Below, one piece after another: positions 1 to 64,000 of a stretch of 64,000 nt of DNA. Position 1 is the first letter of the stretch; every line of letters starts with the position of its first letter. Origin of the DNA: Eledone cirrhosa (taxonomy: Eukaryota); contig OZ024743.1 of the NCBI GenBank assembly GCA_964016885.1, positions 134,478,001 to 134,542,000 on the forward strand, in the 5' to 3' direction. The notes below the pieces were generated by a model that saw nothing but the letters and a program-made list of their open reading frames with translations, made no database searches and was not told the DNA's origin. The translations under genes were made by a program, and so were the position numbers.

Positions 1-3000
1 AAACACCAAAAAGCAGACACCAAACAGCAAACACCAAACAGCAAACACCAAACACCAAACACCCAGCACCAAGCACCAACCACCAAACTCCAAGCACCAA
101 AGACCAAGTACCAAGCACCAAGCACCAAACAACAAGCACCAAGCACCAAGCACCAAACACCAAGCACCAAGCACCAAACACCAACCACCCAGCACCAACC
201 ACCAAGCACCAAACACCAAGCACCAAACACCAAACACCAAACACGAAGCACCAAGCACCAAGCAACAAACAACAAGCACCAAGCACAAAGCACCAAACAC
301 CAAGCCCCAAGCACCAAGCACCAAACACCAAACACCAAGCACCAAGCACCAAACCCCAAGCACCAAGCACCAAGCACCTAGCACCAAACACCAAACAACA
401 AGCACCAAGTACCCAACACCAAGCACCAATCACCAAGCACCAAACACCAAGCAGCAAGCAGCAAGCACCAAACACCAAACACCAAGCACCAAGCACCAAA
501 CACCAAGCACCAAGGATCAAACATCAAACACCAAGCACCAAGCACCAATCACCTAACACCAAGCACCAAACACCAAGCACCAAGCACCGAACACCAAGCA
601 CCAAACACCAAGCACCAAACACCAAGCACCAAGCACCAAATACCAAGCACCAAACACCAAGCACCAAGCACCAAGCACCAAACACCAAGCACCAGGCACC
701 AAGCACCAAACACCAAGCACCATGCACCAAGCACCAAGCCCCAAACACTTAACACCAAGCACCAAGCACCAAGCATCAAACACCAAGCATCAAAAACCAA
801 ACACCAAGCACCAAGTACCAAACACCAAGCACCAAGCACCAAACACCAAGCAGCAAGCACCAATCACCAAACACCAAGAACCAAGCACCAAACACCAAGA
901 ACCAAGCACCAAGTACATACACCAAGCACCAAACACCAAACACAAAACACCAAGCACCAAGCAACAAGCATCAAACACCAAGCGTCAAACACCAAACACC
1001 AAGCACTCAGCACCAAACACCAAGCACCAAACACCAAGCACCAAACACCAAACACCAAGCACCAAGCACCAAAACCCAAACACCAAGCACCAAGCACCAA
1101 ACACCAAACACCAAGCACCAAGCACCAAACACCAAGCACCAAGCACCAAACAGCAAACCCCAAGCACCAAGCACCAAACACTAATCACCAAGCACCAAGC
1201 ACCAAACAACAAGCACCAAGCACCAAGCACCAGGCACCAAGCACCAAGCACCAAACACAAAACACCAAGCACCAAGCACCAAGCAGCACACACCAAGCAT
1301 CAAACACCAAACACCCAACACCAAGCACCAAACACCAAACACCAAGCACTAAGCACCAAGCACCAAGCACCAAACTCCAAGCACCCAGCACCAAACAACA
1401 ATCACCAAGCACCAAGCACCAAACACCAAATACCAAGCACCAAGCACCAAGCACCAAACACCAAACACCAAGCACCAAACACCAGACACCAAGCAGCAAA
1501 CACCAAACACCAAGCACCAAGCACCAAACAGCATACAACAAGCACCAGGCACCAAGCACCAAACACCAAGAACCAAGCACCAAACACCAAGAACCAAGCA
1601 ACAAGTACATACACCAAGCACGAAACACCAAACACAAAACACCAAGCACCAAGCAACAAGCATCAAACCCCAAGCATCAAACACCAAACACCAAGCACCA
1701 AGCGCCAAACACCAAACACCAAGCACCACGCACCAAGCACAAAACACCAAGCACTCAGCACCAAACACCAAGCACCAAACACCAAGCACCAAACACCAAA
1801 CACCAAGCACCAAGCACCAAAACCCAAACACCAAGCACCAAGCACCAAACGCCAAACACCAAACACCAGACACCAAGCACCAAACACAAAAAAACCAAAC
1901 ACCAAGCACCAAGCACCAAACAGCAAACCCCAAGCACCAAGCACCAAACACTAATCACCAAGCACCAAGCACCAAACAACAAGCACCAAGCACCAAGCAC
2001 CAGGCACCAAGCACCAAGCACCAAACAAAAAACACCAAGCACCAAGCACCAAGCAGCACACACCAAGCATCAAACACCAAACACCCAACACCAAGCACCA
2101 AACAGCAAGCACCAAGCACTAAGCACCAAGCACCAAGAACCAAACTCCAAGCACCCAGCACCAAACAACAAACACCAAGCACCAAGCACCAAACACCAAA
2201 TACCAAGCACCAAGCACCAAGCACCAAACACCAAACACCAAGCACCAAACACCAGACAACAAGCAGCAAACACCAAACACCAAGCACCAAGCACCAAACA
2301 GCATACAACAAGCACCAGGCACCAAGCACCAAACACCAAACACCAAGCACCAAGCACCAAACACCAAGCACCAAGGATCAAACATAAAACACCAAGCACC
2401 AAGCACCAATCACCTAACACCAAGCACCAAACACCAAGCACCAAGCACCAAACACCAGGCACCAAACACCAAGCACCAAACACCAAGCACCAAGCACCAA
2501 ATACCAAGCACCAAACACCAAGCACCAAGCACCAAGCACCAAACACCAAGCACCAGGCACCAAGCACCAAACACCAAGCACCATGCAACAAGCACCAAGC
2601 CCCAAACACTTAACACCAAGCACCAAGCACCAAGCATCAAACACCAAGCATCAAAAACCAAACACCAAGCACCAAGTACCAAACACCAAGCACCAAGCAC
2701 CAAACACCAAGCCCCAAGCACCAATCACCAAACACCAAGAACCAAGCACCAAACACCAAGAACCAAGCACCAAGTACATACACCAAGCACCAAACACCAA
2801 ACACAAAACACCAAGCACCAAGCAACAAGCATCAAACACCAAGCATCAAACACCAAACACCAAGCACCAAGCACCAAACACCAAACACCAAGCACCACGC
2901 ACCAAGCACAAAACACCAAGCACTCAGCACCAAACACCAAGCACCAAACACCAAGCACCAAACACCAAACACCAAGCACCAAGCAGCAAAACCCAAACAC

Positions 3001-6000
3001 CAAGCACCAAGCACCAAACACCAAACACCAAACACCAGACACCAAGCACCAAACACCAAACACCAAACACCAAGCACCAGGCACCAAACAGCATACAACA
3101 AGCACCAGGCACCAAGCACCGAACACCAAACACCAAGCACCAAGCACCAAACACCAAGCACCAAGCACCAAACACCAAACACCAAGCACCAAGCACAAAG
3201 CACCAAACACCAAACACCAAACACCAAACAGCAAACACCAAACACCAAACAGCAAAAACCAAATACGAAACAGCAAACACCATACAGCAAACACCAAACA
3301 CCAAAAAGCAGACACCAAACAGCAAACACCAAACAGCAAACACCAAACACCAAACACCAAGCACCAAGCACCAACCACCAAACTCCAAGCACCAAACAAC
3401 AAGCACCAAGCACCAAGCACCAAACACCAAGCACCAAGCACCAAACACCAACCACCCAGCACCAACCACCAAGCACCAAACACCAAGCACCAAACACCAA
3501 ACACCAAACACGAAGCACCAAGCACCAAGCACGAAACAACAAGCACCAAGCACAAAGCACCAAACACCAAGCCCCAAGCACCAAGCACCAAACACCAAAC
3601 ACCAAGCACCAAGCACCAAACCCCAAGCACCAAGCACCAAGCACCTAGCACCAAACACCAAACAACAAGCACCAAGTACCCAACACCAAGCACCAATCAC
3701 CAAGCACCAAACACCAAGCAGCAAGCAGCAAGCACCAAACACCAAACACCAAGCACCAAGCACCAAACACCAAGCACCAAGGATCAAACATCAAACACCA
3801 AGCACCAAGCACCAAGCACCAAACACCAAGCACCAAACACCAAGTCCCACGCACCAAGCACCAAACACCAAACACCAAGCACCAAGCACCAAACACCAAG
3901 CACCAAGCACCAAGCCCCTAGCACCAAACACCAAACACCAAGCACCAAGCACAAAACACCAAGCACCAATCACCAAGCACCAAACACCAAGCAGCAAGCA
4001 GCAAGCACCAAACACCAAACACCAAGCACCAAGCACCAAATACCAAACACCAAGCACCAAGGACCAAACATCAAACACCAAGCACCAAGCACCAAACGCC
4101 TAACACCAAGCACCAAGCACCTAGCAGCAAACACAAAGCACCAGGCACCAAGCCCCAAACACCAAGCACCATGCACCAAACACCAAGCACCAAGCACGAA
4201 GCACCAAACACCAAGCACCAAGCACCATACACCAAACACCAAACACCAAACACCAAGCACCAAGACCGAAGCACCAAACATCAAGCACCAAACTCCTAAC
4301 ACAAAACACCAAGCACCAAGCAGCAAGCACCACACACAAAACACCTAGCACCAAGCACCAAACACCAAACACCAAGCACCAAGGACCAAACATCAAACAC
4401 CAAGCACCAAGCACCAAACACCTAACACCAAGCACCAAGCATCAAGCACCAAGCACCAAACACCAAGCATCAAACACAAAGCACCAAGCACCAAACACCA
4501 AGCACCAAGCACCAAACACCAAGCACCAAGCACCAAACACCAAACCCCAAGCACCAAACACCAAACCCCAAGCACCAAGCACCAAACACTAATCACCAAG
4601 CACCAAGCATCAAACAACAAGCACCAAGCACCAAGCACCAGGCACCAAGCACCAAGCACCAAACACTAATCACCAAGCACAAAGCACCAAGCACCAAACA
4701 CCAATCACCAAGCACCAAGCATCAAACACCAAGCACCAAGCACCAAACACCAAACACCAAGCACCAAAGACCAAGCACCAAGCACCAAGCACCAAGCACC
4801 AAACCCCAAGCACCAACCACCAAGCACCAAACACCAAGCACCAAGCACCAAACACCAACCACCCAGCACCAAGCACCAAGCACCAAACACCAAGCACCAA
4901 ACACCAAACACCAAACACGAAGCACCAAGCACCAAGCACCAAACACCAAGCCCCAAGCACCAAGCACCAAACACCAAACACCAAGCACCAAGCACCAAAC
5001 CCCAAGCACCAAGCATCAAGCACCTAGCACCAAACACCAAACAACAAGCACCAAGTACCCAACACCAAGCACCAATCACCAAGCACCAAACACCAAGCAG
5101 CAAGCAACAAGCACCACAACACCAAACACCAAGCACCAAGCACCAAACACCAAGCACCAAGGATCAAACATCAAACACCAAGCACCAAGCACCAATCACC
5201 TAACACCAAGCACCAAACACCAAGCACCAAGCACCGAACACCAAGCACCAAACACCAAGCACCAAACACCAAGCACCAAGCACCAAATACCAAGCACCAA
5301 ACACCAAGCACCAAGCACCAAGCACCAAACACCAAGCACCAGGCACCAAGCACCAAACACCAAGCACCATGCACCAAGCACCAAGCCCCAAACACTTAAA
5401 CACCAAGCACCAAGCACCAAGCATCAAACACCAAGCATCAAAAACCAAACACCAAGCACCAAGTACCAAACACCAAGCACCAAGCACCAAACACCAAGCA
5501 CCAAGCACCAATCACCAAACACCAAGAACCAAGCACCAAACACCAAGAACCAAGCAACAAGTACATACACCAAGCACGAAACACCAAACACAAAACACCA
5601 AGCACCAAGCAACAAGCATCAAACACCAAGCATCAAACACCAAACACTAAGCACCAAGCGCCAAACACCAAACACCAAGCACCACGCACCAAGCACAAAA
5701 CACCAAGCACTCAGCACCAAACACCAAGCACCAAACACCAAGCACCAAACACCAAACACCAAGCACCAAGCACCAAAACCCAAACACCAAGCACCAAGCA
5801 CCAAACACCAAACACCAAACACCAGACACCAAGCACCAAACACCAAACACCAAACACCAAGCACCAAGCACCAAACAGCAAACCCCAAGCACCAAGCACC
5901 AAACACTAATCACCAAGCACCAAGCACCAAACAACAAGCACCAAGCACCAAGCACCAGGCACCAAGCACCAAGCACCAAACAAAAAACACCAAGCACCAA

Positions 6001-9000
6001 GCACCAAGCAGCACACACCAAGCATCAAACACCAAACACCCAACACCAAGCACCAAACACCAAACACCAAGCACTAAGCACCAAGCACCAAGAACCAAAC
6101 TCCAAGCACCCAGCACCAAACAACAAACACCAAGCACCAAGCACCAAACACCAAATACCAAGCACCAAGCACCAAGCACCAAACACCAAACACCAAGCAC
6201 CAAACACCAGACAACAAGCAGCAAACACCAAACACCAAGCACCAAGCACCAAACAGCATACAACAAGCACCAGGCACCAAGCACCAAACACCAAACACCA
6301 AGCACCAAGCACCAAACACCAAGCACCAAGGATCAAACATAAAACACCAAGCACCAAGCACCAATCACCTAACACCAAGCACCAAACACCAAGCACCAAG
6401 CACCGAACACCAAGCACCAAACACCAAGCACCAAACACCAAGCACCAAGCACCAAATACCAAGCACCAAACACCAAGCACCAAGCACCAAGCACCAAACA
6501 CCAAGCACCAGGCACCAAGCACCAAACACCAAGCACCATGCAACAAGCACCAAGCCCCAAACACTTAACACCAAGCACCAAGCACCAAGTACCAAACACC
6601 AAGCACCAAGCACCAAACACCAAGCCCCAAGCACCAATCACCAAACACCAAGAACCAAGCACCAAGTACATACACCAAGCACCAAACACCAAACACAAAA
6701 CACCAAGCACCAAGCAACAAGCATCAAACACCAAGCATCAAACACCAAACACCAAGCACCAAGCACCAAACACCAAACACCAAGCACCACGCACCAAGCA
6801 CAAAACACCAAGCACTCAGCACCAAACACCAAGCACCAACCACCAAGCACCAAACACCAAACACCAAGCACCAAGCACCAAAACCCAAACACCAAGCAGC
6901 AAGCACCAAACACCATACACAAAACACCAGACACCAAGCACCAAACACCAAACACCAAACACCAAGCACCAGGCACCAAACAGCATACAACAAGCACCAG
7001 GCACCAAGCACCAAACACCAAACACCAAGCACCAAGCACCAAAAACCAAGCACCAAGCACCAAATGCCAAACACCAAGCACCAAGCACAAAGCACCAAAC
7101 ACCAAACACCAAACACCAAACAGCAAACACCAAACACCAAACAGCAAAAACCAAATACGAAACAGCAAACACCATACAGCAAACACCAAACACCAAAAAG
7201 CAGACACCAAACAGCAAACACCAAACAGCAAACACCAAACACCAAACACCAAGCACCAAGCACCAACCACCAAACTCCAAGCACCAAAGACCAAGCACCA
7301 AGCACCAAGCACCAAACAACAAGCACCAAGCACCAAGCACCAAACACCAAGCACCAAGCACCAAACACCAACCACCCAGCACCAAGCACCAAGCACCAAA
7401 CACCAAGCACCAAACACCAAACACCAAACACGAAGCACCAAGCACCAAGCACCAAACAACAAGCACCAAGCACAAAGCACCAAACACCAAGCCCCAAGCA
7501 CCAAGCACCAAACACCAAACACCAAGCACCAAGCACCAAACCCCAAGCACCAAGCACCAAGCACCTAGCACCAAACACCAAACAACAAGCACCAAGTACC
7601 CAACACCAAGCACCAATCACCAAGCACCAAACACCAAGCAGCAAGCAGCAAGCACCAAACACCAAACACCAAGCACCAAGCACCAAACATCAAGCACCAA
7701 GGATCAAACATCAAACACCAAGCACCAAGCACCAATCACCTAACACCAAGCACCAAACACCAAGCACCAAGCACCGAACACCAAGCACCAAACACCAAGC
7801 ACCAAGCACCAAACACCAAGCATCAAACACCAAGCATCAAAAACAAAGCACCAAGCACCAAGTACCAAACACCAAGCACCAAGCACCAAACACCATGCAC
7901 CAAGCACCAATCACCAAACACCAAGAACCAAGCACCAAACACCAAGAACCAAGCACCAAGTACATACACCAAGCACCAAACACGAAACACAAAACACCAA
8001 GCACCAAGCAACAAGCATCAAACACCAAGCGTCAAACACCAAACACCAAGCACTCAGCACCAAACACCAAGCACCAAACACCAAGCACCAAACACCAAAC
8101 ACCAAGCACCAAGCACCAAAACCCAAACACCAAGCACCAAGCACCAAACACCAAACACCAAGCACCAAGCACCAAACACCAAGCACCAAGCACCAAACAG
8201 CAAACCCCAAGCACCAAGCACCAAACACTAATCACCAAGCACCAAGCACCAAACAACAAGCACCAAGCACCAAGCACCAGGCACCAAGCACCAAGCACCA
8301 AACACAAAACACCAAGCACCAAGCACCAAGCAGCACACACCAAGCATCAAACACCAAACACCCAACACCAAGCACCAAACACCAAACACCAAGCACTAAG
8401 CACCAAGCACCAAGCACCAAACTCCAAGCACCCAGCACCAAACAACAATCACCAAGCACCAAGCATCAAACACCAAATACCAAGCACCAAGCACCAAGCA
8501 CCAAACACCAAACACCAAGCACCAAACACCAGACACCAAGCAGCAAACACCAAACACCAAGCACCAAGCACCAAACAGCATACAACAAGCACCAGGCACC
8601 AAGCACCAAACACCAAACACCAAGCACCAAGCACCAAACACCAAGCACCAAGCACCAAATGCCAAACACCAAGCACCAAGCACAAAGCACCAAACACCAA
8701 ACACCAAACACCAAACAGCAAACACCAAACACCAAACAGCAAAAACCAAATACGAAACAGCAAACACCATACAGCAAACACCAAACACCAAAAAGCAGAC
8801 ACCAAACAGCAAACACCAAGCACCAAGCACCAAGCACCAAACACCAAGCACCAAGCACCAAACACCAACCACCCAGCACCAAGCACCAAGCACCAAACAC
8901 CAAGCACCAAACACCAAACACTAAACACCAAGCACCAAGCACCAAGCACCAAACACCAAGCCCCAAGCACCAAGTACCAAACACCAAACACCAAGCACCA

Positions 9001-12000
9001 AGCACCAAACACCAAGCCCCAAGCACCAAGCACCAAACACCAAACATCAAGCACCAAGCACCAAACACCAAAAACCAAGCACAAAACACCAAACACCAAG
9101 CACCAAGGACCCAACATCAGACACCAAGCACCTAGCACCAAACACCAAACACCAAGCCCCAAGCACCAAGCACCAAGCACCGAACACCAAGCCCCAAACA
9201 CCAAGCACCAAACACCAAGCACCAAACATCAAACACTAAGTCCCACGCACCAAGCACCAAACAACAAACAGCAAGCACCAAGCACCAAACACCAAGCACC
9301 AAGCACCAAGCCCCTAGCACCAAACACCAAACACCAAGCACCAAGCACAAAACACCAAGCACCAATCACCAAGCACCAAACACCAAGCAGCAAGCAGCAA
9401 GCACCAAACACCAAACACCAATCACCAAGCACCAAGCACCAAACACCAAGCACCAAGGACCAAACAACAAACACCAAGCATCATGCACCAAACACCTAAC
9501 ACCAAGCACCAAGCACCAAGCACCAAGCACCAAACACCAAGCACCAATCACCAAACACCAAGCACCAAGCACCAAACACCAAGCACCAGGCACCAAGCAC
9601 CAAACACCAAGCACCAAGCACCAAACACCAAGCACCAAGACCGAAGCACCAAACACCAAGCACCAAGCTCCAAACACAAAACACCAAGCACCAGGCAGCA
9701 AGCATCAAACACCAAACACCAAGCACCAAGCACCAAGCACCAAACACCAAGCACCAAACACCAAGCACCAAACACCAAGTCCCACGCACCAAGCACCAAA
9801 CACCAAACACCAAGCACCAAGCATCAAACACCAAGCACCAAGCAGCAAGCACCAAACACCAAACACCAAGCACCAACCACCAACCACCAAACACCAAGCA
9901 CCAATAACCAAACACCAAACCCCAAGCACCAAAGACCAAGCACCAAGCACCAAACACTTAAACACCAAGCACCAAGCACCAAGCATCAAACACCAAGCAT
10001 CAAAAACCAAACACCAAGCACCAAGTACCAAACACCAAGCACCAAGCACCAAACACCAAGCACCAAGCACCAATCACCAAACACCAAGAACCAAGCACCA
10101 AACACCAAGAACCAAGCAACAAGTACATACACCAAGCACGAAACACCAAACACAAAACACCAAGCACCAAGCAACAAGCATCAAACACCAAGCATCAAAC
10201 ACCAAACACCAAGCACGAAGCGCCAAACACCAAACACCAAGCACCACGCACCAAGCACAAAACACCAAGCACTCAGCACCAAACACCAAGCACCAAACAC
10301 CAAGCACCAAACACCAAACACCAAGCACCAACCACCAAAACCCAAACACCAAGCACCAAGCACCAAACACCAAACACCAAACACCAGACACCAAGCACCA
10401 AACACCAAACACCAAACACCAAGCACCAAGCACCAAACAGCAAACCCCAAGCACCAAGCACCAAACACTAATCACCAAGCACCAAGCACCAAACAACAAG
10501 CACCAAGCACCAAGCACCAGGCACCAAGCACCAAGCACCAAACAAAAAACACCAAGCACCAAGCACCAAGCAGCACAAACCAAGCATCAAACACCAAACA
10601 CCCAACACCAAGCACCAAACACCAAACACCAAGTACTAAGCACCAAGCACCAAGAACCAAACTCCAAGCACCCAGCACCAAACAACAAACACCAAGCACC
10701 AAGCACCAAACACCAAATACCAAGCACCAAGCACCAAGCACCAAACACCAAACACCAAGCACCAAACACCAGACAACAAGCAGCAAACACCAAACACCAA
10801 GCACCAAGCACCAAACAGCATACAACAAACACCAGGCACCAAGCACCAAACACCAAACACCAAGCACCAAGCACCAAACACCAAGCACCAAGGATCAAAC
10901 ATAAAACACCAAGCACCAAGCACCAATCACCTAACACCAAGCACCAAACACCAAGCACCAAGCACCGAACACCAAGCACCAAACACCAAGCACCAAACAC
11001 CAAGCACCAAGCACCAAATACCAAGCACCAAGCACCAGGCACCAAGCACCAAACACCAAGCACCATGCAACAAGCACCAAGCCCCAAACACTTAACACCA
11101 AGCACCAAGCACCAAGCATCAAACACCAAGCATCAAAAACCAAACACCAAGCACCAAGTACCAAACACCAAGCACCAAGCACCAAACACCAAGCCCCAAG
11201 CACCAATCACCAAACACCAAGAACCAAGCACCAAACACCAAGAACCAAGCACCAAGTACATACACCAAGCACCAAACACCAAACACAAAACACCAAGCAC
11301 CAAGCAACAAGCATCAAACACCAAGCATCAAACACCAAACACCAAGCACCAAGCACCAAACACCAAACACCAAGCACCACGCACCAAGCACAAAACACCA
11401 AGCACTCAGCACCAAACACCAAGCACCAAACACCAAGCACCAAACACCAAACACCAAGCACCAAGCACCAAAACCCAAACACCAAGCAGCAAGCACCAAA
11501 CACCAAACACCAAACACCAGACACCAAGCACCAAACACCAAACACCAAACACCAAGCACCAGGCACCAAACAGCATACAACAAGCACCAGGCACCAAGCA
11601 CCAAACACCAAACACCAAGCACCAAGCACAAAACACCAAGCACCAATCACCAAGCACCAAACACCAAGCAGCAAGCAGCAAGCACCAAACACCAAACACC
11701 AATCACCAAGCACCAAGCACCAAACACCAAGCACCAAGGACCAAACAACAAACACCAAGCATCATGCACCAAACACCTAACACCAAGCACCAAGCACCAA
11801 GCACCAAGCACCAAACACCAAGCACCAATCACCAAACACCAAGCACCAAGCACCAAACACCAAGCACCAGGCACCAAGCACCAAACACCAAGCACCAAGC
11901 ACCAAACACCAAGCACCAAGACCGAAGCACCAAACACCAAGCACCAAGCTCCAAACACAAAACACCAAGCACCAGGCAGCAAGCATCAAACACCAAACAC

Positions 12001-15000
12001 CAAGCACCAAGCACCAAGCACCAAACACCAAGCACCAAACACCAAGCACCAAACACCAAGTCCCACGCACCAAGCACCAAACACCAAACACCAAGCACCA
12101 AGCATCAAACACCAAGCACCAAGCAGCAAGCACCAAACACCAAACACCAAGCACCAACCACCAACCACCAAACACCAAGCACCAATAACCAAACACCAAA
12201 CCCCAAGCACCAAAGACCAAGCACCAAGCACCAAACACTTAAACACCAAGCACCAAGCACCAAGCATCAAACACCAAGCATCAAAAACCAAACACCAAGC
12301 ACCAAGTACCAAACACCAAGCACCAAGCACCAAACACCAAGCACCAAGCACCAATCACCAAACACCAAGAACCAAGCACCAAACACCAAGAACCAAGCAA
12401 CAAGTACATACACCAAGCACGAAACACCAAACACAAAACACCAAGCACCAAGCAACAAGCATCAAACACCAAGCATCAAACACCAAACACCAAGCACCAA
12501 GCGCCAAACACCAAACACCAAGCACCACGCACCAAGCACAAAACACCAAGCACTCAGCACCAAACACCAAGCACCAAACACCAAGCACCAAACACCAAAC
12601 ACCAAGCACCAAGCACCAAAACCCAAACACCAAGCACCAAGCACCAAACACCAAACACCAAACACCAGACACCAAGCACCAAACACCAAACACCAAACAC
12701 CAAGCACCAAGCACCAAACAGCAAACCCCAAGCACCAAGCACCAAACACTAATCACCAAGCACCAAGCACCAAACAACAAGCACCAAGCACCAAGCACCA
12801 GGCACCAAGCACCAAGCACCAAACAAAAAACACCAAGCACCAAGCACCAAGCAGCACAAACCAAGCATCAAACACCAAACACCCAACACCAAGCACCAAA
12901 CACCAAACACCAAGCACTAAGCACCAAGCACCAAGAACCAAACTCCAAGCACCCAGCACCGAACAACAAACACCAAGCACCAAGCACCAAACACCAAATA
13001 CCAAGCACCAAGCACCAAGCACCAAACACCAAACACCAAGCCCCAAACACCAGACAACAAGCAGCAAACACCAAACACCAAGCACCAAGCACCAAACAGC
13101 ATACAACAAGCACCAGGCACCAAGCACCAAACACCAAACACCAAGCACCAAGCACCAAACACCAAGCACCAAGGATCAAACATAAAACACCAAGCACCAA
13201 GCACCAATCACCTAACACCAAGCACCAAACACCAAGCACCAAGCACCGAACACCAAGCACCAAACACCAAGCACCAAACACCAAGCACCAAGCACCAAAT
13301 ACCAAGCACCAAGCACCAGGCACCAAGCACCAAACACCAAGCACCATGCAACAAGCACCAAGCCCCAAACACTTAACACCAAGCACCAAGCACCAACCAT
13401 CAAACACCAAGCATCAAAAACCAAACACCAAGCACCAAGTACCAAAACCAAGCACCAAGCACCAAACACCAAGCCCCAAGCACCAATCACCAAACACCAA
13501 GAACCAAGCACCAAACACCAAGAACCAAGCACCAAGTACATACACCAAGCACCAAACACCAAACACAAAACACCAAGCACCAAGCAACAAGCATCAAACA
13601 CCAAGCATCAAACACCAAACACCAAGCACCAAGCACCAAACACCAAACACCAAGCACCACGCACCAAGCACAAAACACCAAGCACTCAGCACCAAACACC
13701 AAGCACCAAACACCAAGCACCAAACACCAAACACCAAGCACCAAGCACCAAAACCCAAACACCAAGCAGCAAGCACCAAACACCAAACACCAAACACCAG
13801 ACACCAAGCACCAAACACCAAACACCAAACACCAAGCACCAGGCACCAAACAGCATACAACAAGCACCAAACACCAAACACCAAGCACCAAGCACCAAAC
13901 ACCAAGCACCAAGCACCAAATGCCAAACACCAAGCACCAAGCACAAAGCACCAAACACCAAACACCAAACACCAAACAGCAAACACCAAACACCAAACAG
14001 CAAAAACCAAATACGAAACAGCAAACACCATACAGCAAACACCAAACACCAAAAAGCAGACACCAAACAGCAAACACCAAACAGCAAACACCAAACACCA
14101 AACACCAAGCACCAAGCACCAACCACCAAACTCCAAGCACCAAAGACCAAGCACCAAGCACCAAGCACCAAACAACAAGCACCAAGCACCAAGCACCAAA
14201 CACCAAGCACCAAGCACCAAACACCAACCACCCAGCACCAAGCACCAAGCACCAAACACCAAGCACCAAACACCAAACACCAATCACGAAGCACCAAGCA
14301 CCAAGCACCAAACAACAAGCACCAAGCACAAAGCACCAAACACCAAGCCCCAAGCACCAAGCACCAAACACCAAACACCAAGCACCAAGCACCAAACCCC
14401 AAGCACCAAGCACCAAGCACCTAGCACCAAACACCAAACAACAAGCACCAAGTACCCAACACCAAGCACCAATCACCAAGCACCAAACACCAAGCAGCAA
14501 GCAGCAAGCACCAAACACCAAACACCAAGCACCAAGCACCAAACATCAAGCACCAAGGATCAAACATCAAACACCAAGCACCAAGCACCAATCACCTAAC
14601 ACCAAGCACCAAACACCAAGCACCAAGCACCGAACACCAAGCACCAAACACCAAGCACCAAACACCAAGCACCAAGCACCAAATACCAAGCACCAAACAC
14701 CAAGCACCAAGCACCAAGCACCAAACACCAAGCACCAGGCACCAAGCACCAAACACCAAGCACCATGCACCAAGCACCAAGCCCCAAACACTTAACACCA
14801 AGCACCAAGCACCAAGCATCAAACACCAAGCATCAAAAACCAAGCACCAAGCACCAAGTACCAAACACCAAGCACCAAGCACCAAACACCATGCACCAAG
14901 CACCAATCACCAAACACCAAGAACCAAGCACCAAACACCAAGAACCAAGCACCAAGTACATACACCAAGCACCAAACACCAAACACAAAACACCAAGCAC

Positions 15001-17000
15001 CAAGCAACAAGCATCAAACACCAAGCGTCAAACACCAAACACCAAGCACTCAGCACCAAACACCAAGCACCAAACACCAAGCACCAAACACCAAACACCA
15101 AGCACCAAGCACCAAAACCCAAACACCAAGCACCAAGCACCAAACACCAAACACCAAGCACCAAGCACCAAACACCAAGCACCAAGCACCAAACAGCAAA
15201 CCCCAAGCACCAAGCACCAAACACTAATCACCAAGCACCAAGCACCAAACAACAAGCACCAAGCACCAAGCACCAGGCACCAAGCACCAAGCACCAAACA
15301 CAAAACACCAAGCACCAAGCACCAAGCAGCACACACCAAGCATCAAACACCAAACACCCAACACCAAGCACCAAACACCAAACACCAAGCACTAAGCACC
15401 AAGCACCAAGCACCAAACTCCAAGCACCCAGCACCAAACAACAATCACCAAGCACCAAGCATCAAACACCAAATACCAAGCACCAAGCACCAAGCACCAA
15501 ACACCAAACACCAAGCACCAAACACCAGACACCAAGCAGCAAACACCAAACACCAAGCACCAAGCACCAAACAGCATACAACAAGCACCAGGCACCAAGC
15601 ACCAAACACCAAACACCAAACACCAAGCACCAAGCACCAAATGCCAAACACCAAGCACCAAGCACAAAGCACCAAACACCAAACACCAAACACCAAACAG
15701 CAAACACCAAACACCAAACAGCAAAAACCAAATACGAAACAGCAAACACCATACAGCAAACACCAAACACCAAAAAGCAGACACCAAACAGCAAACACCA
15801 AACAGCAAACACCAAACACCAAACACCAAGCACCAAGCACCAACCACCAAACTCCAAGCACCAAAGACCAAGCACCAAGCACCAAGCACCAAACACCAAG
15901 CACCAAGCACCAAACACCAACCACCCAGCACCAAGCACCAAGCACCAAACACCAAGCACCAAACACCAAACACTAAACACCAAGCACCAAGCACCAAGCA
16001 CCAAACACCAAGCCCCAAGCACCAAGTACCAAACACCAAACACCAAGCACCAAGCACCAAACACCAAGCCCCAAGCACCAAGCACCAAACACCAAACATC
16101 AAGCACCAAGCACCAAACACCAAAAACCAAGCACCAAACACCAAACACCAAGCACCAAGGACCCAACATCAAACACCAAGCACCTAGCACCAAACACCAA
16201 ACACCAAGCCCCAAGCACCAAGCACCAAGCACCGAACACCAAGCCCCAAACACCAAGCACCAAACACCAAGCACCAAACATCAAACACTAAGTCCCACGC
16301 ACCAAGCACCAAACAACAAACAGCAAGCACCAAGCACCAAACACCAAGCACCAAGCACCAAGCCCCTAGCACCAAACACCAAACACCAAGCACCAAGCAC
16401 AAAACACCAAGCACCAATCACCAAGCACCAAACACCAAGCAGCAAGCAGCAAGCACCAAACACCAAACACCAATCACCAAGCACCAAGCACCAAACACCA
16501 AGCACCAAGGACCAAACAACAAACACCAAGCATCAACCACCAAACACCTAACACCGAGCACCAAGCACCAAGCACCAAGCACCAAACACCAAGCACCAAT
16601 CACCAAACACCAAGCACCAAGCACCAAACTCCAAGCACCAGGCACCAAGCACCAAACACCAAGCACCAAGCACCAAACACCAAGCACCAAGACCGAAGCA
16701 CCAAACACCAAGCACCAAGCTCCAAACACAAAACACCAAGCACCAGGCAGCAAGCATCAAACACCAAACACCAAGCACCAAGCACCAAGCACCAAACACC
16801 AAGCACCAAACACCAAGCACCAAACACCAAGTCCCACGCACCAAGCACCAAACACCAAACACCAAGCACCAAGCATCAAACACCAAGCACCAAGCAGCAA
16901 GCACCAAACACCAAACACCAAGCACCAACCACCAACCACCAAACACCAAGCACCAATAACCAAACACCAAACCCCAAGCACCAAAGACCAAGCACCAAGC
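1..17000 (+). repeat. Older mosaic higher-order repeat region with roughly 7-kb recurrence and 1.2-1.9 kb sub-blocks
   Basis: The window-start segment (AAAAAGCAGAC landmark) recurs at offsets +7187 and +14043. ORF-track twins: 776/7823/14819, 8032/15028 and 9366/16418. Other offsets: 722/2583 (1861) and 2070/6025 (3955). Confidence 0.7.
9316..13869 (+). repeat. Tandem duplication, period about 2281 bp (copies ~9316-11596 and ~11597-13869)
   Basis: Variant landmarks and ORF-track entries recur at +2281 (9366/11647, 9496/11777, 10074/12355, 11065/13346). The offset becomes +2280 after a 1-bp deletion near 13445. Confidence 0.88.
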
Positions 17001-20000
17001 ACCAAGGACCAAACACCAAGCACCAAGCACCAAGCACCAAGCACCAAGCACCAAACACCAAGCACCAATCAACAAACACCCAGCACCAAGCACCAAGCAC
17101 CAAACACCAAGCACCAGGCACCAAACACCAAACACCAAACACCAAGCACCAAGCACCAAACAGCAAGCACCAAGCACCAAACACCAAGCACCAAGCACCA
17201 AACAACAAACACCAAGGACCATGCACCAAACACTAAACACCAAACAGCAAACACCAAACACCAAACAGCAAAAACCAAATACGAAACAGCAAACACCATA
17301 CAGCAAACAGCAAACACCAAACACCAAACACCAAACACCAAACACCAAACAGCAAGCACCAAACAGCAAACAGCAAACAGCAAACGCCAAACACGAAGCA
17401 CCAAGCACCAGGCACCAAACACCAAGCACCAAGCACCAACCACCAAACTCCAAGCACCAAAGACCAAGCACCAAGCACCAAGCACCAAACAACAAGCACC
17501 AAGCACCAAGCACCAAACACCAAGCACCAAGCACCAAACACCAACCACCCAGCACCAAGCACCAAGCACCAAACACCAAGCACCAAACACCAAACACTAA
17601 ACACCAAGCACCAAGCACCAAGCACCAGACACCAAGCCCCAAGCACCAAGCACCAAACACCAAACACCAAGCCCCAGGCACCAAACACCAAGCCCCAAGC
17701 ACCAAGCACCAAACACCAAACATCAAGCACCAAGCACCAAACACCAAATACCAAGCACCAAAGACCAAACACCAAGCACCAAGGACCCAACATCAAACAC
17801 CAAGCACCAAGCACCAAACACCAAACACCAAGCCCCAAGCACCAAGCACCAAGCACCGAACACCAAGCCCCAAACACCAATCACCAAACACCAAGCACCA
17901 AACACCAAACACTAAGTCCCACGCACCAAGCACCAAACACCAAGCACCAAGCACCAAACACCAACCACCCAGCACCAAGCACCAAGCACCAAACACCAAG
18001 CACCAAACACCAAACACCAATCACGAAGCACCAAGCACCAAGCACCAAACAACAAGCACCAAGCACAAAGCACCAAACACCAAGCCACAAGCACCAAGCA
18101 CCAAACACCAAACACCAAGCACCAAGCACCAAACCCCAAGCACCAAGCACCAAGCACCTAGCACCAAACACCAAACAACAAGCACCAAGTACCCAACACC
18201 AAGCACCAATCACCAAGCACCAAACACCAAGCAGCAAGCAGCAAGCACCAAACACCAAACACCAAGCACCAAGCACCAAACATCAAGCACCAAGGATCAA
18301 ACATCAAACACCAAGCACCAAGCACCAATCACCTAACACCAAGCACCAAACACCAAGCACCAAGCACCGAACACCAAGCACCAAACACCAAGCACCAAAC
18401 ACCAAGCACCAAGCACCAAATACCAAGCACCAAACACCAAGCACCAAGCACCAAGCACCAAACACCAAGCACCAGGCACCAAGCACCAAACACCAAGCAC
18501 CATGCACCAAGCACCAAGCCCCAAACACTTAACACCAAGCACCAAGCACCAAGCATCAAACACCAAGCATCAAAAACCAAGCACCAAGCACCAAGTACCA
18601 AACACCAAGCACCAAGCACCAAACACCATGCACCAAGCACCAATCACCAAACACCAAGAACCAACCACCAAACACCAAGAACCAAGCACCAAGTACATAC
18701 ACCAAGCACCAAACACCAAACACAAAACACCAAGCACCAAGCAACAAGCATCAAACACCAAGCGTCAAACACCAAACACCAAGCACTCAGCACCAAACAC
18801 CAAGCACCAAACACCAAGCACCAAACACCAAACACCAAGCACCAAGCACCAAAACCCAAACACCAAGCACCAAGCACCAAACACCAAACACCAAGCACCA
18901 AGCACCAAACACGAAGCACCAAGCACCAAACAGCAAACCCCAAGCACCAAGCACCAAACACTAATCACCAAGCACCAAGCACCAAACAACAAGCACCAAG
19001 CACCAAGCACCAGGCACCAAGCACCAAGCACCAAACACAAAACACCAAGCACCAAGCACCAAGCAGCACACACCAAGCATCAAACACCAAACACCCAACA
19101 CCAAGCACCAAACACCAAACACCAAGCACTAAGCACCAAGCACCAAGCACCAAACTCCAAGCACCCAGCACCAAACAACAATCACCAAGCACCAAGCATC
19201 AAACACCAAATACCAAGCACCAAGCACCAAGCACCAAACACCAAACACCAAGCACCAAACACCAGACACCAAGCAGCAAACACCAAACACCAAGCACCAA
19301 GCACCAAACAGCATACAACAAGCACCAGGCACCAAGCACCAGACACCAAACACCAAACACCAAGCACCAAGCACCAAATGCCAAACACCAAGCACCAAGC
19401 ACAAAGCACCAAACACCAAACACCAAACACCAAACAGCAAACACCAAACACCAAACAGCAAAAACCAAATACGAAACAGCAAACACCATACAGCAAACAC
19501 CAAACACCAAAAAGCAGACACCAAACAGCAAACACCAAACAGCAAACACCAAACACCAAACACCAAGCACCAAGCACCAACCACCAAACTCCAAGCACCA
19601 AAGACCAAGCACCAAGCACCAAGCACCAAACACCAAGCACCAAGCACCAAACACCAACCACCCAGCACCAAGCACCAAGCACCAAACACCAAGCACCAAA
19701 CACCAAACACTAAACACCAAGCACCAAGCACCAAGCACCAAACACCAAGCCCCAAGCACCAAGTACCAAACACCAAACACCAAGCACCAAGCACCAAACA
19801 CCAAGCCCCAAGCACCAAGCACCAAACACCAAACATCAAGCACCAAGCACCAAACACCAAAAACCAAGCACCAAACACCAAACACCAAGCACCAAGGACC
19901 CAACATCAAACACCAAGCACCTAGCACCAAACACCAAACACCAAGCCCCAAGCACCAAGCACCAAGCACCGAACACCAAGCCCCAAACACCAAGCACCAA

Positions 20001-21680
20001 ACACCAAGCACCAAACATCAAACACTAAGTCCCACGCACCAAGCACCAAACAACAAACAGCAAGCACCAAGCACCAAACACCAAGCACCAAGCACCAAGC
20101 CCCTAGCACCAAACACCAAACACCAAGCACCAAGCACAAAACACCAAGCACCAATCACCAAGCACCAAACACCAAGCAGCAAGCAGCAAGCACCAAACAC
20201 CAAACACCAATCACCAAGCACCAAGCACCAAACACCAAGCACCAAGGACCAAACAACAAACACCAAGCATCAACCACCAAACACCTAACACCGAGCACCA
20301 AGCACCAAGCACCAAGCACCAAACACCAAGCACCAATCACCAAACACCAAGCACCAAGCACCAAACTCCAAGCACCAGGCACCAAGCACCAAACACCAAG
20401 CACCAAGCACCAAACACCAAGCACCAAGACCGAAGCACCAAACACCAAGCACCAAGCTCCAAACACAAAACACCAAGCACCAGGCAGCAAGCATCAAACA
20501 CCAAACACCAAGCACCAAGCACCAAGCACCAAACACCAAGCACCAAACACCAAGCACCAAACACCAAGTCCCACGCACCAAGCACCAAACACCAAACACC
20601 AAGCACCAAGCATCAAACACCAAGCACCAAGCAGCAAGCACCAAACACCAAACACCAAGCACCAACCACCAACCACCAAACACCAAGCACCAATAACCAA
20701 ACACCAAACCCCAAGCACCAAAGACCAAGCACCAAGCACCAAGGACCAAACACCAAGCACCAAGCACCAAGCACCAAGCACCAAGCACCAAACACCAAGC
20801 ACCAAGCAACAAACACCCAGCACCAAGCACCAAGCACCAAACACCAAGCACCAGGCACCAAACACCAAACACCAAACACCAAGCACCAAGCACCAAACAG
20901 CAAGCACCAAGCACCAAACACCAAGCACCAAGCACCAAACAACAAACACCAAGGACCATGCACCAAACACTAAACACCAAACAGCAAACACCAAACACCA
21001 AACAGCAAAAACCAAATACGAAACAGCAAACACCATACAGCAAACAGCAAACACCAAACACCAAACACCAAACACCAAACACCAAACAGCAAGTACCAAA
21101 CAGCAAACAGCAAACAGCAAACGCCAAACACGAAGCACCAAGCACCAGGCACCAAACACCAAGCACCAAGCACCAACCACCAAACTCCAAGCACCAAAGA
21201 CCAAGCACCAAGCACCAAGCACCAAACAACAAGCACCAAGCACCAAGCACCAAACACCAAGCACCAAGCACCAAACACCAACCACCCAGCACCAAGCACC
21301 AAGCACCAAACACCAAGCACCAAACACCAAACACTAAACACCAAGCACCAAGCACCAAGCACCAGACACCAAGCCCCAAGCACCAAGCACCAAACACCAA
21401 ACACCAAGCCCCAGGCACCAAACACCAAGCCCCAAGCACCAAGCACCAAACACCAAACATCAAGCACCAAGCACCAAACACCAAATACCAAGCACCAAAG
21501 ACCAAACACCAAGCACCAAGGACCCAACATCAAACACCAAGCACCAAGCACCAAACACCAAACACCAAGCCCCAAGCACCAAGCACCAAGCACCGAACAC
21601 CAAGCCCCAAACACCAATCACCAAACACCAAGCACCAAACACCAAACACTAAGTCCCACGCACCAAGCACCAAACACCAA
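14186..21680 (+). repeat. Tandem duplication, period 3737 bp (copies ~14186-17922 and ~17923-21680)
   Basis: GGATC at 14557/18294. ORF twins 14284/18021, 14765/18502, 16548/20285 and 17723/21460 are all +3737. Confidence 0.9.
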
Positions 21681-24600
21681 ACAGCAAGCACCAAGCACCA
21701 AACACCAAGCACCAAGCACCAAGCCCCTAGCACCAAACACCAAACACCAAGCACCAAGCACAAAACGCCAAGCACCAATCACCAAGCACCAAACACCAAG
21801 CAGCAAGCAGCAAGCACCAAACACCTAACACCAAGCACCAAGCACCAAACACCAAACACCAAGCACCAAGCACCAAACATCAAACACCAAGCACCAAGCA
21901 CCAAACACCTAACACCAAGCACCAAGCACCAAGCACCAAGCACCAAACACCAAGCACCAATCACCAAACACCAAGCACCAAGCACCAAACACCAAGCACC
22001 AGGCACCAAGCACCAAACACCAAGCACCAAGCACAAAACACCAAGCACCAAGACCGAAGCACCAAACACCAAGCACCAAACTCCAAACACAAAACACCAA
22101 GCACCAAGCAGCAAGCACCAAACACCAAACACCAAGCACCAAGCACCAAACACCAAACACCAAGCACCAGGGACCAAACATCAAACACCAAGCACCAAGC
22201 ACCAAACACCTAACACCAAGCACCAACCACCAAGCACCAAGCACCAAACAACAAGCACCAGGCACCAAACAACAAGCACCAGGCACCAAGCTCCAAACAC
22301 CAAACACCAAGCACCAAGCACCAAAGACCAAACACCAAGCACGCAGCATCAAACACCAATCACCAAGCACCAAGCACCAACCACCAAGCACAAAGCACCA
22401 AGCACCAAGTACCAAACACCAAACACCAAGCACAAAACACCAAACACCAAGCACCAAGCACCAAGCACGAAACACCAGGCACCAAGCACCAAGAACCAAA
22501 ATCCAAACACCAAGCACCAAACACCAGCCACCAAGCACCAAGCACCAAACACCAAACAGCAAACACCAAACAGCAAACACCAAACACCAAACAGCAAACA
22601 GCAAACGCCAAACACCAAGCACCAAGCACCAAGCACCAAACACCAAGCACCAAGCACCAAGCAGCAAGCACCAAACACCAAACACCAAGCACCAAGCACC
22701 AAACACCAAACACCAAACACCAAGCACCAACCATCAAACAGCAAGCACCAAGCACCAAACACCAAGCACCAAGCACCAAACAACAAACACCAAGGACCAT
22801 GCACCAAACATTAATCACCAAGCACCAAGCACCAAACACCAAACAGCAAGCACCAAACACCAAACACCAAACACCAAACACCAAACAGCAAGCACCAAAC
22901 AGCAAACAGCAAACAGCAAACGCCAAACACCAAGCACCAGGCACCAAGCACCAAACACCAAGCACCAAGCACCAAGCATTAAACACCAAACACCAAGCAC
23001 CAAGCACCAGGCACCAAACACCAAGCACCAAGCACCAAACACCAAACCCCAAGCAGCAAAGACAAAGCACCAAGCACCAAGGACCAAACACCAAACACCA
23101 AGCACCAAATACCAAACACCAAGCACCAAGCACCAGGCACCAAACACCAAGCACCAAGCACCAAGCACCAAACACCAAACACCAAGCACCAACCACCAGC
23201 CACCAAGCACCAAGCACCAAACACCAAACACCAAGCACTAAGCACCAAACACCAAACAACAAGCACCAGGCACCAAGCACCAAACACCAAACACCAAGCA
23301 CCAAGCACCAAGCACCAAACACCAAGCACCAAGCACCAAATACCAAACACCAAGCACCAAGCACAAAGCACCAAACACCAAACACCATACACCAAACAGC
23401 AAACACCAAACACCAAACAGCAAAAGCCAAATACGAAACAGCAAACACCATACAGCAAACACCAAACACCAAAAAGCAGACACCAAACAGCAAACACCAA
23501 ACAGCAAACACCAAACCCCAAACACCAAGCACCAAGCACCAACAACCAAACTCCAAGCACCAAAGACCAAGCACCAAGCACCAAGCACCAAACAACAAGC
23601 ACCAAGCACCAAGCACCAAACACCAAGCACCAAGCACCAAACACCAACCACCCAGCACCAAGCACCAAGCACCAAACACCAAGCACCAAACACCAAACAC
23701 TAAACACCAAGCACCAAGCACCAAGCACCAAACACCAAGCCCCAAGCACCAAGCACCAAACACCAAACACCAAGCACCAAGCACCAAGCACCAAGTACCA
23801 AACACCAAACACCAAGCACCAAACACCAAACACCAAGCACCAAGCACCAAGCACGAAACACCAGGCACCAAGCACCAAGCACCAAAATCCAAACACCAAG
23901 CACCAAACACCAGCCACCAAGCACCAAGCACCAAGCACCAAGCACCAAGCACCCAATACCAAACAGCAAACACGAAACACAAAACAACAAACACCATACA
24001 GCAAACACCAAACACCAAACAGCAGACACCAAACAGCAAACACCAAACAGCAAACACCGAACACCAAACCCCAAGCACCGAACACTAATCACCAAGCACC
24101 AAGCACCAAGCACCAAAAACCAAGCGTCAAGCACCTAGCACCAAACACCAAGCACCAAGCACCAAGCACAAACACCAAACACCAAGCACCAAAGACCAAG
24201 CACCAAGCACCAAGCACCAAACAATAAGCACAAAGCACCAAGCACCAAACACCAAGCACCAAGCACCAAACATCAACCACCCAGCACCAAGCACCAAGCA
24301 CCTAACACCAAGCACCAAGCACCAAGCACCAAGCACCAAGCACCAAACAGCAAGCACCAAGCACCAAACACCAAGCCCCAAGCACCAAGCACCAAGCACC
24401 TAGCACCAAACACCAAACACCAAGCACCAAGCACCAAGCACCAAACACCAAGCACCAATCACCAAGCACCAAACACCAAGCAGCAAGCAGCAAGCACCAA
24501 ACACGAATCACCAAGCACCAAGCACCAAACACCAAACACCAAGCACCAAGGACCAAACATCAAACACCAAGCACCAAGCACCAAAAACCTAACACCAAGT

Positions 24601-27600
24601 ACCAAGCACCAAGCACCAAGCACCGAACACCAAGCACCAAACACCAAGCACCAAACACCAAGCACCAAGCACCAAACACCAAACACCAAGCACCAAGCAC
24701 CAAGCACCAAACACCAAGCACCAGGCACCAAGCCCCAAACATCAAGCACCATGCACCAAACACCAAACACCAAGCACCAAGTACATACACCAAGCACCAA
24801 ACACCAAACACAAAACACCAAGCACCAAGCACCAAACACCAAGCACCAAGCACCAAGTACATACACCAAGCACCAAACACCAAACACAAAACACCAAGCA
24901 CCAAACACCAAGCACCAAGCACCAAACAGCAAACCCCAAGCACCAAGCACCAAACACTAATCACCCAGCACCAAGCACCAAGCACCAAACACCAAGCACC
25001 AAGCACCAAGCACCAAGTACCAAACACCAAACACCAAGCGCCAAACACCAAACACCATGCACCAAGCACCAGGCACCAAACACCAGGCACCAAGCACCAA
25101 GCACCAAACACCAAACACCAAGCACCAAACACCATCCACCAAGCACCAAGCACCAAACACCAAACACCAAGCACTAAGCACCAAACACCAAACAACAAGC
25201 ACCAGGCACCAAGCACCAAACACCAAACAACAAGCACCAAGCACCAAGCACCAAACACCGAGCACCAAGCACCAAACACCAATCACCAAACACCAAACAC
25301 CAAACACCAAGCACCAAGCACCAAACACCAAACACCAAACAGCAAGCACCAAGCACCAAACACCAAGCACCAAGCAGTAAGCACCAAACACCAAACACCA
25401 AGCACCAAGCACCAAGCACCAAGCACCAAGCACCAAACACCAAGCACCAAGCACCAAACACCAAACCCCAAGCACCAAAGACCAAGCACCAAGCACCAAG
25501 GACCAAACACCAAGCACCAAGCACCAAGCACAAAGCACCAAACACCAAGCACCAAGCACCAAACACCCAGCACCAAGCACCAAGCACCAAACACCAAGCA
25601 CCAAGCACCAAACACCAAACACCAAACACCAAGCACCAAGCACCAAACAGCAAGCACCAAGCACCAAACACCAAGCACCAAGCACCAAACAACAAACACC
25701 AAGGACCATGCACCAAACACTAATCACCAAGCACCAAGCACCAAACACCAAACAGCAAGCACCAAACACCAAACACCAAACACCAAACACCAAACAGCAA
25801 GCACCAAACAGCAAACAGCAAACAGCAAACGCCAAGAACCAAGCACCAAGCACCAGGCACCAAACACCAAGCACCAAGCACCAAACACCAAACCCCAAGC
25901 ACCAAAGACCAAGCACCAAGCACCAAACACCAAACACCAAACAGCAAACACCAAACACCAAACAGCAAAAACCAAATACGAAACAGCAAACACCATACAG
26001 CAAACACCAAACACCAAAAAGCAGACACCAAACAGCAAACACCAGGCACCAAGCTCCAAACACCAAACACCAAGCACCAAGCACCAAACACCAAACACCA
26101 AGACACGCAGCATCAAACACCAATCACCAAGCACGAAGCACCAAACACCAAGCACCAAGCACCAAGCACCAAGTACCAAACACCAAACACCAAGCACCAA
26201 ACACCAAACACCAAGCACCAAGCACCAAGCACGAAACACCAGGCACCAAGCACCAAGCACCAAAATCCAAACACCAAGCACCAAACACCAGCCACCAAGC
26301 ACCAAGCACCAAACACCAAACAGCAAACACCAAACACCAAACACCAAACACCAAGCACCAAGCACCAACCACCAAACTCCAAGCACCAAAGACCAAGCAC
26401 CAAGCACCAAGCACCAAACAACAAGCACCAAGCACCAAGCACCAAACACCAAGCACCAAGCACCAAACACCAACCACCCAGCACCAAGCACCAAGCACCA
26501 AACACCAAGCACCAAACACCAAACACTAAACACCAAGCTCCAAGCACCAAGCACCAGACACCAAGCCCCAAGCACCAAGCACCAAACACCAAACACCAAG
26601 CACCAAGCACCAAACACCAAGCCCCAAGCACCAAGCACCAAACACCAAACATCAAGCACCAAGCACCAAACACCAAACACCAAGCACCAAAGACCAAACA
26701 CCAAGCACCAAGGACCCAACATCAAACACCAAGCACCAAGCACCAAACACCAAACACCAAGCCTCAAGCACCAAGCACCAAGCACCGAACACCAAGCCCC
26801 AAACACCAAGCACCAAACACCAAGCACCAAACACCAAACACTAAGTCCAACGCACCAAGCACCAAACACCAAACAGCAAGCACCAAGCACCAAACACCAA
26901 GCACCAAGCACAAAACACCAAGCACCAATCACCAAGCACCAAACACCAAGCAGCAAGCACCAAACACCAAACACCAAGCACCAAGAACCAAACACCAAAC
27001 ACCAAGCACCAAGCACCAAACATCAAACACCAAGCACCAAGCACCAAACACCTAACACCAAGCACCAAGCACCAAGCACCAAGCACCAAACACCAAGCAC
27101 CAATCACCAAAAACCAAGCACCAAGCACCAAACACCAAGCACCAGGCACCAAGCACCAAACACCAAGCACCAAGCACCAAACAGCAAGCACCAAGACCGA
27201 AGCACCAAACACCAACACTAAACTCCAAACACAAAACACCAAGCACCAAGCAGCAAGCACCAAACACCAAACACCAAGCACCAAGCACCAAACACCAAAC
27301 ACCAAGCACCAGGGACCAAACATCAAACACCAAGCACCAAGCACCAAACACCTAACACCAAGCACCAACCACCAAGCACCAAGCACCAAACACCAAGCAC
27401 CAAGCACCAAACACCAAGCACTAAGCACCAAACACCAAGCACCAAGCACCAAGCACCAAACACCAAGCACCAAACACCAAACACCAAAAAACAAGCACCA
27501 GGCACCAAACAACAAGCACCAGGCACCAAGCTCCAAACACCAAACACCAAGCACCAAGCACCAAACACCAAACACCAAGACACGCAGCATCAAACACCAA

Positions 27601-30600
27601 TCACCAAGCACCAAGCACCAAACACCAAACACCAAGCACCAGGGACCAAACATCAAACACCAAGCACCAAGCACCAAACACCTAACACCAAGCACCAACC
27701 ACCAAGCACCAAGCACCAAACACCAAGCACCAAGCACCAAACACCAAGCACTAAGCACCAAACACCAAGCACCAAGCACCAAGCACCAAACACCAAGCAC
27801 CAAACACCAAACACCAAAAAACAAGCACCAGGCACCAAACAACAAGCACCAGGCACCAAGCTCCAAACACCAAACACCAAGCACCAAGCACCAAACACCA
27901 AACACCAAGACACGCAGCATCAAACACCAATCACCAAGCACCAAGCACCAAACACCAAGCACCAAGCACCAGACACCAAGCCCCAAGCACCAAGCACCAA
28001 ACACCAAACACCAAGCCCCAGGCACCAAACACCAAGCCCCAAGCACCAAGCACCAAACACCAAATATCAAGCACCAAGCACCAAACACCAAATACCAAGC
28101 ACCAAAGACCAAACACCAAGCACCAAGGACCCAACATCAAACACCAAGCACCAAGCACCAAACACCAAACACCAAGCCCCAAGCACCAAGCACCAAGCAC
28201 CGAACACCAAGCCCCAAACACCAATCACCAAACACCAAGCACCAAACACCAAACACTAAGTCCCACGCACCAAGCACCAAACACCAAACAGCAAGCACCA
28301 AGCACCAAACACCAAGCACCAAGCACCAAGCCCCTAGCACCAAACACCAAACACCAAGCACCAAGCACAAAACGCCAAGCACCAATCACCAAGCACCAAA
28401 CACCAAGCAGCAAGCAGCAAGCACCAAACACCTAACACCAAGCACCAAGCACCAAACACCAAACACCAAGCACCAAGCACCAAACAGCAAACCCCAAGCA
28501 CCAAGCACCAAACACTAATCACCCAGCACCAAGCACCAAGCACCAAACACCAAGCACCAAGCACCAAGCACCAAGTACCAAACACCAAACACCAAGCGCC
28601 AAACACCAAACACCATGCACCAAGCACCAGGCACCAAACACCAGGCACCAAGCACCAAGCACCAAACACCAAACACCAAGCACCAAACACCATCCACCAA
28701 GCACCAAGCACCAAACACCAAACACCAAGCACTAAGCACCAAACACCAAACAACAAGCACCAGGCACCAAGCACCAAACACCAAACAACAAGCACCAAGC
28801 ACCAAGCACCAAACACCGAGCACCAAGCACCAAACACCAATCACCAAACACCAAACACCAAACACCAAGCACCAAGCACCAAACACCAAACACCAAACAG
28901 CAAGCACCAAGCACCAAACACCAAGCACCAAGCAGTAAGCACCAAACACCAAACACCAAGCACCAAGCACCAAGCACCAAGCACCAAGCACCAAACACCA
29001 AGCACCAAGCACCAAACACCAAACCCCAAGCACCAAAGACCAAGCACCAAGCACCAAGGACCAAACACCAAGCACCAAGCACCAAGCACAAAGCACCAAA
29101 CACCAAGCACCAAGCACCAAACACCCAGCACCAAGCACCAAGCACCAAACACCAAGCACCAAGCACCAAACACCAAACACCAAACACCAAGCACCAAGCA
29201 CCAAACAGCAAGCACCAAGCACCAAACACCAAGCACCAAGCACCAAACAACAAACACCAAGGACCATGCACCAAACACTAATCACCAAGCACCAAGCACC
29301 AAACACCAAACAGCAAGCACCAAACACCAAACACCAAACACCAAACACCAAACAGCAAGCACCAAACAGCAAACAGCAAACAGCAAACGCCAAGAACCAA
29401 GCACCAAGCACCAGGCACCAAACACCAAGCACCAAGCACCAAACACCAAACCCCAAGCACCAAAGACCAAGCACCAAGCACCAAACACCAAACACCAAAC
29501 AGCAAACACCAAACACCAAACAGCAAAAACCAAATACGAAACAGCAAACACCATACAGCAAACACCAAACACCAAAAAGCAGACACCAAACAGCAAACAC
29601 CAGGCACCAAGCTCCAAACACCAAACACCAAGCACCAAGCACCAAACACCAAACACCAAGACACGCAGCATCAAACACCAATCACCAAGCACGAAGCACC
29701 AAACACCAAGCACCAAGCACCAAGCACCAAGTACCAAACACCAAACACCAAGCACCAAACACCAAACACCAAGCACCAAGCACCAAGCACGAAACACCAG
29801 GCACCAAGCACCAAGCACCAAAATCCAAACACCAAGCACCAAACACCAGCCACCAAGCACCAAGCACCAAACACCAAACAGCAAACACCAAACACCAAAC
29901 ACCAAACACCAAGCACCAAGCACCAACCACCAAACTCCAAGCACCAAAGACCAAGCACCAAGCACCAAGCACCAAACAACAAGCACCAAGCACCAAGCAC
30001 CAAACACCAAGCACCAAGCACCAAACACCAACCACCCAGCACCAAGCACCAAGCACCAAACACCAAGCACCAAACACCAAACACTAAACACCAAGCTCCA
30101 AGCACCAAGCACCAGACACCAAGCCCCAAGCACCAAGCACCAAACACCAAACACCAAGCACCAAGCACCAAACACCAAGCCCCAAGCACCAAGCACCAAA
30201 CACCAAACATCAAGCACCAAGCACCAAACACCAAACACCAAGCACCAAAGACCAAACACCAAGCACCAAGGACCCAACATCAAACACCAAGCACCAAGCA
30301 CCAAACACCAAACACCAAGCCTCAAGCACCAAGCACCAAGCACCGAACACCAAGCCCCAAACACCAAGCACCAAACACCAAGCACCAAACACCAAACACT
30401 AAGTCCAACGCACCAAGCACCAAACACCAAACAGCAAGCACCAAGCACCAAACACCAAGCACCAAGCACAAAACACCAAGCACCAATCACCAAGCACCAA
30501 ACACCAAGCAGCAAGCACCAAACACCAAACACCAAGCACCAAGAACCAAACACCAAACACCAAGCACCAAGCACCAAACATCAAACACCAAGCACCAAGC

Positions 30601-33600
30601 ACCAAACACCTAACACCAAGCACCAAGCACCAAGCACCAAGCACCAAACACCAAGCACCAATCACCAAAAACCAAGCACCAAGCACCAAACACCAAGCAC
30701 CAGGCACCAAGCACCAAACACCAAGCACCAAGCACCAAACAGCAAGCACCAAGACCGAAGCACCAAACACCAACACTAAACTCCAAACACAAAACACCAA
30801 GCACCAAGCAGCAAGCACCAAACACCAAACACCAAGCACCAAGCACCAAACACCAAACACCAAGCACCAGGGACCAAACATCAAACACCAAGCACCAAGC
30901 ACCAAACACCTAACACCAAGCACCAACCACCAAGCACCAAGCACCAAACACCAAGCACCAAGCACCAAACACCAAGCACTAAGCACCAAACACCAAGCAC
31001 CAAGCACCAAGCACCAAACACCAAGCACCAAACACCAAACACCAAAAAACAAGCACCAGGCACCAAACAACAAGCACCAGGCACCAAGCTCCAAACACCA
31101 AACACCAAGCACCAAGCACCAAACACCAAACACCAAGACACGCAGCATCAAACACCAATCACCAAGCACCAAGCACCAAACACCAAACACCAAGCACCAG
31201 GGACCAAACATCAAACACCAAGCACCAAGCACCAAACACCTAACACCAAGCACCAACCACCAAGCACCAAGCACCAAACACCAAGCACCAAGCACCAAAC
31301 ACCAAGCACTAAGCACCAAACACCAAGCACCAAGCACCAAGCACCAAACACCAAGCACCAAACACCAAACACCAAAAAACAAGCACCAGGCACCAAACAA
31401 CAAGCACCAGGCACCAAGCTCCAAACACCAAACACCAAGCACCAAGCACCAAACACCAAACACCAAGACACGCAGCATCAAACACCAATCACCAAGCACC
31501 AAGCACCAAACACCAAGCACCAAGCACCAGACACCAAGCCCCAAGCACCAAGCACCAAACACCAAACACCAAGCCCCAGGCACCAAACACCAAGCCCCAA
31601 GCACCAAGCACCAAACACCAAATATCAAGCACCAAGCACCAAACACCAAATACCAAGCACCAAAGACCAAACACCAAGCACCAAGGACCCAACATCAAAC
31701 ACCAAGCACCAAGCACCAAACACCAAACACCAAGCCCCAAGCACCAAGCACCAAGCACCGAACACCAAGCCCCAAACACCAATCACCAAACACCAAGCAC
31801 CAAACACCAAACACTAAGTCCCACGCACCAAGCACCAAACACCAAACAGCAAGCACCAAGCACCAAACACCAAGCACCAAGCACCAAGCCCCTAGCACCA
31901 AACACCAAACACCAAGCACCAAGCACAAAACGCCAAGCACCAATCACCAAGCACCAAACACCAAGCAGCAAGCAGCAAGCACCAAACACCTAACACCAAG
32001 CACCAAGCACCAAACACCAAACACCAAGCACCAAGCACCAAACATCAAACACCAAGCACCAAGCACCAAACACCTAACACCAAGCACCAAGCACCAAGCA
32101 CCAAGCACCAAACACCAAGCACCAATCACCAAACACCAAGCACCAAGCACCAAACACCAAGCACCAGGCACCAAGCACCAAACACCAAGCACCAAGCACA
32201 AAACACCAAGCACCAAGACCGAAGCACCAAACACCAAGCACCAAACTCCAAACACAAAACACCAAGCACCAAGCAGCAAGCACCAAACACCAAACACCAA
32301 GCACCAAGCACCAAACACCAAACACCAAGCACCAGGGACCAAACATCAAACACCAAGCACCAAGCACCAAACACCTAACACCAAGCACCAACCACCAAGC
32401 ACCAAGCACCAAACAACAAGCACCAGGCACCAAACAACAAGCACCAGGCACCAAGCTCCAAACAGCAAACACCAAGCACCAAGCACCAAACACCAAACAC
32501 CAAGCACGCAGCATCAAACACCAATCACCAAGCACCAAGCACCAACCACCAAGCACCAAGCACCAAGCACCAAGTACCAAACACCAAACACCAAGCACAA
32601 AACACCAAACACCAAGCACCAAGCACCAAGCACGAAACACCAGGCACCAAGCACCAAGAACCAAAATCCAAACACCAAGCACCAAACACCAGCCACCAAG
32701 CACCAAGCACCAAACATTAATCACCAAGCACCAAGCACCAAACACCAAACAGCAAGCACCAAACACCAAACAGCAAACACCAAACACCAAACAGCAAACA
32801 GCAAACGCCAAACACCAAGCACCAAGCACCAAGCACCAAACACCAAGCACCAAGCACCAAGCAGCAAGCACCAAACACCAAACACCAAGCACCAAGCACC
32901 AAACACCAAACACCAAACACCAAGCACCAACCACCAAACAGCAAGCACCAAGCACCAAACACCAAGCACCAAGCACCAAACAACAAACACCAAGGACCAT
33001 GCACCAAACATTAATCACCAAGCACCAAGCACCAAACACCAAACAGCAAGCACCAAACACCAAACACCAAACACCAAACACCAAACAGCAAGCACCAAAC
33101 AGCAAACAGCAAACGCCAAACACCAAGCACCAAGCACCAAGCACCAAACACCAAGCACCAAGCACCAAGCATTAAACACCAAACACCAAGCACCAAGCAC
33201 CAGGCACCAAACACCAGGCACCAAGCACCAAACACCAAACCCCAAGCAGCGAAGACAAAGCACCAAGCACCAAGGACCAAACACCAAACACCAAGCACCA
33301 AATACCAAACACCAAGCACCAAGCACCAGGCACCAAACACCAAGCACCAAGCACCAAGCACCAAACACCAAACACCAAGCACCAACCACCAGCCACCAAG
33401 CACCAAGCACCAAACACCAAACACCAAGCACTAAGCACCAAACACCAAACAACAAGCACCAGGCACCAAGCACCAAACAACAAACACCAAGCACCAAGCA
33501 CCAAGCACCAAACACCAAGCACCAAGCACCAAATGCCAAACACCAAGCACCAAGCACAAAGCACCAAACACCAAACACCATACACCAAACAGCAAACACC

Positions 33601-36600
33601 AAACACCAAACAGCAAAAGCCAAATACGAAACAGCAAACACCATACAGCAAACACCAAACACCAAAAAGCAGACACCAAACAGCAAACACCAAACAGCAA
33701 ACACCAAACCCCAAACACCAAGCACCAAGCACCAACAACCAAACTCCAAGCACCAAAGACCAAGCACCAAGCACCAAGCACCAAACAACAAGCACCAAGC
33801 ACCAAGCACCAAACACCAAGCACCAAGCACCAAACACCAACCACCCAGCACCAAGCACCAAGCACCAAACACCAAGCACCAAACACCAAACACTAAACAC
33901 CAAGCACCAAGCACCAAGCACCAAACACCAAGCCCCAAGCACCAAGCACCAAACACCAAACACCAAGCACCAAGCACCAAGCACCAAGTACCAAACACCA
34001 AACACCAAGCACCAAACACCAAACACCAAGCACCAAGCACCAAGCACGAAACACCAGGCACCAAGCACCAAGCACCAAAATCCAAACACCAAGCACCAAA
34101 CACCAGCCACCAAGCACCAAGCACCAAGCACCAAGCACCAAGCACCCAATACCAAACAGCAAACACGAAACACAAAACAACAAACACCATACAGCAAACA
34201 CCAAACACCAAACAGCAGACACCAAACAGCAAACACCAAACAGCAAACACCGAACACCAAACCCCAAGCACCGAACACTAATCACCAAGCACCAAGCACC
34301 AAGCACCAAACACCAAGCGTCAAGCACCTAGCACCAAACACCAAGCACCAAGCACCAAGCACAAACACCAAACACCAAGCACCAAAGACCAAGCACCAAG
34401 CACCAAGCACCAAACAATAAGCACAAAGCACCAAGCACCAAACACCAAGCACCAAGCACCAAACATCAACCACCCAGCACCAAGCACCAAGCACCTAACA
34501 CCAAGCACCAAGCACCAAGCACCAAGCACCAAGCACCAAACAGCAAGCACCAAGCACCAAACACCAAGCCCCAAGCACCAAGCACCAAGCACCTAGCACC
34601 AAACACCAAACACCAAGCACCAAGCACCAAGCACCAAACACCAAGCACCAATCACCAAGCACCAAACACCAAGCAGCAAGCAGCAAGCACCAAACACGAA
34701 ACACCAAGCACCAAGCACCAAACACCAAACACCAAGCACCAAGGACCAAACATCAAACACCAAGCACCAAGCACCAAAAACCTAACACCAAGTACCAAGC
34801 ACCAAGCACCAAGCACCGAACACCAAGCACCAAACACCAAGCACCAAACACCAAGCACCAAGCACCAAACACCAAACACCAAGCACCAAGCACCAAGCAC
34901 CAAACACCAAGCACCAGGCACCAAGCCCCAAACATCAAGCACCATGCACCAAACACCAAACACCAAGCACCAAGTACATACACCAAGCACCAAACACCAA
35001 ACACAAAACACCAAGCACCAAGCACCAAACACCAAGCACCAAGCACCAAGTACATACACCAAGCACCAAACACCAAACACAAAACACCAAGCACCAAACA
35101 CCAAGCACCAAGCACCAAACAGCAAACCCCAAGCACCAAGCACCAAACACTAATCACCCAGCACCAAGCACCAAGCACCAAACACCAAGCACCAAGCACC
35201 AAGCACCAAGTACCAAACACCAAACACCAAGCGCCAAACACCAAACACCATGCACCAAGCACCAGGCCCCAAACACCAGGCACCAAGCACCAAGCACCAA
35301 ACACCAAACACCAAGCACCAAACACCATCCACCAAGCACCAAGCACCAAACACCAAACACCAAGCACTAAGCACCAAACACCAAACAACAAGCACCAGGC
35401 ACCAAGCACCAAACACCAAACAACAAGCACCAAGCACCAAGCACCAAACACCGAGCACCAAGCACCAAACACCAATCACCAAACACCAAACACCAAACAC
35501 CAAGCACCAAGCACCAAACACCAAACACCAAACAGCAAGCACCAAGCACCAAACACCAAGCACCAAGCAGTAAGCACCAAACACCAAACACCAAGCACCA
35601 AGCACCAAGCACCAAGCACCAAGCACCAAACACCAAGCACCAAGCACCAAACACCAAACCCCAAGCACCAAAGACCAAGCACCAAGCACCAAGGACCAAA
35701 CACCAAGCACCAAGCACCAAGCACAAAGCACCAAACACCAAGCACCAAGCACCAAACACCAAGCACCAAGCACCAAACACCAAACACCAAACACCAAGCA
35801 CCAAGCACCAAACAGCAAGCACCAAGCACCAAACACCAAGCACCAAGCACCAAACAACAAACACCAAGGACCATGCACCAAACACTAATCACCAAGCACC
35901 AAGCACCAAACACCAAACAGCAAGCACCAAACACCAAACACCAAACACCAAACACCAAACAGCAAGCACCAAACAGCAAACAGCAAACAGCAAACGCCAA
36001 GAACCAAGCACCAAGCACCAGGCACCAAACACCAAGCACCAAGCACCAAACACCAAACCCCAAGCACCAATGACCAAGCACCAAGCACCAAACACCAAAC
36101 ACCAAACAGCAAACACCAAACACCAAACAGCAAAAACCAAATACGAAACAGCAAACACCATACAGCAAACACCAAACACCAAAAAGCAGACACCAAACAG
36201 CAAACACCAGGCACCAAGCTCCAAACACCAAACACCAAGCACCAAGCACCAAACACCAAACACCAAGACACGCAGCATCAAACACCAATCACCAAGCACC
36301 AAGCACCAAACACCAAGCACCAAGCACCAAGCACCAAGTACCAAACACCAAACACCAAGCACCAAACACCAAACACCAAGCACCAAGCACCAAGCACGAA
36401 ACACCAGGCACCAAGCACCAAGCACCAAAATCCAAACACCAAGCACCAAACACCAGCCACCAAGCACCAAGCACCAAACACCAAACACCAAACACCAAAC
36501 ACCAAACACCAAACACCAAGCACCAAGCACCAACCACCAAACTCCAAGCACCAAAGACCAAGCACCAAGCACCAAGCACCAAACAACAAGCACCAAGCAC

Positions 36601-37700
36601 CAAGCACCAAACACCAAGCACCAAGCACCAAACACCAACCACCCAGCACCAAGCACCAAGCACCAAACACCAAGCACCAAACACCAAACACTAAACACCA
36701 AGCTCCAAGCACCAAGCACCAGACACCAAGCACCAAGCACCAAACACCAAACACCAAGCACCAAAGACCAAACACCAAGCACCAAGGACCCAACATCAAA
36801 CACCAAGCACCAAGCACCAAACACCAAACACCAAGCCTCAAGCACCAAGCACCAAGCACCGAACACCAAGCCCCAAACACCAAGCACCAAACACCAAGCA
36901 CCAAACACCAAACACTAAGTCCAACGCACCAAGCACCAAACACCAAACAGCAAGCACCAAGCACCAAACACCAAGCACCAAGCACAAAACACCAAGCACC
37001 AATCACCAAGCACCAAACACCAAGCAGCAAGCACCAAACACCAAACACCAAGCACCAAGAACCAAACACCAAACACCAAGCACCAAGCACCAAACATCAA
37101 ACACCAAGCACCAAGCACCAAACACCTAACACCAAGCACCAAGCACCAAGCACCAAGCACCAAACACCAAGCACCAATCACCAAACACCAAGCACCAAGC
37201 ACCAAACACCAAGCACCAGGCACCAAGCACCAAACACCAAGCACCAAGCACCAAACACCAAGCACCAAGACCGAAGCACCAAACACCAACACTAAACTCC
37301 AAACACAAAACACCAAGCACCAAGCAGCAAGCACCAAACACCAAACACCAAGCACCAAGCACCAAACACCAAACACCAAGCACCAGGGACCAAACATCAA
37401 ACACCAAGCACCAAGCACCAAACACCTAACACCAAGCACCAACCACCAAGCACCAAGCACCAAACACCAAGCACCAAGCACCAAACACCAAGCACTAAGC
37501 ACCAAACACCAAGCACCAAGCACCAAGCACCAAACACCAAGCACCAAACACCAAACACCAAAAAACAAGCACCAGGCACCAAACAACAAGCACCAGGCAC
37601 CAAGCTCCAAACACCAAACACCAAGCACCAAGCACCAAACACCAAACACCAAGACACGCAGCATCAAACACCAATCACCAAGCACCAAGCACCAAACACC
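21400..37700 (+). repeat. Super-repeat of about 10.1-10.2 kb: ~21400-27600 recurs at ~31560-37700
   Basis: ORF twins 21779/31944 (+10165), 22979/33172 and 24089/34282 (+10193), 25720/35885 (+10165) and 27052/37126 (+10074). The offsets differ by multiples of 7. Confidence 0.82.
24899..32044 (+). repeat. Tandem duplication, period 3558 bp (copies ~24899-28456 and ~28457-32044), each copy containing an internal 330-bp duplication
   Basis: ORF twins 24957/28515, 25708/29266, 26841/30399 and 28225/31783 are all +3558 with matching translations. Internal twins 27323/27653 and 30881/31211 are +330. Confidence 0.9.
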
Positions 37701-38966
37701 AAGCACCAAGCACCAAGCACCAAGTACCAAACACCAAACACCAAGCACCAAACACCAAACACCAAGCACCAAGCACCAAGCACGAAACACCAGGCACCAA
37801 GCACCAAGCACCAAAATCCAAACACCAAGCACCAAACACCAGCCACCAAGCACCAAGCACCAAACACCAAACAGCAAACACCAAACAGCAAACACCAAAC
37901 AGCAAACAGCAAATAGCAAACGCCAAACACCAAGCACCAAGCACCAATCACCAAGCAGCAAGCACCAAACACCAAACACCAAGCACCAAGCACCAAGCAC
38001 CAAACACCAAGCACCAAGCACCAAGCACCAAACACCAAACCCCAAGCAGCAAAGACCAAGCACCAAGCACCAAGGACCAAACACCAAGCACCAAGCACCA
38101 AACACCAAACACCAAACACCAAGCACCAACCACCAAACAGCAAGCACCAAGCACCAAACACCAAGCACCAAACACCAAACAACAAACACCAAGGACCATG
38201 CACCAAACACTAATCACCAAGCACCAAGTACCAAACACCAAACAGCAAGCACCAAACACCAAACACCAAACACCAAACACCAAACAGCAAGCACCAAACA
38301 CCAAACAGCAAACAGCAAATGCCAAACACCAAGCACCAAGCACCAAGTACCAAACACCAAGCACCAAGCACCAAGCATTAAACATCAAACACCAAGCACC
38401 AAGCACCAGGCACCAAACACCAAGCACCAAGCACCAAACACCAAACCCCAAGCAGCAAAGACCAAGCACCAAGCACCAAGGACCAAACACCAAGCACCAA
38501 GCACCAAGCACCAAGTACCAAACACCAAACACCAAGCACCAAATACCAAACAACAAGCACCAAGCACCAGGCACCAAACACCAGGCACCAAGCACCAAGC
38601 ACCAAACACCAAACACCAAACACCAAGCACCAACCACCAGCCACCAAGCACCAAGCACCCAACACCAAACACCAAGCACTAAGCACCAAACACCAAACAA
38701 CAAGCACCAGGCACCAAGCACCAAACACCAAACACCAAGCACCAAGCACCAAGCACCAAACACCAAGCACCATGCACCAAATGCCAAACACCAAGCAGCA
38801 AGCACAAAGCACAAAAACCAAACACCAAGCACGCAGCATCAAACAACAAACACCAAACACCAAACAGCATAAACCAAATACGAAACAGCAAACACCATAC
38901 AGCAAACACCAAACACCAAAAAGCAGACACCAAACAGCAAACACCAAACAGCAAACACCAAACACC

Positions 38967-41900
38967 AAACACCAAGCACCAAGCACCAACCACCAAACTC
39001 CAAGCACCAAAGACCAAGCACCAAGCACCAAGCACCAAACAACAAGCACCAAGCACCAAGCACCAAACACCAAGCACCAAGCACCAAGCACCAAACACCA
39101 ACCACCCAGCACCAAGCACCAAGCACCAAACACCAAGCACCAAACACCAAACACTAAACACCAAGCACCAAGCACCAAGCACCAAACACCAAACACCAAA
39201 CACTAAACACCAAACAGCAAACACCAAATACGAAACAGCAAACACCTTACAGCAAACACCAAATACCAAAAAGCAGACACCAAACAGCAAACACCAAACA
39301 CCAAGCACTAAGCACAAAACACCAAACCCCAAGCATCAAGCACCAAACACTAATCACCAAGCACCAACCACCAAACACCAAGCACCAAGCACCAAGCACC
39401 AAACACCAAGCACCAAGCACCAAGCACCAAACACCAAACACCAAGCACCAAAGACCAAGCACCAAGCACCAAACAACAAGCACCAAGCACCAAGCACCAA
39501 ACACCAAGCACCAAGCACAAAACACCAACCAACCAGCACCAAGCACCAAGCACCAAACAGCAAGCACCAAACACCAAACAGCAAACAGCAAACTCCAAAC
39601 ACCAAGCACCAAGCACCAAACACCAAGCACCAAGCACCAAGCATTAAACACCAAACAGCAAACACCAAACACGAAACAGCAAACACCATACAGCAAACAC
39701 CAAACACCAAACACCAAGCACCAAACACCAAACCCCAAGCACCAAGCACCAAACACTAATAACCAAGCACCAAGCACCAAGCACCAAACACCAAGCACCA
39801 AGCACCAAGCACCAAACACCAAGCACCAAGCACCAAGCACCAATCACCAAACAATAAGCACCAAGCACCAAGCACCAAACACCAAGCAACAAGCACCAAA
39901 CACCAACCACCCAGCAACAAGCACCAAGCACAAAACACCAAGTACCAAACACCAAACACCAAACACCAAGCACCAAGCACCAAGCACCAAACACCAAGCA
40001 CCAAACACCAAGCACCAAACACCAAGCCCCAAGCACCAAGCACCAAACACCAAACACCAAGCACCAAGCACCAAACACCAAGCACCAAGCACCAAGCACC
40101 AAGCACCAATCACCAAGCACCAAACACCAAGCAGCAAGCAGCAAGCACCAAACACGAAACACCAAGCACCAAGCACCAAACACCAAACACCAAGCACCAA
40201 GGACCAAACATCAAACACCAAGCACCAAGCACCAAACACCTAACACCAAGCACCAAGCACCAAGCACCAAGCACCGAACACCAAGCACCAAACACCTAGC
40301 ACCAAACACCAAGCACCAAGCACCAAACACCAAAGACCAAGCAGCAAGCACCTAGCACCAAACACAAAGCACCAGGCACCAAGCCCCAAACACCAAGCAC
40401 CATGCACCAAACACCAAGCACCAAGCACGAAGCACCAAACACCAAGCACCAAGCACCAAACACTTAACACCAAGCAACAGGCACCAAGCACCAAACACCA
40501 AGCACCAAACACCAAACCCAAGCACCAAACACCAAGCACCAAGCACCAAACACCAAGCACCAAGCACCAAGCACCAAACACCAAGAACCAAGCACCAAAC
40601 ACCAAGCACCAAGCACCAAGTACATACACCAAGCACCAAACACCAAACAGCAAACACCAAGCACCAAGCAACAAGCATCAATCACCAAGCTTCACACACC
40701 AAACACCAAGTACCAAGCACCAAACACCAAACACCAAGCACCAAACACCAAACACCAAGCACCAAGCACCAAACACCAAGCACCAAACACCAAACACCAA
40801 ACACCAAACAGCAAACACCTAATACGAAACAGCAAACACCATACAGCAAACACCAAATACCAAAAAGCAGACACCAAACGGCAAACACCAAACACCAAGC
40901 ACTAAGCACAAAACACCAAACCCCAAGCATCAAGCACCAAACACTAATCACCAAGCACCAACCACCAAACACCAAGCACCAAGCACCAAGCACCAAACAC
41001 CAAGCACCAAGCACCAAGCACCAAACACCAAACACCAAGCACCAAACAACAAGCACCAAGCACCAAGCACCAAACACCAAGCACCACGCACCAAACATCA
41101 ACCAACCAGCACCAAGCACCAAGCACCAAACAGCAAGCACCAAACAACAAACAGCAAACAGCAAACGCCAAACACCAAACACCAAGCACCAAACACCAAG
41201 CACCAAGCACCAAGCATTAAACACCAAACAGCAAACACCAAACACGAAACAGCAAACACCATACAGCAAACACCAAACACCAAACACCTAGCACCAAACA
41301 CCAAACCCCAAGCACCAAGCACCAAACACTAATAACCAAGCACCAAGCACCAAGCACCAAACACCAAGCACCAAACACCAAACACCAAACACCAAGCACC
41401 AAGCACCAAGCACCAATCACCAAACAATAAGCACCAAGCACCAAGCACCAAACACCAAGCACCAAGCACCAAACACCAACCACCCAGCAACAAGCACCAA
41501 GCACAAAACACCAAGCACCAAACACCAAACACCAAACACCAAGCACCAAGCACCAAGCACCAAACACCAAGCACCAAGCACCAAGCACCAAACACCAGGC
41601 CCCAAGCATCAAGCACCAAACACCAAACACCAAGCACCAAGCACCAAACACCAAGCACCAAGCACCAAGCACATAGCACGAAACACCAAACACCAAGCAC
41701 CAAGCACCAAACACCAAGCACCAATCACCAAGCACCAAACACCAAGCAGCAAGCAGCAAGCACCAAACACGAAACACCAAGCACCAAGCACCAAACACCA
41801 AACACCAAGCACCAAGGACCAAACATCAAACACCAAGCACCAAGCACCAAACACCTAACACCAAGCACCAAGCACCAAGCACCAAGCACCGAACACCAAG

Positions 41901-44900
41901 CACCAAACACCTAGCACCAAACACCAAGCACCAAGCACCAAACACCAAAGACCAAGCACCAAGCACCTAGCACCAAACACAAAGCACCAGGCACCAAGCC
42001 CCAAACACCAAGCACCATGCACCAAACACCAAGCACCAAGCACGAAGCACCAAACACCAAGCACCAAGCACCAAACACTTAACACCAAGCACCAAGCACC
42101 AAGCACCAAACACCAAGCACCAAACACCAAACACCAAGCACCAAACACCAAGCACGAAGCACCAAACACCAAGCACCAAGCACCAAGCACCAAACACCAA
42201 GAACCAAGCACCAAACACCAAGAACCAAGCACCAAACACCAAGCACCAAGTACATACACCAAGCACCAAACACCAAACACAAAACACCAAGCACCAAGCA
42301 ACAAGCATCAAACACCAAGCATCACACACCAAACACCAAGTACCAAGCACCAAACACCAAACACCAAGCACCAAGCACCAAACACCAAGCACCCAGCACC
42401 AAACACCAAGCACAAAGCACCAAGCACCAAACACCAAGCACCAATCACCAAACACCAAGCACCAAGCACCAAACACCAAACACCAAGCACCAAGCACCAA
42501 ACACCAAAACCCAAACACTAGACACCAAGCACGAAACACCAAACACCAAACACCAAGCACCAAGCACCAAACACTAATCACCAAGCACCAAGCACCAAAC
42601 AACAAGCACCAAGCACCAAGCACCAGGCACCAAGCATCAAGCACCAAACACAGAACACCAAGCACCAAGCACCAAGCACCAAGCAGCAAAAACCAAGCAT
42701 CAAACACCAAACACCAAACACCAAGCACCAAACACCAAACACCAAGCACTAAGCACCAAACACAAAACACCAAGCACCAAGCACCAAACACCAAACACCA
42801 ACACCAAGCACCAAGCACCAAACACCAAACACCAAGCACCAAACACCAGACACCAAGCACCAAACACCAAACACCAAGCACCAAGTACCAAACACCAAAC
42901 ACCAAACACCAAGCACCAAGCACCAGGCACCAAACACCAAGCACCAAACACCAAACACCAAACACCAAACAGCAAACACCAAATACGAAACAGCAAACAC
43001 CATACAGCAAACACCAAATACCAAAAAGCAGACACCAAACAGCAAACACCAAACACCAAACACCAAGCACCAAGTACCAAACACCAAACAACAAGCACCA
43101 GGCACCAAGCACCAAACACCAAACACCAAACGCCAAACACCAAGCACCAGGCACCAAACACCAAGCACCAAACACCAAACACCAAACACCAAACAGCAAA
43201 CACCAAATACGAAACAGCAAACACCATACAGCAAACACCAAATACCAAAAAGCAGACACCAAACAGCAAACACCAAACACCAAACACCAAGCACTAAGCA
43301 CAAAACACCAAGCACCAAGCACCAACCACCAAACTCCAAGCACCAAAGACCAAGCACCAAGCACCAAGCACCAAACAACAAGCACCAAGCACCAAGCACC
43401 AAACACCAAGCACCAAGCACCAAGCACCAAACACCAACCACCCAGCACCAAGCACCAAGCACCAAACACCAAGCACCAAACACCAAACACTAAACACCAA
43501 GCACCAAGCACCAAGCACCAAACACCAAACACCAAACACTAAACACCAAACAGCAAACACCAAATACGAAACAGCAAACACCTTACAGCAAACACCAAAT
43601 ACCAAAAAGCAGACACCAAACAGCAAACACCAAACACCAAGCACTAAGCACAAAACACCAAACCCCAAGCATCAAGCACCAAACACTAATCACCAAGCAC
43701 CAACCACCAAACACCAAGCACCAAGCACCAAGCACCAAACACCAAGCACCAAGCACCAAGCACCAAACACCAAACACCAAGCACCAAAGACCAAGCACCA
43801 AGCACCAAACAACAAGCACCAAGCACCAAGCACCAAACACCAAGCACCAAGCACAAAACACCAACCAACCAGCACCAAGCACCAAGCACCAAACAGCAAG
43901 CACCAAACACCAAACAGCAAACAGCAAACTCCAAACACCAAGCACCAAGCACCAAACACCAAGCACCAAGCACCAAGCATTAAACACCAAACAGCAAACA
44001 CCAAACACGAAACAGCAAACACCATACAGCAAACACCAAACACCAAACACCAAGCACCAAACACCAAACCCCAAGCACCAAGCACCAAACACTAATAACC
44101 AAGCACCAAGCACCAAGCACCAAACACCAAGCACCAAGCACCAAGCACCAAACACCAAGCACCAAGCACCAAGCACCAATCACCAAACAATAAGCACCAA
44201 GCACCAAGCACCAAACACCAAGCAACAAGCACCAAACACCAACCACCCAGCAACAAGCACCAAGCACAAAACACCAAGCACCAAACACCAAACACCAAAC
44301 ACCAAGCACCAAGCACCAAGCACCAAACACCAAGCACCAAACACCAAGCACCAAACACCAAGCCCCAAGCACCAAGCACCAAACACCAAACACCAAGCAC
44401 CAAGCACCAAACACCAAGCACCAAGCACCAAGCACCAAGCACCAATCACCAAGCACCAAACACCAAGCAGCAAGCAGCAAGCACCAAACACGAAACACCA
44501 AGCACCAAGCACCAAACACCAAACACCAAGCACCAAGGACCAAACATCAAACACCAAGCACCAAGCACCAAACACCTAACACCAAGCACCAAGCACCAAG
44601 CACCAAGCACCGAACACCAAGCACCAAACACCTAGCACCAAACACCAAGCACCAAGCACCAAACACCAAAGACCAAGCAGCAAGCACCTAGCACCAAACA
44701 CAAAGCACCAGGCACCAAGCCCCAAACACCAAGCACCATGCACCAAACACCAAGCACCAAGCACGAAGCACCAAACACCAAGCACCAAGCACCAAACACT
44801 TAACACCAAGCAACAGGCACCAAGCACCAAACACCAAGCACCAAACACCAAACCCAAGCACCAAACACCAAGCACCAAGCACCAAACACCAAGCACCAAG

Positions 44901-47626
44901 CACCAAGCACCAAACACCAAGAACCAAGCACCAAACACCAAGCACCAAGCACCAAGTACATACACCAAGCACCAAACACCAAACAGCAAACACCAAGCAC
45001 CAAGCAACAAGCATCAATCACCAAGCTTCACACACCAAACACCAAGTACCAAGCACCAAACACCAAACACCAAGCACCAAACACCAAACACCAAGCACCA
45101 AGCACCAAACACCAAGCACCAAACACCAAACACCAAACACCAAACAGCAAACACCTAATACGAAACAGCAAACACCATACAGCAAACACCAAATACCTAA
45201 AAGCAGACACCAAACGGCAAACACCAAACACCAAGCACTAAGCACAAAACACCAAACCCCAAGCATCAAGCACCAAACACTAATCACCAAGCACCAACCA
45301 CCAAACACCAAGCACCAAGCACCAAGCACCAAACACCAAGCACCAAGCACCAAGCACCAAACACCAAACACCAAGCACCAAACAACAAGCACCAAGCACC
45401 AAGCACCAAACACCAAGCACCACGCACCAAACATCAACCAACCAGCACCAAGCACCAAGCACCAAACAGCAAGCACCAAACAACAAACAGCAAACAGCAA
45501 ACGCCAAACACCAAACACCAAGCACCAAACACCAAGCACCAAGCACCAAGCATTAAACACCAAACAGCAAACACCAAACACGAAACAGCAAACACCATAC
45601 AGCAAACACCAAACACCAAACACCTAGCACCAAACACCAAACCCCAAGCACCAAGCACCAAACACTAATAACCAAGCACCAAGCACCAAGCACCAAACAC
45701 CAAGCACCAAACACCAAACACCAAACACCAAGCACCAAGCACCAAGCACCAATCACCAAACAATAAGCACCAAGCACCAAGCACCAAACACCAAGCACCA
45801 AGCACCAAACACCAACCACCCAGCAACAAGCACCAAGCACAAAACACCAAGCACCAAACACCAAACACCAAACACCAAGCACCAAGCACCAAGCACCAAA
45901 CACCAAGCACCAAGCACCAAGCACCAAACACCAGGCCCCAAGCATCAAGCACCAAACACCAAACACCAAGCACCAAGTACCAAACACCAAGCACCAAGCA
46001 CCAAGCACATAGCACGAAACACCAAACACCAAGCACCAAGCACCAAACACCAAGCACCAATCACCAAGCACCAAACACCAAGCAGCAAGCAGCAAGCACC
46101 AAACACGAAACACCAAGCACCAAGCACCAAACACCAAACACCAAGCACCAAGGACCAAACATCAAACACCAAGCACCAAGCACCAAACACCTAACACCAA
46201 GCACCAAGCACCAAGCACCAAGCACCGAACACCAAGCACCAAACACCTAGCACCAAACACCAAGCACCAAGCACCAAACACCAAAGACCAAGCACCAAGC
46301 ACCTAGCACCAAACACAAAGCACCAGGCACCAAGCCCCAAACACCAAGCACCATGCACCAAACACCAAGCACCAAGCACGAAGCACCAAACACCAAGCAC
46401 CAAGCACCAAACACTTAACACCAAGCACCAAGCACCAAGCACCAAACACCAAGCACCAAACACCAAACACCAAGCACCAAACACCAAGCACCAAGCACCA
46501 AACACCAAGCACCAAGCACCAAGCACCAAACACCAAGAACCAAGCACCAAACACCAAGCACCAAGTACATACACCAAGCACCAAACACCAAACACAAAAC
46601 ACCAAGCACCAAGCAACAAGCATCAAACACCAAGCATCACACACCAAACACCAAGTACCAAGCACCAAACACCAAACACCAAGCACCAAGCACCAAACAC
46701 CAAGCACCCAGCACCAAACACCAAGCACAAAGCACCAAGCACCAAACACCAAGCACCAATCACCAAACACCAAGCACCAAGCACCAAACACCAAACACCA
46801 AGCACCAAGCACCAAACACCAAAACCCAAACACTAGACACCAAGCACGAAACACCAAACACCAAACACCAAGCACCAAGCACCAAACACTAATCACCAAG
46901 CACCAAGCACCAAACAACAAGCACCAAGCACCAAGCACCAGGCACCAAGCATCAAGCACCAAACACAGAACACCAAGCACCAAGCACCAAGCACCAAGCA
47001 GCAAAAACCAAGCATCAAACACCAAACACCAAACACCAAGCACCAAACACCAAACACCAAGCACTAAGCACCAAACACAAAACACCAAGCACCAAGCACC
47101 AAACACCAAACACCAACACCAAGCACCAAGCACCAAACACCAAACACCAAGCACCAAACACCAGACACCAAGCACCAAACACCAAACACCAAGCACCAAG
47201 TACCAAACACCAAACACCAAACACCAAGCACCAAGCACCAGGCACCAAACACCAAGCACCAAACACCAAACACCAAACACCAAACAGCAAACACCAAATA
47301 CGAAACAGCAAACACCATACAGCAAACACCAAATACCAAAAAGCAGACACCAAACAGCAAACACCAAACACCAAACACCAAGCACCAAGTACCAAACACC
47401 AAACAACAAGCACCAGGCACCAAGCACCAAACACCAAACACCAAACGCCAAACACCAAGCACCAGGCACCAAACACCAAGCACCAAACACCAAACACCAA
47501 ACACCAAACAGCAAACACCAAATACGAAACAGCAAACACCATACAGCAAACACCAAATACCAAAAAGCAGACACCAAACAGCAAACACCAAACACCAAAC
47601 ACCAAGCACTAAGCACAAAACACCAA
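38967..47626 (+). repeat. Tandem duplication, period 4336 bp (4315 after a 3-unit deletion), itself containing an older diverged ~1.6-kb dimer and a 224-bp dimer
   Basis: AAGCTT at 40687/45023. ORF twins 39247/43583 and 41855/46191 (+4336), 42308/46623 and 42700/47015 (+4315). Internal offsets 39350/40944 and 40110/41725. TACGAAA at 42984/43208 and 47299/47523. Confidence 0.9.
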
Positions 47627-47929
47627 ACCCCAAGCACCAAGCACCAAACACTAATCACCAAGCACCAAGCACCAAACACCAAGCACCAAGCACCAAGCAC
47701 CAATCACCAAACACCAAACACCAGGCACCAAAGTCCAAGCACCAAGCACCAAACAACAAGCACCAAGCACCAAGCACCAAACACCAAGCACCAAGCACCA
47801 AACACCAACCACCCAGCACCAAGCACCAAGCACCAAACACCAAGCACCAAACAGCAACCACCAAAGAGCAAGCACCAAGCACCAAGCACCAAACACCAAG
47901 CACCAAGCACCAAGCACCAAACACCAAGC

Positions 47930-47969
47930 ACCAAGCACCAAGCACCAAGCTTGGTGCTTGGTGCTTGGT
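47930..47969. repeat. Spacerless strand-switch junction; perfect 40-bp palindrome centred on AAGCTT (47947-47952)
   Basis: The sequence reads ACCAAGCACCAAGCACCAAG|CTTGGTGCTTGGTGCTTGGT. The first break of symmetry is the A at 47970, against C at 47929. Confidence 0.96.
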
Positions 47970-50900
47970 ATTTGGTGCTTGGTGCTTGGTGTTTGGTGTT
48001 TGGCGCTTGGTGCTTGGTGTTTGGTGCTTGGTGCTGCTTGGTGTTTGGTGCTTGGCGTTTGGTGCTTGGAGCTTGGTGCTTGGTTTTTGGTGCTTGGTGC
48101 TTGGTGCTTGGTGCTTGGTGTCTGGTGCTTGGTGTTTGGTGCTTGGTGTTTGGTGCTTGGTGCTTGGTGCTTGGTGTTTGGTGCTTGGTGTTTGGTGCTT
48201 GGTGCTTGGTGCTAGGTGTTTGGTGTTTAGTGTTTGGCGCTTGGTGCTTGGTGTTTGGTGATTGGTGCTTGGTGTTTGGTGTCTGGTGATTGGTGCTTGG
48301 TGTTTGGTGTTTGGTGCTTGTCGCTTGGTGTTTGGTGTTTGGTGATTGGCGTTTGCTGTTTGGCGTTTGGAGTTTGGCATTTGCTGTTTGGCGTATGGGG
48401 CTTGGTGTTTGCTTTTTGGTGTTTGCTGTTTGGTGTTTGGTGCTTGGTGTTTGGTGTTTGGTACTTGGTGTTTGGTGCTTGGTGTTTGGTGTTTGGTGCT
48501 TGGCGCTTGGTGTTTGGTGTTTGGGGCTTGGCGTTTGCTGTTTGGCGTTTGGGTTTTGGCATTTGCTGTTTGGCGTTTGGGGTTTGGCGTTTGCTTTTTG
48601 GCGTTTGCTGTTTGGTGTTTGCTGTTTGGTGTTTGCTGTTTGGTGTTTGCTGTTTGGTGTTTGGTGTTTGGTGTTTGCTGGTTGGTGTTTGGTGTTTGGT
48701 GTTTGCTGTTTGGTGTTTGCTGTTTGGTGCTTGGTGCTTGGTGTTTGGTGTATGGTGCTTGGTGCTTGGTGCTTGGTGTTTGGTGCTTGGTGCTTGGTGT
48801 TTGGTGCTTGGGGCTTGGTGCTTGGTGTTTGGTGCTTGGTGTTTTGTGCTTGGTGCTTGGTGCTTGGGGTTGGGTGTTTGGTGCTTGGTGTTTGCTGTTT
48901 GGTGCTTGGTGCTTTGTGTTTGGTGCTTGGTGCTTGGTGCTTAGTGCTTGGTGTTTGGTGTTTAGTGCTTGGTGCTTGGTGTTTGGTGTTTGGTGCTTGG
49001 TGCTTGGTGTTTGGTGCTTGGTATTTGGTGCTTGGTGCTTAGTGTCTGGTGCTTGGTGCTTGGTGCTTGGTGTCTGGTGCTTGGTGCTTGGTGTTTGGTG
49101 TTTGGTGCTTGGTGCTTGGTGTTTGGTGTTAAGTGTTTGGTGCTTGGTACTTGTTGTTTTGTGTTTGGTGCTTCGTGCTTGGTGCTTGGTGTTTGGTGCT
49201 TGGTGCTTGATGCTTGGTGCTTGGTGCTTGGTGCTTGGTGTTTGGTGTTTGGTGCTTGGTGCTTGGTGTTTGGTGATTGGTGCTTGGTACTTGGTGTTTG
49301 GTGCTCGGTGCTTGGTGCTTGGTGTTTTGTGCTTGGTTTTTGGTGTTTGGTCTTTGGCGCTTGGTGCTTGGTGTTTGGTGCTTGGTGCTTGGTATTTTGT
49401 GTTTGGCGTTTGGTGTTTGGTGCTTGGTGCTTGGTGCTTGATTTTTGGTGTTTGGTGCTTGGTGCTTGGTGTTTGGTGTTTGGTGATTGGTGCTTGGTGT
49501 TTGGTGCTTGGGACTTGGTGCTTGGTACTTGGTGATTGGTGTTTGGTGCTTGGTGCTTGGTATTTGGTGCTTGGTCTTTGGTGCTTGGTGTTTGGTGCTT
49601 GGTGCATGGTGCTTGGTGTTTGGTGCTTGGTGCTTGGTCCTAGGTGTTTGGTGTTTAGTGCTTGGTGCTTGGTGATTGGTGCTTGTTGCTTGGTGCTTGG
49701 TGTTTGGTGCTTGGTGCTTGGTGTTTGGTGTTTTGTGTTTGCTGTTTGCTGTTTGGTGTTTGCTATTTGGTGTTTGCTGTTTGGTGTTTGCTGTTTGGTG
49801 TTTGCTGTTTGGTGTTTGGTGTTTGGTGTTTGGTGCTTGGTGCTTGGTGCTTGCTGTTTGGTGTTTGGTGCTTGGTGCTTGGTGTTTGGTGTTTGGTGCT
49901 TGGTGCTTGGTGTTTGGTGCTTGGTGCTTGCTGGTTGGCATTTGGTGTTTGGTGTTTGCTGTTTGGCGTTTGGTGTTTGGCGTTTAATGTTTGGCGTTTG
50001 GTGTTTGGTGTTTGGTATTTGCTGGTTGGTGTTTGGTGTTTGGTGTTTGCTGTTTGGTGTTTGCTGTTTGGTGTTTGCTGTTTGCTGTTTGGTGTTTGGT
50101 GTTTGGTTTTTGCTGTTTGGTGTTTGGTGCTTGGTGTTTGGTGCTTGGTGCTTGGTGTTTGGTGTTTAGTGCTTGGTATTTGGTGCTTGGTGTGTGGTGT
50201 TTGGCGCTTGGTGCTTGGTGTTTGGTGCTTGGTGCTTAGTGTTTGTTGTTTGGTGCTTGGTGTTTGGTGCTTGGTGCTTGGTGTCTGGTGCTTGGTGTTT
50301 GGTGCTTGGTGTTTGGTGCTTGGTGCTTGGTGCTTGGTGTTTGGTGCTTGGTATTTGGTGTTTGGTGCTTGGTGCTTGGTGTTTGGTGTTTGGTGCTTGG
50401 TGCTTGGTGTTTGGTGTTTGGTGCTTGGTGCTTGGTGTTTGGTGTTTGGTGTTTGGTGTTTGGTGTTTGGTGCTTGGTGCTTGGTGCTTGGTATTTGGTG
50501 CTTGGTGCTTGGTGTTTGGTGTTTGGCGCTTGGTGCTTGGTGTTTGGTGCTTGGTGCTTGGTGTTTGGTGTTTGGTGCTTGGTGTTTGGTGCTTGGAGCT
50601 TGGTGCTTGGTTTTTGGTGCTTGGTGCTTGGAGCTTGGTGCTTGGTGTCTGGTGCTTGGTGTTTGGTGCTTGGTGTTTGGTGCTTGGTGCTTGGTGCCTG
50701 GTGTTTGGTGCTTGGTGTTTGGTGCTTGGTACTTGGTGCTAGGTGTTTGGTGTTTGGTGTTTGGCACTTGGTGCTTGGTGTTTGGTGATTGGTGCTTGGT
50801 GTTTGGTACTTGGTGCTTGGTGCTTGGTGTTTGGTATTTGGTGCTTGGCGCTTGGTGTTTGGTGTTTGGCGCTTGGCGTTTGCTGTTTGGCGTTTGGGGT

Positions 50901-51275
50901 TTGGCATTTGCTGTTTGGCGTTTGCTGTTTGGTGTTTGCTGTTTGGTGTTTGGTGTTTGGTGTTTGCCGGTTGGTGTTTGGTGTTTGGTGTTTGCTGTTT
51001 GGTGTTTGCTGTTTGGTGCTTGGTGCTTGGTGTTTGGTGTATGGTGCTTGGTGCTTGGTGCTTGGTGTTTGGTGCTTGGTGCTTGGTGTTTGGTGCTTGG
51101 GGCTTGGTGCTTGGTGTTTGGTGCTTGGTGTTTGGTGTTTGGTGCTTGGTACTTGGTGTTTGGTGTTTGGTGCTTGGTGTTTGCTGTTTGGTGCTTGGTG
51201 CTTTGTGTTTGGTGCTTGGTGCTTGGTGCTTGGTGCTTGGTGCTTGGTGTTTGGTGTTTGGTGCTTGGTGCTTGA

Positions 51276-54200
51276 TGTTTGGTGTTTGGTGCTTGGTGCT
51301 TGGTGTTTGGTGCTTGGTGTTTGGTGCTTGGTGCTTGGTGTCTGGTGCTTGGTGCTTGGTGCTTGGTGTTTGGTGCTTGGTGTTTGGTGCTTGGTGTTTG
51401 GTGTTTGGTGCTTAGTGCTTGGTGTTTGGTGCTTGGTGCTTGGTGCTTGGTGTTTGGTGCTTGGTGCTTGGTGCTTGGTGCTTGGTGTTTCGTGTTTAGT
51501 GCTTGGTGCTTGGTATTTGGTGTTTGGTGCTTAGTGCTTGGTGTTTGGTGTTTGGTGCTTGGTGCTTGGTGTTTGGTGTTTGGTGTTTGCTGTTTGCTGT
51601 TTGGTGATTCGTAATTGGTGTTTGATGTTTGGTGTTTGGTGTTGGGTGTTTGGTGCTTGGGGCTTGGTGTTTGCTCTTTGGTGCTTGGTGATTGGTGTTT
51701 GGTGTTGGGTGCTTGGTGCTTGGTGTTTGGTGCTTGGTGCTTGGTGCTTGGTGTTTGGTGCTTTGTGTTTGTTGCTTGGTGCTTGGTGCTTGGCGATTGG
51801 TGCTTGGTGCTTGGTGTTTGATGTGGTGCTTGGTGTTTGGTGTTTGGTATTTGGTGCTTGGTGCTTCATGCTTGGTGTTTGGTGTTTGTTTTATGGTGCA
51901 TGGTGTTTGGTGCTTGGGATTTGGTGCTTGGTGCTTGGTGTTTGGTGTTTGGAGTTTGGTACTTGGTGCTTGGTGTTTGTGTTTGGTGCTTGGTGCTTGG
52001 TGTTTAGTGTTTAGTGATTGGTGCTTGGTTCTTGGTGTTTGGTGCTTGGTGCTTGGTGATTGGTGTTTGGTGCTTGGTGCTTGGTATTTGGTGCTTGGTC
52101 TTTGGTGCTTGGTGTTTGGTGCTTGGTGCTTGGTGCTTGGTGTTTGGTGCTTGTTGCTTGGCGTTTGGTGCTTGGTGCTTTGTGCTTGGTGTTTGGTGCT
52201 TGGTGCTTGGTGCTTGGTGTTTGGTGTTTAGTGCTTGGTGCTTGGTGATTGGTGCTTGTTGATTGGTGCTTGGTGTTTGGTGCTTGGTGCTTGGTGTTTG
52301 GTGTTTGGTGTTTGCTGTTTGCTGTTTGGTGTTTGCTGTTTGGTGTTTGTTGTTTGGTGTTTGCTGTTTGGTGTTTGCTATTTGGTGTTTGGTGTTTGGT
52401 GTTTGCTGTTTGGTGTTTGGTGTTTGCTGTTTGGCGTTTGGTGTTTGGCGTTTGCTGTTAGGCATCTGGTGGCTGGCATTTGCTGTTTGGCGTTTGTTGT
52501 TTGGTGTTTGGTGTTTGCTGTTTGCTGTTTGGTGTTTGCTGTTTGCTGTTTGTTTGGTGTTTGGTGTTTGGTGTTTGGTGTTTGGTGTTTGCTGTTTGGT
52601 GTTTGGTGTTTGGTGTTTGCTGTTTGGTGTTTGGTGTTTACTGTTTGGTGTTTGGTGTTTGTTGTTTGGTGATTCGTGTTTGCTGTTTGGTGTTTGGTGT
52701 TTGGTGATTGGTGTTTGCTGTTTGGTGTTTGGTGCCTGGTGTTTGGTGTTTGGTGATTGTTGCTTGGTGCTTGGTGTTTGGTGCTTGGTGCTTGGTGCTT
52801 GGTGCTTGGTGTTTGGTGTTTGGTGCTTGATGCTTGGTGTTTGGTGTTTGGCGATTGGTGTTTGGTGTTTGGTGCTTGGTGCTTGGTGCTTGGTGCTTGT
52901 TGTTTGGTGCTTGGTGCTTGGTGCTTGGTGTTTGGTGTTTAGTGTTTGCTGTTTGGTGTTTGGTGTTTGCTGTTTGGTGTTTGCTATTTGGTGTTTGCTG
53001 TTTGGTGTTTGCTGTTTGCTGTTTGCTGTGTGGTGTTTGGTGTTTGATGCTTGGTGCTTGGTTTTTTTCTCTTTGGTGCTTGGTGCTTGGTGTTTGGTGC
53101 TTGGTGCTTGGTGTTTGGTGTTTGGTGATTGGTGCTTGGTGTTTGGTGTTTGGTGCTTGGTGCTTGGTGTTTGGTGCTTGGTGCTTGGTGCTTGCTGCTT
53201 GGTGGTTGGTGCTTGGTGCTTGGTGTTTGGTGCTTGGTGCTTGGTGCTTGGTGTTTGGTGCTTGGTGCTTGGTGCTTGGTGTTTGCTGTTTAGTGCTTGG
53301 TGCTTGGTGTTTGCTGGTTGGTGTTTGGTGTTTGGTGTTTGCTGTTTGGTGTTTGCTGTTTGGTGTTTGCTGTTTGGTGTTTGGTGCTTGGTGCTTGGTG
53401 TCTGGTGATTGGTGTTTGGTGCTTGGTGTTTGGTGCTTGGTGCTTGGTGCTTGGTGTTTGGTGCTTGGTGCCTGGTGCTTGGTGCTTGGTATTTGGTGTT
53501 TGGTGGTTGGTGCTTGGTGTTTGGTGTTTGGTGCTTGGTGCTTGGTGTTTTGTGTTTGGTGCTTGGGGCTTGGTGTTTAGTGTTTGGTGTTTGGTGTTTG
53601 GTGTTTGGTGCTTGTTGCTTGGTGCTTGGTATTTGGTGCTTGGTGCTTGGTGATTGGTGCTTGGTGCTTGGTGTTTGGTGTTTGGTGCTTGGTGTTTGGT
53701 GCTTGGAGCTTGGTGCTTGGTTTTTGGTGCTTGGTGCTTAGTGCTTGGTGCTTGGTGTCTGGTGCTTGGTTTTTGGTGTTTGGTGTTTTGTGGTAGGTGC
53801 TTGGTACTTGGTGTTTTGTGTTTGGTGCTTGGTGCTTGGTGCTTGGTGCTTGGTGTTTGGTGTTTAGTGCTTGGTGCTTGGTATTTGGTGTTTGGTGCTT
53901 GGTGCTTGGTGTTTGGTGTTTGGTGCTTGGTGCTTGGTGTTTGGTGTTTGCTGCTTGGTTCTTGGTGTTTGGTGATTGGTGCTTGGTACTTGGTGTTTGG
54001 TGCTCGGTGCTTTGTGCTTGGTGTTTCATGCTTGGTGCTTGGTGTTTGGTCTTTGGCGCTTGGTGCTTGGTGTTTGGTGCTTGGTGCTTGGTGTTTGGTG
54101 TTTGGTGTTTGGTGCTTGGTGCTTGGTGCTTGGTGTTTGGTGTTTGCTGCTTGGTACTTGGTGCATGTTGCCTGGTGTTTGGTGTTCGGAGTTTGGTACT

Positions 54201-57200
54201 TGGTGCTTGGTGTTTGGTGTTTGGTGCTTGGTGCTTGGTGTTTGGTGTTTAGTGCTTGGTGCTTGGTGTTTGGTGTTTGGTGTTTAGTGCTTGGTGCTTG
54301 GTATTTGGTGTTTGGTGCTTGGTGCTTGGTGTTTGGTGTTTGGTGCTTGGAGCTTGGTGTTTGGTGTTTGCTGCTTGGTTCTTGGTGCTTGGTGCCTGGT
54401 GTTTGGTGTTCGGAGTTTGGTACTTGGTGCTTGGTGTTTGGTGTTTGGTGCTTGGTGCTTGGTGTTTGGTGTTTGGTGCTTGGTGCTTGGTGTTTGGTGC
54501 TTGGTGTTTGGTGCTTGGTGCTTGGTGTCTGGTGCTTGGTGCTTGGTGCTTGGTGTTTGGTGCTTGGTGTTTGGTGCTTGGTGTTTGGTGTTTGGTGCTT
54601 AGTGCTTGGTGTTTGGTGCTTGGTGCTTGGTGCTTGGTGTTTGGTGCTTGGTGCTTGGTGCTTGGTGCTTGGTGTTTCGTGTTTAGTGCTTGGTGCTTGG
54701 TATTTGGTGTTTGGTGCTTAGTGCTTGGTGTTTGGTGTTTGGTGCTTGGTGCTTGGTGTTTGGTGTTTGGTGTTTGCTGTTTGCTGTTTGGTGATTCGTA
54801 ATTGGTGTTTGATGTTTGGTGTTTGGTGTTGGGTGTTTGGTGCTTGGGGCTTGGTGTTTGCTCTTTGGTGCTTGGTGATTGGTGTTTGGTGTTGGGTGCT
54901 TGGTGCTTGGTGTTTGGTGCTTGGTGCTTGGTGCTTGGTGTTTGGTGCTTTGTGTTTGTTGCTTGGTGCTTGGTGCTTGGCGATTGGTGCTTGGTGCTTG
55001 GTGTTTGATGTGGTGCTTGGTGTTTGGTGTTTGGTATTTGGTGCTTGGTGCTTCATGCTTGGTGTTTGGTGTTTGTTTTATGGTGCATGGTGTTTGGTGC
55101 TTGGGATTTGGTGCTTGGTGCTTGGTGTTTGGTGTTTGGAGTTTGGTACTTGGTGCTTGGTGTTTGTGTTTGGTGCTTGGTGCTTGGTGTTTAGTGTTTA
55201 GTGATTGGTGCTTGGTTCTTGGTGTTTGGTGCTTGGTGCTTGGTGATTGGTGTTTGGTGCTTGGTGCTTGGTATTTGGTGCTTGGTCTTTGGTGCTTGGT
55301 GTTTGGTGCTTGGTGCTTGGTGCTTGGTGTTTGGTGCTTGTTGCTTGGCGTTTGGTGCTTGGTGCTTTGTGCTTGGTGTTTGGTGCTTGGTGCTTGGTGC
55401 TTGGTGTTTGGTGTTTAGTGCTTGGTGCTTGGTGATTGGTGCTTGTTGATTGGTGCTTGGTGTTTGGTGCTTGGTGCTTGGTGTTTGGTGTTTGGTGTTT
55501 GCTGTTTGCTGTTTGGTGTTTGCTGTTTGGTGTTTGTTGTTTGGTGTTTGCTGTTTGGTGTTTGCTATTTGGTGTTTGGTGTTTGGTGTTTGCTGTTTGG
55601 TGTTTGGTGTTTGCTGTTTGGCGTTTGGTGTTTGGCGTTTGCTGTTAGGCATCTGGTGGCTGGCATTTGCTGTTTGGCGTTTGTTGTTTGGTGTTTGGTG
55701 TTTGCTGTTTGCTGTTTGGTGTTTGCTGTTTGCTGTTTGTTTGGTGTTTGGTGTTTGGTGTTTGGTGTTTGGTGTTTGCTGTTTGGTGTTTGGTGTTTGG
55801 TGTTTGCTGTTTGGTGTTTGGTGTTTACTGTTTGGTGTTTGGTGTTTGTTGTTTGGTGATTCGTGTTTGCTGTTTGGTGTTTGGTGTTTGGTGATTGGTG
55901 TTTGCTGTTTGGTGTTTGGTGCCTGGTGTTTGGTGTTTGGTGATTGTTGCTTGGTGCTTGGTGTTTGGTGCTTGGTGCTTGGTGCTTGGTGCTTGGTGTT
56001 TGGTGTTTGGTGCTTGATGCTTGGTGTTTGGTGTTTGGCGATTGGTGTTTGGTGTTTGGTGCTTGGTGCTTGGTGCTTGGTGCTTGTTGTTTGGTGCTTG
56101 GTGCTTGGTGCTTGGTGTTTGGTGTTTAGTGTTTGCTGTTTGGTGTTTGGTGTTTGCTGTTTGGTGTTTGCTATTTGGTGTTTGCTGTTTGGTGTTTGCT
56201 GTTTGCTGTTTGCTGTGTGGTGTTTGGTGTTTGATGCTTGGTGCTTGGTTTTTTTCTCTTTGGTGCTTGGTGCTTGGTGTTTGGTGCTTGGTGCTTGGTG
56301 TTTGGTGTTTGGTGATTGGTGCTTGGTGTTTGGTGTTTGGTGCTTGGTGCTTGGTGTTTGGTGCTTGGTGCTTGGTGCTTGCTGCTTGGTGGTTGGTGCT
56401 TGGTGCTTGGTGTTTGGTGCTTGGTGCTTGGTGCTTGGTGTTTGGTGCTTGGTGCTTGGTGCTTGGTGTTTGCTGTTTAGTGCTTGGTGCTTGGTGTTTG
56501 CTGGTTGGTGTTTGGTGTTTGGTGTTTGCTGTTTGGTGTTTGCTGTTTGGTGTTTGCTGTTTGGTGTTTGGTGCTTGGTGCTTGGTGTCTGGTGATTGGT
56601 GTTTGGTGCTTGGTGTTTGGTGCTTGGTGCTTGGTGCTTGGTGTTTGGTGCTTGGTGCCTGGTGCTTGGTGCTTGGTATTTGGTGTTTGGTGGTTGGTGC
56701 TTGGTGTTTGGTGTTTGGTGCTTGGTGCTTGGTGTTTTGTGTTTGGTGCTTGGGGCTTGGTGTTTAGTGTTTGGTGTTTGGTGTTTGGTGTTTGGTGCTT
56801 GTTGCTTGGTGCTTGGTATTTGGTGCTTGGTGCTTGGTGATTGGTGCTTGGTGCTTGGTGTTTGGTGTTTGGTGCTTGGTGTTTGGTGCTTGGAGCTTGG
56901 TGCTTGGTTTTTGGTGCTTGGTGCTTAGTGCTTGGTGCTTGGTGTCTGGTGCTTGGTTTTTGGTGTTTGGTGTTTTGTGGTAGGTGCTTGGTACTTGGTG
57001 TTTTGTGTTTGGTGCTTGGTGCTTGGTGCTTGGTGCTTGGTGTTTGGTGTTTAGTGCTTGGTGCTTGGTATTTGGTGTTTGGTGCTTGGTGCTTGGTGTT
57101 TGGTGTTTGGTGCTTGGTGCTTGGTGTTTGGTGTTTGCTGCTTGGTTCTTGGTGTTTGGTGATTGGTGCTTGGTACTTGGTGTTTGGTGCTCGGTGCTTT

Positions 57201-57661
57201 GTGCTTGGTGTTTCATGCTTGGTGCTTGGTGTTTGGTCTTTGGCGCTTGGTGCTTGGTGTTTGGTGCTTGGTGCTTGGTGTTTGGTGTTTGGTGTTTGGT
57301 GCTTGGTGCTTGGTGCTTGGTGTTTGGTGTTTGCTGCTTGGTTCTTGGTGCATGTTGCCTGGTGTTTGGTGTTCGGAGTTTGGTACTTGGTGCTTGGTGT
57401 TTGGTGTTTGGTGCTTGGTGCTTGGTGTTTGGTGTTTAGTGCTTGGTGCTTGGTGTTTGGTGTTTGGTGTTTAGTGCTTGGTGCTTGGTATTTGGTGTTT
57501 GGTGCTTGGTGCTTGGTGTTTGGTGTTTGGTGCTTGGAGCTTGGTGTTTGGTGTTTGCTGCTTGGTTCTTGGTGCTTGGTGCCTGGTGTTTGGTGTTCGG
57601 AGTTTGGTACTTGGTGCTTGGTGTTTGGTGTTTGGTGCTTGGTGCTTGGTGTTTGGTGTTT
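51276..57661 (-). repeat. Tandem duplication, period 3187 bp (copies ~51276-54462 and ~54463-57661), with an internal 224-bp dimer
   Basis: ORF twins 51531/54718, 52263/55450, 53577/56764 and 54256/57443 are all +3187. The GTTCGGAG landmark has its C at 54187/54411 and 57374/57598. Confidence 0.9.
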
Positions 57662-60600
57662 AGTGCTTGGTGCTTGGTGTTTGGTGTTTGGTGCTTGGTC
57701 CTTGGTGTGTGGTGCTTGGTCCTTAGTGCTTGGTTTTTGGTGCTTGGTGCTTGGTGCTTGGTTCTTGGTGTTTGGTGCTTGGTGCTTGGCGTTTGGTTCT
57801 TGGTGCTTGGTGCTTGGTGTTTGGTGCTTGGTGCTTGGTGCTTGGTGTTTGGTGTTTAGGGTTTGGTGCTTGGTGATTGGTGCTTGTTGCTTGGTGCTTG
57901 GTGTTTGGTGCTTGGTGCTTTGTGTTTGGTGTTGGGTGTTTGCTGTTTGCTGTTTGGTGTTTGCTGTTTGGTGTTTGCTGTTTGGTGTTTGCTGTTTGGT
58001 GTTTGGTGTTTGGTGTTTGCTGTTTGGTGTTTGGTGTTTGCTGTTTGGTGTTTGGTGTTTTGTGTTTGGTGTTTAGTGTTTGCTGTTTGGTGTTTGGTGT
58101 TTGGTGTTTGGTGTTTGGTGCTTGGTGACTGGTACTTGGTGTTTTGTGTTTGGTGCTTGGTGCTTTGTGCTTGGTGCTTGGTGGTTGGTGCTTGGTGTTT
58201 GGTGTTTGGAGCTTGGTGCTTGGTGTTTTGTGCTTGGTGCCTGGTGATTGGTGTTTGGTGTTTGGTGCTTGGTGTTTGGTTGTTTGGTGTTTGGTGTTTG
58301 TGTTTGCTGTTTGGCGTTTGCTGTTTGGTGTTTGCTGTTTGGTGTTTGCTGGTTGGTGTTTGCTGTTTAGTGTTTGGTGTTTGGTGTTTGGTGTTTGGTG
58401 CTTGGGGCTTGGTGTTTGCTCTTTGGTGCTTGGTGATTGGTTTTTGGTGTTTGGTGCTCGGTGCTTGGTGTATGCTGTTTGGTGCTTGGTGCTTGGTGCT
58501 TGGTGCTTGGTATTTGGTGTTTGGTGCTTGGTGCTTGGTGTTTGGTGTTTCGTGCTTGGTGCTTGGTTCTGGGTGCTTGGTGCTTGGTGTTTGGTGTTTG
58601 GTGCTTGACGCTTGGTGTTTGGTGCTTGGGGCTTGGTGATTGGTGTTTGGTGCTTGGTGATTGGTGCTTGGTGTTTGGTGTTTGGTGCTTGGTGCTTGGT
58701 GTTCGGTGTTTGGTGCTTGGCGTTTGGGGTATGGCGTTTGCTGTTTGGCGTTTGGGTTTTGGCATTTGCTTTTTGGCGTTTGGTGGTTGGCGTTTGCTGT
58801 TTGGTGTTTGGTGTTTGGTGTTTCTGTTTGGTGTTTGCTGTTTGGTGTTTGCTTTTTAGTGTTTGGTGTTTGGTGTTTGCTGGTTGGTGTTTGGTGCTTG
58901 GGGCTTGGTGTTTGGTGCTTGGTGCTTGGTGCTCGGTGTTTGGTGTCTGGTGCTCGGTGCTTGGTGCTTGGTGTTTGGTGCTTGGTGCTTGGCGCTTGGT
59001 GTTTGGCGTTTAGTGCTTGGTGCTTGGTGTTTGGTGTTTGGTGCTTGGTGCTTGGTGTTTGGCGTTTCGTGCTTGGCGCTTGCTGTTTGGCGTTTGGTGT
59101 TTGGCGTTTGCTGTTTGGCGTTTGGTGTTTGGCGTTTGATGTTTGGCGTTTGCTGTTTGGTGTTTGGTGTTTGGTGTTTGCTGTTTGCTGTTTGGTGTTT
59201 GGTGTTTGGTGTTTGGTGCTTGGTGCTTGGTGCTTGGTGCTTGGTATTTGGTGCTTGGTATTTGGTGCTTGGTGCTTATTGTTTGGTTTTTGGCGCTTGG
59301 TGCTTGGTGTTTGGTGCTTGGTGCTTGGTGTTTGTTGTTTGGTGCTTGGTGTTTGGTGCTTGGAGCTTGGTGCTTGGTTTTTGGTGCTTGGTGCTTGGTG
59401 CTTCACGTCTGGTGCTTGGTATTTGGTGCTTGGTGTTTGGTGCTTGGTGCTTGGTTCTTGGTGTTTGGTGCTTGGTGGTTGGTGGTTGGTGCTTGGTATT
59501 TGGTGTTTGGTGCTTGGTGCTTGTAGTTTGGTGTTTGGTGCTTGGTGCTTGATGTTTGGTGTTTGGTGCTTGGTGCTTGGTGTTTGGTGATTGGTGCTTG
59601 GTGCTTGGTGTTTGGTGCTTGGTGGTTGGTGCTTGGTGTTTGGTGCTTGGTGCTTGGTGTTCGGTGTTTGCGCTTGGTGCTTGGTTCTTGGTGTTTGGTG
59701 CTTGGTGCTTGGTGTTTGGTGTTTAGTGCTTGGTGCTTGGTTCTTGGTGTTAGGTGCTTGGTGCCTGGTGATTGGTGTTTGGTGCTTGGTGCTTGGTATT
59801 TGGGGCTTGGTCTTTGGTGCTTGGTGTTTGGTGCTTGGTGCTTGGTGCTTGGTGTTTGGTGCTTGGTGCTTGGTGCTAGGTGTTTGGTGTTTAGTGCTTG
59901 GTGCTTGGTGATTGGTGCTTGTTGCTTGGTGTTGGTGTTTGCTGCTTGGTGCTTGGTGTTTGGTGTTTGGTGTTTGCTGTTTGTTGTTTGGTGTTTGCTG
60001 TTTGGTGTTTGCTGTTTGGTGTTTGCTGTTTGGTGTTTGGTGTTTGGTGTTTGCTGTTTGGTGTTTGGTGTTTGCTGTTTGGTGTTTGGTGTCTGGTGTT
60101 TGGTGATTGGTGTTTGGTGTTTGGTGTTTGGTGTTTGGTGTTTGGTGCTTGGCGCTTGGTGCTTGGTGTTTTGTGCTTGGTGCTTGGTGTTTGGTGTTTG
60201 GTGTTTGGTGTTTGTGTTTGCTGTTTGGCGTTTGCTGTTTGGTGTTTGCTGTTTGGTGTTTCCTTGTTGGTGTTTGGTGTTTGCTATTTGGTGTTTGGTG
60301 TTTGCTCTTTGGTGTTTGGTGTTTAGTGTTTGCTGTTTGGTGTTTGGTGTTTGGTGTTTGGTGCTTGGGGCTTGGTGTTTGCTCTTTGGTGCTTGGTGAT
60401 TGGTATTTGGTGCTTGGTGCTTCATGCTTGGTGTTTGGTGTTTGTTTTATGGTGAATGGTGTTTGGTGCTTGGGATTTGGTGCTTGGTGCTTGGTGTTTG
60501 GTGTTTGGAGTTTGGTACTTGGTGCTTGGTGTTTGTGTTTGGTGCTTGGTGCTTGGTGTTTAGTGTTTAGTGATTGGTGCTTGGTGCTTGGTGTATGGTG

Positions 60601-62047
60601 TTTAGTGCTTGGTGCTTGGTGCTTGGTGCTTGGTGTTTGGTGTTTGGTGCTTGGTGCTTGGTGTTTGGTGTTTGGTGCTTGGTGCTTGGTTCTGGGTGCT
60701 TGGTGCTTGGTGTTTGGTGTTTGGTGCTTGGTGCTTGGTGTTTGGTGCTTGGGGCTTGGTGATTGGTGTTTGGTGCTTGGTGCTTGGTGCTTGGTGCTTG
60801 GTGCTTGGTGTTTGGTGCTTGGTGTTCGGTGCTTGGTGCTTGGTGCTAGGTGTTTGGTGTTTGGTGTTTGGCGCCTGGTGCTTGGTGTTTGGTGCTTGGT
60901 GCTTGGTGTTTGGTGTTTGGTGCTTGGTGCTTGGTGCTTGGTGCTTGGTGTTTCGTGTTTGGTGCTTGGAGCTTGGTGTTTGGTGTTTGGTGCTTGGTGC
61001 TTTGTTCTGGGTGCTTGGTGCTTGGTGTTTGGTGTATGGTGCTGGGTGCTTGCTGTTTGGTGCTTGGGGCTTGGTGCTTGGTGTTTGGTGCTTGGTGCTT
61101 GGTGCTAGGTGTTTGGTTTTTGGTGTTTGGCGCTTGGTGCTTGGTGTTAGGTGATTGGTCCTTGGTGTTTGGTGTTTGGTGCTTGGTGCTTGGTGTTTGG
61201 TATTTGGTGCTTGGCGCTTGGTGTTTGGTGTTTGGTCCTTGGCGTTTGCTGTTTGGCGTTTGGGGTTTGGCGTTTGCTTTTTGGCGTTTGTTGTTTGGTG
61301 TTTGGTGCTTGGCGCTTGGTCTTTGGTGTTTGGCGCTTGGGGTTTGGCATTTGCTGTTTGGCGTTTGGGGTTTGGCGTTTACTTTTTGGCGTTTGGTGTT
61401 TGGTGTTTGGTGTTTGGTGTTTGCTGTTTGGTGTTTGCTGTTTGGTGTTTGCTGTTTGGTGTTTGGTGTTTGGTGTTTGCTGGTTGGTGTTTGGTGTTTG
61501 GTGTTTGCTGTTTGGTGTTTGCTGTTTGGTGCTTGGTGCTTGGTGTTTGGTGCATGGTGCTTGGTGCTTGGTGCTTGGTGTTTGGTGCTTGGTGCTTGGT
61601 GTTTGGTGCTTGGGGCTTGGTGCTTGGTGTTTGGTGCTTGGTCTTTGGTGTTTCCTGGTTGGTGTTTGGTGTTTGCTGTTTGGTGTTTGGTGTTCGCTGT
61701 TTGGTATTTGCTATTTGTTGTTTTGTGTTTGCTGTTTGGTGTTTGGTGTTTAGTGTTTGCTATTTGGTATTTGGTGTTTTGTGTTTGGTGCTTGGGGCTT
61801 GGTGTTTGCTCTTTGGTGCTTGGTGATTGGTTTTTGGTGTTTGGTGCTTGGTGCTTGGTGTTTGGTGCTTGGTGCTTGGTGTTTGGTGCTTGGTGCTTGG
61901 TGTTTGGTGTTTGGTACTTGGTGCTTGGTGCTTGGTGTTTGGTATTTGGTGCTTGGCGCTTGGTGTTTGGTGTTTGGCGCTTGGCGTTTGCTGTTTGGCG
62001 TTTGGGGTTTGGCATTTGCTGTTTGGCGTTTGCTGTTTGGTGTTTGC

Positions 62048-64000
62048 TGTTTGGTGCTTGGTGTTTGGTGCTTGGTACTTGGTGCTAGGTGTTTGGTGTT
62101 TGGTGTTTGGCACTTGGTGCTTGGTGTTTGGTGATTGGTGCTTGGTGTTTGGTACTTGGTGCTTGGTGCTTGGTGTTTGGTATTTGGTGCTTGGCGCTTG
62201 GTGTTTGGTGTTTGGCGCTTGGCGTTTGCTGTTTGGCGTTTGGGGTTTGGCATTTGCTGTTTGGCGTTTGCTGTTTGGTGTTTGCTGTTTGGTGTTTGGT
62301 GTTTGGTGTTTGCCGGTTGGTGTTTGGTGTTTGGTGTTTGCTGTTTGGTGTTTGCTGTTTGGTGCTTGGTGCTTGGTGTTTGGTGTATGGTGCTTGGTGC
62401 TTGGTGCTTGGTGTTTGGTGCTTGGTGCTTGGTGTTTGGTGCTTGGGGCTTGTTGCTTGGTGTTTGGTGCTTGGTGTTTGGTGTTTGGTGCTTGGTACTT
62501 GGTGTTTGGTGTTTGGTGCTTGGTGTTTGCTGTTTGGTGCTTGGTGCTTTGTGTTTGGTGCTTGGTGCTTGGTGCTTGGTGCTTGGTGCTTGGTGTTTGG
62601 TGTTTGGTGCTTGGTGCTTGATGTTTGGTGTTTGGTGCTTGGTGCTTGGTGTTTGGTGCTTGGTGTTTGGTGCTTGGTGCTTGGTGTCTGGTGCTTGGTG
62701 CTTGGTGCTTGGTGTTTGGTGCTTGGTGTTTGGTGCTTGGTGTTTGGTGTTTGGTGCTTAGTGCTTGGTGTTTGGTGCTTGGTGCTTGGTGCTTGGTGTT
62801 TGGTGCTTGGTGCTTGGTGCTTGGTGCTTGGTGTTTCGTGTTTAGTGCTTGGTGCTTGGTATTTGGTGTTTGGTGCTTAGTGCTTGGTGTTTGGTGTTTG
62901 GTGCTTGGTGCTTGGTGTTTGGTGTTTGGTGTTTGCTGTTTGCTGTTTGGTGATTCGTGATTGGTGTTTGATGTTTGGTGTTTGGTGTTGGGTGTTTGGT
63001 GCTTGGGGCTTGGTGTTTGCTCTTTGGTGCTTGGTGATTGGTGTTTGGTGTTGGGTGCCTGGTGCTTGGTGTTTGGTGCTTGGTGCTTGGTGCTTGGTGT
63101 TTGGTGCTTTGTGTTTGTTGCTTGGTGCTTGGTGCTTGGCGATTGGTGCTTGGTGCTTGGTGTTTGATGTGGTGCTTGGTGTTTGGTGTTTGGTATTTGG
63201 TGCTTGGTGCTTCATGCTTGGTGTTTGGTGTTTGTTTTATGGTGCATGGTGTTTGGTGCTTGGGATTTGGTGCTTGGTGCTTGGTGTTTGGTGTTTGGAG
63301 TTTGGTACTTGGTGCTTGGTGTTTGTGTTTGGTGCTTGGTGCTTGGTGTTTAGTGTTTAGTGATTGGTGCTTGGTTCTTGGTGTTTGGTGCTTGGTGCTT
63401 GGTGATTGGTGTTTGGTGCTTGGTGCTTGGTATTTGGTGCTTGGTCTTTGGTGCTTGGTGTTTGGTGCTTGGTGCTTGGTGCTTGGTGTTTGGTGCTTGT
63501 TGCTTGGCGTTTGGTGCTTGGTGCTTTGTGCTTGGTGTTTGGTGCTTGGTGCTTGGTGCTTGGTGTTTGGTGTTTAGTGCTTGGTGCTTTGTGATTGGTG
63601 CTTGTTGATTGGTGCTTGGTGTTTGGTGCTTGGTGCTTGGTGTTTGGTGTTTGGTGTTTGCTGTTTGCTGTTTGGTGTTTGCTGTTTGGTGTTTGTTGTT
63701 TGGTGTTTGCTGTTTGGTGTTTGCTATTTGGTGTTTGGTGTTTGGTGTTTGCTGTTTGGTGTTTGGTGTTTGCTGTTTGGCGTTTGGTGTTTGGCGTTTG
63801 CTGTTAGGCATCTGGTGGCTGGCATTTGCTGTTTGGCGTTTGTTGTTTGGTGTTTGGTGTTTGCTGTTTGCTGTTTGGTGTTTGCTGTTTGCTGTTTGTT
63901 TGGTGTTTGGTGTTTGGTGTTTGGTGTTTGGTGTTTGCTGTTTGGTGTTTGGTGTTTGGTGTTTGCTGTTTGGTGTTTGGTGTTTACTGTTTGGTGTTTG
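62048..64000 (-). repeat. Copy of ~50702-52654 at offset +11346 (third copy of part of the 3187-bp block); truncated by the window end
   Basis: ORF twins 50743/62089, 51531/62877 and 52004/63350. Shared rare landmarks TTTGCCGG, TTTTATGGTGCATGG and TTAGGCATCTGGTGGCTGGC. Confidence 0.88.

Follow-up and report, generated by a model that had tools for sequence, protein, structure and literature searches.

An orientation switch repeated eleven times in a heptamer satellite array of Eledone cirrhosa: a probable amplified inversion breakpoint

When a long satellite array turns around at a single point, with nothing between its two orientations, is that point a landmark with a function of its own or the scar of an old rearrangement? 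The question is raised by a window of 64,000 nucleotides from Eledone cirrhosa (C4:134,478,001-134,542,000, in a contig of 378.8 Mb and an assembly of 3.0 Gb), which is filled from end to end by a satellite of the heptamer RCACCAA, C/A-rich on the + strand up to position 47950 and reversed beyond it. An earlier sequence-only reading described a spacerless, in-register switch of polarity with a perfect palindrome in its central 40 bp, and took it for the only singular point of the window and the best candidate for a functional landmark. The description was borne out: two arms of the heptamer adjoin without a spacer, and the perfect palindrome lies at 47930-47969. Its centre falls between a G (47949) and a C (47950), 40 bp is its maximum extension, and the window contains one orientation switch and one palindrome with a half-length of at least 5, both of which are this junction, here called J (Table 1). 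The three AAGCTT (HindIII) sites that had been picked out by eye at 40687, 45023 and 47947 are also all there, the first two 4336 bp apart. The singularity of J holds within the window but not genome-wide, where it is one of 11 copies on C4.

Table 1. Features of the window, in window positions unless marked C4
Feature	Position	Strand	Remarks
Junction J: spacerless orientation switch with perfect 40-bp palindrome	47930..47969 (C4:134,525,930-969)	.	1 of 11 copies
GC dinucleotide common to both arms; 2-bp microhomology (consensus level)	47949..47950	.	
Imperfect in-register palindrome; mirror matches at 73/82 positions	47868..48031	.	
Arm B: RCACCAA heptamer subfamily, CATCAAA and CACCAGG variants enriched	1..47950	+	starts at junction K
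Arm A: reversed heptamer subfamily, CGCCAA and ACAGCAA variants enriched	47949..64000	-	
Two AAGCTT variants (40687, 45023) marking a 4336-bp internal duplication of arm B	40687..45028	+	not orientation switches

There is a palindrome here only by virtue of an in-register join between a repeat of 7 bp and its own reverse. When the two arms of J were joined at random, in register and at GC, 4.8% of 200,000 joins had a perfect arm of at least 20 bp (median 7), and 17% of 50,000 random in-register joins reached at least 73/82 mirror matches. The in-register mirror around J ends where arm A carries a 3-bp duplication, and the G+C content at the junction is about 0.49. The 2-bp overlap at GC proposed in the earlier reading stands at the level of the consensus unit but is not proven from the parents, as a search for close, uninterrupted parents came up empty for both arms; the best matches covered 81-95 bp at up to 3 mismatches.

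The arms themselves are not mirror copies. Arm B begins at junction K (C4:134,466,81x), 11.2 kb to the left of the window, and what the window contains of arm A is 16 kb, the start of a block of 235 kb that reaches to junction L (C4:134,761,36x). Arm B (window 1-47950) consists of nested kilobase duplications with periods of 2281, 3558, 3737, 4336 and about 10,190 bp, the strongest being 3737, 3558 and 4336 bp, and arm A has duplication periods of 3187, 8159 and 11,346 bp. Within the window the two arms have no 80-mer and only 1.2% of 60-mers in common, and mirror identity across the axis of J ranges from 0.26 to 0.73 per kb. Since arms of two different subfamilies share no 80-mer, J is not a recent fold-back, and the fold-back origin offered by the sequence-only reading is not supported in that form. 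A much older one, in which J arose as a true fold-back about its own centre and its arms have since diverged into the subfamilies A and B, is decidedly improbable. It would account for the perfect spacerless symmetry and the extent of the mirror, and also for the failure to find an uninterrupted parent of either arm; but such a mirror is reached by about one random join in six, the arms have lost every common 80-mer while copies of J are at least 99% alike, and a second junction of the array, J2, has the same GC geometry and can be traced to two parents, of 123 and 228 bp, that are unrelated.

Copies of J were sought in the whole assembly. The 14-mer CACCAAGCTTGGTG has 31 sites genome-wide, nine of them inside C4:130.4-142.9 Mb. 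If both flanks have to include two units of the satellite, 12 matches remain in 10 places, all in the same interval and with flanks common to all ten; no such match lies on any other contig. Seven of the 22 sites outside the interval were examined and all are non-satellite, six of them (by eye) in one dispersed repeat. This repeat family, dispersed on C1-C4, itself carries the 14-mer and is unrelated to the satellite switch. An eleventh copy at 131.693 Mb, called J3, has lost its centre to an asymmetric deletion of 729 bp (-82 to +647), the short side of which stops at the end of the in-register mirror. All 11 copies lie in a single array of about 14.6 Mb on C4, so the same junction has been met eleven times in one array and is likely to be an old inversion scar copied during array growth rather than a unique landmark.

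The copies differ in ways that individualize them. In the 138.931 copy a substitution adjoins the centre, and in the 141.214 copy the A arm is replaced from 49 bp outward, consistent with a one-sided deletion of about 8.6 kb; the perfect centre is intact in 9 of the 11. Nine copies are oriented one way and two, the window's and the one at 142.890, the other way. Over aligned flanks of 3.6-9.0 kb the window copy diverges by 0.19% from the copy at 130.44 Mb and by 0.51-1.01% from the other nine, including 0.54% from the adjacent copy at 134.43 Mb. The 131.693 copy (C4:131,693,28x) and the window copy apparently share a deletion of 28 bp, located some 360 bp into arm A.

The array that harbors these copies extends from a point within 128.80-128.84 Mb to 143.42 Mb. 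A rare variant of the heptamer has 74 matches, all 74 of them inside the array, and the heptamer is thus seen on C4 only. Orientation changes at least 31 times, in alternation (16 and 15), or about twice per Mb. The switches were located by patterns and by sampling, with about 1 Mb of the 14.6 Mb read, so that the counts are lower bounds and more switches may exist; junctions K, L, L2 and K3 were found by looser patterns and sampling, and one J2 copy escaped the pattern search and turned up by chance. Direct, spacerless joins make up 29 of the 31 switches and fall into eight junction types: J (10 copies), its deleted derivative J3 (one), L (10), J2 (three), K3 (two), and K, K2 and L2 (one copy each). 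The remaining two switches, at 137.411 Mb (200 N) and 140.036-140.137 Mb, run through other satellites or a gap. Most prominent is a reversed cassette L-A-J, a block A of 105-256 kb bounded by L and by J (or J3), which occurs nine times in one direction with L-to-L distances of 0.44-1.85 Mb; members of the J family are spaced 0.09-2.8 Mb apart, and for one J copy no L was found. That copy's surroundings (C4:142,158,12x-143,422,000) run from K2 through forward satellite for 732 kb to the J at 142.890 and on in reversed satellite to the array end, with no L found between J and that end; this reversed J may be a separate or truncated inverted duplicate. The sequence-only reading had linked frequent and randomly placed switches with a neutral breakpoint. 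Frequent they are, but their copies are quasi-periodic rather than random. Neither the unique functional landmark that it favoured nor the count of one junction per chromosome that it said would support a function agrees with what was found, namely 11 copies on C4, none with two-unit satellite flanks elsewhere and at least 31 switches in the array.

A megabase of simple satellite is hard to assemble, and a gap of 200 N does coincide with one switch of this array (137.411 Mb), which raises the possibility that J is an artefact of assembly or of chimeric reads. This is extremely improbable for the junction itself: the 11 copies combine common flanks with private substitutions and indels, the 326 kb around the window that were read without a break contain no N, and fold-back chimeras yield mirror arms, unlike those of J. 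The number of copies and their order over long distances may still be wrong in places, and the analysis of the junctions rests on the sequence of one assembly. A search of sequencing runs with 42 words found 0.62 of them in three runs of one sample, perhaps the source of the assembly, and 0.26-0.36 of them in runs of other organisms, and is not evidence for the junction or for spread of the satellite.

How the junctions were made can be approached through the overlaps between their parents, traced or at consensus level. These amount to 2 bp for J, J2 and L2 (GC in each) and for K (GT), 1 bp for L and J3, and 0 bp for K2 and K3. The sum over the eight types is 10 bp against 1.6 expected (P 2e-5), and when J and L2 are dropped because of their uncertain parents, it is 6 bp over six types (P 0.003). 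Random joins of the C/A-rich strand to its own reverse overlap by a mean of 0.2 bp, and by its sequence the consensus allows hardly any 2-bp overlap other than GC. Overlaps in excess of chance fit microhomology-mediated joining, which the sequence-only reading had proposed at GC, and support the view that this is the array's usual way of joining, be it by end joining or by template switching. If so, J would be ordinary among its peers.

The window's own copy appears to have come to its present place by a later event. The order around the window is L (134.327), A, J (134.432), 35 kb of B, K (134.467), 59 kb of B, J (the window), 235 kb of A, L (134.761), 220 kb, J2 (134.981). The segment K-B-J-A-L-C-J2 (C4:134.467-134.981 Mb) mirrors the order at 130.02-130.50 Mb, which runs J2 (130.017), 192 kb, L (130.209), 226 kb, J (130.436), B; and the window's inverted duplicate is most like this J copy 4.1 Mb away. 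All 400 bp tested of K's right arm have their match in an uninterrupted stretch that lies 59.35 kb from the J at 130.44 Mb; the corresponding arm in the window measures 59.13 kb. Unique-k-mer chaining gave almost nothing for the 59-kb B arms because of their internal duplications, and the sharing of 60-mers was used instead; the window's arm shares 0.79-0.92 with the 130-Mb block and 0.44-0.81 with the shorter neighbouring arm. Beyond the two mirrored J2 copies lie clusters of one rare variant at 442-468 kb (6 matches) and 424-451 kb (7 matches), on opposite strands, so that the mirror spans about 1 Mb.

Two other features of the duplicate are less specific. The reversed L differs from the 130.21 copy at 16/3017 positions and from the 138.74 copy at 14/2876, and the J2 at 134.98 differs from that at 130.02 at 22/1399 and from that at 129.21 at 3/801. 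Since these flanks fail to single out the 130-Mb donor, the duplicate may be a mosaic. Mirrored markers extend for 451 kb or more beyond J2, and no reversed L2 was found; nor was the duplicate's far, homologous end located, which is expected between 135.43 and about 135.77 Mb. Two other histories were considered and set aside. K might have been a fold-back axis that duplicated the neighbouring copy, but the window is nearer to the 130.44 copy than to that neighbour, and the right arm of K traces to the 130.49 region. That L and J are exact reciprocal ends of one clean inversion was not shown either; L is broken at a different phase of the heptamer, with a 1-bp overlap.

On these grounds we put at about 0.82 the probability that J is an ordinary inversion breakpoint, one old microhomology junction that was amplified together with its cassette. 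A single orientation switch was probably made once, by microhomology joining at GC, and then probably carried along as a passenger in the duplication of megabase blocks of the array. To give the copy in the window, a broken end or a stalled fork would have recombined into an already reversed block, been copied backward through J2, L and J, and been closed at K by microhomology. The palindrome would be a by-product of joining the heptamer in register to its own reverse, with no function of its own. Neutrality is the reading we prefer for J; that both ends are kept in every cassette would also fit selection.

An active role for J would be compatible with this origin and would differ from it in what J does afterwards. 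J might be a fragile site, prone to hairpins or cruciforms and occasionally cut at its centre, with breaks that help to drive rearrangement of the array. Among the eight types it alone has a perfect spacerless stem (20 bp), the others having stems of 2-13 bp with spacers of 4-7 nt where the stem is at least 6 bp; and as single-stranded DNA it has the most stable predicted fold, with an energy over 168 nt of -94 kcal/mol, compared with -53 to -84 in the seven other types and -3.9 in plain array. The 729-bp deletion at 131.693, the substitution beside the centre at 138.931 and the replaced arm at 141.214 point in the same direction, as does the count of out-of-register indels of at least 10 bp, 0/46 in 70 kb of flank comparisons (which use one reference copy and are not independent). 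The instability through cruciforms that the sequence-only reading expected thus finds one weak hint, in the single copy that lost its centre, but 9 of 11 keep the perfect centre, and one loss among 11 copies of J is no different from none among 10 of L. The other new junctions, K, K2, K3 and L2, stand tens to hundreds of kb from any J. Fragile palindromes of the PATRR type have an AT-rich centre; the long perfect arms and AT-richness of that class are not seen at J, with its 20-bp arm, 73/82 matches beyond and balanced composition. Deletions that break the symmetry at the centre are a known fate of perfect palindromes, according to the accessible part of a review (PMC8701086), but the palindromes described there measure 15.4 kb or 2 kb, and the arm of J is short and about half G+C. 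Fragility is on balance unlikely, though it keeps some small weight. A bolder version would make the reversed cassette of about 200 kb, with a cruciform-competent J at one end, the engine of the array, in which breaks at J and recombination between reversed blocks seed megabase duplications; we regard it as unlikely. Equally unlikely is its corollary that J spreads itself through pericentromeric satellite, its 11 copies recording both spread and decay by loss of the centre. Were J to break and seed duplications, it would provide a concrete mechanism for megabase satellite expansion.

The landmark idea can also be put in terms of centromeres, with the L-A-J cassettes, or J itself, selected as marks of centromeric or pericentromeric chromatin. 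The cassettes recur quasi-regularly, and the array encloses blocks of a satellite of about 23 bp that, among the matches listed, forms one cluster each on C1, C2 and C3; alternating satellite blocks, moreover, frame active centromeres in cichlids, as far as the available text of that study goes (PMC13652916). The proposal is nonetheless very unlikely. The heptamer was seen on C4 only, so J cannot be a general centromere feature, and J is far from uniform, with 11 copies at spacings of 0.09-2.8 Mb, in cassettes of 105-256 kb and in both orientations, one copy destroyed and one without L. Better candidates for a centromere are offered by the shared satellite at 137.41 and 140.07-140.14 Mb, 2.9 and 5.5 Mb from the window.

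This satellite has CCCCTTGGACGGCTGGAAATTAT-type units mixed with T-run units and occurs inside the heptamer array at C4:140,072,000-140,137,000, where it occupies 64 kb, and at C4:137,411,572-137,412,300, where it adjoins the gap. Its clusters lie at 279.2-279.3 Mb on C1, 244-251 Mb on C2 and 162.7-163.0 Mb on C3 (in the first 100 of 605 and of 602 matches), and the matches listed on C2 pass from one strand to the other between 248.3 and 248.9 Mb. From its sequence and distribution it is a candidate centromeric or pericentromeric repeat of the genome. With clusters of it on C1, C2 and C3 as well, the region of the array is plausibly pericentromeric, and if the 23-bp satellite does mark the centromere, the heptamer array is likely to be pericentromeric. 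The interval between the heptamer and this satellite, C4:140,036,000-140,072,000 (about 36 kb), is occupied by a degenerate, AT-rich repeat of CCATTAAAA type, which occurs in both orientations and is interspersed with AT/AC microsatellite. The 200-N gap (C4:137,411,372-137,411,571), which sits at an orientation switch and is the only gap seen, likely hides a collapsed block of these other two satellites; the analogy is drawn from the fact that both it and the 140.04-140.14 Mb stretch follow a K3 junction by about 430-440 kb.

As it stands, then, J is an ordinary feature of large satellite arrays, and its interest lies elsewhere. Eight junction types with traceable copies are markers for the duplication history of an otherwise featureless array of 14.6 Mb, and they provide base-level evidence that a few events can give rise to many strand switches. 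The eleven copies of J, a short perfect palindrome, and the ten of L, an imperfect one, also make a natural comparison of palindrome stability. A literature search for CACCAAGCACCAA with 'satellite' found no paper, and none on amplified copies of one strand-switch junction was found by title or the start of the abstract, in a search to which most subscription journals and bioRxiv supplements were closed. Whether the switches described in two preprints on human centromeres are copies is a point on which the supplements of those preprints may bear.

Several known systems resemble parts of this picture. In the centroid centromeres of cichlids, as described in the accessible portion of the report (PMC13652916), satellite blocks about 200 kb long alternate in orientation, as they do on C4, and between them stands an inverted pair of transposon-like elements of about 15 kb, once per chromosome on most chromosomes; J, L, K and J2, unlike these, have no spacer, and J has 11 copies on one contig. 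Perfect palindromes revised by breakage at the centre are known from a mouse transgene line and from PATRRs, again as far as the available part of the review goes (PMC8701086). The asymmetric deletion across the centre of the 131.693 copy is of this kind, whereas the perfect arm of J is only 20 bp and not AT-rich, and most copies are intact. For DUP-TRP/INV-DUP rearrangements, the inverted triplications of humans, the proposed route, in the text available (PMC11293582), begins with a homology-based switch within an inverted repeat, goes on with copying in the backward direction and ends with a second junction made by NHEJ or microhomology; the history suggested above for the window's copy follows this route. 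K would fit that second junction, with its 2-bp GT overlap and both parents traced over 400 bp; the substrate on C4 is reversed satellite rather than low-copy repeats, and the resemblance is one of mechanism only.

The closest parallels are human satellite arrays. Alpha satellite, in the portions of the literature at hand, has macro-repeats on chr12 and a 1.7-Mb inversion of a HOR on chr1, and thus resembles the C4 array in the megabase duplication of array segments and in reversed blocks inside one array. In the C4 array, unlike alpha satellite, a reversed cassette is part of the very unit that is duplicated, so that breakpoints are multiplied, and a role as active centromere is without support. 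The HSat3B5 array of chr9 and those of beta satellite have more than 200 inversion breakpoints in T2T-CHM13, according to the part of that preprint available (10.1101/2021.07.12.452052), and the number of switches in these arrays is said, in the accessible text of another, to scale with array length and is read there as a by-product of array expansion (10.64898/2026.07.22.740206). The array on C4 is likewise a simple-satellite array with many orientation switches, although its 7-bp repeat is a different, non-homologous one. At J, as at other satellite strand switches, opposite orientations stand on each side, many more switches occur in the same array, and array expansion has multiplied them. 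The human switches are called randomly placed, at least in the text available, whereas those on C4 are base-level copies of eight junction types in a quasi-periodic megabase repeat. Judged by its sequence, the array that contains J is of the same kind as those of the human HSat3B5 and beta-satellite switches, with the copying seen here at base level.
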